Assembly (NCBI GenBank): GCA_002269645.1
Contig: NIVC01003103.1
Location: forward strand, 154,998-218,997
DNA length: 64,000 nucleotides
From: Macrostomum lignano
Lineage: Eukaryota
Reading direction: 5' to 3'
The notes beneath the pieces are model-generated. The model searched no databases, was not told the DNA's origin, and was given only the letters and a program-made list of their open reading frames with translations. The position numbers were made by a program, and so were the translations under genes. Positions 1-64,000 of the stretch are shown piece after piece (the first letter of the stretch is position 1; the number at the start of each line of letters is the position of its first letter).

Positions 1-245
<245 letters not shown>

Positions 246-845
246 CATTCATCTATTGTTAGATGGGTTAGCATAGGTTTTAGGGCCATCTTGAAATAAC
301 TCCGATAGAGTAAAGTACTCCATGCACAAAAACAAGTACTTAGATTAACTGAGTGAACTGCACTGCGCACACAGCAGTTACAAAGGTGTTACTCAATGCA
401 AAAAGCGCAGCGAGTCAAGCGAACTGAAATCCGGAGCTCGGGAATGCAGAGCTGCGAGGCATGTCAGAAGAGTAAAACAAAGCCAGGCGGTGCAACCGCG
501 AAAAGAAAAATTGCCGCCGCCAAAAGGAGGGGCGAATTTCTTGGCGCCATGAATTGCCGCGCCGCCCCCCCCGCCTGTCAAGCCGCTAATGACCGGGCAG
601 GGCTGCAGGATAATCAGCGGCGCCGTGTCCTTCTGGGCCGGCCGCTCATCCCCATTTGCCTCGGGACCTGGCCGCTTTTTTGAGGATAATCAGAGCGGAG
701 AACGAGGAGAACAGCTTTCGGGCGGCCTGGGCTAAAAGAAAAATGTCCAGAGCTGCGAAACCTTTTGGCATCTGAAGTGCCTCGCTGCGAATGCACGGCT
801 TGCTGGGACCTCGGACCGGGATTTATTGGTCGGTGGAGAGGCAGG

Positions 846-1518
<673 letters not shown>

Positions 1519-2051
1519 GGAAGGCAGGCTCAGCAGGCCGAGATTGCGGGCCCATTAATTCCGTGGTGGAATTGGCAATAAAAACTAAGATAGACTGTCT
1601 GCATCCCCCCAGCCTCTGTCCGAGCACTTTCACTGCCCCCGGAGATAAGGATGCAGTGCGGGCTCTGGGAGACGGAAATTCCCCGTAGAATTGGCGGATG
1701 TTTGGGGCTCAGAGAATTTGATTTTCATATCTTTCCCAGCCGGACGGCCAGAAACCGCCAGCGGAAGCGGCCGTTTCCCGGCGCTTTCACTCTTCCATCA
1801 TCATATTTTCTGCTTGGCAGCCCCTGGCGGCCCCACCCATTCACTGCCCGAATTCTTTGTCTGCGAATGAATGGCCAGTCAATCCGGCGCTCAGGAGGGA
1901 GCAGCTGAGAACCGATGAGGCTGGAGTGGATGAAGACGCAAATATTGGGCGGTCGCTGCTTGGGGTGGCAGCTGAAGACGGAGAATCGCCTTCTTGTGAA
2001 GAAGGTAAATTACCTGAGAAGTCTTGCGTTGACTTGAGAGGTGGAAGCTTC

Positions 2052-2487
<436 letters not shown>

Positions 2488-3400
2488 TAAATAATAATAG
2501 GCAGACTGAGAGGCCGCGAACTCAGGACCACACAAGAGGACAAAACGGGGCGCTGGCAGGCGAGCTGTTGGGAAAGAAGTTTCTGCCGGACCCTTGCAAA
2601 TGAAGCCAGCAAGGCGGTCCACTTCACCGTCTCTTTACTCTGCCCGCTCTCGGTCTCCGGATCCGCTGAGATTCCACCCCCCCCCCCTGTCTGTAGCCGA
2701 TATCCCAATTCCGCAGCTCAGATTCGGCCACTGAAATCCGATGGCAGGGAATCCTTCATTGCAATTTCCTCCTGACCGGCCGGCCTCTCCCGGCTCACTT
2801 TATTCGTCCGGTCGGAGCTGTGCAAACAGTTCTGAGCCGGGCGACTTAATTTGACAAAGCACTACTGGTATCAGACTACTGACAGTAGAAATGCGAACAT
2901 TCTTAAGATAAAATGTTCGATGAAAAATACTTATTTAAACTACAGGATAATAATAAGAGGACCAGTGCGGAATTTAGTGCGGGCACCACCGTGAACTCAG
3001 TTTCTCCACACAAGTAAAGGGAGGCGCTGCAGTGTTGCACGCGGCCGCCTCTGTGCCGATCTGCGCGGCTCCAACTGGGTTTGCAGCCGCTCCGCACTCC
3101 CTCATCTCTCCGCTGCCCCTCGGTCTGCCCAAATGCGGCCCCGGGTTTCCGTTGCACTTAATAGATTAGTAGTTTGGGATCAATTTTTTAGGAGGGCCGG
3201 CCCTGGCTGCGGCAGTCTGAGGACGGCATCTTTGGGAGGAACACCAAGATTTTAGGGAGAAAGGGGCGGAGAGAAAGACGGAGAAGTTCAGGATGAGAAT
3301 CCTGAATCCTGAGTGCGGCTTGGCATTTGGGAGGCGGGCGGGGCCTGGCATGAGGGAGAGGATTGAGAGACCGAATCTGAAACTGAAGGAGACAGAGGGA

Positions 3401-5695
3401 GAGCGGATCGGACAGTGAGGTAGAGAGCGGATCGGACAGTGAGGTAGAGAGCGGATCGGACAGTGAGGTAGAGAGCGGATCGGACAGTGAGGTAGAGAGC
3501 GGACCGGAGTGAGGTAGAGAGCGGATCGGACAGTGAGGTAGAGAGCGGATCGGAGTGAGGTAGAGAGCGGATCGGACAGTGAGGTAGAGAGCGGATCGGA
3601 CAGTGAGGTAGAGAGCGGATCGGACAGTGAGGTAGAGAGCGGACCGGACAGTGAGGTAGAGAGCGGATCGGACAGTGAGGTAGAGAGCGGACCGGAGTGA
3701 GGTAGAGAGCGGATCGGACAGTGAGGTAGAGAGCGGATCGGAGTGAGGTAGAGAGCGGATCGGACAGTGAGGTAGAGAGCGGATCGGACAGTGAGGTAGA
3801 GAGCGGATCGGACAGTGAGGTAGAGAGCGGACCGGAGTGAGGTAGAGAGCGGATCGGACAGTGAGGTAGAGAGCGGACCGGAGTGAGGTAGAGAGCGGAT
3901 CGGAGTGAGGTAGAGAGCGGATCGGACAGTGAGGTAGAGAGCGGACCGGACAGTGAGGTAGAGAGCGGATCGGACAGTGAGGTAGAGAGCGGACCGGAGT
4001 GAGGTAGAGAGCGGATCGGACAGTGAGGTAGAGAGCGGATCGGACAGTGAGGTAGAGAGCGGATCGGACAGTGAGGTAGAGAGCGGACCGGAGTGAGGTA
4101 GAGAGCGGATCGGACAGTGAGGTAGAGAGCGGATCGGAGTGAGGTAGAGAGCGGATCGGACAGTGAGGTAGAGAGCGGATCGGACAGTGAGGTAGAGAGC
4201 GGATCGGACAGTGAGGTAGAGAGCGGACCGGACAGTGAGGTAGAGAGCGGATCGGACAGTGAGGTAGAGAGCGGACCGGAGTGAGGTAGAGAGCGGATCG
4301 GACAGTGAGGTAGAGAGCGGATCGGAGTGAGGTAGAGAGCGGATCGGACAGTGAGGTAGAGAGCGGATCGGACAGTGAGGTAGAGAGCGGACCGGAGTGA
4401 GGTAGAGAGCGGATCGGACAGTGAGGTAGAGAGCGGATCGGAGTGAGGTAGAGAGCGGATCGGACAGTGAGGTAGAGAGCGGATCGGACAGTGAGGTAGA
4501 GAGCGGACCGGAGTGAGGTAGAGAGCGGATCGGACAGTGAGGTAGAGAGCGGACCGGAGTGAGGTAGAGAGCGGATCGGAGTGAGGTAGAGAGCGGATCG
4601 GACAGTGAGGTAGAGAGCGGACCGGACAGTGAGGTAGAGAGCGGATCGGACAGTGAGGTAGAGAGCGGACCGGAGTGAGGTAGAGAGCGGATCGGACAGT
4701 GAGGTAGAGAGCGGATCGGACAGTGAGGTAGAGAGCGGATCGGACAGTGAGGTAGAGAGCGGATCGGACAGTGAGGTAGAGAGCGGATCGGACAGTGAGG
4801 TAGAGAGCGGATCGGACAGTGAGGTAGAGAGCGGATCGGACAGTGAGGTAGAGAGCGGACCGGAGTGAGGTAGAGAGCGGATCGGACAGTGAGGTAGAGA
4901 GCGGATCGGAGTGAGGTAGAGAGCGGATCGGACAGTGAGGTAGAGAGCGGATCGGACAGTGAGGTAGAGAGCGGATCGGACAGTGAGGTAGAGAGCGGAC
5001 CGGACAGTGAGGTAGAGAGCGGATCGGACAGTGAGGTAGAGAGCGGACCGGAGTGAGGTAGAGAGCGGATCGGACAGTGAGGTAGAGAGCGGATCGGAGT
5101 GAGGTAGAGAGCGGATCGGACAGTGAGGTAGAGAGCGGATCGGACAGTGAGGTAGAGAGCGGACCGGAGTGAGGTAGAGAGCGGATCGGACAGTGAGGTA
5201 GAGAGCGGATCGGAGTGAGGTAGAGAGCGGATCGGACAGTGAGGTAGAGAGCGGATCGGACAGTGAGGTAGAGAGCGGACCGGAGTGAGGTAGAGAGCGG
5301 ATCGGACAGTGAGGTAGAGAGCGGACCGGAGTGAGGTAGAGAGCGGATCGGAGTGAGGTAGAGAGCGGATCGGACAGTGAGGTAGAGAGCGGACCGGACA
5401 GTGAGGTAGAGAGCGGATCGGACAGTGAGGTAGAGAGCGGACCGGAGTGAGGTAGAGAGCGGATCGGACAGTGAGGTAGAGAGCGGATCGGACAGTGAGG
5501 TAGAGAGCGGATCGGACAGTGAGGTAGAGAGCGGATCGGACAGTGAGGTAGAGAGCGGATCGGACAGTGAGGTAGAGAGCGGATCGGACAGTGAGGTAGA
5601 GAGCGGATCGGACAGTGAGGTAGAGAGCGGACCGGAGTGAGGTAGAGAGCGGATCGGACAGTGAGGTAGAGAGCGGACCGGAGTGAGGTAGAGAG
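3401..5695. repeat. 24/22-bp minisatellite GTGAGGTAGAGAGCGGA(T/C)CGGA(CA)
   Basis: About 95 units of four variants; explains the 947-aa repetitive ORF. Confidence 0.97.
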
Positions 5696-6550
5696 AAAAT
5701 CAAGCTAGAGTGCATGTGTGGGGAAAGCAGAAAGTGAAAGCAGGCCGGAGCACTCAGGGGGGACTCAGGGGGACTCAGTGCCAGCTGTACTGGTAGAAGT
5801 GCGCAGCTGGGATGCAAGTTGACGGCTGGGCAGCGGGTAGTCCCGGACCCACCAGTCCGCATTAGCGCGCGGCCGCCCCGAGATTTTGACTGCTTTGCTA
5901 CGCGAACCGGCGGAGAGACGGAGAGGACGCTGGGGAGACGCCAAGGGGGGGGGGGGTAATGCAAGCCGTCCATTAGCGCACTTCTTTTTTTACCAACTTT
6001 TACCCACAAACTTGGCGCTCAAGAGAGGCTTCTCTGGCGTGACGGAACGGCGGCTCCCTCGGCTCCGCTTGGCGAGAGTCGTAAATCCCGCCCGGGCCGC
6101 GAAGCCGGCTGGCCGTCTCCTGGGAGGCCAGGTGAGTCGCCGAAGTCCGAGAGCTTCGAAATCTACGACCAGCTTTTCTAAGAAAATCGCGGATTCCTGG
6201 AATCCCCCGCGGTTTCTGCTGCCCCCAGCCCCGTGTCCAGCGCGCGCTTATCTCGGCCAGCGATCGGTGCGGCCGGACTGGAGACCCGTCCGGGGTCCAC
6301 TTAATTGGCTCTCCTTCAGTGCGGAATGGCAAAGCAAACTTTGCATAGTCGTCAAGGGGGTGTCAGGGCGACCTTTTGCCGCCGGCTTCAGTGGACTGAA
6401 GGACGCTCTGCCCAACGAGTTCCGGTTTGTTTATCTTAATGCAATCTTGCTGTTGGCGTAGCGACAGATTTGCCTTCACCTTTTTTGCCGCGGGCGAGGT
6501 GGGGTGGAAAATCTCGGGATTCGAAGTCTTTGGCCATTTAGAGTGACAGA

Positions 6551-7017
6551 GATGAGCGATGAGTCACCAGCTGGGAGTGACAGAAGAGGGTGATGAGTCA
6601 TAGACTGACCAGCTGGGAGTGACAGAAGAGGGTGATGAGTCATAGACTGACCAGCTGGGAGTGACAGAAGAGGGTGATGAGTCATAGACTAACCAGCTGG
6701 GAGAGACAGAAGAGGGTGATGAGTCATAGACTAACCAGCTGGGAGTGACAGAAGTGGGTGATGAGTCATAGACTAACCAGCTGGGAGTGACAGAAGTGAG
6801 TGATGGGTCATAGACTAACCAGCTGAGAGTGACAGAAGAGGGTGATGAGTCATAGACTAACCAGATGGGAGTGACAGAAGAGGGTGATGAGTCATAGACT
6901 AACCAGATGGGAGTGACAGAAGTGGGTGATGAGTCATAGACTAACCAGATGGGAGTGACAGAAGTGGGTGATGAGTCATAGACTAACCAGCTGGGAGTGA
7001 CAGAAGTGAGTGATGGG
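6551..7017. repeat. 42-bp minisatellite GATGAGTCATAGACTAACCAGCTGGGAGTGACAGAAGAGGGT
   Basis: About 11 copies, period 42 (6601 to 6643). Confidence 0.95.
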
Positions 7018-7682
7018 TAATATTATTGTTGATCTGCAAACCAGAGGAGATTTAAGAGAGCAAAAGACAGCCGAAGGCCGGGAGACAGGAAGTCCCTTGT
7101 GCCTAATGGAGAGGCAGAGCTGAGCTCAGAGTGAGCCACAGCGGAGAGCCGGGCCCATGGCGGACCTGCCGCGGTTCCCAGGACCAGCCGGGGTCTCTCA
7201 GGCGTAACGGAACCCGCCACGGCTCGAAGGGGCGGCGGCCGAGGCGTCTGCCGCCGCCGCGGGGCGATCGCGGGACGCGAAATGATGGGGCTGAGCAGGA
7301 TGAGGAGCCGGGGAAGCTGGAGGGAGGCAGGGGTGGCGCGCGGAGTTACAAGACCCGCTTCATTAACTGCAGCTGTTGAGTGTCTCAGGGACTCGCAGAG
7401 AACAGAGCGAGTCTCAGCAGCTCCCCTCCGCCTTCTTTCCTCCCCTGCCGGCTCCCCTAATCGCCGGAGTGAAATTTGCGCATTTCTCCCAGCAGCTTCA
7501 TCACTTGGGGCCCCAGCGTCCGAGCGTCGAGCCGAGATGAGGCGATCGCTCAGCCGGACGGCTCCTCCGCTCTTGGGCAATTTGCCTCCGGCTTCATCAG
7601 GTCGAGCTGGCTGGGCCCAGTCTCACTGGGGGCTCCAATGATGGCTCTGTGAGTGGTGCTGGCAAATCTCTGCCAGGGCCGC

Positions 7683-8194
7683 AAGTTTGCACACATCTGA
7701 GCAGGTTTGCACACATCTGAGCAGGTTTGTACACATCTGAGCAGGTTTGTACACATCTGAGCAGGTTTGCACACATCTGAGCAGGTTTGTACACATCTGA
7801 GCAGGTTTGTACACATCTGAGCAGGTTTGTACACATCTGAGCAGGTTTGTACACATCTGAGCAGGTTTGTACACATCTGAGCAGGTTTGTACACATCTGA
7901 GCAGGTTTGTACACATCTGAGTAGGTGTGTACACATCTGAGCAGGTTTGTACACATCTGAGCAGGTTTGTACACATTTGAGCAGGTTTGCACACATCTGA
8001 GCAGGTTTGTACACATCTGAGCAGGTTTGTACACATCTGAGCAGGTTTGTACACATCTGAGCAGGTTTGTACACATCTGAGTAGGTGTGTACACATCTGA
8101 GCAGGTTTGCACACATCTGAGCAGGTTTGTACACATCTGAGCAGGTGTGTACACATCTGAGCAGGTTTGTACACATCTGAGCAGGTTTGTACAC
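7683..8194. repeat. 20-bp minisatellite GCAGGTTTGTACACATCTGA
   Basis: About 25 near-identical copies; explains the CTNLLRCVQT ORFs. Confidence 0.97.
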
Positions 8195-8343
8195 AATTTC
8201 AATCTTGCACAGTACCATTTTATCCGATTCTGCCCGTGTAAAATCGATGTTTATAAGCATTGATACTTCAAAATTTTGAAGCCACTTTGGACCTTGCTGG
8301 GTGCGCCCAGCTAGCTAAGCTGGAGCTGCGTATTACATCAGAG

Positions 8344-8810
8344 CCAGTGCCAGCGCCAGGCTGTCCAGTGCCAGCGCGAGGCTGTCCAGTGCCAGCACCA
8401 GCACCAGGCTATTCAGTGCCAGCACCAGCACCAGGCTATTCAGTGCCAGCACCAGGCTATTCAGTGCCAGCGCCAGGCTGTTCAGTGCCAGCACCAGCAC
8501 CAGGCTGTCCAGTGCCAGCACCAGCACCAGGCTGTTCAGTGCCAGCGCCAGAATGTCGAGTACCAGCACCAGGCTATTCAGTGCCAGCACCAGCACCAGG
8601 CTGTTCAGTGCCAGCGCCAGAATGTCGAGTACCAGCACCAGGTTATTCAGTGCCAGCACCAGGCTGTCCAGTGCCAGCACCAGGCTGTTCAGTGCCAGCA
8701 CCAGGCTGTCCAGTGCCAGCACCAGGCTGTTCAGTGCCAGCACCAGGCTGTTCAGTGCCAGCACCAGGCTGTTCAGTGCCAGCACCAGGCTGTTCAGTGC
8801 CAGCACCAGG
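8344..8810. repeat. 21/27-bp minisatellite GTGCCAGCACCAGGCTGTTCA
   Basis: Tandem units; explains the PAPGCSV ORF. Confidence 0.95.
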
Positions 8811-10102
8811 TTTCAGCAATCCGAAGCCGAGTGAGCCAGAGCATCATCTGCCATTCGAAGAGCCGCAGCTGAAGTGCTGAACCCCCCCCCCTCCCCCGAT
8901 GGCCCATGGCAGGCAGCCTCCTGCGCAGCAGCCGTAGTGGGAAATTATCCCCAATTCTTCCCCATCTGTCCGCATCCATTTTACTGCCGCAGCCGCATCG
9001 GTGCGATGGGCCGGCAGCCGGAATTGCCTCCAGACCGGTGAAGAAACCCCGGGCTGGCGGGATGCGCGGGGCTTCAAACTTGCCGACGGAATTTACGGAG
9101 CCGATCGCATTTTCGAAGTGGAGCGGGAGGAACAAAGTGCGAGGGGGCAGGGAGGAGTGGCCGGGAGATGCGCAGCAGATCCGATGCAGTTTTTTTGCGT
9201 CGCGCAAATTGTTGTGGGGCGGCGGCGAAAGCGGGGATTTGCCTGGTGGGGGGGGGGGGCTGCAGCAGGCAGACACTCGGCCTCACCTGTAATAGGGTCG
9301 GAGGGGGTTCGAGCCCTGGCAGCAGCTGCAGTGGTATCCCATTTCTGCTGGGCTTCCATGGCGGTCGCGTGCCGGCCGCATTCAAGCGGCAGCCGGCGGG
9401 GCTCCGAGCAGAAGAAAGACGCGCAGCTCCGCATTGATCGGGCCCGCCCTCCCCGCCGCTTCCCCCGGGAGGCTCGTTGAATGTAAGAAAAGGGAGAAAA
9501 AGGAGGGCCAGGCGGGCTGCTCAGCTCGGCGAATCGATGCGGGAGGCCGGCGGAATCTGGGAGCCCCGGTGCTCTGAGAGCCTCCGTATCGTTCGGCGAA
9601 AATTAAGTGTGAGAGAGGGGCCCGGCTTCATCTGCTCAAGCATCCGAGAGTGATTCCCACACTTTCCTTTCCTCCCTTCTTCTTTTCTCTCTCTCGCCCC
9701 GAAAATCACAGCGTCCTCAGTTGGCCTGTTTGCAGCTGGCCGGCCCAGCTTCCTGCCTCATCGGGGCTCAAATCAACCGGTGTCACGCGACCGGCCTCCG
9801 GAACCGCCCGCACGGTCCCCGCCCTCTCCTTGCCAGCCGGGCCGGTCAATCTCCCTGGCAGCCCCCGGCCCGGCCATTTTCTTCTCCCGATAAAAGGAAG
9901 GAAGAATAATTGCCTCCTCCCGGGCCGTGTTAATAACATCAGAGACCTCCCAGCCAGGGACTTCTTCTATGGGTTTCTTTTGCCAAGGCGAACCACATTC
10001 GGCCGCTAACAGATTTCAGACAAAAGTTCAAAGAATATCTGCAGGAAGACTTTGCCTAACTGGCTAACAGAAGTCTATATGTTGCATATGGTATTACGTA
10101 AT

Positions 10103-10320
10103 AAAATCTCCTACCCCCACCAGCCAATAGGAGCGCACCACGTAGTAAAAAATCCTGCCTACACCAGCCAATAGGAGCGCACCACGTAGTAAAAAATCCT
10201 ACCCCCACCAGCCAATAGGAGCGCACCACGTAGTAAAAAATCCTACCCCCACCAGCCAATAGGAGCGCACCACGTAGTAAAAAATCCTGCCCCCACCAGC
10301 CAATAGGAGCGCACCACGTA
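10103..10320. repeat. 44-bp minisatellite containing CCAAT
   Basis: About 5 copies of CAGCCAATAGGAGCGCACCACGTAGTAAAAAATCCT(A/G)CCCCCAC, just inside the intron after the LamG exon. Confidence 0.93.
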
Positions 10321-10377
10321 ATATCCTTCCTCCCTCAAGATCCAGTTCACAATAAAGACAAAAAAGTCTCCACTCAC

Positions 10378-11161
10378 GTCTTTCGCATCGCGGTCCAATA
10401 TAGGCCTCCGGGCAGAAGCAGAAAGGCTGGTTGCCGTCGCCCACGAGGCAGAGGCCGCCATTGAGGCAGCCAGTTGCCTCGGCGCAGGTTGGCGGCAGCT
10501 GGCGCAGACGGCAGTTCTGGCGGCGCAGAACCCCTGGCGCGCTGAGGCGACCGCTGGCGCAATCGGTGTACAACACGTTGCGCACCGTGCCAGCAAAGCG
10601 AGCCTGGAACACCACGCCGATAAAGGCCCGGCTGGAGCCGTCGCGGGTCAGCTTGGGCGGCAGGCCGCCGATAAACACCGGGCCGCCTGTCGCTGACGCT
10701 GCCTGGGCGGCCGGGTTGTGCAGCGGAAGCTGCTGCGTCCGGTTGCCCAGCCGGAAGGCCACGCGGCCGGCGCCGACCGTCACGGCGACCTGCTGGAAGC
10801 CGTCGCCACCGCCCAGTGGCTGCTGCAAATCCCGGCCGGCCTCCGCAGTCAGCGGTCCCTTCGCCTGCGAGGCGTTGGACTCAAGATTGAGCGACAGCTG
10901 CAGGCGGCCCTCCAGCAGGTTGAGGTGCAGGAACAGGCCGGGCCCGAGCTCCGTGTACAGCAGCAGGCCGGTTCCGTTCGACGCCCGGAACTCCAGCGAC
11001 AGGCTGGCGTTGACGCAGGGCCGCCAAGCCGGCAGCTCCACGTAGGACTCGTTGCCGGTCAGCGTTGCCGCGAACGCCTCCTGGTCGGTTGCTAGGCAGC
11101 CAATGTTCTGCCATGGTTGCCATAGTGACAGCAGCAACAACAGCAGAAGCTGCATCGGCAT
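10378..11161 (-). CDS. First coding exon of an alpha-neurexin-like protein: signal peptide, laminin G (LNS) domain, EGF domain; rest of gene not found in window
   Basis: MPMQLLLLLLLSL signal peptide; LamG motifs LSLEFRAS-GTGLLLYT, VFIGGLP, FAGTVRNV; EGF C..CLNGGLC..FCFCPEAYIGPRCE; phase-1 donor C|GTGAGT after 10378. SP-LNS-EGF order matches the alpha-neurexin N-terminus. Confidence 0.8.
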
Positions 11162-12228
11162 TTGATGCTGGATGCTGGCGGGTTGGTTGAAGAATTCTTA
11201 TCTCTTTCACACAGTCGGACTGCAGCTCCCGATCCAGCTTCATCAGTCACCTGGCGCCGCTGATCCCATATGGAAATCAGGGGAGGGGGCGGCGCCGCCA
11301 TTGGCTGACGGCCGGCCTGCGAATCCAGCGCGGTTCTCGGCCGGCTTTGGCCCGAATGTCTCCCTCTCGCCTCCCCAACTTTGCCGCGAGTTCGCCAATT
11401 TGTCCCGCGAACCTCTCGGCTGGGCTGGGCTGAGAAATCAAGGCAAAAATGCAGAGTGGCGCAGCTGCTGGCCCGCCAACAACAGTCTGCTAGAGGGCCG
11501 GGGGATCTGAGAGCTCTCCTTCATCCCTTTCCAGCCTCCCCCTTTGGCTTCGATAATCATTTTTCCGTGTTCCACTCGGCCCGGCCCAGTGCTGAGCTGT
11601 GTTGGGCGGGGGCTAATCCCCCGCGATGGATAACTGCTCATTAGGCTGCGGTGGCGGCTTCAGCAGCTCCGTGTGCCGTCTTGAGCCACCACCGCCTTCA
11701 GTGATTCGCCGACTTCCCACCGCTGACAGATGGCGATGGATACGCGGCTGCACCGTCTGCTGGAAACTCTCCCACAATGCCAGCCTCCACCACCTCCGAT
11801 ATCTGCCTGACAAACCCCTCCTCTCCTTGCCCCCGCCCGCCATCAACCCAGCCAGGCTCCCTTTGTGGGATAAATTTCCCTAAGCCGCTTTCTTTCCGGC
11901 AGCCGAGCTTCGAGCGGCATTCGACTTCAGCGGCCGCTGACTAAGAAGTGCACAGGGGGTGCTGGCAGGCTGACCCTTGTCAAGTATCCCCGAAATCCCC
12001 AGATGCGGCTCGCGGGCGGGCAGAGCTGTCAGACCCAGTTTCTGGTGACACGGCTGCCCGGCTTGCGTAACTGTTGTTGCCGGCTTCGCAGCAGGAGGGA
12101 TTCCTGCCGAGCCTCGGCTGCCAGTCCGTTTGACCGCTGGCGCGAGGCCTGCCTAAATACTGCCGCAGCTGCGCCTTGTCTTGCGGCCTGGGGCCCCGAG
12201 CCACGGGGAGACAAGGGGAAGCACGGAA

Positions 12229-13870
12229 TCCCCTGCCATCTCCCCTGCCATCTACTCTGCCATCTCCCCTGCTATCACCTCTGCCATCTCCTCTGCCATC
12301 TCCTCTGCCATCTCCCCTGCTATCACCTCTGCCATCAATTCTGCCATCTCCCCTGCCATCGCCTCTGCCATCGCCTCTGCCATCTTCTCTGTCATCTCAC
12401 CTGCCATCACCTCTGCCATCTCCTCTGCCATCTCTCCTGCCACCTCCCCTGCTATCTCCTCTGCTATCTCCTCTGCCATCTCCTCTGCCATCTCCTCTGC
12501 CATCTCCTCTGCCATCTCTCCTGCCATCTCCCTGCCATCTCCTTTGCTATCTCCACTGCCATCTACTCTGCCATCTCCCCTGCCATCGCCTCTGCCATCT
12601 CCCCTGCCATCACCTCTGCCATCTCCACTGCCATCTCCCCTGCCATCTCCTCTGCCATCTCCCCTGCTATCACCTCTGCCATCTCCTCTGCCATCTCCTC
12701 TGCCATCTCCCCTGCTATCACCTCTGCCATCAATTCTGCCATCTCCCCTGCCATCGCCTCTGCCATCGCCTCTGCCATCTTCTCTGTCATCTCACCTGCC
12801 ATCACCTCTGCCATCTCCTCTGCCATCTCTCCTGCCACCTCCCCTGCTATCTCCTCTGCCATCTCCTCTGCCATCTCCCCTGCTATCACCTCTGCCATCA
12901 ATTCTGCCATCTCCCCTGCCATCGCCTCTGCCATCGCCTCTGCCATCTTCTCTGTCATCTCACCTGCCATCACCTCTGCCATCTCCTCTGCCATCTCTCC
13001 TGCCACCTCCCCTGCTATCTCCTCTGCTATCTCCTCTGCCATCTCCTCTGCCATCTCCTCTGCCATCTCCTCTGCCATCTCTCCTGCCATCTCCCTGCCA
13101 TCTCCTTTGCTATCTCCACTGCCATCTACTCTGCCATCTCCCCTGCCATCGCCTCTGCCATCTCCCCTGCCATCACCTCTGCCATCTCCACTGCCATCTC
13201 CCCTGCCATCTCCTCTGCCATCTCCCCTGCTATCACCTCTGCCATCTCCTCTGCCATCTCCTCTGCCATCTCCTCTGCCATCTCTCCTGCCATCTCCCTG
13301 CCATCTCCTTTGCTATCTCCACTGCCATCTCCCCTGCCATCTCCTCTGCCATCTCCCCTGCCATCACCTCTGCCATCTCCACTGCCATCTCCCCTGCCAT
13401 CTCCTCTGCCATCTCCCCTGCTATCACCTCTGCCATCTCCTCTGCCATCACCTCTGCCATCTCCTCTGCCATCTCCTCTGCCATCTCCTCTGCCATCTCC
13501 CCTGCCATCACCTCTGCCATCTCCTCTGCCACCTCCCCTGCTATCACCTCTGCCATCTATTCTGCCATCTCCTCTGCCATCTCCTCTGCCATCTCCTCTG
13601 CCATCTCTCCTGCCATCTCCCTGCCATCTCCTTTGCTATCTCCACTGCCATCTACTCTGCCATCTCCCCTGCCATCTCCTCTGCCATCTCCCCTGCCATC
13701 TCCTCTGCCATCTATTCTGCCATCTACTCTGCCATCGCCTCTGCCATCTCCTCTGCCATCTCCCCTGCCATCTCCTCTGCCATCTATTCTGCCATCTCTC
13801 CTGCCATCTCCCTGCCATCTCCTCTGCCATCTCCACTGCCATCTACTCTGTCATCTATTCTGCCATCTCT
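12229..13870. repeat. 12-bp minisatellite CTGCCATCTCC(T/C) with higher-order block duplications
   Basis: Degenerate 11-12-bp units; the ...CATCAATTCTG...CTTCTCTGTCATC... block recurs near 12320, 12720 and 12890. Confidence 0.96.
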
Positions 13871-13873
13871 TCT

Positions 13874-14308
13874 GCGCCATCAGCACCTAGTCCAGCTCGG
13901 ACACTGGCGCCATCAGCACCCAGTCCAGCTCGGACACTGGTGCCATCAGCACCCAACTCAGCTCGGACACTTGCGCCATCAGCACCCAACTCAGCTCGGA
14001 CACTGGTGCCATCAGCACCAAACTCAGCTCGGACACTGGTGCCATCAGCACCAAACTCAGCTCGGACACTGGCGCCATCAGCACCAAACTCAGCTCGGAC
14101 ACTGGCGCCATCAGTACCCAGTCCAGCTCGGACACTGGCGCCATCAGCACCCAGTCCAGCTCGGATACTGGCGCCATCAGCACCCAACTCAGCTCGGACA
14201 CTGGCGCCATCAGCACCCAGTCCAGCTCGGACACTGGCGCCATCAGCACCCAGTCCAGCTCGGACACTGGCGCCATCAGCACCCAGTCCAGCTCGGACAC
14301 TGGCGCCA
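13874..14308. repeat. 33-bp minisatellite GCCATCAGCACCCAGTCCAGCTCGGACACTGGC
   Basis: About 13 copies abutting the 12-bp array. Confidence 0.95.
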
Positions 14309-15290
14309 TTCAACCAGGAACGAAAAGTCCACTCGAGCAACGAGTTTCGCAATTCCCGGAATTGGCAATCTGAGAAATCGCCAAATGGAGAGGCAGATGG
14401 GGATGCGGAGTCAGAAGTCCCCGGCCAGGTGAAGGGCAGCTGGAGGAGGCGGTGAGCAGGCAGTGAGTCAGTGCTGCTCAGCATCGCCCCGGCCAGCCTC
14501 CTCCGTGTGGAGAGGCAGTTTTCTTGGGCCCTCCCTCGGGTTATCGAATTTTCGAGGCAGGCGAGAGGCCAGTGAGGGAAGGTGGAGCCCGGCTCCGAAA
14601 TCCCAGCCCCAATTACCGAGGCCTCCGCGGTCCTCAGCGGCCCTAACTCAATCAGAGGCTGCCCTGCCTGCCAGACTCGGCCCTTCAGCCCGAGCTGGGA
14701 GTAGTGGCAGCGAGTTCTTGATCTCGCACTCCCGCTCTCTTTCTCTCTGCCACTTGAGCCCCCCCCCCTTTGCCGTGGGAAACTTGTTCCCCAGCGCGTC
14801 GGAGGATAAGATTCCCTCCTGATGGGGAGGGAAGTTTCTAGCCGTGAGAGATACTGAGGATTCTGCAAGTGCGGGGATATCGGTGGGGGCAAGCGGCTTC
14901 ATCAGCTCTCGCTGTGTTTCTGCATCTGTCTCCGAATCGACTCGGACGCTTGTGCTCTCGCCTCTCCTGCGGCACAGAAGCCCCGCCCCCCCTATGTTGG
15001 GATCCGCACGGTGGGAAAATAATTGAGAAGCAGCTAATCCCGCAGGGCTCAAGCAGAAGACAGACGGATGAGCGCAGCGGTGCTTTGATCTGCGAAGCCC
15101 CGCGCTGCTGCCGCGGCGGAGTCCCGTCGGGGACCCGGCCGCTTCTCTTGAGCAGTCAAAGCGAATTCTTAATGACGCAACTTTCTGCCTCTTGTAGCTT
15201 CCCGCTGTCTGGGGTGCCACGGACTGCCGCGCTGCATCAGGCTGGCTGCTTTGGGACCTTCAGGCGTTGGGAGTAGCAGCTTGGTGCGGT

Positions 15291-16617
15291 CTGAGTCTGG
15301 GCAGGGTCTGAGTGTCTCTGGGCAGGGTCCGAGTGTCTCTGGGCAAGGTCTGAGTGTCTCTGGACAGGGTCTGAGTGTCTCTGGGCAGGGTCTGAATGTC
15401 TCTGGGCAGGGTCTGAGTGTCTCTGGGCAGGGTCTGAGTGTCTCTGGGCAGGGTCTGAGTGTCTCTGGGCAGGGTCTGAGTGTCTCTGGGCAGGGTCTGA
15501 GTGTCTCTGGGCAGGGTCTGAGTGTCTCTGGGCAGGGTCTGAGTGTCTCTGGGCAGGGTCTGAGTGTCTCTGGGCAGGGTCTGAGTGTCTCTGGGCAGGG
15601 TCTGAGTGTCTCTGGGCAGGGTCTGAGTGTCTCTGGGCAGGGTCTGAGTGTCTCTGGGCAGGGTCTGAGTGTCTCTGGGCAGGGTCTGAGTGTCTCTGGG
15701 CAGGGTCTGAGTGTCTCTGGGCAGGGTCTGAGTGTCTCTGGGCAGGGTCTGAGTGTCTCTGGGCAGGGTCTGAGTGTCTCTGGGCAGGGTCTGAGTGTCT
15801 CTGGGCAGGGTCTGAGTGTCTCTGGGCAGGGTCTGAGTGTCTCTGGGCAGGGTCTGAGTGTCTCTGGGCAGGGTCTGAGTCTAATAGAGTAGAGTCTAAG
15901 TCTAATAGAACAGAGTCTGAGTCTAATAGAACAGAGTCTGAGTCTAATAGAGCAGAGTCTGAGTCTAATAGAGCAGAGTCTGAGTCTAATAGAGCAGAGT
16001 CTGAGTCTAATAGAACAGAGTCTGAGTCTAATAGAGCAGAGTCTGAGTCTAATAGAGCAGAGTCTGAGTCTAATAGAACAGAGTCTGAGTCTAATAGAGC
16101 AGAGTCTGAGTCTAATAGAACAGAGTCTGAGTCTAATAGAACAGAGTCTGAGTCTAATAGAACAGAGTCTGAGTCTAATAGAACAGAGTCTGAGTCTAAT
16201 AGATCAGAGTCTGAGTCTAATAGAGCAGAGTCTGAGTCTAATAGAACAGAGTCTGAGTCTAATAGATCAGAGTCTGAGTCTAATAGAGCAGAGTCTGAGT
16301 CTAATAGAGCAGAGTCTGAGTCTAATAGATCAGAGTCTGAGTCTAATAGAGCAGAGTCTGAGTCTAATAGAACAGAGTCTGAGTCTAATAGATCAGAGTC
16401 TGAGTCTAATAGAGCAGAGTCTGAGTCTAATAGAGCAGAGTCTGAGTCTAATAGAACAGAGTCTGAGTCTAATAGAGCAGAGTCTGAGTCTAATAGAGCA
16501 GAGTCTGAGTCTAATAGAGCAGAGTCTGAGTCTAATAGATCAGAGTCTGAGTCTAATAGAGCAGAGTCTGAGTCTAATAGAATGGAGTCTGAGTCTAATA
16601 GAACAGAGTCTGAGTCA
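15291..16617. repeat. Compound 21-bp minisatellite: GGGTCTGAGTGTCTCTGGGCA (to ~15881) then GAGTCTGAGTCTAATAGA(G/A/T)CA
   Basis: Two 21-bp units sharing a GTCTGAGT core, directly joined. Confidence 0.97.
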
Positions 16618-18120
16618 AGTCACAAAGAGTTACACCAAAAATTTATATTACTTTCATCCATTTTTCAATGTTCAACGACAGTAAAAAAGAACTTGAGAAC
16701 TGCTGAAGTCAGACTAAAGATTAATATTGAATGCCACTAAAGTCGATACTGCTAAGCGGCGCACAACATGTATTTGTAAACAGGAGGTCCGTGCCGCCCA
16801 GCACTGCAGCTGGAGCAGAAATTAAATATATAAAAATAAACATGCTAACAAAATTCTTGCTAAAACTCGGCAGTCTATACTGGTTACTGATGGCGTCAGT
16901 AGTATGAAAGCGTGCTCTGAAAGCAAATTCTAAATGAAAAAATAGACGCACAGAGAGTTGGTGCACTGCTAGCTGGCTACCGCTAATACAACCTGTGTGA
17001 AATTTAGCATGGGAAGAACACAAAATGCGGCTGGCACAGTGCTGCGACAAAGACCCAAATATTGGCTGCTGCCCAGAGATGTCAGCCCAGAACTGCGCCA
17101 ATTTCTGCAACAAAAGATTTGCGAAAGCAACATGACCACACAGTTTCGGACAGTTGTTGGTCAGGCAAACAGCTTTGGAAAAATTTCCTAGTTGGGAAAA
17201 TTTTGACAGGCATGGCAGCGGTGGCGGCGGCCCCCCCGTATCTGACAGGGAGATCTGCGGCTCCCAGCGCCAAGGCCAACTTAAAAGAGAACTTGGACTG
17301 ACTGGCACCCCAGTTCCTGATAGTTCTTCAGCTGCCACACAGCAGGCAGGGGAGCTCGTGCCTCATCTTGCATCTTTCATTGAATTTATGAGAAACTTCT
17401 CGGGAGTCTGGCGTTCTGAATGTCGAGTTGCCAACAGTTTGCACAGGGGGCTCTGGTAGACAAGGTCGGACAGCTCCCCTGTCTGCTGTGCAAGCAAATT
17501 GAAACCCTCCGGACACTCCGGGGCTCTGGTTCGAGCTCTCCATGCCAGATGCCAGCGCCAACAAGCTGGGCCGTTTTCGAGTCAGCTGCCTCTGACCTGT
17601 CAAAAATTCTCGCGTGTGAGAGAGAAAGAGAAGGGCAAACAGCCACTGGTTTTATACTTATTATTATGCTTATTATGTGCAAACAGGTTCGTATTGACTG
17701 ACAGGCAGCTCATAGCCTATCTGAGCTGCTGTGTCCAAGGCAAATCCTTAGTTGCTATGGGGATGAGAAATTAACTAGAAAGGCTAAATATGATGAATTA
17801 GTATTCCACACTCAATCAGCGCGAGTCTATTCTACTCTGAAGTAATAAAAAACAGCACAATAAAAATGTTGATGTGTAACAAAAGCAAAAAGTCGCAGTA
17901 AACTTGGACGTGTCAAAGCACAAAGTTGCTTTGCTAACTAAAAGCAGATTAACGATTTTGATTAAAAATGTGTAAAATTATGAAATAACAATAAAAATTC
18001 CTTTTAAAGATAACCATATTGAGTATAAGACCGACTAGCCACATTGGCCTCAGTATCCAATGGGAAATCCCCTGTCTAAAAATAGACCCAATCAGAGCCC
18101 AAAAATAGCAACCATTCAAT

Positions 18121-20214
18121 TCAGTCCGCGGCGGGAATTTCCCGCACCCGACCGAACTCCGCCTCCACGGCCGCCCGCAGCTGCTCCAGGCAGTGCGGCT
18201 CCGCCAGGGCGCTGAGGTCGCCGACGCAGCGGGGGTCGCGGCCGGCGGCCAGGAGGCGCAGAACGCGGCGCATCACCTTGCCGGAGCGGGTCTTCGGCAG
18301 GGCGGCCACGCGCAGCAGGTGGTCCGGCACGGCGAACGGCCCGATGACCTCGCGCACCAGGCCACGCAGGCTCGCCCGCAGCCGCTCGTCCAGCCCGCAG
18401 CCGTCGTCCTCCTTCAGCACGAGGAAGGCGCAGGCGGCCTCACCTTTGACGTCGTGGGGCCGGCCGACCACAGCGGCTTCGGCCAGAGCGGGGTGGCGCA
18501 GAAGGGCAACCTCGAGCTGCGCAGAGCTCATCAGGTGGCCGCTGACGTTCATGGCGTCGTCGACCCGGCCGGTGATCCACAGGTAGCCGTCGGCGTCGCG
18601 CCTGGCGCCGTCGCCGCAGCAGTAGTAGCCGGGGAATGCGGAGAAGTAGGTCCGCTCAAAGCGCTCGTGGTCGCCAAGGATGCTGCGGGCCAGGCCCGGC
18701 CAGGCCGGCGGCCCGAACGCCAGGTGGCCTTCGGCCGGCCCGTCCAGCTCCCGGCCGGTGTCCGGGTCCAGCAGCACCGGCCGGACGCCGGGCAGCGGCA
18801 GGCAGGCGGAGCCGGGCTTGGCCGGCGTGGCGCCCGGCAGAGGGGCGATCACGTGACCGCCGGTCTCCGTCTGCCAGTAGGTGTCCACCACGGGGCAGCG
18901 GCCGGAGCCGACCTTGGCGTGCAGCCACAGCCAGGCCTCCGGGTTGATAGGCTCGCCAACGGAGCCGAGGACGCGCAGGGAGCTGCGGCTGCTGCCCTCA
19001 AACTGGGAGTCTCCGGCCCGCATGAGGGCGCGCAGCAGCGTGGGCGCGGTGTAGAACGACTCGACTTTGTAGCGGTCCACCACCCGCCAGCAGCGGCCGG
19101 GCTCCGGCCAGCAGGGCGGGCCCTCCAGCATGACGCAGGTGGCGCCGAGCAGGAGGGGCCCGTAGACCAGGTAGGAGTGGCCGGTGATCCAGCCCAGGTC
19201 GGCGGTGCACCAGTGCACGGTGGGCGGCCGCATATCAAAGGCCAGGCGGGTGGTGAAGGCGGCGTAGACCAGGTAGCCGCCGGTGCTGTGCAGCAGCGCC
19301 TTCGGCTTTCCAGTACTGCCGCTGGTGTGCAGGGCGAACAGCGGCTCCTCGGCGTCCAGCCACTCCGGCGGCGGCCCGGAGGCCTCGTCAAAGTCCTCGT
19401 CGCCCTCTGATGGGGGCTCCGGCCAGGGCTGGTCGCGGCCGGCCTCCATCGGGCAGGGCTGGTCGTCGGCGCGGCGCAGGACGAAGCAGGCACGGATTTC
19501 AGCGCCGGCCTCGGCGCAGGCGCGCATGGCGGCGTCAGCGATGGGCTTGAGGCCGAGGCGCCGGTGGCCGCGCCAGGCAAAGTCGCAGGTGAGCAGGACT
19601 CGAGCTCCGGCGTCCAGCAGCCGCTCGGCCAGCGACTCGGCCGAGTAGCCAGCGAAGACGACGACGTGAACGGCGCCGAGGCGGGCGCAGGCGAGCAGCG
19701 CCTCCACCTGCTGCGGCACGTTGGCCATGTAGACGCAGACTCGGTCGCCGCGCCGGACGCCGGCGCCGGACAGGGCGCGGGCCAGCCGGCGCACCCGGGC
19801 GAGCATCTGCGCGTAGGTGACGGCGTGGCCGGCGCCGTCGGGCTCGTTGGCCTCCCAGTGCAGGCAGACGCGGTCGCCGAGGCCGGCGGCAACGTGCCGG
19901 TCCAGCGCGTTGTGGCAGGCGTTGAGCCGCCAGCCGGCGAACCAGCGGCAGTCGACGCCGCCCTCGCGCCGCTTGTCGAGATTCTGACGCGTCACCGGTG
20001 CCTGGCGCCAGTCGTCCGGCCTGTGGCGCCAGTCGAGCAGCGAGTCGGCAGCCTCGCGCCAGAAGTCGTCGGGCGCAGTGATGGAGCGCAGGTAGGCATC
20101 TCGGTAGGCTGTCAGCGAGCCGATGTGCGCGCAGCGGCTCAGCTGCTCGGGTGGGTGGAAAACCTGCGGCGGTTGCCCCTGCGGCTCCGGCTGCTGCTGC
20201 TGCTGCCTCTGGGC
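18121..20214 (-). CDS. ACSS2: Acetyl-CoA synthetase (AMP-forming, ACSS2/Acs type); one long coding exon, no genomic start codon found
   Basis: Motifs LHTSGSTGKPKA, WCTADLGWITGHSY, VDTYWQTETGG, GRVDDAMNVSGH, LPKTRSGKVMRR; frame extends upstream of the ORF call (FHPPEQL..AHIGSL..Y..SI..PDDFW) to acceptor TCCCAG| at 20215-20217; in-frame TAA at 20239-20241. Confidence 0.95.
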   Translation of the reverse strand, partial: AQRQQQQQPEPQGQPPQVFHPPEQLSRCAHIGSLTAYRDAYLRSITAPDDFWREAADSLLDWRHRPDDWRQAPVTRQNLDKRREGGVDCRWFAGWRLNACHNALDRHVAAGLGDRVCLHWEANEPDGAGHAVTYAQMLARVRRLARALSGAGVRRGDRVCVYMANVPQQVEALLACARLGAVHVVVFAGYSAESLAERLLDAGARVLLTCDFAWRGHRRLGLKPIADAAMRACAEAGAEIRACFVLRRADDQPCPMEAGRDQPWPEPPSEGDEDFDEASGPPPEWLDAEEPLFALHTSGSTGKPKALLHSTGGYLVYAAFTTRLAFDMRPPTVHWCTADLGWITGHSYLVYGPLLLGATCVMLEGPPCWPEPGRCWRVVDRYKVESFYTAPTLLRALMRAGDSQFEGSSRSSLRVLGSVGEPINPEAWLWLHAKVGSGRCPVVDTYWQTETGGHVIAPLPGATPAKPGSACLPLPGVRPVLLDPDTGRELDGPAEGHLAFGPPAWPGLARSILGDHERFERTYFSAFPGYYCCGDGARRDADGYLWITGRVDDAMNVSGHLMSSAQLEVALLRHPALAEAAVVGRPHDVKGEAACAFLVLKEDDGCGLDERLRASLRGLVREVIGPFAVPDHLLRVAALPKTRSGKVMRRVLRLLAAGRDPRCVGDLSALAEPHCLEQLRAAVEAEFGRVREIPAAD

Positions 20215-20382
20215 CTGGGAGATTTTTAAACTTGCCGTTTAGTTGCTAGGCAGGTTCAAGCTAAGGTTAATAAGGCCTATTCTATCCTTATGCTAATCTG
20301 CTTTGCTTTGGGAATCCTGCTCTCAGCTGATGGCTCAACTCAGAACGACCACAGACGGCAGATCCGTTTCCATTGGCGGTTC

Positions 20383-20396
20383 GTTGCCATAGCGAC
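20383..20396. promoter_or_regulatory. RFX X-box-like element upstream of ACSS
   Basis: GTTGCCATAGCGAC resembles GTNRCC-N(0-3)-RGYAAC; adjacent ATTGG (CCAAT) near 20372; ~170 bp upstream of the acceptor. Confidence 0.35.
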
Positions 20397-21915
20397 CTTC
20401 TCCCCTTTAGTTTCCAATTTAAGCGAAATCGTTTGAGTCTCATTCAGAAGGATAAAGAAAGAAGGCAGCCCGCCCGCTGAGAAGATGTCTATGGCCAAAG
20501 TATTGGCACCACTGACTCGGTGGCGTTATGCACTGCGGAATGGGGGGGGGCAGAGGGGCACCTGTCCCTGAAATTTGAGATTATTGCTTGAATTCAATCC
20601 GGGAGCCACTCAGGGGAGGTCAGGGGGCAGGGGGGGGGGTCAGATGCTTAGAAAAAAGCTCTTGCTCCCCTTCCTAGGCAAAAAACTTGCTCCTCGGTCT
20701 CTGCTTCCCCTGGGGATCAGGTATAGCAAAGTAGACATAGAGTTCCTTTGCTGGCTGGATTTCTAATTAAAGTACACGCTGCACTGTGGCACTGGCCGAC
20801 CCACGTTCAGGATGAAATCTGTCGCCCTTATCTGCACTTGCCGCAGCCTGATGGAGCCAATCGAAGCAGTCAATAAACTAAAAAATGGAAATATGGCTCA
20901 ATCTCATACCAGCTTGTCAGTTTATCTCCAATCAGCTGTCTCTGTGTAACACTTTTTGAGATGAGACGCATGGACTGCGGCAGTTTTGCCGCTATTGAAA
21001 AAGCGAAACATAGCCTAGGTATTCTACTGCCAGTAGAAACCTAAGCAAATTGCCGATAAATTTACAGGGACTGCTTGGAAAAATTTTGCGGGATTTTTTG
21101 TATAATTTTGAAAAACTGTGAGTAACATTGAAGGTCATTTTCACGGCAGATTAATGAATTCACCAGCTTATCGACCGGTGCCCTTCTAGTAGTCCTTGCA
21201 TATTAATTGTGATACTACGCACTTGGACTGGAAACACTCGGGCCTAGGCGCTATCGTTCAAACAGAAATAAAGAAGCCAAGCCATGTTTGATTGGTTTTA
21301 AATAAACATAGATAAATGTATATATATTTATCTATGCCTCGGGCGCGAACTCGTGCCTTTATTATGCAGTCAGGCGGGCAGATGATGCGATGGGGCAATC
21401 GGGGGGACTGCGGGTTGATTAAATCTGCAGCTGTGAGGTCAAGGCGCAGTCAATGCCCCTTCCTAGCTACTTGTAACGCTGGCGCCGGCGTGAGTAGTAT
21501 GCAGAGGAAAATTTAACAGAAAATTGACAATCAACTTTTTGCTGAAGCACAGAAAATGAAAACGGCGGAATATTGTAGAAATTTTCGGATAAACGCGGCA
21601 ATATTCGTGCGAACTGATGCAGCTGGGGAGGCGATGAGGTGATGCAGCAACAGGTGCAAAAAACTGAGAGAGGAACTGAAAAATGAATTCGGTAAAAACA
21701 AGGGGCCGGCGGATTTCGACCCCAGCCAGGGTGTACATTCTGAATTCATGTACTTAATAGATATATATATATTAATATGTATAAATATGAATATGCACTG
21801 ATAGCAGCAGACAGGTGTGTTCAGTTAGACGCAACAGACTAAGCAGTGAGACGCGATAAAACTCTGTCTGCTGGGATAGGGGAGCCGCTGGGTCCGGGCT
21901 CCTCCGGCTGCCGGC

Positions 21916-24900
21916 TCATTTCAGCATCTTGTTCGCCCGCTCGTTGGCGCCCTCGATGCGCGTCTGGTTGGACGCGGCCTGCGGGTGGGCGGGGAGCGCA
22001 GCGTCGCTTGTGCTATGGAGTACATGCGCACTGATGGCAAAGAGCAAACCCCCAGGAAACTAAAACTAGCTGTGAAGTTCGGCTATTAAAAAGTTTTTTT
22101 CTTCAACTGCTTGCTTTGAACTCTGTACGACTGCAGCGCACGAGCCCCGGCTGCTGGTAGGATCAAGCAAACCCACCTTCTCCTGGATGCGGTCCAGCTG
22201 CCTGTTCTGCGAAGTGATCTCGCTGCCCATGTCGATGGCCATGTTGCGCAGGTTGCCAACCATGTTGCCGACCTCCTGGATGTTGTTGTCCATCTCGTCC
22301 TCGCGGTCGTCCTTCGTGATTCTGAAATTGAATAGGACATTGTTTAAGTACTCCTTCCCCAGTGTACATTCTATCCAATCTCGGCCCTCTCCCCAGTGTA
22401 CATTCTATCCAATCTCGGCCCTCTCCCCAGTGTACATTCAATCCAATCTCGGCGTTCTCCCCCAGTGTACACTCTATCCAATCTCGGCCCTCTCCCCCAG
22501 TGTACATTCTATCCAATATCGGCCCTCTCCCACAGTGTAAATTGTATCCAATCTTGGCTCTCTCCCCAGTGTACATTCTATCCAATCTCGGCCCTCTCCC
22601 CAGTGTACATTCAATCCAATCTCGGCGTTCTCCCCCAGTGTACACTCTATCCAATCTCGGCCCTCTCCCCCAGTGTACATTCTATCCAATCTCGGCCCTC
22701 TCTCCCAGTGTACACTCTATCCAATCTCGGCCCTCTCCCCCAGTGTACATTCAATCCAATCTCGGCGTTCTCCCCCAGTGTACACTCTATCCAATCTCGG
22801 CCCTCTCCCCCAGTGTACATTCTATCCAATATCGGCCCTCTCCCACAGTGTAAATTGTATCCAATCTTGGCTCTCTCCCCAGTGTACATTCTATCCAATC
22901 TCGGCCCTCTCCCCCAGTGTACATTCTATCCAATCTCGGCCCTCTCCCTAGTGTACATTGTATCCAATCTCGGCCCTCTCCCCAGTGTACACTCTATTCA
23001 ATCTCGGCCCTCTCCCCCAGTGTACATTCTATCCAATATCGGCCCTGTCCCCCAGTGTACACTCTATTCAATCTCGGCCCTCTCCAACCAGTGTACACTC
23101 TATCCAATCTCAGTAGTACTCTCCCTGAGAGGACACTGCCGCTCTCACCTGGTGACGTAGCCACCCTGAGGTCCCATTCCGTTGTCGCCGAGCACCACCC
23201 GAGGCCCGTCGGTGTTCACAGTGCCGTCGTCGTCCTTCTTGAAGTTTTTGTCGAACTGGCCTTTGCCGGCTCTGGCAGGAAAAAAGTTCGACAGGAAATT
23301 AACTATTGGTGCGCGAGTAATTTCAAACGAACTAGATTGACCCTCACTTGTTCCACGGCAGGATGCAGAGGCCGCAGCACTTGTTCAGATCGTCCAGATT
23401 CTTCTCGGCATCTTTCATATCCGTGTTGATCTGGTCCATGCCCTCCTCGATGCGGTCCATTTGCTCTGAGATGGCGAATGAGCACCGGGGTTGTGCCAGG
23501 CTGGGTCGGTGTACACTGGGTCACACTCGGGGGGCATCAATACGCATATTTTTGCTCACCCTAATGGACTACGGGGTCAATTATTCAATACAGAAAGTAT
23601 GTGCATGCAAAGAATACAAAAATAACCCGAAGGCTGGTGACATTCTTGCAGACTACAGCATCTGATAAGGACATCCGCCTAGCAGAAGCCTGAGTGTAAA
23701 CTTTAAATAATAAATCTCCCAGCTGACCATTTCTATCAGCTGACCAATTATCCCAACTGACCATTTATCCCAACTGACAAATTACGAGCTATCATAACTG
23801 ACCAATTATCCCAACTGACCATTTATCCCAACTGACAAATTACGAGCTATCATAACTGACCATTTCTCCCAGCTGACCAATCATCCAATCATGTTGAACA
23901 GGTAAAAATCAATAAAAAACTAAAAGTGCAGAAAAGCAGACATCATGACTGCTACAACAGGAAAGATAGCCATTAGCATAATCAAAGCACAACACGGAAG
24001 CGAGCCTCACCGCCTTGGTCGTCAAGCATCACGAGAGTGGAAATTCCGGCCTCCTTAGCCTGATGAGGCGAAGGCGGGCGGTGGGGAGTAAACAGATTAA
24101 GTAAACTGAACAGCTTGAGGGATATGAAGAGCATTTTATCCACTGGATCACTGGACTACAAACGTTGGGAGAAACTTATACAAGTACCAATAGTGAAACT
24201 CAACCTGCAAATACCAAATTTACTTGAAATTCTGATGCGTGAAAATTGGAGAGTCAGGGAGTGGGAGAGTCAGGGAGTGGGAGAGTCAGGGAGTGGGAGA
24301 GTCAGGGAGTGGGAGAGTCAGGGAGTGAGAGAGTCAGGGAGTGAGAGAGTCAGGGAGTGGGAGAGTCAGGGAGTGGGAGAGTCAGGGAGTGGGAGAGTCA
24401 GGGATTGGGAGAGTCAGGGAGTGGGAGAGTCAGGCGATAAGAGAACTTTAGCACCCTCCACCTTGAAAGTAAGCTATGAAGGTGTCACCAACAATATTGA
24501 TGGATTGACAAGTTTGATAGCAGACAAGACAAAAAAAGACAGCACAGATTCCACCGGTAGAGTGGGACGGCGAGACACGGTGCGCTGTAAGCAGTGGGTT
24601 GGCACAACTGTGCACACCTGTGCCCTTATCTACCTGTTTCTCCCAGTCACCCTCCCTTTCTCTCGCAGCGGCCAATAAGGTGAAGGCACATCAGCCAGGC
24701 GCCTCACTCACCGCTTCGCACATGGACACCATTCGTCGGGTTGACTCCAGCGACTGAAATTGGGGGGTGAGAGATTGAGTGCACTTCAGAGCAGTGTTTT
24801 TTTTTAATTAACGGCCTGTTGAACTGGAGCTGTGTACAGCTGGTACTTGCCGCTGAGGCTGTAGGGGTTGCAGCACTTTGTATCACTGCCGCAGCTCAGA

Positions 24901-27900
24901 GCTGCCAACCAATCACAGGAGGGATAGCTGGAGCTCAGAGCTGCCAACCAATCACAGGAGGGATAGCTGGAGCTCAGAGCTGCCAACCAATCACAGCAGG
25001 GTAGCTGGAGCTCAGAGCTGCCAACCAATCACAGCAGGGTAGCTGGAGCTCAGAGCTGCCAAACAATCACAGCAGGGTAGCTGGAGCTCAGAGCTGCCAA
25101 CCAATCACAGCAGGGTAGCTGGAGCTCAGCCTAATTTGCCACTCGCTCATGGTGGCTGCCTTTGATGGTGTGGTGCAATCAGCCCATTCAGCTGAGTACT
25201 AAGCAGCCCAGACCAGCACAGCTTAACTCTACAGAGCTTTTGGTGAATGCACTGAGCCATCAGCAGCCACTCTCAACTATCAAGCAGCCACTCTCAACTA
25301 TCAAGCAGCCACTCTCAACTATCAAGCAGCCACTCTCAACTATCAAGCAGCCACTCTCAACTATCAAGCAGCCACTCTCAACTATCAAGCAGCCACTCTC
25401 AACTATCAAGCAGCCACTCTCAACTATCAAGCAGCCACTCTCAACTATCAAGCAGCCACTCCCCCTGGTTTACTTCAGTCTGGGCCCGGTCCACCAGCAG
25501 CATGATCTCGTCCGCCTCAGTCAGAGGAGGCGCGGTGGCGTCGGCTGGCTCTTCGGCTCCAGCCATGTCAGGGGCAGTCGGTCAGGAAGGTCTTTGGCAG
25601 CCGCTGGCACGGGCTGGGGGCGGGGCCGCTCTGCTCCCTAATAATATACAGCCCGGATACATTAAAATGCCTAGCGGGGTGGCGCAGAGCTGATTGATGA
25701 GTTCCTCTGACTCCTTCTCCCTCCCTTCCCGCACCTCCCCGGCAGCAGCGTACGCTGTGGGATCGCTGCAATGTTTTTTCTGGCAGCGGGAGGCATTTGT
25801 TTGTGGCCCTCCCCGCCCCCCCCCCTGCTGGTCCGCCAGCGCTCTCTGCTCTGTGCTCACGGTCAACAAATGCTGGCCGGCCTCAACAATGAACTGGCCT
25901 GCTGGCCTGCCGCTGCCAAGGCTGGTGGGATCTGAATGCGGGAGCTCAGGTGGCCGCGCGCACTCACAGCTGGAATTGCGTCGCGCGCGCTTCCGCCTAC
26001 TGCTAGTAGCGATATCGGGGCGAGGCTGCCCGAACGGAGCAGTTTTTCGACGCCGTGGAGATAAACAAGAAAGCGGGGGGGGGGGGGGCCGCGATGGCGC
26101 AGCCTCTCAACGCGGCGAGTCAAATTCCCCTTTCTCCCCTCTCCCTTCGCCCCCTGCCCGGTGAACTCCGAGGCACTGAGGGCATCTATTATATTATATT
26201 GGGCTCGCATCCCCGTCCCACAGCCAGGTCTCATCAGGAATGCAAGACGGGGGGAGGAGGGGAAGGCGGAGTCCCCCAGAGCCTCTTGTAGCTTGGTTGA
26301 TGGGGTTCAGGCAGCCTCGCCTCTCCTTTCTTGTCCAGCTTCATCCCTGCGCTGTCTCTTCTCCGGGCTGCCGACTTCCCCAGCCTCCGCGCCTCCTCCT
26401 TGAGCCGTGGGGTGTCCGCACCGTTTAGCTAATGGCCAGGGCACCCCCTTCCCCTCTCCCAGCTCTCATTCCCTCTTCTTTCTCTCTCGTTTTTCCCCCG
26501 TCACGAGATCCTTCTTCATCCTTCTCCAGCCGCGCGGAGCCTCAACAAGCCGCAGAAGGTGACGGAAGGAAGAGTGCAAAACGGCCTGCCCCTTCGGGCT
26601 CCCGCGGGACTGCGGCAGAATGAGGAAGCGAGGTAGGGATTTAGTAAGCTGGCGGGACCGGTGAGGCTGTCTGCATGGCTAGGGGGAAATGAAAAGGTGC
26701 TCAGAGCCCTTTTTCCCGGCCAGCTGTCAGTCACTCTGCCCCGCCTTCTCGCCGGGTCGGCAAGTCTGGGAAATGCCGGAGGAGACTCGACCTCCCGGGA
26801 CTCGAACTCGCACCCGGAGAGAGCCGACACAAAAATAGATGCCTCATCATGACAAGCTCTTCCTCTGCGGGCGTTCGAAGACCAGTTGGAACCGGTTCCA
26901 ACTCAGCCACCCCAGCCTCCGCTTCTCCATCTTCTACAGAAATTGGCTGCCTGCCAAGCTAGGAAGGCCAAGGGGCGGGGGAAGAGGGGCTCTGAGCCCG
27001 ATCTCGGACCTTCAAATGCACTTTAATCCCCACTTTCCTCGGCCGCTGTGGAAGAGAGCGAGGGATCGGAGAGTGCGGAGCTGCGGGCCCGGCAGCTCAC
27101 AGGACGAACCGCCGCTCACCCGCTGCTCGCCTCTCCCGCCGTCTTGCGTCCCCATTTCTCCCCTCACTCTCCGCTCCCCCAATTTCTCTGTCCGTCCGGG
27201 CTGGGCAGGCGGGGTGGCCCGCGGCGGCGCAAAAAATGAGAAGGGGACGGCTATGCGTGCTCAGCTCCCCCGAGAGGCTGGGCTCCCCGCCTGCCTCATC
27301 TCTCTTCTCTCCTCTCCTTTCCCTTCACCCGGCTCAGTCCTAAAAACATGCCGAGCAGTGAATAGCGGGGAGGCTGGGGATGGGGAGCGGGCAGGCCGGG
27401 CTGAGCACTGCCGCCCCTTCAGCAAAATCAATGCTTAATACTCCGCCCCAGCCTCCCCGGTATGTATATTCTTTATTGGTCCACAGCTCCCCGGCAGCTG
27501 CAGCTTTCTTCTAGCTTCATCATCTCCCTTCCCCGTGTTCGCCAGTTGCAGCGGCCCGCAAGAGAAAGGCAGCGAAGGAATGAGCTTGTCTGCAGCCTCC
27601 CGACTGACCGGCAGGGTTCGAACAGCTAAGGGGGGGGGGGTATCGGAGCGCACCCAGAATCTGGCATCCCCAGCCACAGAATTCTCCCGCTGCGAGTCCT
27701 ATCGATCCGGGGGATCAATCTCCGGCTGAGGTTTTGCATCGCCTCGGGAACCGGATTAAAGTATTTGTCTACGGGGTAGACAGGCAGAGTAACTATAACT
27801 ACAATCAGATAGGCCAATGCGTCGGCATCTAACTAGCACTATTTTTTTATAAGTTGAGTCTCAAACTGCAGGTAATTTGTAAATCATAAAAATTAACAGA

Positions 27901-28001
27901 TGAAGCTGGCTCACCTCATCGGTCTTCTGGTTCATGAGCAGCTGGATCTCCTCCAGCTCGGTGCGGGGCACCTCCTGCGCTGGCTGTTCCGGGGCGCTCA
28001 T
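21916..28001 (-). CDS. SNAP25: SNAP-25 (Qbc-SNARE), 7 coding exons, 208 aa
   Basis: Exons 27915-28001, 24712-24753, 24011-24059, 23348-23465, 23149-23271, 22177-22321, 21916-21978, all GT-AG and phase-compatible. Protein: ..TDE|[14 protein letters not shown]|[82 protein letters not shown]; palmitoylation Cys cluster present. Confidence 0.97.
22356..23112. repeat. 34-35-bp minisatellite filling the SNAP-25 intron 22322-23148
   Basis: CCCAGTGTACATTCTATCCAATCTCGGCCCTCTC units. Confidence 0.96.
24248..24433. repeat. 16-bp minisatellite GAGAGTCAGGGAGTGG in SNAP-25 intron 2
   Basis: About 11 copies. Confidence 0.94.
24892..25129. repeat. 38-39-bp CCAAT-containing minisatellite in SNAP-25 intron 1
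   Basis: GCTGCCAACCAATCACAGCAGGGTAGCTGGAGCTCAGA, about 6 copies. Confidence 0.94.
25261..25460. repeat. 21-bp minisatellite AGCAGCCACTCTCAACTATCA
   Basis: About 9 perfect copies. Confidence 0.95.
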
Positions 28002-30284
28002 GCTGTCTGGAAGGTGCAGAATTGGGGGTTGGCCTCGAGTGCTCAGAGAAATTGCTGAATGCTGCCGGTGCTGCATAAAACTGTAGGATAAGAAAGAGCA
28101 TTCGGGAACACTGCGTGCTACTGCCTTATTATATACGAGCCCATGAGTATCGGCTGGCTAATAAAATCATACAGCAGTATTGGCAGACGGCCCCGGGGAG
28201 ACCCGGCCTCAGCTTAGAGACTGGGGCGAATCCGCGTCCCCCCCCGGACCCTACCAGCCTCCTCCCCAGTACTGGCCGCCCGCTCCCCAGACGAGCGCCG
28301 AGCTCATGAAATCCAGGGATTAAGTATTGGTTTGCTCAGCTCCTGACGGGGCTGAATTAGATTAACGGGCGGGATTTTGCTGACTGAGGTTGGGGTGGAT
28401 CAGATCGGCACAGGGAAGTCCGCAGTGGCTGCAGCTTCAAGCAGGTTCAGATCATTCATCTCTCACTGTGTTTGACTGAGATTTTAACTGGATAAACATG
28501 ACCGTTTTGCGGCTGACTTTTAAAAATTAATGTTGAGCCTCAAGGAGATTTCATGCGAAAACCGGAGTCGTAACCAATGGCAACAAAAATTAGGCAAAAA
28601 TGCCTAAGTATTCGTAATTAGGCATCAGAGATTGAAAGGGTGGAAAAATTGAGATCTCATTTCTTGTCCAAGACAAACTATAGCTTCAATTTCATTCAAA
28701 CGTTAATAATGTGCACAAGAAATATAAAGTAAATATATGCTTTCATTGAAGAGAAATTCAATCATTCAGGCAAAAAATCAATGTTAAACTACAAAGCAGC
28801 ATTCGACAGAAAAATCTACCTAAATTTTGAAAAATTGTGCTCCTGCAAGCTAAATCACAAACGGACCATGTCAGTAATAAATCAGATGCATACAATAATT
28901 ATGCAATAACTGGTTTATTTTAATATTCTATTCGAATTTCAATTTCAAGAATCCAAGATCTGTTATAAAAAATAGAACACAATACAGATAATTAAAAATC
29001 TTTAATATGGCTTTAAATTGAATTTAATGATTTACAGCCATGTAAACAGCAATGCATATTAAAAAGTGTCTATTTTATTGTCAATTTCTCTATTTTTAAT
29101 GTTCCCCCAATTTACATAATAATACAAGATGTTATTGTTGATGAGCAGACTAAGCTAAGTATATAACTGGCAAAATAATTGACTCTAGACCAAACAAACA
29201 ATAGAGAACTTTTGTAAGCATATATTTTAGTTATAACTTGAGCAAAGGTTAACTAAAAATAATCGATTTTTTTTGCCTCTGCATTTCTTTCTTTGAACCT
29301 GTGATTAAAGCAATACAAAGCTACATTGTATAGCACATATCTGCATGTTTTATCTTATTTAGCTAGTGTGATCATCTTATCTTATGATATTTGTGTAGTA
29401 GTTAATTTTATTCATTCTTGTCATTTAATATTTAAGCTGTATATTTAGAGGCTAAAAAGACCCTTAAAAATTAATTTAATGCTATGCAAAAGGCCAAATC
29501 ATGAGCTTTCATAATTTTATGTTTGTGTTTACCTTTTAATTAGTTTTGTTGCCTGTCAGATATAAATCGATAAAAGATAGTTCACGAGCTTTTTGCGTCA
29601 AACGGGAGCTATCAAGAATCTGAGTAGAAGTTCAGTTATTATTTATACAGTACGAAGTAAAAAGAATGAGTTGCGTTGCGCGCTTTCCAGTCGAAAAATG
29701 AATTTGATTTTATGAATTTAGTATTCCCGATAAATATTTGCTCCTTTTCTTAAGGCTTATTCAAAGAAATAAAGACATAGAATACAATAAAACTCAAAGT
29801 TTTTGCTTTCTATTTTTTAACTTTTAGAAACTTTTCGGTTTCAAAAGATTTTGTTATACCTCATCAAACGATTAGCGAGTATTTTCGGTATTAATAATAA
29901 AAACATTCTTGGTTCAAATGAATCGAGTAATACATATCACTCAGCTACACTTTGCTGTTTAAGTGAAGCGAAAAAAATGAATTGGATACTCGTGTAACTT
30001 GGTCTTTATTAAAATTTCAAAACTTTTCATAGTGAACGTCGTCAGCACAGCACGCGATAAGAGAAACAGTGAAAATAATTAAACAATAGTTTGCTTGCCT
30101 AACAGAATTATTTTTATGTACGTTAAGTTTAAATAAAAGCTTTGTTCCACACAAAACTGGTTTATGCCACTTGTACATTTACAACGTAAGGGCAACTGAG
30201 TTAACAAGGCGAGCGGAGATCATTAATAAAGGGAGCTAAAAAGCAACCAATGCACTACCGTATATTCTCAAGAATTCACATCTT

Positions 30285-31176
30285 CTAATAGTCCGGGGTG
30301 CGCCACACTAGGACCGCAAACCGGCCAACAAAGCAGTGCAGCATGCGACCGACCTCGTGCGTACAGAACGAGCCGTACTGGAAGCGGCCAACGATGGCGT
30401 GCCAGGCCCGCCCGTCCAGATCATCCAGCCCGGCCTTGATGTGCTTGGCGATGTCCTTCTCCAGGCTGTAGACGGCCTGGCCTTCTCGAGCCAGTCGGAC
30501 AATAGTGCGCATCAGGTCCTCCGGCAGCTGATCGTCCACGGCCAAGATTTGAACATTGTCCAGACTGTCGTCAATTTCGCCATCGTTGCCGCTGGATTGA
30601 ACCGCGTATTGGTCGGCTTCATCGACTCCTGTGCCTGGAGGCCCGGCGTTCACTCGGCGGGTCTCCACTTTCTCTCTGTGTGCAGCAGGGTTCGTTGCTT
30701 GCTGCTACTTTATGGACGACACTCCTCCGCCCACCTCACTCCATTCAATCTCTTCCCCAAGCGACGCTTTCATTGCATGACACAAGTGCCAACGCATGTA
30801 CATGTAAGTACCTCTTCATATCCCTATTCCTATACTATGAATGCAATATCTATTTCAACTGAGTTGCATACAACGGCAGCCTCACATGTAGTCAGTGTTG
30901 GGCGTGAGTCCTAAGGTCTCGCAGTACTCCTCAACCGTGATTGTGCCGCTGTTGTCGGCGTCGAACAGGTCCAGCCATTTCTAGCAAAAGGCGACAAAGG
31001 TTCAGTTGAACGGGTTGCACTTTTCGAGCTTTGGCAACCAAGATGAACAGTAAACTCACCTGAATGAACCGATCGTCAAACTCCTGCTTTTTGCAATACT
31101 CCTCCAGCTCCTGTTTGGTGATCTCACCGCTGAAGTCGGTGTCGATTGCCTCGAACGCTTTGAGAAAATCAGCCAT
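30285..31176 (-). CDS. Tegument-allergen-like (TAL) protein: two EF-hands plus C-terminal dynein light chain-like domain, 3 exons, 200 aa
   Basis: Exons 31060-31176, 30886-30980, 30285-30675 (GT-AG, phases 0 and 2). EF loops DTDFSGEITKQE and DADNSGTITVEE; DLC-like EKDIAKHIKAGLD..WHAIVGR..YGSFCTHE..F..VLVWRT. Confidence 0.92.
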
Positions 31177-31799
31177 GTTGAAAGCTGCTGAGCAGAAGAG
31201 CAGAACAGATCAGTTCCTATGCGCTTGTCCTTGCAGAGCCGTGAGCGGACACTGAAATGCGGCGGCACAGCTGCCCAGGCGCGTGGGCAGGGGCTAGCTG
31301 CCACCAATGGGCCGGGCGGGCCCGCCGCAGGGGGGCAGCGGAGGGGGGCGGGCGCGCAGACACTCGGCTCGTCAGTCCATTCTCATGACTCGTCTCACCG
31401 AGCCTCGCCCTACTGAACATTTTTATTGTTACCTGAGTGCAGCGCTCGCGAGGACAGACAGGGCTGGGGAATGCGACTCGTTCTCACACTTTTATTGAGT
31501 GCAGCGCAGAAGCGAAACTCGATGATGGTCACAGATGCCGACTCACTGTGTGTGTTGTGAATACAGCTTTGCTCTGCATGGCTGGATGGTGCGATGTCTT
31601 GAGCCTGAGGCTAGTTGAGCAGAAACTAAAAAAACTGCTGTGTTATTTGAAGGCAGATTTCCTTACCAGGTTACTTTGGAAAACAACAGGAACTTGAGAA
31701 GTTGTCCATCGTGAAGTTCGTATTTTAGAAATTAAACAGCGAGCTTAAATCTCCAGGGGATTCGATATTTACATGATTGACATAAAAATAATAACAACA

Positions 31800-32049
31800 A
31801 TTGATTACACCTTGCCCTAATTGGCAGATGTGCAACCAACAACTGAAGGTACGGCTGTTCAGTTCAAGGACCGGGGTCGCCACACACACCCTCAATTACT
31901 CCACACCCATTTTACCGCAATGGATAAACTGAAGCAATGCAGAATTAAGTGGCTGGCTCAAGGACACAAATTGTTCCGAGTTGGGTTGAGAATCGAACCC
32001 CTGACCTTTCAGTCGTGATTCCGACGCTCCAACTACTAGACTAAAACCC
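31800..32049 (-). mobile_element. tRNA-derived SINE copy
   Basis: Minus strand: A-box-like TAGTCTAGTAGTTGG, B-box GGTTCGATTC (+ 31990-31999), then TGTGTCCTTGAGCCAGCCACTTAATTCTGCATTGCTTCAG, typical of conserved SINE central domains. The 3' end is approximate. Confidence 0.7.
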
Positions 32050-32397
32050 AGCAGTTGACAGCTCTGAGTTCATCAGTTCTCCGTCACGAAGAACAGCTAG
32101 AAGAGTCTGAGAGAGAGCATTTTCATATGCCTCATTTTTGCTGGCATTCCTTGGATGGTCTGAATGACTTCCAGAGTTTCTGACAGATCAAAGCTCAGTA
32201 GAGCTGCTTGCGCTCAATGACGCTGCGCCCCCACCTTCTGGCGACTTGTTTGTCCAGCGCGGCGGAGTCGGCAGCAGCTCACGCGCCCGCACCCTGATGG
32301 CCCGCCAACTCGCGCAGTCATCAAAACAGACGAATCAGCGTCCCCACCCGCTGTGTTTGAAGAGCTCAGCTAAGCTACTCAAACAGCGCCCCAACTA

Positions 32398-32399
<2 letters not shown>

Positions 32400-32490
<91 letters not shown>
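32400..32490. repeat. (CT)n microsatellite
   Basis: About 45 CT units. Confidence 0.98.
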
Positions 32491-32494
<4 letters not shown>

Positions 32495-32897
32495 CTCCCA
32501 CGGGACAAACAAGAAACGCAAAAGAAGCTGCAGAAGAACTTGAAGAAGAGCTTTGAAGTGCAGCAGAGGGCGGCGGGGGCGCCTAAAAAACTTGAGTGGC
32601 ATAATTAGACCCGACAGAGGGGCCATGGGGGCCTTAATAAGCAAAGGCACGCCCAGCAGGCACTGCCGTACCAAATTCGCTTATTTCTACTGAAAGTAAG
32701 CTGCTGCGACAGCCAGAAAAATTGAATCTGCGCAGACAGCAGAGCGGAAATTAAACAAACCCCAAAAGCCATTGAAAATATTGCGTGAGACTCCGCCGCG
32801 AGGCGCCCAGGTGCTGAACAGAGCCGAGGCAGCAGAGGAGAGAGAATGAGCTCCATTGTGAGCGCAGCTGCACGGTCTATTCAAGACGCTACTCTGA

Positions 32898-32905
32898 TAT
32901 AAAAG
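32898..32905 (+). promoter_or_regulatory. TATA box upstream of the EXD1-like gene
   Basis: TATAAAAG about 65 nt upstream of ATG 32969. Confidence 0.5.
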
Positions 32906-32968
32906 GCACACAGCGCAAGCTTAGAAAAATTGCAAAAAGCAGTAGAGGGCCGGTCGGCTTCTCAAGTG

Positions 32969-34281
32969 ATGAGGCGCGCCAACTGCCCAGCTGCCGAAGA
33001 AGCCGAGGCCGCAGCGGCTGCAGCCACCGTCGTCGCCGTGCAGTCGTCGGCGGCTGCTTCCGAGGCTGTCAGGCGGGCGATGCTGGCCCAGGCCGGAGTC
33101 CGCCTGCTCGAGTCCCCGGCCGCCTGCGGGCACCTCGTCGACGCGCTCCTGTTGCTAGGCAACGGATTCGACACCGAGGATGACGAAGTTTGCAAAGCTG
33201 TCGGCGGCGACGGCGGAGGGCCGCCACTGCTGGCTGTCAGCTGCCGACGCGGCGGCCCGCCGAGGCACCCGCCGGTCCTCCTGGCCGTAGCGGTGAGTCG
33301 CGAGGGCGCCTCCGCCTCGGCCGCCGCTGCCGCGCCGACCTACCTGATCGACCTGGCCCGCCGGCCGCAGGTGCTGAGCCGCGGCGGCCTCGCCCGACTC
33401 TTCCAGTCCGCCGAGATCACGAAGGTCTTCCACTACGGAGCCGACGACGCCGCCGAGCTGTCGGACACTTTCGCTCTCGGCCGGTGGCGCCGAGTCTGCG
33501 ACGTCGGTCTGGGGTTCGAAACCCTTCTGGAGAGGAGCGGGCTGCCTCGGCGCCGGGTCAGCCTCAGGGCCCTGCTGCAGCTGACTGCGGCGGCGGCGGG
33601 CTCGGTTGCGTCGCCTGCCGTCGTGGAGGAGGACGCGGCGGGCCACGCCTACTGGCAGCGACGGCCCCTGACGCTCGACATGGCTACAGAGGCGGCCGCG
33701 GCGGCCAGGGCGGTGCTGACCGTCTACGGCATCGGCTGCCGGCTGGGAGCCGCCTGGGGGCCGCCTATGGCCGACCTGAGCGACTGCAGGTGAGCCGCTG
33801 AGTGCGTAGAAATGGGCCAAAATTAAATGGGTCAGGATGGGTCAAGTTTTTGGTGGTTCAGTGGGTCAGACTGAGGCATAGTGGGTCAGGGGTAGATCAT
33901 GCCGGTCATAGTGAGTCAGGGGTAGGTCATGCAGGTCATAGTGGGTCAGGGGTAGGTCATGCAGGTCATAGTGGGTCAGGGGTAGGTCATGCAGGTCATA
34001 GTGGGTCAGGGTAGGTCATGTAGGTCATAGTGGGTCAAGAAAGACGGCAAAGCCAGTCGATTTTCTCCCATTTCAGACGGCAGGCGGCGGCGACCCGACG
34101 CGATGAGGCATCAACGAAATCAAAAAAGAAGCTGGCTGGGAAGGCGATGAAGCAGCAGATGGCGGAGCCGACGCCGCCGCTGCTGCTGCAGCTGATGGCG
34201 GCGGAGTGCGGCGGGGCTGCCGCGGTGGCGGCCGACTGCCAGCCGGTGGCGAGGAAGCTGCCGTTTGGCATTCTGAAATGA
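32969..34281 (+). CDS. EXD1/Egalitarian-like DnaQ 3'-5' exonuclease-fold protein, catalytic residues degenerate; 2 exons
   Basis: Exons 32969-33789 and 34077-34281 (AG|GTGAGC..TTTCAG|A, phase 2, in frame). Fold motifs YLIDL, LFQSAEITKVFH, VCDV, VSLRALL, YWQRRPLTLDM. Confidence 0.7.
33880..34032. repeat. 30-bp repeat GGGTCAGGGGTAGGTCATGCAGGTCATAGT in the EXD1-like intron
   Basis: About 5 copies. Confidence 0.9.
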
Positions 34282-34370
34282 CTGACACCCCCCCCCCTGC
34301 TGAGCGCGCTCACCTTGCTTGCATTGCTTCGGTTGGTGAAGATGAGACCAACCAGATCCTGAGGGTCGAA

Positions 34371-35519
34371 ATGGGTCAGGGTTGCTGAGGATGGGTCAGA
34401 GTTGCTGAGGATGGGTCAGGGCTGCTGAGGATGGGTCAGAGTTGCTGAGGATGGGTCAGGGCTGCTGAGGATGGGTCAGGGTTACTGAGGATGGGTCAGG
34501 GCTGCTGAGGATGGGTCAGGGCTGCTGAGGATGGGTCAGAGTTGCTGAGGATGGGTCAGGGTTGTTGAGGATGGGTCAGAGTTGCTGAGGATGGGTCAGG
34601 GCTGCTGAGGATGGGTCAGAGTTGTTGAGGATGGGTCAGGGTTGTTGAGGATGGGTCAGAGTTGCTGAGGATGGGTCAGAGTTGTTGAGGATGGGTCAGA
34701 GTTGCTGAGGATGGGTCAGGGTTGCTGAGGATGGGTCAGGGCTTCTGAGGATGGGTCAGAGTTGCTGAGGATGGGTCAGGGTTGCTGAGGATGGGTCAGA
34801 GTTGCTGAGGATGGGTCAGAGTTGCTGAGGATGGGTCAGGGCTGCTGAGGATGGGTCAGAGTTGTTGAGGATGGGTCAGGGTTGTTGAGGATGGGTCAGA
34901 GTTTCTGAGGATGGGTCAGGGTTGTTGAGGATGGGTCAGGGTTGCTGAGGATGGGTCAGAGTTGCTGAGGATGGGTCAGAGTTGCTGAGGATGGGTCAGG
35001 GTTGCTGAGGATGGGTCAGGGCTTCTGAGGATGGGTCAGAGTTGCTGAAGATGGGTCAGGGTTGTTGAGGATGGGTCAGAGTTGCTGAGGATGGGTCAGG
35101 GCTGCTGAGGATGGGTCAGAGTTGCTGAGGATGGGTCAGGGCTGCTGAGGATGGGTCAGAGTTGCTGAGGATGGGTCAGGGTTGTTGAGGATGGGTCAGA
35201 GTTGCTGAGGATGGGTCAGGGTTGTTAAGGATGGGTCAGAGTTGCTGAGGATGGGTCAGGGCTGCTGAGGATGGGTCTGAGTTGCTGAGGATGGGTCAGG
35301 GTTGTTGAGGATGGGTCAGAGTTGCTGAGGATGGGTCAGAGTTGCTGAGGATGGGTCAGGGTTGTTGAGGATGGGTCAGGGTTGTTGAGGATGGGTCAGG
35401 GTTGCTGAGGATGGGTCAGAGTTGCTGAGGATGGGTCAGAGTTGCTGAGGATGGGTCAGGGTTGCTGAGGATGGGTCAGGGTTGCTGAGGATGGGTCAGG
35501 GTTGCTCAGGATGGGTCAG
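34371..35519. repeat. 20-bp minisatellite GTTGCTGAGGATGGGTCAG(G/A)
   Basis: About 57 copies. Confidence 0.97.
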
Positions 35520-36185
35520 TTCTTTACCGTGGGTCAGTGCGGTCAAGAGGACACAGAATGAGAGTGGTATTTCAAAGAGGTGCTGGCTGAAGGGCTGAGG
35601 AGCTGAGCTGCAGTTTGAGGAACAAAAAGATTGAATAATTTTCATTGATAAATATATTTTACGAATTATTGAGTTTTCTTCCGAAATTGAGATGCTGACT
35701 TTACACGCAGACCACTCTTCACAGTGGCGCACAAGAAACTCAGTGACGCTGTGCACTTGTTTTCTCCGGACTGTCAGACCGTCAAAATGACCAGAGACTA
35801 GTTTTCGTTTAGCTTCACTCAGTGCTGAAATGAGCATCTGAAGGCCGACCTACAAGGTACACATGCGCTTGTTATGTCGGGCTTCAGATTTGTGTGTTAA
35901 ATGTTGTTATGTGGGAAAATGTGGGTGGTGTATGCTGTGGCTGCATGCAGTGCGTGTACTTTCCACCGACGTGCTCGGTTGGTGCGCAGCTCAGCGCAGG
36001 CCATGCAGGGAGTCACGCGCTAGACGGTCCCTCCGCCTGGGCAGACTGGCGGGGTCTCACGCCGATAATCCCGGCAGGCCCCACGCCCGCAGCTCGGCAT
36101 AAAAGTGCAGCTGTTTAGCCAAACCAGCCATGCGAGCGCCCGACAAGCTGGACTTGATCCTTCCCGAGCTCAAGCGATTGCAGAA

Positions 36186-38587
36186 ATGCCCCGACTGCCG
36201 ACTGCCGCCGCCTTCGGACTGCTGCTGCTCCTGCTGGGACCGCGGCTGCAGGCTGCCGGTGAGTCTGGCCTGACTCTCGGCTCCGGCTCTGACTCCCGCT
36301 GACAGAGCAGAGTAGGAACTTTAGCAGTGTCAGGGCAGTGAGTGTCAGGGCAGTGAGTGTCAGGGCTGTGAGTGTCAGGGCAGAGTGTCAGGGCAGTGAG
36401 TGTCAGGGCAGTGAGTGTCAGGGCAGTGAGTGTCAGGGCAGTGAGTGTCAGGGCAGTGAGTGTCAGGGCAGTGAGTGTCAGGGCAGTGAGTGTCAGGGCA
36501 GTGAGTGTCAGGGCAGAGTGTCAGGGCAGTGAGTGTCAGGGCAGTGAGTGTCAGGGCAGTGAGTGTCAGGGCAGTGAGTGTCAGGGCAGTGAGTGTCAGG
36601 GCAGTGAGTGTCAGGGCAGAGTGTCAGGGCAGTGAGTGTCAGGGCAGTGAGTGTCAGGGCAGTGAGTGTCAGGGCAGTGAGTGTCAGGGCAGTGAGTGTC
36701 AGGGCAGTGAGTATCAGGGCAGTGAGTGTCAGGGCAGAGTGTCAGGGCAGTGAGTGTCAGGGCAGTGAGTGTCAGGGCAGTGAGTGTCAGGGCAGTGAGT
36801 GTCAGAGCAGTGAGTGTCAGGGCAGTGAGTGTCAGGGCAGTGAGTGTCAGGGCAGTGAGTGTCAGGGCAGTGAGTGTCAGGGCAGTGAGTGTCAGGGCAG
36901 AGTGTCAGGGCAGTGAGTATCAGGGCAGAGTGTCAGGGCAGAGTGTCAGGGCAGTGAGTGTCAGGGCAGTGAGTATCAGGGCAGTGAGTATCAGGGCAGT
37001 GAGTATCAGGGCAGCGAGTGTCAGGGCAGAGTGTCAGGGCAGCGAGTGTCAGGGCAGTGAGTATCAGGGCAGTGAGTGTCAGGGCAGTGAGTATCAGGGC
37101 AGTGAGTGTCAGGGCAGTGAGTATCAGGGCAGTGAGTATCAGGGCAGTGAGTGTCAGGGCAGTGAGTATCAGGTCAGTGAGTGTCAGGGCAGTGCGACGG
37201 TACACCCAGGGGTCAGTGGCAAGGAATCGCCCAGTTCCATCCGACTCGCCCAGCCCTGCACGGCGCCCGCAGCCTCCCAGTCCTCGGAAGACGCCACAGC
37301 GGCGGTGAACCTGGCCGCCGACTACATCCTGCGCACCGACCTGTTCAAGGCGCTCGCCGAGGTTGACTTGCCGGCCGAGATCAGCCTCCCTGGCTTCATC
37401 AAGATCGTCAACCTGCACGTGGCCGGCCTGGACAATGTCAGCCGCAGCTGCAGCCTGCAGCTGAAGCCGCTGGGCGGCAGCCTGGCTGAGGCCAAGACCT
37501 GCGTGCACATCCGCAGCGTGCGGGGCGCCTTCCAGGTGCGCTCAGGTGCCGCACAGTCTCCATTCCCCAATGTGCCGCACTGAATACCCCACAATTCCCC
37601 AATGTGTCGCACTGAATACCCCACAATTCCCCCATGTGCCGCACTGAATACCCCACAATTCCCCCAGAGCGCCACACTGAATACCCCACAATTCTTCCAG
37701 AGTGCCACACTGAATACCCCACAATTCCCCCAAAGCGCCACACTGAATACCCCACAATTCCCCAATGTGCCGTACTGAATACCCCACAATTCCCCCAGAG
37801 TGCCACACTGAATACCCCACAATTCTTCCAGAGTGCCACACTGAATACCCCACAATTCCCCCAAAGCGCCACACTGAATACCCCACAATTCCCCAATGTG
37901 CCGCACTGAATACCCACAATTCCCCCAGAGTGCCACACTGAATACCCCACAATTCCTCCAGAGCGCCACACTGAATACCCCACAATTCCCCCAGAGCGCC
38001 ACACTGAATACCCCACAATTCTTCCAGAGCGCCACACTGAATACCCCACAATTCCCACAGAGCGCCACACTGAATACCCCACAATTCCCCCAGAGTGCCA
38101 CACTGAATACCCCACAATTCCCCCAGAGTGCCACACTGAATACCCCACAATTCCTCCAGAGCGCCACACTGAATACCCCAAAATTCCTCCAGAGCGCCAC
38201 ACTGAATACCCCACAATTCCCCCAAAGCGCCACACTGAATACCCCACAATTCCTCCAGAGCGCCACACTGAATACCCCACAATTGCCTCAATGCAATTTC
38301 AGGTGAAGCTGCTGGGCCAGCCGCTCGTGTTCGTCAAAATCCACATCGCGGACTTCCGCGCCCGCGTGACGCTGCAAGCAGACCTCAGCCCTGGCGGCGC
38401 AATCAGCCTGAACTACTTCGACGCCTGGCTGAGCCCCATCCAGGTGACAAACAACGGGCTGGTGGGCGACCTGGTGTCCAAGGCACTGCAGGTCGAGGCC
38501 GTCAGGGAGCAGATCCGCCTGACCGTGGCCGACCAGCTCGGACGGAAAATCCGGGAAGCCCTGAAGTCCGTGGCGCTGCCCGCCTGA
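36186..38587 (+). CDS. Secreted ~228-aa protein, probable TULIP fold (Der p 7/Grp7-allergen, JHBP/BPI-like); 3 exons
   Basis: Exons 36186-36258 (signal peptide, G|GTGAGT), 37210-37535 (acceptor weak; CAG|GTGCGC donor), 38303-38587 (TTTCAG|). Helix, then NLHVAGLDNVSRSC, amphipathic beta strands and C-terminal helix. Family call is by pattern only. Confidence 0.6.
36327..37193. repeat. 15/11-bp minisatellite GTCAGGGCAGTGAGT in intron 1
   Basis: Explains the SVRAV/ECQGS ORFs. Confidence 0.96.
37563..38284. repeat. 32-33-bp minisatellite CCCCACAATTCCCCCAGAGTGCCACACTGAATA in intron 2
   Basis: About 22 copies. Confidence 0.96.
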
Positions 38588-38864
38588 GGCCTCCTCAGCT
38601 CCCCGGTAGAGCCTGGCAGGCGCAGGTCAATGCAGGATTGCCAGTGCAGTCAGCTGCAGCGAAGGCCTTTCAGAAACTTTCATTTTGAAATCGATTTAAA
38701 TCACAGAGTGTCTCCGCCTTCACATTTGGCTGCGCGTTTAAAAATAGTCAAACCGGGCAAAATGCTTCACTAACTAATCTGGACTTCCTGACGCCCCCCC
38801 TGAAGGCACTTTTGCAGGCCGATACTACAGGATGAAAATAAATAGGCATATACATGTAGAGGGC

Positions 38865-38947
<83 letters not shown>

Positions 38948-39074
38948 GGTAGATAGATAGCTAGATAGATGGATAGATAGGGTAGATAGATAGATAGGTA
39001 GATAGATAGATAGGGTTAGGGTAGATAGATAGATAGATAGGGTAGATAGATAGATAGATGATAGATAGATAGGG

Positions 39075-39161
<87 letters not shown>

Positions 39162-39254
39162 GGTTAGGGTAGATAGATGGATAGATAGGGTAGATAGATA
39201 GATAGATGATAGATAGATAGGGTAGATAGATAGATAGATGATAGATAGATAGGG

Positions 39255-39297
<43 letters not shown>

Positions 39298-39650
39298 GGT
39301 TAGGGTAGATAGATGGATAGATAGGGTAGATAGATAGATAGATAGATAGATAGGGTTAGGGTAGATAGATGGATAGATAGGGTAGATAGATAGATAGATG
39401 ATAGATAGATAGGGTTAGGGTAGATAGATAGATAGGGTAGATAGATAGATAGATAGATGATAGATAGATAGGGTTAGGGTAGATAGATAGATAGGGTAGA
39501 TAGATAGATAGATGATAGATAGATAGGGTAGATAGATAGATAGATGATAGATGATAGATAGATAGATAGATGGATAGATAGATAGATAGATGATAGATAG
39601 ATAGATAGATAGACAGATAGATAGATAGATAGATAGATGGATAGATAGGG

Positions 39651-39697
<47 letters not shown>

Positions 39698-39884
39698 GGT
39701 TAGGGCAGATAGATAGATAGATAGGGTAGATAGATAGATAGATAGATGATAGATAGATAGGGTAGATAGATAGATAGATAGATGATAGATAGATAGGGTA
39801 GATAGATAGATAGATAGATGATAGATAGATAGGGTAGATAGATAGGTAGATGATAGATAGATGATAGATGATAGATAGATAGAT

Positions 39885-39925
<41 letters not shown>

Positions 39926-40075
39926 GGTAGATAGATAGATAGATAGATGGATAGATAGATAGATAGATAGATGATAGATAGATAGATAGATGATAGATAG
40001 ATAGATGATAGATAGATAGATGATAGATAGGGCAGATAGACAGGGCAGATAGACAGATAGGGCAGATAGATCTGC
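38865..40075. repeat. Degenerate (GATA)n array with GGGTA and GGGTTAGGG insertions
   Basis: Seen directly. Confidence 0.96.
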
Positions 40076-40296
40076 CTGCCATCCAGACAGATGGAAACAG
40101 CAGGCAGGATGGCGTCACAAACGAGAAAGCCGTCAGTGTCAGCAGAGTTTATGGGACCGCACACGCAGGCAGCAGTTTGGCTAACGCCAGCAGAGCCGGT
40201 ATATTTTATACAAATGTATTGCGTAACAAAGCAATGAACAGCAAACTGGGGGATCTCAGGTCAATTCTGTACACACAGCAGCGAGATGAGCGAGTC

Positions 40297-41941
40297 TCAC
40301 AGCCCCTGGCCCGCAGCCGAATCCTCCGGCTCCGCCTTCACCTCCGCGGTTGCTACCGCCTCCGGAGCAGCCGAAACGGCGGAAGGCGTTGCCGGCGCCA
40401 GCTGGGCGAGCAGAGCGGCCAGTCGGTCCTGCGCCCGGCGCCGGCCGCCGGTGATGAGGCGGTCGTAGCAGCGGCGCAGCTGCCAGGCCTCCGTGATGCC
40501 GAAGTCGGCCAGCGCCTTGTGCAGGCCGTCTGGATAGTCGCTGACGCTCGGCTGGTCGGCGATGCGCTGGCAAACCTGCAGAAAATTGAATAGGAGAATG
40601 GAGACTCTGCCATCTGGGTGGGATCTGACAGGAATCCCAACTGACGGGAATCCCAACTGACGGGAATCCCAACTGACGGGAATCCCAACTGACGGGAATC
40701 CCAATTGACGGGAATCCCAATTGACGGGAATCCCAACTGGCATGAATCCTGGCCGCTACCTGAGACAGGAACAGGTCGAGCGCGTGAGCCAGCGAGCGCA
40801 GCGCCGCGTCCGAGACGGTGTCGAAGCCGGCCAGCAGCGCCGTGGCGGCCGCACTGCTCAGCAGGAGGCGCCGACAGTCCTCGGCGGAGGTGGCGCCAAG
40901 CAGCAGGGGGACGCGCGGATCGGCGGTGTGCGCCGGCACGGACAGCAGGTCGCGCAGGCGGGCCGCCTCCTCCGAAGAGATCGGTGGAGGCGACGGCGAC
41001 GGCGGCGCAGCAGCCAGTCCGGCCTAAAAATATTGGATTTCCGCGATTTTTATACGACTGGGATTCTCATGCTGCACAGCCCTTCAGATCCTCAGGCAGC
41101 TGTCGCCAGGGCCGCCGCCGCAATCACAGATGGTCTCCAACCTTTTTGCAGGGGCTCGATGTCAAAAATGTCACACAAGTCACACACACAATGTCACACA
41201 GGGCACACACACACAATGTCACACAGGGCACACACACACAATGTCACACAGGGCACACATAAATATCATACAAGTCACACACACAATGTCACAATGTCAC
41301 ACAGGGCACACACACACAATGTCACACAGGGCACACACACACAATGTCACACAGGGCACACACACACAATGTCACACAGGGCACACACACACAATGTCAC
41401 ACAGGGCACACATAAATATCATACAAGTCACACACACAATGTCAATGTCGCACAGGGCACACACAAATGTCACAAAGGGTACACACAAATGTCACACAAG
41501 TCACACATAAATGTCACAAAGGACACACAAATGTCACACTACAACGCAGACCATCGCAAACGACGCGCTACTCACCTGTCGCTGCTGCTGCAGACGCTGC
41601 CGACGCCACTTCATCTGGCGCCGCTGCAGCGGCCGGAGGCGCCGCACAGCCGCCAGCATGTCGATGGCGTGCCGTGCCTGCGGATCGCGCAGAATCAGCG
41701 AGTCGGCGCGCACCAGCCTGCGACGGCGATTCAACAGCGCCGCAGTCGAGGCGGTCGCCGAATCCGCCGACGGCTGCGCAGTCGAAGAGGCGTCGGGCGG
41801 CGGGTCCAGCCGGGAGTCGCAGAGCCGCTCGACCTCCAGACGGGGCAGCAGATACAGCTCGTCGGAGTCCGCTGACGCCGCCGCCGGCTCCTCGTCTTCG
41901 CCGAAGCAGCTGCTCGCCCAGGGATCGGCGGCCGGCCTCGC
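40297..41941 (-). CDS. SUPT7L: SUPT7L/STAF65-gamma (SAGA histone-fold subunit); 3 coding exons, start codon not found in genome
   Basis: Exons 41576-41941, 40760-41023, 40297-40575 (phase 0). N-terminal ..FGE..LLPR..DPP..HAIDMLAAVRRLR; histone fold CRRLL..AATALLAGFDTVSDAALRSLA; DYPDGLHKALADFGI; C-terminal EVKAEP. Confidence 0.8.
40631..40738. repeat. 16-bp repeat GGGAATCCCAA(C/T)TGAC in SUPT7L intron
   Basis: About 7 copies. Confidence 0.93.
41170..41540. repeat. CA-rich degenerate repeat (ATGTCACACAGGGCACACACAC) in SUPT7L intron
   Basis: Seen directly. Confidence 0.9.
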
Positions 41942-41954
41942 CTTGAGCCGGAAA

Positions 41955-42330
41955 ATTGGGGGTGGATGAGCAGGCGGCACAGCATGAACTCACTGACAAG
42001 GAGATCTAGAGCTCAAGCCTGGATTTGGGAACTTGGGGTGGGTGAGCAGGCGGCACAGCATGAACTGACTGCCAAAGAGGTCTAGAGCTCAAGTCTGGAT
42101 TTGGGAACTTGGGGTGGATGAGCAGGCGGCACAGCATGAACTGACTGCCAAGGAGATCTAGAGCTCAAGCCTGGATTTGGGAAACTTGGAGTGGGTGAGC
42201 AGGCGGCACAGCATGAACTGACTGCCAAGGAGATCTAGAGCTCAAGCCTGGATTTGGGAAACTTGGAGTGGGTGAGCAGGCGGCACAGCATGAACTGACT
42301 GCCAAGGATATTTAGAGCTCAACTCTGGAT
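41955..42330. repeat. 76-77-bp tandem repeat (x5) abutting the SUPT7L 5' end
   Basis: GCAGGCGGCACAGCATGAACT recurs at about 41970, 42046, 42122, 42199 and 42276. Confidence 0.93.
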
Positions 42331-42855
42331 TTTGCCTAGAGCAGTGCTCAAGTGAGCAATGAAAATAGAACACAGAAGCTGTTTAAGCATAGAAGCTGAG
42401 AGCAAATTCCGCACAGTCCACACGGGCAATGACTTTAATAGTAGAATTTGCATCAGGTAGCGCCGCTTATGACTAGGTGGGATAATCCAGGAACACATCT
42501 CAATGCGCTCTTTTCTACTATTAAGTTAATATAACATCAACAAATCAGCAGTAGTAAGCAGTGCGTTAAATAATCTTTTTTAGAACATCAGTGGCTATTT
42601 TTAGATTGGCGTATTGAACTAACAAAACAGACAAAGCGCTTAAATTAAGTGTCCGCTTCTGAACTAAAGGAAAGACAAAGCATAGAGAAGGGAATTAAGA
42701 AGTTTGGGAAGGTCCGACTGGGACCAGATCAATGCATAAATATCGAATAGAAACAGCAGAATGATAAACTGAGTTTAAGAAAGTCTATGAAAATAGTAAG
42801 TATTGTAATAGTACTTTTTGTCCGTCATCTGCTTTGGATACAGCAGGATTCGGTG

Positions 42856-43230
42856 CTTCAGGGCTAATGATTCAGGAACAGTGTATGCTTCAGGGCTAAT
42901 GATTCAGGAACAGTGTATGCTTCAGGCTAATGATTCAGGAACAGTGTATGCTTCAGGGCTAATGATTCAGGAACAGTGTATGCTTCAGGGCTAATGATTC
43001 AGGAACAGTGTGCTTCAGGGCTAATGATTCAGGAACAGTGTATGCTTCAGGGCTAATGATTCAGGAACAGTGTATGCTTCAGGGCTAATGATTCAGGAAC
43101 AGTGTATGCTTCAGGCTAATGCTTCAGCGACAGTGTGCTTCAGGCTAATGCTTCGGGACAGTGTGCTTCAGGGGCTAAGCTTCAGAAGCAGTATGCTTCA
43201 GGCTAATGCTTCAGCGACAGTGTGCTTAGA
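42856..43230. repeat. 32-bp minisatellite CTTCAGGGCTAATGATTCAGGAACAGTGTATG, decaying rightwards
   Basis: Lies just 3' of the CPTP stop codon. Confidence 0.92.
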
Positions 43231-43296
43231 AGCAGTTTGCTTAGTTCAGAGTCTATGAAAGCATGAAGAGCAGCTATTGGACTACAGCAATGCAGT

Positions 43297-43971
43297 TCAA
43301 GGCAGCTCCAGAGCTTTGGCTTCGCTGTACAGTCGCTGGGTCTGGTCGTAGACATCCTTCAGACAGGGCACGGCCTCGGTCACCAGCTGGCGCACCCCGG
43401 CAGCATCGCAGGCGTTCTGCTGCGCCATGTTGGCCAGCAGGGTCTCGCGCGATGGCAGCAGGTAAAGCGCCAGCCCGACCGCCTTGCGCACCGCCCAGGG
43501 ATGGTGATTGGCCAGCGACTCGTTGTAGGACTCGCCGGCGATGCTGGAGATGGACTTGTCAGCTGGCGCGCTGACCAGCCGGTCCAGCAGCAGCACAAGG
43601 AAGAGCAGCGCCCGGTGCAGCCGCAGCAGAGTGCGGGAGCCGTTCTCCTTGCCAGCGAAGCCGCCGGCCGATTCGAACTGCAGCATGCCGGCGATGCTGG
43701 AGAAGCTGGCGGCCTCCGGGCCGACGATATGGGAGCGCAGGATGCGCAGCTTCGAGTCCACGTCCTGCACCACGAAGTAGAAGGCCTTGTTGAGGCTGCG
43801 CAGGAAGTGCAGCAGCTGGTCGTAGCCGTCGGCATAGGCGGCGAGGCCGAGGCCGGGCTGGGCGCGGCAGCGGTTGAAGCTGGCGGTCAGCTCGGCCAGG
43901 GAGAATCCCTGCTGGCTGCCGGGCTGCTCCGGAGGCTGCTGCTGCTGCGGCTCTGGGACTTCGGCTGACAT
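43297..43971 (-). CDS. CPTP: Ceramide-1-phosphate transfer protein (GLTP-fold), intronless CDS, 224 aa
   Basis: DVDSKLRIL and GSRTLLRLHRAL (K/R/R phosphate-binding pattern of CPTP/ACD11 rather than GLTP); LANHHPWAVRKAV. Confidence 0.9.
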   Translation of the reverse strand: MSAEVPEPQQQQPPEQPGSQQGFSLAELTASFNRCRAQPGLGLAAYADGYDQLLHFLRSLNKAFYFVVQDVDSKLRILRSHIVGPEAASFSSIAGMLQFESAGGFAGKENGSRTLLRLHRALLFLVLLLDRLVSAPADKSISSIAGESYNESLANHHPWAVRKAVGLALYLLPSRETLLANMAQQNACDAAGVRQLVTEAVPCLKDVYDQTQRLYSEAKALELP

Positions 43972-44044
43972 TCTGGGCTGAAACAGGGACGCATAAAGGG
44001 CAACTGGCAGTGCGAGGTGAGACGAAATGCGAGGGTTTATCTTT

Positions 44045-44050
44045 TTTATT
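44045..44050 (-). terminator. AATAAA poly(A) signal just upstream of the CPTP acceptor
   Basis: TTTATT on +, about 65 nt before acceptor TTTCAG| (43978-43980). Confidence 0.4.
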
Positions 44051-44149
44051 ACAATTACTGCCCGTTCCGCCGACTCCCCTGAGCAGGTTATACGGCCACT
44101 ACATGCATGGGTCAGGTGTGAGGCTCTGGTAGGCTGACAATGGCCGGCC

Positions 44150-46661
44150 TGAAGATCTAGGGCGATAATCCAGACTGAAGATCTAGGACGATAATCCAGA
44201 CTGAAGATCTAGGGCGATAATCCAGACTGAAGATCTAAGGACGATAATCCAGACTGAAGATCTAGGACGATAATCCAGACTGAAGATCTAGGGCGATAAT
44301 CCAGACTGAAGATCTAGGGTGATAATCCAGACTGAAGATCTAGGGCGATAATCCAGACTGAAGATCTAGGGCGATAATACAGACTGAAGATCTAGGGCGA
44401 TAATCCAGACTGAAGATCTATGGCGATAATCCAGACCGAGGAACTAGGGCGATAATCCAGACTGAAGATCTAGGGCGATAATCCAGACTGAAGATCTATG
44501 GCGATAATCCAGACTGAAGATCTAGGGCGATAATCCAGACTGAAGATCTAGGGTGATAATCCAGACTGAAGATCTAGGGCGATAATCCAGACTGAAGATC
44601 TAGGGCGATAATCCAGACTGAAGATCTATGGCGATAATCCAGACCGAGGAACTAGGGCGATAATCCAGACTGAAGATCTAGGGCGATAATCCAGACTGAA
44701 GATCTAGGGCGATAATCCAGATTGAAGATCTAGGGGGCGAAAACCCAGTCTGAGGATCTAGGGAGCGATAATCCAGATTGAAGATCTAGGGGGCGATAAT
44801 CCAGCTTGAAGATCTAGGGGGCGATAACCCAGATTGAAGATTTAGGGGGCGAAAACCCAGTCTGAGGATCTAGGGAGCGATAATCCAGATTGAAGATCTA
44901 GGGGGCGATAATCCAGCTTGAAGATCTAGGGGGCGATAATCCAGCTTGAAGATCTAGGGGGCGAAAACCCGCCTGAGGATCTAGAGGGCGAAAACCCGCC
45001 TGAGGATCTACAGGGGCGAAAACCAAGTCTGAGGATCTAGGGAGCGATAATCCAGATTGAAGATCTAGGGGGCGATAATCCAGATTGAAGATCTAGGGGG
45101 CGATAATCCAGATTGAAGATCTAGGGGGCGATAATCCAGCTTGAAGATCTACGGAGCGATAATCCAGCTTGAAGATCTACGGGGCGATAATCCAGCCTGA
45201 AGATCTAAGGGGCGATAATCCAGCCTGAAGATCTAAGGGGCGATAATCCAGATTGAAGATCTAGGGAGCGATAATCCAGCTTGAAGATCTACGGAGCGAT
45301 AATCCAGCTTGAAGATCTACGGGGCGATAATCCAGCCTGAAGATCTAAGGGGCGATAATCCAGCCTGAAGATCTAAGGGGCGATAATCCAGCCTGAAGAT
45401 CTAGGGGGCGATAATCCAGCCTGAAGATCTAAGGGGCGATAATCCAGCCTGAAGATCTAGGGGGCGATAATCCAGCCTGAAGATCTAAGGGGCGATAATC
45501 CAGATTGAAGATCTAGGAGGCGATAATCCAGCCTGAAGATCTAAGGGGCGATAATCCAGCCTGAAGATCTAAGGGGCGATAATCCAGCCTGAAGATCTAA
45601 GGGGCGATAATCCAGCCTGAAGATCTAAGGGGCGATAATCCAGCCTGAAGATCTAAGGGGCGATAATCCAGCCTGAAGATCTAAGGGGCGATAATCCAGC
45701 CTGAAGATCTAAGGGGCGATAATCCAGCCTGAAGATCTAAGGGGCGATAATCCAGCCTGAAGATCTAAGGGGCGATAATCCAGCCTGAAGATCTAAGGGG
45801 CGATAATCCAGCCTGAAGATCTAAGGGGCGATAATCCAGCCTGAAGATCTAGGAGGCGATAATCCAGCCTGAAGATCTAGGAGGCGATAATCCAGCTTGA
45901 AGATCTAAGGGGCGATAATCCAGCTTGAAGATCTACGGAGCGATAATCCAGCTTGAAGATCTACGGGGCGATAATCCAGCCTGAAGATCTAAGGGGCGAT
46001 AATCCAGCTTGAAGATCTAAGGGGCGATAATCCAGCCTGAAGATCTAAGGGGCGATAATCCAGCCTGAAGATCTAGGGGGCGATAATCCAGCCTGAAGAT
46101 CTAGGGGGCGATAATCCAGCCTGAAGATCTAGGGGGCGATAATCCAGCCTGAAGATCTAGGAGGCGATAATCCAGCCTGAAGATCTAGGGGGCGATAATC
46201 CAGCCTGAAGATCTAGGGGGCGATAATCCAGCCTGAAGATCTAGGAGGCGATAATCCAGCCTGAAGATCTAGGAGGCGATAATCCAGCCTGAAGATCTAG
46301 GGGGCGATAATCCAGCCTGAAGATCTAGGGGGCGATAATCCAGCCTGAAGATCTAGGGGGCGATAATCCAGCCTGAAGATCTAGGGGGCGATAATCCAGC
46401 CTGAAGATCTAGGGGGCGATAATCCAGCCTGAAGATCTAGGAGGCGATAATCCAGCCTGAAGATCTAGGGGGCGATAATCCAGCCTGAAGATCTAGGAGG
46501 CGATAATCCAGCCTGAAAATCTAGGAGGCGATAATCCAGCCTGAAGATCTAGGAGGCGATAATCCAGCCTGAAGATCTAGGAGGCGATAATCCAGCCTGA
46601 AGATCTAGGAGGCGATAATCCAGCCTGAAGATCTAGGAGGCGATAATCCAGCCTGAAGATC
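44150..46661. repeat. Polar 26-to-28-bp minisatellite CTGAAGATCTAGGG(GG)CGATAATCCAG(A/C)
   Basis: 26-bp units to ~44730, diverged zone to ~45060, then 28-bp units. Confidence 0.97.
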
Positions 46662-46835
46662 TACAACCCAACCCAAGGACAATAAAGAAACAGGAAGTAA
46701 CGATTCGCCATGAAATATTTTGTACATCTTAGCGCATCTAAGCGCTATTTCTGTTTGCTATATTTTATTACGGTTCAATAACACAAGAAAATGCTGTGGG
46801 ATAGTACGCCATTGCAGCGGCCAGTGGCAGGCTGG

Positions 46836-48038
46836 CTAGTCAGCGATGGCCAGCGGTAGGAGGCGCCGCCGGTCAGAGTGAAATTTGGTTGCCAAGTCGT
46901 CCGGCCGGGCGGCCGAGGGCAGCCGTTCAAGGACGCGCGGCCCCAGCTCGCAGAAGTCGCGCAGCCCGCCGGCCACCGCGGCGGCCTCGGTCGCGGACTC
47001 GTCCGGCGGCACCGGCTGAGTCAGGGCGGCCAGCAGGGCCTCCTGGGAGTTCAGCAGGCCGTCCATGTCTTCGGCGCCCAGCTCGAACATGCCCTCGGCG
47101 CACTCGCTCAGGTGTCGGCACGCCGGCGGCAGCGACCAGGCCAGGAGGGGCCGCCAGCCCAGAGCCGCGTCGCCAACCAGCGCGGGGTCTAGAGCGGAGG
47201 CGCGAGCGGCGCCACGCCGGGCCGCGGACAAAAGGCGCGCCGTCTGGTACGGCTCCAGTTCGCCTTCGCCGGGGAAGAGAAGCGCCGCTCGAGCTGCAGC
47301 CGCGCAATCTGGCGCCGGCGCCTCCAGCTCAAACAGGCGCGCGCGAAGATGCACCAGAGCTTGGCGCCGAAGGAGCGCGGGCTCAGGGCCAGGCGGCGGC
47401 GCGGTCGCCTGCGTCAGGCGCCACAGCGTCTCCAGCAAGCGTGCCAAGGGCAGGTCGTTCACGGCGGAGTTGAGCAGCATCAGCGGCGCGGCGGTGACGC
47501 GCGGGTCGGAGCGCAGCGCAACGCAGAGGTCTCGAACGAGGTGGCACAGCTGCGCCGGGCCGAGGTGGCGCGCGCGCGCCGCGGCCGCGCACTCGAGCAG
47601 CGTCAGGCGGGGATCGGCGCGCAGTGCCGCTAGCGCAGTCTTGCCGCCGGCCCCAAGGTGGCGCGCATGGTATGGCGCCGCGATGGCGCGGAGGCTGAGC
47701 GCCAGGTCCTCGGAGCTCATGGCGCGACAGTCGACGCTAAGAAAGAGGCTGGTGGCAGCAGCCGGGTCGGTGCCTTCGGCCTGCCAATTCCAGGCGGCCT
47801 CCAGATCCTCGCGAGTCACCAGCGACGACTGCGCGCTCGGGAGCCGCTGCTGCTGCTGCCGCTTTTCCGCGGCCTGCTGGGGCCGCTTTGGCCGCAGGCG
47901 GGCGGGGTAGAGCACGTGCTCCAGGTGCCGGCCGGACCGCACGTGGGCGGCGGCAGACGGTGGCGCCAACCGGCAGCCGGCGCCAATCGCCAAGAGGGCG
48001 CGGCTACGCCGCCAGAAAACTGCGGAGACGGCGGCCGG
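46836..48038 (-). CDS. Intronless Leu/Ala-rich helical protein with mitochondrial-presequence-like N-terminus; possibly FASTK-family; no genomic ATG
   Basis: About 400 open codons with GC-rich codon use; Arg-rich, acid-free N-terminus; ADPRLTLLECAAAARARHLGPAQLCHLVRDL resembles the FASTKD N-terminal helical region; AATAAA at 46764-46769. Family call is weak. Confidence 0.6.
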   Translation of the reverse strand, partial: PAAVSAVFWRRSRALLAIGAGCRLAPPSAAAHVRSGRHLEHVLYPARLRPKRPQQAAEKRQQQQRLPSAQSSLVTREDLEAAWNWQAEGTDPAAATSLFLSVDCRAMSSEDLALSLRAIAAPYHARHLGAGGKTALAALRADPRLTLLECAAAARARHLGPAQLCHLVRDLCVALRSDPRVTAAPLMLLNSAVNDLPLARLLETLWRLTQATAPPPGPEPALLRRQALVHLRARLFELEAPAPDCAAAARAALLFPGEGELEPYQTARLLSAARRGAARASALDPALVGDAALGWRPLLAWSLPPACRHLSECAEGMFELGAEDMDGLLNSQEALLAALTQPVPPDESATEAAAVAGGLRDFCELGPRVLERLPSAARPDDLATKFHSDRRRLLPLAIAD

Positions 48039-48196
48039 CTGCAAGTGGGAAATCGAGTTCCAGAGCTGCGGTGTTGTAAATTTGAATATTAGTGCTTAAA
48101 TATGATTCAGCAGATGAGAAATAGAAGGCCAAAAGTACAGAAATTGGCACAACAAGCGGCGGCGCCAAGCCGAAGGAATTTCCGGTTTTTTAATTA

Positions 48197-48202
48197 TTTA
48201 TT
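48197..48202 (-). terminator. AATAAA poly(A) signal for APEX1
   Basis: TTTATT on +, about 225 nt after the APEX1 stop. Confidence 0.55.
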
Positions 48203-48425
48203 CTTGTAAAAACAACCAGAGAACTTAAACTAGAAAATGAAGAGAAAATGGTTATAAAAATAGACCGGAACTCGAACTGTTAGTTGCTATGCAGAGAGTC
48301 AAGTTTAAAAGCACATACAATAATAACAATAGAAGTTTCGACGCTACAAGCTCAAAAAAAGCTACAACTGCTTAGCAGTAAATTAAGTGCAATGCATTGC
48401 TGGGCAGCCAGCAGTTCCCGGCAGG

Positions 48426-50390
48426 TCACAGGCTCAGCAGCAGCACAATGGGGCAGTGGTCGCTGCCCATCACGCTTGACCGGATGAGGCTGTCGCAGAC
48501 TCGGCCGGCCAGCCGCTTGGACACCAGAAAGTAGTCCAGCCGCCAGCCGATGTTCTGCGCCCTGGCGTTGCGCATGTAGGACCAGAAGGTGTACGCCTTG
48601 GTCTGGTCCGGGTGCACCTGCCGGAACGTGTCCACCAGGTCGAGGGAGCTCAGCATGGACGAGAAGCTGTCCCGCTCCTCCTTGGTAAAGCCTGCGGGGA
48701 GTTGCCACTTTATCATTTGAGTCCCTCATCATCTACCTGTCTACCTCACCATCTCCTGTCTACCTCACCATCTCCTGTCTACCTCACCATCTCCTGTCTA
48801 CCTCACCATCTCCTGCCTACCTCACCATCTCCTGCCTACTTCACTATCTTCTGTCTACCTCACTATCTCCTGCCTACCTCACCATCTCCTGCCTACCTCA
48901 CTATCTCCTGTCTACCTACCTGATCATCTTCTGGCCACCTCACCACGACACTATCTCACCTTCTCCCTCCCTGTCTACCTCATCTTTCTGCCTCACAAAC
49001 CCCATCTATTTTAGCATATCGATATCTTACTGCCCAAATCACCCCTATATTAGTTCAAGTCCTTTCTGTGTGCCTTATACACCAGATTAGGTAACTCGCC
49101 ATGTTTATCAGTGCTGCCCTCCAGCAACCAGGCTCCGCCCACCAATCCAGCCTCCCTGTCTCCATCTGTGCCTAATGCTGACTGTCCTTCAGCCAAGCCG
49201 CAGCTTCCTCACCCGCCGTGCGCTGGTTGGTCTTGGGATTGGCCAGGTCGATCTCCAGGTGCGCAACGTTGAGGTCGCCGCAGACAATCACCGGCTTGAC
49301 GGCGTCCAGGCCGCGCAGGTAGGCGGCAAAGTCTTTGTCCCATTCGGACACTCTGTACTTTAGCCTGGCCAGCTGGCGCCCGCTGTTCGGTACGTAGGCG
49401 GTCACAAAGTAGAACTTCTCGAACTCCGCCGTGATCACCCGGCCTTCGCCGTCGTGCTTGGCGGCGCCGATGCCCTCCTTGACGGACAGCGGCTTGTCGC
49501 GGCTGTAGATGCCCGTGCCCGCGTAGCCGTCCTTGTCCGCCGAGCTGAACAGCGCGTGGTAGCCGGGAATGCTGGCTTCCGGGGGCACCTTGGCCGAGGG
49601 GCACTTGATCTCCTGGGATGATCCGGCCAGGGGGCAGTGGGATTATGGATTAGGATTTACGGTATCAATGTGATAATCTTATCGAATAACTTGTGATATC
49701 TAGATAATCCAATGGGATAATCCAATAGGATCTGTACCCTATGATCCTATGGGATACAATGGGATAACTGTGATAATCCAATCTGTATCGATGGGATAAT
49801 CCTACGGGATAACTTGTGATAATCCAGTCTGTATAGATGGGATAATTCTATGGGATAACTTGTGGTAATCCAATGGGATCACTTGTGATAATCCAGTCGG
49901 CATGGCATTCACACAGGATAATCCAACCGCATCAATGAAGATAATCCATTAGAATTGATACATTGGATATTCTATTCCATTGAAAAGCAAACTGGGTCAA
50001 ATGGGGATAATCCAACAAGGACTAATCAATGCACATTCGCACCTGGACTCCAATGATGAAGGGCGCCTCCTCAAGCAAATAACGAGTGCCATTGTTCTTC
50101 AGCCAGGCGCGCAGGCCGTTGATATTCCAGGAGGCCAGCTTCAGGCTCCAGGGCCGGCCTTCAGCGTCCTTGGCAGCGGGGCATTCCAGCGATGTGGCTG
50201 AAGTGCTGGGAGCTGCCGCAGTGCTGGGAGCAGCCGCAGCTGCAGGTGCATCCGAGTCCTTCTTAGCAGCAGCCTTGGCAGGCTTCTTTTCCTTGCCAGC
50301 TGAACTCTCTGAAGCAGCCTCATCCAGCTTTGCCCGCTTGCTGCCAGCAGCCTTTGGCTTGGATGTTGACTGCCTCTTCTTGGGTGGCAT
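48426..50390 (-). CDS. APEX1: AP endonuclease 1 (ExoIII family), 3 exons, 337 aa
   Basis: Exons 50043-50390, 49213-49612, 48426-48691. MPPKKR N-terminus; SWNINGLRAW, VQ|EIKC, GYAGTG, TAYVPNSG, CGDLNVAH, GWRLDYF, GSDHCP. Confidence 0.97.
48727..48980. repeat. 19-bp repeat CTACCTCACCATCTCCTGT in APEX1 intron 2
   Basis: Period 19, decaying. Confidence 0.9.
49640..49995. repeat. Degenerate GATAATCC-based repeat in APEX1 intron 1
   Basis: Many GATAATCCA/GGGATAA motifs. Confidence 0.75.
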
Positions 50391-51360
50391 TCTCTGGCTG
50401 CATGCATGAGTCAGTGGCAGATATTCAGAAATATGGATTTGCCATTATAATGGCTTGTATACAAAGCCTAGTTACAATATATGCACAATTTTGCACCAAC
50501 TTTAAAGCATGTTGCAACTATTAGATAAGAGTAGGCTGCTGCTAATGTCACAATTGTTTTATTATTGGACAAGCAGTTTATTTAGCTTGAAACAATGGAT
50601 TACATGATTGTTGAAAAATTAAGCTTAGGATGAAGTTAATACATTTTTTATTTGAAAAAGGAAAGCTTTGGACAATAAACTCTCAAATTCATCTTGTTAG
50701 GTTTGTCTTTACTAGAGTTTAGACATTGTTTATATAGTTATAACAAAGTATAATTTATATATTACAGTTTGCAACTTAGAATAGGTTTTTTTAGCTTATT
50801 AGTCTAAAACATAAAAAAGTTGGTCAACAATAATAGAAAACTTCATATGAATATATAAAGAAAATTAATTATCAAAGGGTCCATTTGATCTTAAAATTTC
50901 ATTTGAGGGCTAACACTATTGGAATCTTATATCTAAAGCTGAGTGGATTGATCAACCGGTCAGGTTTAACGCGTATCTCCTCATAGACGGCTGCCAACTC
51001 AAATTCGGAACTTATATATATCACACAAACTGTTCCTCGAGTTTTGAACTTTGAGAGAAGATACTTATATTGCTGGAAAGATCTTTCAATGCTGATATAA
51101 GTTGCTTGCTTTAAGTATGAAAACTAAAAGCACAGCATTTGAAAAACAATTTCTATACTTTAAACTTTCTGCAGAGATTGTAATTATTTTTGCGAGACAC
51201 AATAGATAAATTTGGGGGCTTCAACTTCTAACTGCCACTGTGTATTGGAGGTTTGATTTAGATTGCGAAATCATTTTGTTAACTTTAACTAAGACTGATA
51301 CTGACTAAAATCGATTGCACAATCAATTGGTTTAATTGGTTCAATTTTTTATTATTGGCA

Positions 51361-53587
51361 CTGTGTCCCCGTGTCACCTCGGCTTTTGCGTGTGGATGTG
51401 AGACTGCGAGGCTGTAACGCCCGGCTGTTCTGCGCATATGCACCAACAGCTGCCCATCAGCATGAGGTGCAGGAGTTCTTTGATTTCCTGTCAGAGCAGC
51501 TCGAGTCGGTCGCAATGCGTGACACTTTGGCAGTGCTTGGCAATCTCAACGCTGTCGCGGAGAGGTCCCAGCGCTCCCCGTTCGTGTCCCCGCGCCAGAA
51601 TGGCAACTCTAGTGCGCTTGCAGACCTTAATGTCGCGGCAAGATCTGGTGTCGGCGAACACGCGCTTCCGCAAGCCAGCTTTTCGTTTGGCGACTTTCGC
51701 TGGTTGTAAGCAAAGAAAGCGGAATGCGTGCCGAAACGCCACGAGGCGCCGGGCCCAGCTCGACCACATTCTTGTTCGTAACCGCGAGCGCAGTCGAGTG
51801 ACAGACTGCGACACGATGGCCCCGCTGTCCATCCGATCCGACCACTGCCTGCTTTTCTGCAACCTTCGCATCCGGGATCCGCTGTACAGGCCGCCCAAGC
51901 GACCCCCATGCCGCTATTTCCGGGCTCTGCAAGATTCTAGCACCTGCAGCAGGTTCGCGTACGCGTTTGCCACCGCACTGGGAGAGTCTGCGAGCACCGG
52001 TAACTACTCTGAAATTAGCGCGGCAGTAGCGATGGCAGCGAGCAAAACTCTGCCACTGATGAAATCTGCAGCCCATAGTCTCCCTGTCTGGGTGGATGAC
52101 AAGGAGGTTCAAGAGGCGAGGCGGACAGTCGAGAGGCTGCGACGGTCCAGGAGACCGACGGCAGAGGCCAAGAAAGCCCTGTCAGACGTTTATGTCAGGC
52201 GGCAGCAAGCCGCTGTTGATGATGCCATCCGAAGCGTCACCTCCGCAGGGCTCGACCAACGGAATCGGCTCGTATGGCCGACAATCAACGCCTTGACTGG
52301 TTGCAAGAAGAAAACGGTGCTAAACTTGACCGGCGACACGCCAGAAGCGCGCAGAAATGAGCTACGCGACTTCTTTGCCGATATCGTCAACACGCCGCCA
52401 CCGCCTCTGCCAGAAGTGATGCCACTGCCGCTCGAGACGGCGCTGCCGTCGCAGGAAGATTTCAACACCCAGCCAGTGACCAGCAACGACATTGTGCAGT
52501 TCGCTCGCCAGGCGCCAGGAGGTCGCACCCCAGGACCGGACGAGGTGCCTATCGAGGTGCTGCGAGTCACAAGGGTCGCCATTGAGGTGGCTCGTGTGAT
52601 GAACGGTGTCCTTTCTGGAGATGCCGCGCCCCGCGAGTGGACAACTGCGCACATCGTCGCGATCCCGAAGAAGCCAGGCACGACACGGAAGGAGGAGCAC
52701 AGGGGGATCTTGCTTATGTCCTGCGCCGCGAAGCTGTTCAACCGGGTGCTGCTGGCTCGGTTACAGCCTGTGCTGGACCAGTTCCTGCGAACTGAGCAGA
52801 ATGGGTTCCGCCCACATCGCGGCACAGTGATGCAGATCCTAGCCCTCCGCCGCATCATCGAGGAGGCGCGCATCCATCAGTCAAGTCTCGTGGTGATCTT
52901 TTTTGATTTCCTCAAGGCCTTCGACTCGCTGGCTCGCGGCGCGCTGCCTCTCGTGCTTCGTGCGTACAATGTACCAGAGCAACTGATTTCCGCCATCATG
53001 GCGATGTACCAGGACACGACCGCTTCGGTGATGATGCCAGATGGACTGTCAGACCAATTCAGCACGTCGTCAGGCGTGCTGCAGGGTGACACTTTGGCGC
53101 ATTTTCTGTTTGTGCTGGCACTGGACTGGGTGCTGAGAACTGGCCTGCCCAACCTGGATGACGGCTTCCTTTTGAGAAGATGCACGAGTTGGCGGCACCC
53201 AGAGAAGCGGCTCTCCGTTCTCGGCTACGCAGACGACCTCGCGCTACTTTCATCGACGGCTGAAGGTGCCCAGTGGCTGCTTGATGGCCTGACGGCGGCA
53301 GCGTTGCGGGTCGGCCTTAAGCTGAACACGTGGAAGACGGTAGTGTTCACAGTGCCCTCCGACTTGCTGGCCGAGATCAATTACTGAGACGCTGCCGGGA
53401 ATGCATTTATGCTTACCCGCTGCAAGCGCTTTGTGTACCTTGGCAGTTCCGTGCCGGACGTTGCTGATGACCTGAAGAGACGACGAGGACTGGCCTGGGC
53501 CGCATTTCGATCTGTGCACTCCGTGCTCCAATCTGAGGCCCTGGACGACGGGCTCAAGGCTCGGCTGTTTCAGGCAGTCGTCGAGAC
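51361..53587 (+). mobile_element. Decayed non-LTR retrotransposon (RTE-like LINE): partial APE endonuclease plus reverse transcriptase, 5' and 3' truncated
   Basis: EN: CAYAPT, GNLNA, LDHILV, SDH. RT: PGPDEVP, IPKK, QNGFR, FFDFLKAFDS, GVLQGDTL, YADD, YLGS. +1 frameshift near 51625; in-frame TGA at 53385-53387 with the frame continuing to ~53587. Confidence 0.93.
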
Positions 53588-54662
53588 TGGCAACAAAGCA
53601 TGGCAACTTTTGACACTTAGGCCATTTTATATATGGTTGTTTTGATATACATTCCAAGTAGTAACTTACAGAAAATGCACCACACTATAAAGTCCTTTTG
53701 AAAATGCACTGGACAGAAATCTACCATTTAACAACTTTTTCCAATAGGAAAGCAATGCTTGACTTGATTTAAACTAAATCTAAGCTTTTAGCCTAAGCTA
53801 AATTAAATACCTCAAGATATCTAGGCCTATAGGGCCTTTTCTTATAGTTATATTTATAGGGCCTAGCTTAATGCTAATGAATTAAATAGGCCTATTCATT
53901 TTGCAAATAAAGTATTTCCTTTTAATAGCTAAAATAAAATCAAATTCTAAATCACAATAGTAGCTAGGCAAATATATTTTCTTTGTTGGTTTATATTAAT
54001 AAAGCTAAAGGAAAGGCAAACATTATAAAAATAACTTTGATATTTTGATGGATAATAAGTTAAATGACATGTTAAACTTAAGATTCCTGTCCTAATCCTA
54101 TTAGCCAATTATCCTAGTAGCATTTTGCTTTGGCCATTTTAATCTAGACCCAGAGTTTCAATGCCCATAATAAGATCTTTGACAATGAATGTCATGACAA
54201 TGAATGGCTATGTAAGTATAAAGTAATAAAGTTTATAAATCTTAATTGCAAATGATTCAATTTTACGTCTATACTCCCAGTACCAGAACCAGTACCAGAA
54301 CCAGTACCAAAAAATAAAATACAAAATACAAGTAAAAAAACGAAAAATAACCTACAAAAATGTCTAAAATAGTAAAAAATCAACTCTAGCAATTATTATA
54401 ACCGTTAACACAGCGTTCAAGTGGTTCAACATATTTCGTTTCAGCGAATTACATTACAGCATAACTTAATGCCTATTAAAATACTTATTTAAAAACTAAA
54501 AGTAAAACACCGAAATTTAACATTCTAGCTGAAAAACCTTAAAACAAATATATATAAAACTAAAAAAACCTATCAACAATTGGTGATGCCATAGATACAA
54601 TATAAATATACCAAAAAACTGTACATGTAATATGTTCAATTCCCGTAATTTTTCACCAAAAT

Positions 54663-57600
54663 TACTTTAGTGTACTTCGGCAGGAACCATTGTGAGTACG
54701 AAGCTGAAAACTGAGATCTGGAAGGAAACATTATCAATCTAGAAGCCTACAAGACGCCAAGGCTCCATCTGTTCCCTAATCGAACTTACAGACTCCCAAG
54801 TCCCCCCTGCTCAGTACACTCAGCTGCAGAAAGTACTTTAGTGTACTTCGGCAGGAACCATTGTGAGTACGAAGCTGAAAACTGAGATCTGGAAGGAAAC
54901 ATTATCAATCTAGAAGCCTACAAGACGCCAAGGCTCCATCTGTTCCCTACTCGAACTTACAGACTCCCAAGTCCCCCTGCTCAGTACATTAATATGCAGA
55001 AAGTACTTTAGTGTACTTCGACAAGAACCATTGTGAGTACGAAGCTGAAAACTGAGATCTGGAAGGAAACATTATCAATCTAGAAGCCTACAAGACGCCA
55101 AGGCTCCATCTGTTCCCTACTCGAACTTACAGACTCCCAAGTCCCCCCTGCTCAGTACATTAATATTCAGAAAGTACTTTAGTGTACTTCGGCAGGAACC
55201 ATTGTGAGTACGAAGCTGAAAACTGAGATCTGGAAGGAAACATTATCAATCTAGAAGCCTACAAGACGCCAAGGCTCCATCTGTTCCCTACTCGAACTTA
55301 CAGACTCCCAAGTCCCCCCTGCTCAGTACATTAATATGCAGAAAGTACTTTAGTGTACTTCGGCAGGAACCATTGTGAGTACGAAGCTGAAAACTGAGAT
55401 CTGGAAGGAAACATTATCAATCTAGAAGCCTACAAGACGCCAAGGCTCCATCTGTTCCCTACTCGAACTTACAGACTCCCAAGTCCCCCCTGCTCAGTAC
55501 ATTAATATGCAGAAAGTACTTTAGTGTACTTCGACAAGAACCATTGTGAGTACGAAGCTGAAAACTGAGATCTGGAAGGAAACATTATCAATCTAGAAGC
55601 CTACAAGACGCCAAGGCTCCATCTGTTCCCTACTCGAACTTACAGACTCCCAAGTCCCCCCTGCTCAGTACATTAATATGCAGAAAGTACTTTAGTGTAC
55701 TTCGACAAGAACCATTGTGAGTACGAAGCTGAAAACTGAGATCTGGAAGGAAACATTATCAATCTAGAAGCCTACAAGACGCCAAGGCTCCATCTGTTCC
55801 CTACTCGAACTTACAGACTCCCAAGTCCCCCTGCTCAGTACATTAATATGCAGAAAGTACTTTAGTGTACTTCGGCAGGAACCATTGTGAGTACGAAGCT
55901 GAAAACTGAGATCTGGAAGGAAACATTATCAATCTAGAAGCCTACAAGACGCCAAGGCTCCATCTGTTCCCTACTCGAACTTACAGACTCCCAAGTCCCC
56001 CTGCTCAGTACATTAATATGCAGAAAGTACTTTAGTGTACTTCGACAAGAACCATTGTGAGTACGAAGCTGAAAACTGAGATCTGGAAGGAAACATTATC
56101 AATCTAGAAGCCTACAAGACGCCAAGGCTCCATCTGTTCCCTACTCGAACTTACAGACTCCCAAGTCCCCCCTGCTCAGTACATTAATATGCAGAAAGTA
56201 CTTTAGTGTACTTCGACAAGAACCATTGTGAGTACGAAGCTGAAAACTGAGATCTGGAAGGAAACATTATCAATCTAGAAGCCTACAAGACGCCAAGGCT
56301 CCATCTGTTCCCTACTCGAACTTACAGACTCCCAAGTCCCCCCTGCTCAGTACATTAATATGCAGAAAGTACTTTAGTGTACTTCGACAAGAACCATTGT
56401 GAGTACGAAGCTGAAAACTGAGATCTGGAAGGAAACATTATCAATCTAGAAGCCTACAAGACGCCAAGGCTCCATCTGTTCCCTACTTGAACTTACAGAC
56501 TCCCAAGTCCCCCCTGCTCAGTACACTCAGCTGCAGAAAGTACTTTAGTGTACTTCGGCAGGAACCATTGTGAGTACGAAGCTGAAAACTGAGATCTGGA
56601 AGGAAACATTATCAATCTAGAAGCCTACAAGACGCCAAGGCTCCATCTGTTCCCTACTCGAACTTACAGACTCCCAAGTCCCCCTGCTCAGTACACTCAG
56701 CTGCAGAAAGTACTTTAGTGTACTTCGACAGGAACCATTGTGAGTACGAAGCTGAAAACTGAGATCTGGAAGGAAACATTATCAATCTAGAAGCCTACAA
56801 GACGCCAAGGCTCCATCTGTTCCCTACTCGAACTTACAGACTCCCAAGTCCCCCTGCTCAGTACATTAATATGCAGAAAGTACTTTAGTGTACTTCGACA
56901 AGAACCATTGTGAGTACGAAGCTGAAAACTGAGATCTGGAAGGAAACATTATCAATCTAGAAGCCTACAAGACGCCAAGGCTCCATCTGTTCCCTACTCG
57001 AACTTACAGACTCCCAAGTCCCCCCTGCTCAGTACATTAATATGCAGAAAGTACTTTAGTGTACTTCGACAAGAACCATTGTGAGTACGAAGCTGAAAAC
57101 TGAGATCTGGAAGGAAACATTATCAATCTAGAAGCCTACAAGACGCCAAGGCTCCATCTGTTCCCTACTCGAACTTACAGACTCCCAAGTCCCCCCTGCT
57201 CAGTACATTAATATGCAGAAAGTACTTTAGTGTACTTCGACAAGAACCATTGTGAGTACGAAGCTGAAAACTGAGATCTGGAAGGAAACATTATCAATCT
57301 AGAAGCCTACAAGACGCCAAGGCTCCATCTGTTCCCTACTCGAACTTACAGACTCCCAAGTCCCCCCTGCTCAGTACACTCAGCTGCAGAAAGTACTTTA
57401 GTGTACTTCGGCAGGAACCATTGTGAGTACGAAGCTGAAAACTGAGATCTGGAAGGAAACATTATCAATCTAGAAGCCTACAAGACGCCAAGGCTCCATC
57501 TGTTCCCTACTCGAACTTACAGACTCCCAAGTCCCCCTGCTCAGTACACTCAGCTGCAGAAAGTACTTTAGTGTACTTCGACAAGAACCATTGTGAGTAC

Positions 57601-60600
57601 GAAGCTGAAAACTGAGATCTGGAAGGAAACATTATCAATCTAGAAGCCTACAAGACGCCAAGGCTCCATCTGTTCCCTACTCGAACTTACAGACTCCCAA
57701 GTCCCCCCTGCTCAGTACATTAATATGCAGAAAGTACTTTAGTGTACTTCGGCAGGAACCATTGTGAGTACGAAGCTGAAAACTGAGATCTGGAAGGAAA
57801 CATTATCAATCTAGAAGCCTACAAGACGCCAAGGCTCCATCTGTTCCCTACTCGAACTTACAGACTCCCAAGTCCCCCTGCTCAGTACATTAATATGCAG
57901 AAAGTACTTTAGTGTACTTCGACAAGAACCATTGTGAGTACGAAGCTGAAAACTGAGATCTGGAAGGAAACATTATCAATCTAGAAGCCTACAAGACGCC
58001 AAGGCTCCATCTGTTCCCTACTCGAACTTACAGACTCCCAAGTCCCCCCTGCTCAGTACATTAATATGCAGAAAGTACTTTAGTGTACTTCGACAGGAAC
58101 CATTGTGAGTACGAAGCTGAAAACTGAGATCTGGAAGGAAACATTATCAATCTAGAAGCCTACAAGACGCCAAGGCTCCATCTGTTCCCTACTCGAACTT
58201 ACAGACTCCCAAGTCCCCCCTGCTCAGTACATTAATATGCAGAAAGTACTTTAGTGTACTTCGACAAGAACCATTGTGAGTACGAAGCTGAAAACTGAGA
58301 TCTGGAAGGAAACATTATCAATCTAGAAGCCTACAAGACGCCAAGGCTCCATCTGTTCCCTACTCGAACTTACAGACTCCCAAGTCCCCCCTGCTCAGTA
58401 CATCATGCAGAAAGTACTTTAGTGTACTTCGCAGGAACCATTGTGAGTACGAAGCTGAAAACTGAGATCTGGAAGGAAACATTATCAATCTAGAAGCCTA
58501 CAAGACGCCAAGGCTCCATCTGTTCCCTACTCGAACTTACAGACTCCCAAGTCCCCCTGCTCAGTACATCAGCTGCAGAAAGTACTTTAGTGTACTTCGA
58601 CAGGAACCATTGTGAGTACGAAGCTGAAAACTGAGATCTGGAAGGAAACATTATCAATCTAGAAGCCTACAAGACGCCAAGGCTCCATCTGTTCCCTACT
58701 CGAACTTACAGACTCCCAAGTCCCCCCTGCTCAGTACATTAATATGCAGAAAGTACTTTAGTGTACTTCGACAAGAACCATTGTGAGTACGAAGCTGAAA
58801 ACTGAGATCTGGAAGGAAACATTATCAATCTAGAAGCCTACAAGACGCCAAGGCTCCATCTGTTCCCTACTCGAACTTACAGACTCCCAAGTCCCCCCTG
58901 CTCAGTACATTAATATGCAGAAAGTACTTTAGTGTACTTCGACAAGAACCATTGTGAGTACGAAGCTGAAAACTGAGATCTGGAAGGAAACATTATCAAT
59001 CTAGAAGCCTACAAGACGCCAAGGCTCCATCTGTTCCCTACTCGAACTTACAGACTCCCAAGTCCCCCCTGCTCAGTACATTAATATGCAGAAAGTACTT
59101 TAGTGTACTTCGACAGGAACCATTGTGAGTACGAAGCTGAAAACTGAGATCTGGAAGGAAACATTATCAATCTAGAAGCCTACAAGACGCCAAGGCTCCA
59201 TCTGTTCCCTACTCGAACTTACAGACTCCCAAGTCCCCCCTGCTCAGTACATTAATATGCAGAAAGTACTTTAGTGTACTTCGACAGGAACCATTGTGAG
59301 TACGAAGCTGAAAACTGAGATCTGGAAGGAAACATTATCAATCTAGAAGCCTACAAGACGCCAAGGCTCCATCTGTTCCCTACTCGAACTTACAGACTCC
59401 CAAGTCCCCCCTGCTCAGTACATTAATATGCAGAAAGTACTTTAGTGTACTTCGACAAGAACCATTGTGAGTACGAAGCTGAAAACTGAGATCTGGAAGG
59501 AAACATTATCAATCTAGAAGCCTACAAGACGCCAAGGCTCCATCTGTTCCCTACTCGAACTTACAGACTCCCAAGTCCCCCCTGCTCAGTACATTAATAT
59601 GCAGAAAGTACTTTAGTGTACTTCGACAAGAACCATTGTGAGTACGAAGCTGAAAACTGAGATCTGGAAGGAAACATTATCAATCTAGAAGCCTACAAGA
59701 CGCCAAGGCTCCATCTGTTCCCTACTCGAACTTACAGACTCCCAAGTCCCCCCTGCTCAGTACATTAATATGCAGAAAGTACTTTAGTGTACTTCGACAG
59801 GAACCATTGTGAGTACGAAGCTGAAAACTGAGATCTGGAAGGAAACATTATCAATCTAGAAGCCTACAAGACGCCAAGGCTCCATCTGTTCCCTACTCGA
59901 ACTTACAGACTCCCAAGTCCCCCCTGCTCAGTACATTAATATGCAGAAAGTACTTTAGTGTACTTCGACAAGAACCATTGTGAGTACGAAGCTGAAAACT
60001 GAGATCTGGAAGGAAACATTATCAATCTAGAAGCCTACAAGACGCCAAGGCTCCATCTGTTCCCTACTCGAACTTACAGACTCCCAAGTCCCCCCTGCTC
60101 AGTACATTAATATGCAGAAAGTACTTTAGTGTACTTCGACAAGAACCATTGTGAGTACGAAGCTGAAAACTGAGATCTGGAAGGAAACATTATCAATCTA
60201 GAAGCCTACAAGACGCCAAGGCTCCATCTGTTCCCTACTCGAACTTACAGACTCCCAAGTCCCCCCTGCTCAGTACATTAATATGCAGAAAGTACTTTAG
60301 TGTACTTCGACAAGAACCATTGTGAGTACGAAGCTGAAAACTGAGATCTGGAAGGAAACATTATCAATCTAGAAGCCTACAAGACGCCAAGGCTCCATCT
60401 GTTCCCTACTCGAACTTACAGACTCCCAAGTCCCCCTGCTCAGTACATATGCAGAAAGTACTTTAGTGTACTTCGACAGGAACCATTGTGAGTACGAAGC
60501 TGAAAACTGAGATCTGGAAGGAAACATTATCAATCTAGAAGCCTACAAGACGCCAAGGCTCCATCTGTTCCCTACTCGAACTTACAGACTCCCAAGTCCC

Positions 60601-63600
60601 CCCTGCTCAGTACATATGCAGAAAGTACTTTAGTGTACTTCGACAGGAACCATTGTGAGTACGAAGCTGAAAACTGAGATCTGGAAGGAAACATTATCAA
60701 TCTAGAAGCCTACAAGACGCCAAGGCTCCATCTGTTCCCTACTCGAACTTACAGACTCCCAAGTCCCCCCTGCTCAGTACATTAATATGCAGAAAGTACT
60801 TTAGTGTACTTCGACAAGAACCATTGTGAGTACGAAGCTGAAAACTGAGATCTGGAAGGAAACATTATCAATCTAGAAGCCTACAAGACGCCAAGGCTCC
60901 ATCTGTTCCCTACTCGAACTTACAGACTCCCAAGTCCCCCCTGCTCAGTACATTAATATGCAGAAAGTACTTTAGTGTACTTCGACAAGAACCATTGTGA
61001 GTACGAAGCTGAAAACTGAGATCTGGAAGGAAACATTATCAATCTAGAAGCCTACAAGACGCCAAGGCTCCATCTGTTCCCTACTCGAACTTACAGACTC
61101 CCAAGTCCCCCCTGCTCAGTACATTAATATGCAGAAAGTACTTTAGTGTACTTCGACAAGAACCATTGTGAGTACGAAGCTGAAAACTGAGATCTGGAAG
61201 GAAACATTATCAATCTAGAAGCCTACAAGACGCCAAGGCTCCATCTGTTCCCTACTCGAACTTACAGACTCCCAAGTCCCCCCTGCTCAGTACATATGCA
61301 GAAAGTACTTTAGTGTACTTCGACAGGAACCATTGTGAGTACGAAGCTGAAAACTGAGATCTGGAAGGAAACATTATCAATCTAGAAGCCTACAAGACGC
61401 CAAGGCTCCATCTGTTCCCTACTCGAACTTACAGACTCCCAAGTCCCCCCTGCTCAGTACATATGCAGAAAGTACTTTAGTGTACTTCGACAAGAACCAT
61501 TGTGAGTACGAAGCTGAAAACTGAGATCTGGAAGGAAACATTATCAATCTAGAAGCCTACAAGACGCCAAGGCTCCATCTGTTCCCTACTCGAACTTACA
61601 GACTCCCAAGTCCCCCTGCTCAGTACATTAATATGCAGAAAGTACTTTAGTGTACTTCGACAGGAACCATTGTGAGTACGAAGCTGAAAACTGAGATCTG
61701 GAAGGAAACATTATCAATCTAGAAGCCTACAAGACGCCAAGGCTCCATCTGTTCCCTACTCGAACTTACAGACTCCCAAGTCCCCCCTGCTCAGTACATT
61801 AATATGCAGAAAGTACTTTAGTGTACTTCGACAGAACCATTGTGAGTACGAAGCTGAAAACTGAGATCTGGAAGGAAACATTATCAATCTAGAAGCCTAC
61901 AAGACGCCAAGGCTCCATCTGTTCCCTACTCGAACTTACAGACTCCCAAGTCCCCCCTGCTCAGTACATTAATATGCAGAAAGTACTTTAGTGTACTTCG
62001 ACAGGAACCATTGTGAGTACGAAGCTGAAAACTGAGATCTGGAAGGAAACATTATCAATCTAGAAGCCTACAAGACGCCAAGGCTCCATCTGTTCCCTAC
62101 TCGAACTTACAGACTCCCAAGTCCCCCCTGCTCAGTACATTAATATGCAGAAAGTACTTTAGTGTACTTCGACAAGAACCATTGTGAGTACGAAGCTGAA
62201 AACTGAGATCTGGAAGGAAACATTATCAATCTAGAAGCCTACAAGACGCCAAGGCTCCATCTGTTCCCTACTCGAACTTACAGACTCCCAAGTCCCCCCT
62301 GCTCAGTACATTAGCTGCAGAAAGTACTTTAGTGTACTTCGACAGGAACCATTGTGAGTACGAAGCTGAAAACTGAGATCTGGAAGGAAACATTATCAAT
62401 CTAGAAGCCTACAAGACGCCAAGGCTCCATCTGTTCCCTACTCGAACTTACAGACTCCCAAGTCCCCCCTGCTCAGTACATATGCAGAAAGTACTTTAGT
62501 GTACTTCGACAGAACCATTGTGAGTACGAAGCTGAAAACTGAGATCTGGAAGGAAACATTATCAATCTAGAAGCCTACAAGACGCCAAGGCTCCATCTGT
62601 TCCCTACTCGAACTTACAGACTCCCAAGTCCCCCCTGCTCAGTACATTAATATGCAGAAAGTACTTTAGTGTACTTCGACAGAACCATTGTGAGTACGAA
62701 GCTGAAAACTGAGATCTGGAAGGAAACATTATCAATCTAGAAGCCTACAAGACGCCAAGGCTCCATCTGTTCCCTACTCGAACTTACAGACTCCCAAGTC
62801 CCCCCTGCTCAGTACATTAATATGCAGAAAGTACTTTAGTGTACTTCGACAAGAACCATTGTGAGTACGAAGCTGAAAACTGAGATCTGGAAGGAAACAT
62901 TATCAATCTAGAAGCCTACAAGACGCCAAGGCTCCATCTGTTCCCTACTCGAACTTACAGACTCCCAAGTCCCCCTGCTCAGTACATTAATATGCAGAAA
63001 GTACTTTAGTGTACTTCGACAAGAACCATTGTGAGTACGAAGCTGAAAACTGAGATCTGGAAGGAAACATTATCAATCTAGAAGCCTACAAGACGCCAAG
63101 GCTCCATCTGTTCCCTACTCGAACTTACAGACTCCCAAGTCCCCCCTGCTCAGTACATTAATATGCAGAAAGTACTTTAGTGTACTTCGACAGAACCATT
63201 GTGAACCATTGTGAGTACGAAGCTGAAAACTGAGATCTGGAAGGAAACATTATCAATCTAGAAGCCTACAAGACGCCAAGGCTCCATCTGTTCCCTACTC
63301 GAACTTACAGACTCCCAAGTCCCCCTGCTCAGTACATCAATGCAGAAAGTACTTTAGTGTACTTCGACAAGGAACCATTGTGAGTACGAAGCTGAAAACT
63401 GAGATCTGGAAGGAAACATTATCAATCTAGAAGCCTACAAGACGCCAAGGCTCCATCTGTTCCCTACTCGAACTTACAGACTCCCAAGTCCCCCCTGCTC
63501 AGTACATAGCTGCAGAAAGTACTTTAGTGTACTTCGACAGAAACCATTGTGAGTACGAAGCTGAAAACTGAGATCTGGAAGGAAACATTATCAATCTAGA

Positions 63601-64000
63601 AGCCTACAAGACGCCAAGGCTCCATCTGTTCCCTACTCGAACTTACAGACTCCCAAGTCCCCCTGCTCAGTACATTAATATGCAGAAAGTACTTTAGTGT
63701 ACTTCGACAGAACCATTGTGAGTACGAAGCTGAAAACTGAGATCTGGAAGGAAACATTATCAATCTAGAAGCCTACAAGACGCCAAGGCTCCATCTGTTC
63801 CCTACTCGAACTTACAGACTCCCAAGTCCCCCTGCTCAGTACATTAATATGCAGAAAGTACTTTAGTGTACTTCGACAAGAACCATTGTGAGTACGAAGC
63901 TGAAAACTGAGATCTGGAAGGAAACATATCAATCTAGAAGCCTACAAGACGCCAAGGCTCCATCTGTTCCCTACTCGAACTTACAGACTCCAAGTCCCCC
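54663..64000. repeat. 170-171-bp tandem array, about 55 highly similar copies, runs off the window
   Basis: GTGAGT at 54692 recurs at 54863 (period 171); variants limited to C5/C6 tract, TTAATAT vs CTCAGC block, and CGACAAG/CGGCAGG. Confidence 0.98.

What the first reader, a model, noticed from the sequence alone, without database searches (positions are those of the whole stretch)
46836..48098. Mitochondrial-type presequence whose initiator Met must come from outside the gene
A strong acceptor TTCCCACTTGCAG| is followed in phase 0 by CCG GCC GCC GTC..TGG CGG CGT AGC CGC. An in-frame TAA lies at 48096-48098, and the first Met is ~107 codons in, past the presequence. The upstream 380 bp is APEX1 3' UTR/spacer with no in-frame ATG. 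An SL-donated AUG would create MPAAVSAVFWRRSRALL, a typical targeting peptide, making import dependent on trans-splicing. This is the cleanest of the three cases in the window.
Basis: partly seen in the sequence, partly recalled or inferred. Interest (0 to 1): 0.75.

Follow-up and report, generated by a model that had tools for sequence, protein, structure and literature searches.

The report
Flatworm gene relying on spliced-leader AUG
This is a Macrostomum lignano (flatworm) orphan gene sitting just downstream of APEX1 in an operon; it has no start codon of its own for its first 106 codons and probably borrows the AUG at the end of the trans-spliced leader, a trick already known in flatworms, but a second splice site 19 bases further on, which is the one used in the public annotation of this very copy, would put that AUG out of frame.

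Summary
On the minus strand an AG (48040-48039) is followed in phase 0 by a 400-codon ORF (48038-46839, TAG 46838-46836). An in-frame TAA lies at 48098-48096, the first ATG in any frame is codon 107, and the 387-nt spacer back to APEX1 has no in-frame ATG. The window is M. lignano contig NIVC01003103.1. The M. lignano spliced leader ends in ATG, and use of the SL AUG as initiator is established in flatworms (Cheng 2006). Codon-usage, GC-periodicity and three-copy substitution tests show frame 0 is coding from about codon 31-41 on, so an in-frame start upstream is needed. The SL AUG at this acceptor is the only AUG candidate.

Two caveats remain:
- **Second acceptor.** A second AG (48021-48020) lies 19 nt downstream. 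At the second site the SL AUG is out of frame and opens a 68-codon overlapping ORF.
- **Presequence unproven.** The "mitochondrial presequence" is only compositionally plausible (40 acid-free residues, net +6). The protein is an orphan with no homologs, and no trained predictor was available.

Verdict: a new example of a known mechanism, less clean than claimed.

The parts
48039..48040 (-). Site A: AG of the candidate trans-splice acceptor (cacttgcAG|CCG). The SL AUG would be in frame (phase 0) with the ORF.
   Evidence: It fits the motif [T/C]TNCAG (PMC8629364). The annotated CDS of paralog L001 (P0001) starts at the homologous base. The AG is kept in all three copies although 5- and 6-bp indels lie immediately upstream.
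48020..48021 (-). Site B: AG of a second candidate acceptor (gtctccgcAG|TTTTCTGG), 19 nt downstream of A. The SL AUG would be out of frame (frame +1).
   Evidence: The window's own annotated 5'-partial CDS (P0005, 393 aa) and that of copy L002 (P0004) begin at TTC 48017, two bases after this AG.
46839..48038 (-). 400-codon ORF of orphan gene X (Mlig011745 family), single exon. The stop TAG follows at 46838-46836.
   Evidence: Among three genomic copies there are 22 variable sites, none at codon position 2, and no indels. pN/pS is 0.18. GC3 is 0.84 against GC2 0.56-0.59.
47919..48038 (-). Codons 1-40: basic, acid-free N-terminal stretch, (M)PAAVSAVFWRRSRALLAIGAGCRLAPPSAAAHVRSGRHL. Candidate mitochondrial presequence.
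   Evidence: with the added Met, 40 residues without D/E (the longest such run in the protein), net +6, maximum hydrophobic moment 0.44. The coding signal here is weak.
47718..47720 (-). First ATG of the gene in any frame (codon 107, context cgcgccATGa). Fallback initiation site giving a 294-aa protein.
47816..47818 (-). TGA that ends the 68-codon frame+1 ORF opened by the SL AUG if splicing is at site B.
48096..48098 (-). In-frame TAA upstream of site A. It closes the frame toward the spacer.
48041..48425 (-). APEX1 3'UTR plus intercistronic spacer (39 % GC), with AATAAA at 48202-48197. It holds no in-frame ATG.
   Evidence: Indels among the copies are confined to this region.
48426..50390 (-). 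Upstream operon gene APEX1 (ATG 50390, stop TGA 48428-48426, with introns).
   Evidence: P0006. It shares the transcriptional-unit name Mlig011745 with gene X. Mlig011745.g2 is flagged TRANSSPLICED in the PMC5816591 supplement.
46764..46769 (-). AATAAA poly(A) signal of gene X, about 70 nt after its stop codon.

Best explanation
Gene X is an orphan, all-helical, Ala/Leu/Arg-rich protein gene of Macrostomum lignano. It is the cistron downstream of APEX1 in an operon resolved by the spliced leader (SL).

Its mRNA 5' end is made by SL trans-splicing, not by a promoter-proximal exon. The gene has no ATG in its first 106 codons. When the 35-nt SL (...TTGCATG) is joined at acceptor A (48039|48038), its terminal AUG lies in phase 0 and opens a 401-residue protein, MPAAVSAVFWRRSR... 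The first roughly 40 residues of that protein look like a cleavable basic targeting peptide, most likely mitochondrial.

A tandem acceptor B, 19 nt downstream, competes with A. At B the SL AUG is out of frame. Those mRNAs can yield at best the 294-residue protein from Met107, by leaky scanning past the weak-context SL AUG or by reinitiation after a 68-codon overlapping ORF.

**Shown:** sequence anatomy, organism, operon context, coding frame from about codon 31-41 on, absence of any ATG, and annotated 5' ends at A in one copy and at B in two copies.
**Inferred:** actual SL junction usage in this copy, initiation at the SL AUG, and mitochondrial import.
For: - **Organism and gene.** P0001, 'BOX15_Mlig011745g4, partial', is 99 % identical. 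L003, from NIVC01003103.1, is contained in the window.
- **SL ends in ATG.** The M. lignano SL is CGGTCTCTTACTGCGAAGACTCAATTTATTGCATG, with acceptor motif [T/C]TNCAG, 30 % of genes trans-spliced, and operon spacers of about 100 bp (PMC8629364).
- **SL AUG as initiator is documented.** Cheng 2006 is summarised in PMC9851317, PMC12582326 and PMC3510090. SmSirt7 is an example (PMC3772001). It is noted for Macrostomum in PMC10468722.
- **Annotated 5' ends reflect SL reads.** The Mlig_3_7 annotation cuts transcripts at trans-splice peaks taken from SL-bearing reads (TBONE, PMC5730564). The annotated 5'-partial CDSs begin exactly after an AG for X in L001, for the GLTP gene and for the next gene.
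- **Composition changes at site A.** GC jumps from 39 % to 73 % there.
- **Frame 0 is coding upstream of Met107.** The LLR for codons 41-106 is 25.7, reached by 0 of 2000 shuffles. GC periodicity has p = 0.0004. In codons 1-106 there are 10 variable sites among three copies, none at codon position 2 (p = 0.017), and no indels.
- **No ATG of its own.** No ATG in any frame precedes codon 107, and the spacer has no in-frame ATG.
- **Upstream of A is non-coding.** The 5- and 6-bp indels directly 5' of AG-A show this.
- **N-terminal features.**
Against: - This contig's own annotation and copy L002 start the mRNA at site B, where the SL AUG is out of frame. Site A may therefore be minor or unused in this copy.
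- Codons 1-30 show no significant coding signal. The cumulative LLR is flat up to about codon 30, and 131 of 2000 shuffles reach the observed value for codons 1-40.
- The SL AUG has a poor initiation context (U at -3, C at +4).
- No RNA reads could be examined directly.
- No homolog outside M. lignano exists to test conservation of the N-terminus.
- Resemblance to a mitochondrial targeting sequence arises easily from GC-rich DNA, and the hydrophobic moment is only moderate.
Confidence: 0.6

Rival explanations
1. In this copy the real trans-splice site is B (48020|48019). The SL AUG is then out of frame, the 'presequence' is 5'UTR, and the protein made is the 294-residue product starting at Met107. 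Ribosomes would reach Met107 by leaky scanning, since no other AUG intervenes, or by reinitiation after the 68-codon overlapping ORF.
For: - The annotated 5'-partial CDSs of the window copy (P0005) and of L002 (P0004) start two bases after AG-B.
- The two copies annotated from B have TTGCAG at site A. The one copy annotated from A has CTTCAG, which suggests A is weaker in this copy.
- Met107 has a better context (G at -3, A at +4).
- Codons 1-30 lack a coding signal.
Against: - Codons 41-106 are clearly coding in frame 0, which a 5'UTR would not be.
- There are no indels and no codon-position-2 changes in codons 1-106 across three copies.
- The frame+1 ORF opened at B has no coding support beyond about codon 30.
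- Paralog L001 is annotated from site A.
Confidence: 0.22
2. Translation starts at an in-frame near-cognate codon inside the first 42 codons (TTG16, ATT18, TTG24, GTG33, CTG39 or GTG42), independently of the SL AUG. The protein would then lack most or all of the basic N-terminal stretch.
For: The cumulative frame-0 codon-usage signal only starts to rise at about codon 31-40, close to GTG33, CTG39 and GTG42.
Against: - All candidate codons have a pyrimidine at -3.
- On SL-spliced mRNA an AUG lies upstream in every case.
- Atypical codon usage in the first 30 codons is also what a targeting peptide would give.
Confidence: 0.07
3. Acceptor A is used in cis. A donor inside the last APEX1 codons (ATT|GTGCTG, 48447|48446) splices in frame to CCG 48038 and gives an APEX1-X fusion protein whose Met is the APEX1 ATG.
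For: The older automatic gene models P0007 (...SDHCPI|PAAVSAVFW...) and P0002 fuse APEX1 to X at or near this junction, and the P0007 junction is in frame.
Against: - The donor GTGCT departs from the M. lignano consensus GT[G/A]AG.
- The models come from ab initio prediction on an earlier assembly and fuse many unrelated genes (P0007 is 2871 aa). P0002 carries frameshifts.
- The RNA-guided Mlig_3_7 annotation separates the two genes. There APEX1 has its own stop, and an AATAAA follows it in the sequence.
Confidence: 0.04
4. The long protein is made from the SL AUG, but the N-terminal stretch is not a mitochondrial presequence. It could be an ER signal peptide (n-region ...WRRSR, h-region ALLAIGAGC) or just a basic low-complexity tail produced by GC-rich codons.
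For: - There is a short hydrophobic core after the RRSR.
- The hydrophobic moment is only 0.44, lower than in internal helices.
- Acid-free, Arg-rich 40-residue windows occur in 1-19 % of out-of-frame windows of the same DNA.
- No homolog or domain links the mature protein to mitochondria.
Against: - In the true frame the only 40-residue acid-free run is at the N-terminus (P about 0.007 given 11.7 % D+E elsewhere).
- There are six Arg and no Lys.
- The stretch is rich in Ala, Ser and Leu.
- The h-region of 8-9 residues with two Gly is weak for a signal peptide.
Confidence: 0.35

Closest known systems
Flatworm SL 3'-terminal AUG used as initiator methionine (Cheng, Cohen, Ndegwa & Davis 2006, J Biol Chem 281:733). 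Examples: more than 40 S. mansoni cDNAs, SmSirt7, E. granulosus transcripts.
   Same: - The SL exon ends in AUG.
- The acceptor sits in phase 0 at the 5' end of an ORF that has no AUG of its own for its N-terminal part.
- The 5'-partial annotation begins at the splice site.
   Different: - This is a free-living macrostomid rather than a neodermatan.
- The recipient is an orphan protein, so the N-terminus cannot be checked against orthologs.
- A tandem acceptor 19 nt downstream would put the AUG out of frame.
- No cDNA or junction read was seen here.
SL-resolved operons of M. lignano (Wudarski 2017; Ustyantsev & Berezikov 2021) and of nematodes
   Same: - Same-strand neighbour (APEX1).
- Poly(A) signal about 160 nt before the acceptor.
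- Shared transcriptional-unit name.
- Further same-strand genes downstream (a GLTP-domain gene and one more), separated by tandem-repeat-inflated spacers, as described for this species.
   Different: There is no specialised SL2-type leader in M. lignano. Operon membership is inferred here from annotation and spacing, not from precursor reads.
Alternative trans-splicing that adds or removes a mitochondrial targeting signal in Trypanosoma brucei (Nilsson 2010, PMC2916883)
   Same: The choice of trans-splice acceptor would decide whether an N-terminal targeting peptide is translated.
   Different: In trypanosomes the AUGs lie in the pre-mRNA and the SL carries none. Here the AUG itself would come from the SL, and the switch would work by changing its reading frame.
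slORFs (SL-created ORFs; slORFfinder, PMC9851317)
   Same: An ORF whose start codon is supplied by the leader. At site B the SL AUG would create an overlapping upstream ORF.
   Different: That work used ribosome footprints in nematodes, Oikopleura and trypanosomes. No such data exist here.

Membership tests
SL-AUG-initiated flatworm mRNA (Cheng 2006 class) | The organism's spliced-leader exon ends in AUG. | tested here: met
   The published M. lignano SL is ...TTGCATG (PMC8629364; PMC10468722). The organism was identified. The SL RNA gene itself is not in the window.
SL-AUG-initiated flatworm mRNA (Cheng 2006 class) | The trans-splice acceptor is actually used, and it places the SL AUG in frame with the main ORF. 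| tested here: inconclusive
   Site A is in phase 0 and is the annotated 5' end in paralog L001. The window copy and L002 are annotated from site B, which is out of frame. No reads were available.
SL-AUG-initiated flatworm mRNA (Cheng 2006 class) | No in-frame AUG of the gene's own upstream of, or within, the N-terminal coding part. | tested here: met
   No ATG in any frame lies between 48038 and 47721. The spacer ATGs are out of frame, and a TAA lies at 48098.
SL-AUG-initiated flatworm mRNA (Cheng 2006 class) | The AUG-less N-terminal part is really coding (normally shown by conservation with orthologs). | tested here: inconclusive
   Met for codons 41-106 (LLR 25.7, 0 of 2000 shuffles; periodicity p = 0.0004). 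Not significant for codons 1-40. There are no orthologs to compare.
Downstream gene of an SL-resolved operon | A same-strand upstream gene with its own stop and poly(A) signal, a short spacer to the acceptor, and a common transcriptional unit. | tested here: met
   APEX1 stop at 48428-48426, AATAAA at 48202-48197 and acceptor at 48039. APEX1 and X share the TU-cluster name Mlig011745. APEX1 is flagged TRANSSPLICED. Precursor RNA was not seen directly.
N-terminal mitochondrial presequence | 20-50 residues, no acidic residues, rich in Arg, Ala, Ser and Leu, net positive. | tested here: met
   40 acid-free residues, six Arg, net +6, the longest acid-free run of the protein. The specificity of this criterion is low in GC-rich DNA.
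N-terminal mitochondrial presequence | Amphipathic helix and an MPP cleavage motif, scored by a trained predictor (TargetP, MitoFates, MitoProt). | not testable with these tools
   Only a crude hydrophobic moment could be computed (0.44, moderate). R-2/R-3-like motifs (RAL|L, VRS|G) were seen by eye and carry little information. The AF2 single-sequence model has pLDDT 44.
N-terminal mitochondrial presequence | The mature protein belongs to a mitochondrial family, or import has been shown. | tested here: not met
   No Pfam domain, no PDB relative, and no homolog outside M. lignano among 1.84 billion representatives. Import is not testable here.

The most novel reading that the evidence does not exclude
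Two tandem trans-splice acceptors 19 nt apart act as a frame switch for the leader's AUG. Splicing at A yields a 401-residue protein carrying a presequence. Splicing at B puts the AUG out of frame, so only the 294-residue Met107 protein can be made, without the targeting peptide. Acceptor choice would then set the protein's localisation. Acceptor strength appears to differ between gene copies of this hidden polyploid (CTTCAG against TTGCAG at site A).
Probability: 0.2. Interest if true: 0.55.

Novelty: new member of a known kind. Interest (0 to 1): 0.3.

Why it matters
If confirmed, this would be a clear free-living-flatworm example in which more than 100 codons, including a probable targeting peptide, can only be translated thanks to the AUG carried by the spliced leader. 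That bears on why all flatworm leaders keep a 3' AUG. M. lignano has transgenesis, so the case could be tested.

It also has a practical side. Such genes are annotated as '5'-partial' or wrongly fused to their operon neighbours, as in P0002 and P0007.

The mechanism itself has been known since 2006, so this single locus adds an example rather than a principle.

Tried and rejected
- **Rfam scan of the window** and a **search for the SL sequence**: no SL RNA gene is present.
- **Pfam, PDB, the 5.8-billion k-mer search and the full phmmer scan of 1.84 billion representatives**: no family was found for protein X. The one distant hit, P0003, is a frameshifted translation of the same M. lignano locus, running on into the GLTP gene. 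It is not an independent homolog.
- **AlphaFold2 on the single sequence**: pLDDT 44, all helices. This is too poor for a fold search, so none was run.
- **Bacterial-type promoter and terminator scan**: irrelevant for a eukaryote.
- **Supplements and full-text search for Mlig011745**: only APEX1 (g2, TRANSSPLICED) was found. There was nothing on gene X.
- **An alternative upstream AG** (ccgcAG|CTCTGG at 48067-48066): it is also in frame in this copy. I rejected it because it lacks the motif and becomes out of frame in L001, which has a 5-bp insertion.
- **An ATG-bearing mini-exon in the spacer**: rejected. Both spacer ATGs are out of frame with the ORF and closed by stops within 3-4 codons, and neither is followed directly by a GT donor.

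Full report
**What is in the sequence**

The feature lies on the minus strand.
- The context tttcccacttgcAG (AG at 48040-48039) is followed by CCG GCC GCC GTC TCC GCA GTT TTC TGG CGG CGT AGC CGC...
- The frame stays open for 400 codons to TAG 46838-46836.
- An in-frame TAA lies 20 codons upstream, at 48098-48096.
- The first ATG is codon 107 (47720-47718). No ATG occurs in any of the three frames between the acceptor and that codon.
- The upstream gene ends ...SDHCPIVLLLSL* (TGA 48428-48426). It matches APE1/APEX1 structures at E = 1e-31.
- The 387-nt spacer is 39 % GC. It carries an AATAAA at 48202-48197 and only two ATGs, both out of frame and closed within 3-4 codons.

**Where the window comes from**

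The ORF product is 99 % identical to 'hypothetical protein BOX15_Mlig011745g4, partial' of Macrostomum lignano (P0001). The window itself is contig NIVC01003103.1 of assembly Mlig_3_7: locus L003 is contained in the window. Two further genomic copies were retrieved:
- L001 (NIVC01002900.1), 96.7 % identical over the locus;
- L002 (NIVC01001883.1).

M. lignano is a hidden polyploid (PMC10468722), so several near-identical copies are expected.

**Background from the literature**

- M. lignano trans-splices one 35-nt leader, CGGTCTCTTACTGCGAAGACTCAATTTATTGCATG, onto about 30 % of its genes. The acceptor motif is [T/C]TNCAG. About 15 % of genes are in operons, with a modal repeat-corrected spacer of about 100 bp (PMC8629364).
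- All flatworm leaders end in AUG. Cheng et al. (2006) showed that this AUG can serve as the initiator. [quoted passage not shown] This is summarised in PMC9851317, PMC12582326 and PMC3510090. SmSirt7 is a worked example (PMC3772001).
- The Mlig_3_7 annotation was built by cutting transcriptional units at peaks of SL-bearing reads (TBONE) and then calling ORFs with TransDecoder (PMC5730564). That explains the many '5'-partial' proteins.

**Operon context**

- APEX1 and gene X carry the same transcriptional-unit cluster name (Mlig011745 g2/g1 and g4).
- APEX1 (g2) is flagged TRANSSPLICED in a published supplement.
- Downstream on the same strand lie a GLTP-domain gene and one more gene. Their annotated CDSs also begin immediately after an AG (tttcag|CCCAGAATG at 43977; ctcaag|GCGAGG at 41941).
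- The spacers between them are inflated by tandem repeats: a 28-bp unit x 91.5 copies and a 77-bp unit x 5 copies. This is as described for the species.

Gene X is therefore very probably an internal operon gene whose 5' end is created by trans-splicing.

**Is the ATG-less N-terminal part coding?**

The open frame alone is not significant. For 106 codons of this composition, the probability of no stop is 0.21. Other evidence is stronger:
1. GC rises from 39 % to about 73 % exactly at the AG. GC1/GC2/GC3 are 0.75/0.59/0.84 in codons 1-106, against 0.81/0.56/0.84 in the rest. Periodicity has p = 0.0004 for codons 41-106.
2. A codon-usage likelihood trained on APEX1, GLTP and X codons 107-400 favours frame 0 by 25.7 nats for codons 41-106. 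That is the same per-codon value as the control region, and 0 of 2000 dinucleotide shuffles reach it.
3. Among the three copies the ORF has 22 variable sites: none at codon position 2 (P = 1e-4), 14 of them synonymous, and no indel. In codons 1-106 there are 10 variable sites, none at position 2 (P = 0.017).
4. Directly upstream of the AG the copies differ by 5- and 6-bp indels, so that sequence is not coding.

The weak point is the first 30-40 codons. There the cumulative likelihood is flat and not significant (131 of 2000 shuffles). This fits a compositionally odd targeting peptide. It fits equally well a non-translated leader with initiation near codons 33-42.

- This contig's own annotated protein (P0005, 393 aa, 5'-partial) and that of copy L002 (P0004) begin FWRRSR..., at TTC 48017, two bases after AG-B. 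A transcript starting at 48019 would give exactly this.
- Only copy L001 is annotated from site A (PAAVS...).
- At site B the SL AUG reads MFSGGVAAPS... in frame +1 and stops after 68 codons, at TGA 47818-47816. The next AUG in any frame is Met107.
- The two copies annotated from B have TTGCAG at site A. The copy annotated from A has CTTCAG. With n = 3 this is only a hint, but it suggests a copy-specific difference in acceptor strength.

So site A is probably a genuine trans-splice site of this gene family. In this particular copy it may be the minor site.

**The 'presequence'**

With the SL Met, the N-terminus is MPAAVSAVFWRRSRALLAIGAGCRLAPPSAAAHVRSGRHL.
- It has 40 residues without Asp or Glu. 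That is the longest such run in the protein (P about 0.007 given 11.7 % D+E elsewhere).
- It has six Arg and a net charge of +6.
- Its hydrophobic moment is moderate, 0.44.

This is compatible with a mitochondrial targeting peptide. The criterion is not specific, however. Out-of-frame translations of the same DNA give acid-free, stop-free windows with at least 5 basic residues in 1-19 % of positions. No trained predictor was available.

The mature protein gives no help:
- no Pfam domain;
- no PDB relative;
- no homolog outside M. lignano in a full HMMER scan of 1.84 billion representatives;
- a low-confidence all-helical AF2 model.

**Rivals**

1. Site-B splicing with initiation at Met107, so that no presequence is made from this copy. 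I give this about 0.2.
2. Near-cognate initiation at TTG16, ATT18, TTG24, GTG33, CTG39 or GTG42. All have poor contexts. About 0.07.
3. A cis-splice from ATT|GTGCTG inside the last APEX1 codons to site A. It is in frame and is exactly what the old ab initio model P0007 shows (...DHCPI|PAAVS...). The donor is weak, however, and the RNA-guided annotation keeps the genes apart. About 0.04.

Separately, the N-terminal stretch may not be mitochondrial at all. I give that about 0.35.

**Verdict**

The locus is a new, plausible, but not clean example of an SL-donated initiator. Its most interesting aspect is that tandem acceptors 19 nt apart may switch the leader's AUG in and out of frame. Counting SL junction reads at the two sites in public RNA-seq would settle it.

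Noticed in passing
window 43297-43977 (minus): Single-exon GLTP-domain gene (Pfam PF08718, E = 1.6e-33). Its annotated CDS starts right after tttcag| with CCC AGA ATG, so the SL AUG would be in frame two codons ahead of the gene's own ATG, giving MPRMSAEV...
   Followed up: partly
window 41941 downward (minus); acceptor AG 41943-41942: Third same-strand gene, with its annotated start right after an unusual ctcaAG| acceptor. It is ATG-less (ARPAADPW...), its first in-frame Met is at codon 95, and its N-terminus is acidic. No Pfam domain was found in exon 1. This is another candidate for SL-AUG initiation.
   Followed up: partly
window 50390-50405 (minus): The APEX1 start ATG (50390) is preceded by gcatgcag|CCAGAGA. 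If that is its SL acceptor, the SL AUG lies 7 nt upstream and out of frame, and opens a 26-codon overlapping ORF. APEX1 (Mlig011745.g2) is listed as TRANSSPLICED in the PMC5816591 supplement.
   Followed up: partly
window 44147-46663: A 28-bp tandem repeat (GCCTGAAGATCTAGGGGGCGATAATCCA) x 91.5 copies fills the spacer between gene X and the GLTP gene. The array is far shorter in copy L001, where the whole X-to-GLTP spacer is about 870 nt. It is an example of repeat-inflated operon spacers.
   Followed up: partly
window 54659-64000: A 171-bp satellite, about 55 copies at 98 % identity, runs to the end of the window.
   Followed up: no
window 51438-53387 (plus): A 649-aa ORF with a reverse-transcriptase domain (RVT_1, E = 3e-24). 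It is a non-LTR retrotransposon fragment lying upstream of APEX1 on the opposite strand.
   Followed up: partly
window 48724-48917 and 41950-42332: A 19-bp x 10 tandem repeat lies just upstream of the final APEX1 coding block, probably in an intron. A 77-bp x 5 repeat abuts the acceptor of the third gene.
   Followed up: no
proteins P0002, P0003 and P0007 (public databases): Older automatic gene models of M. lignano fuse APEX1, gene X and even the GLTP gene into single proteins, some with frameshifts. This shows how operons without modelled trans-splicing are mis-annotated.
   Followed up: partly
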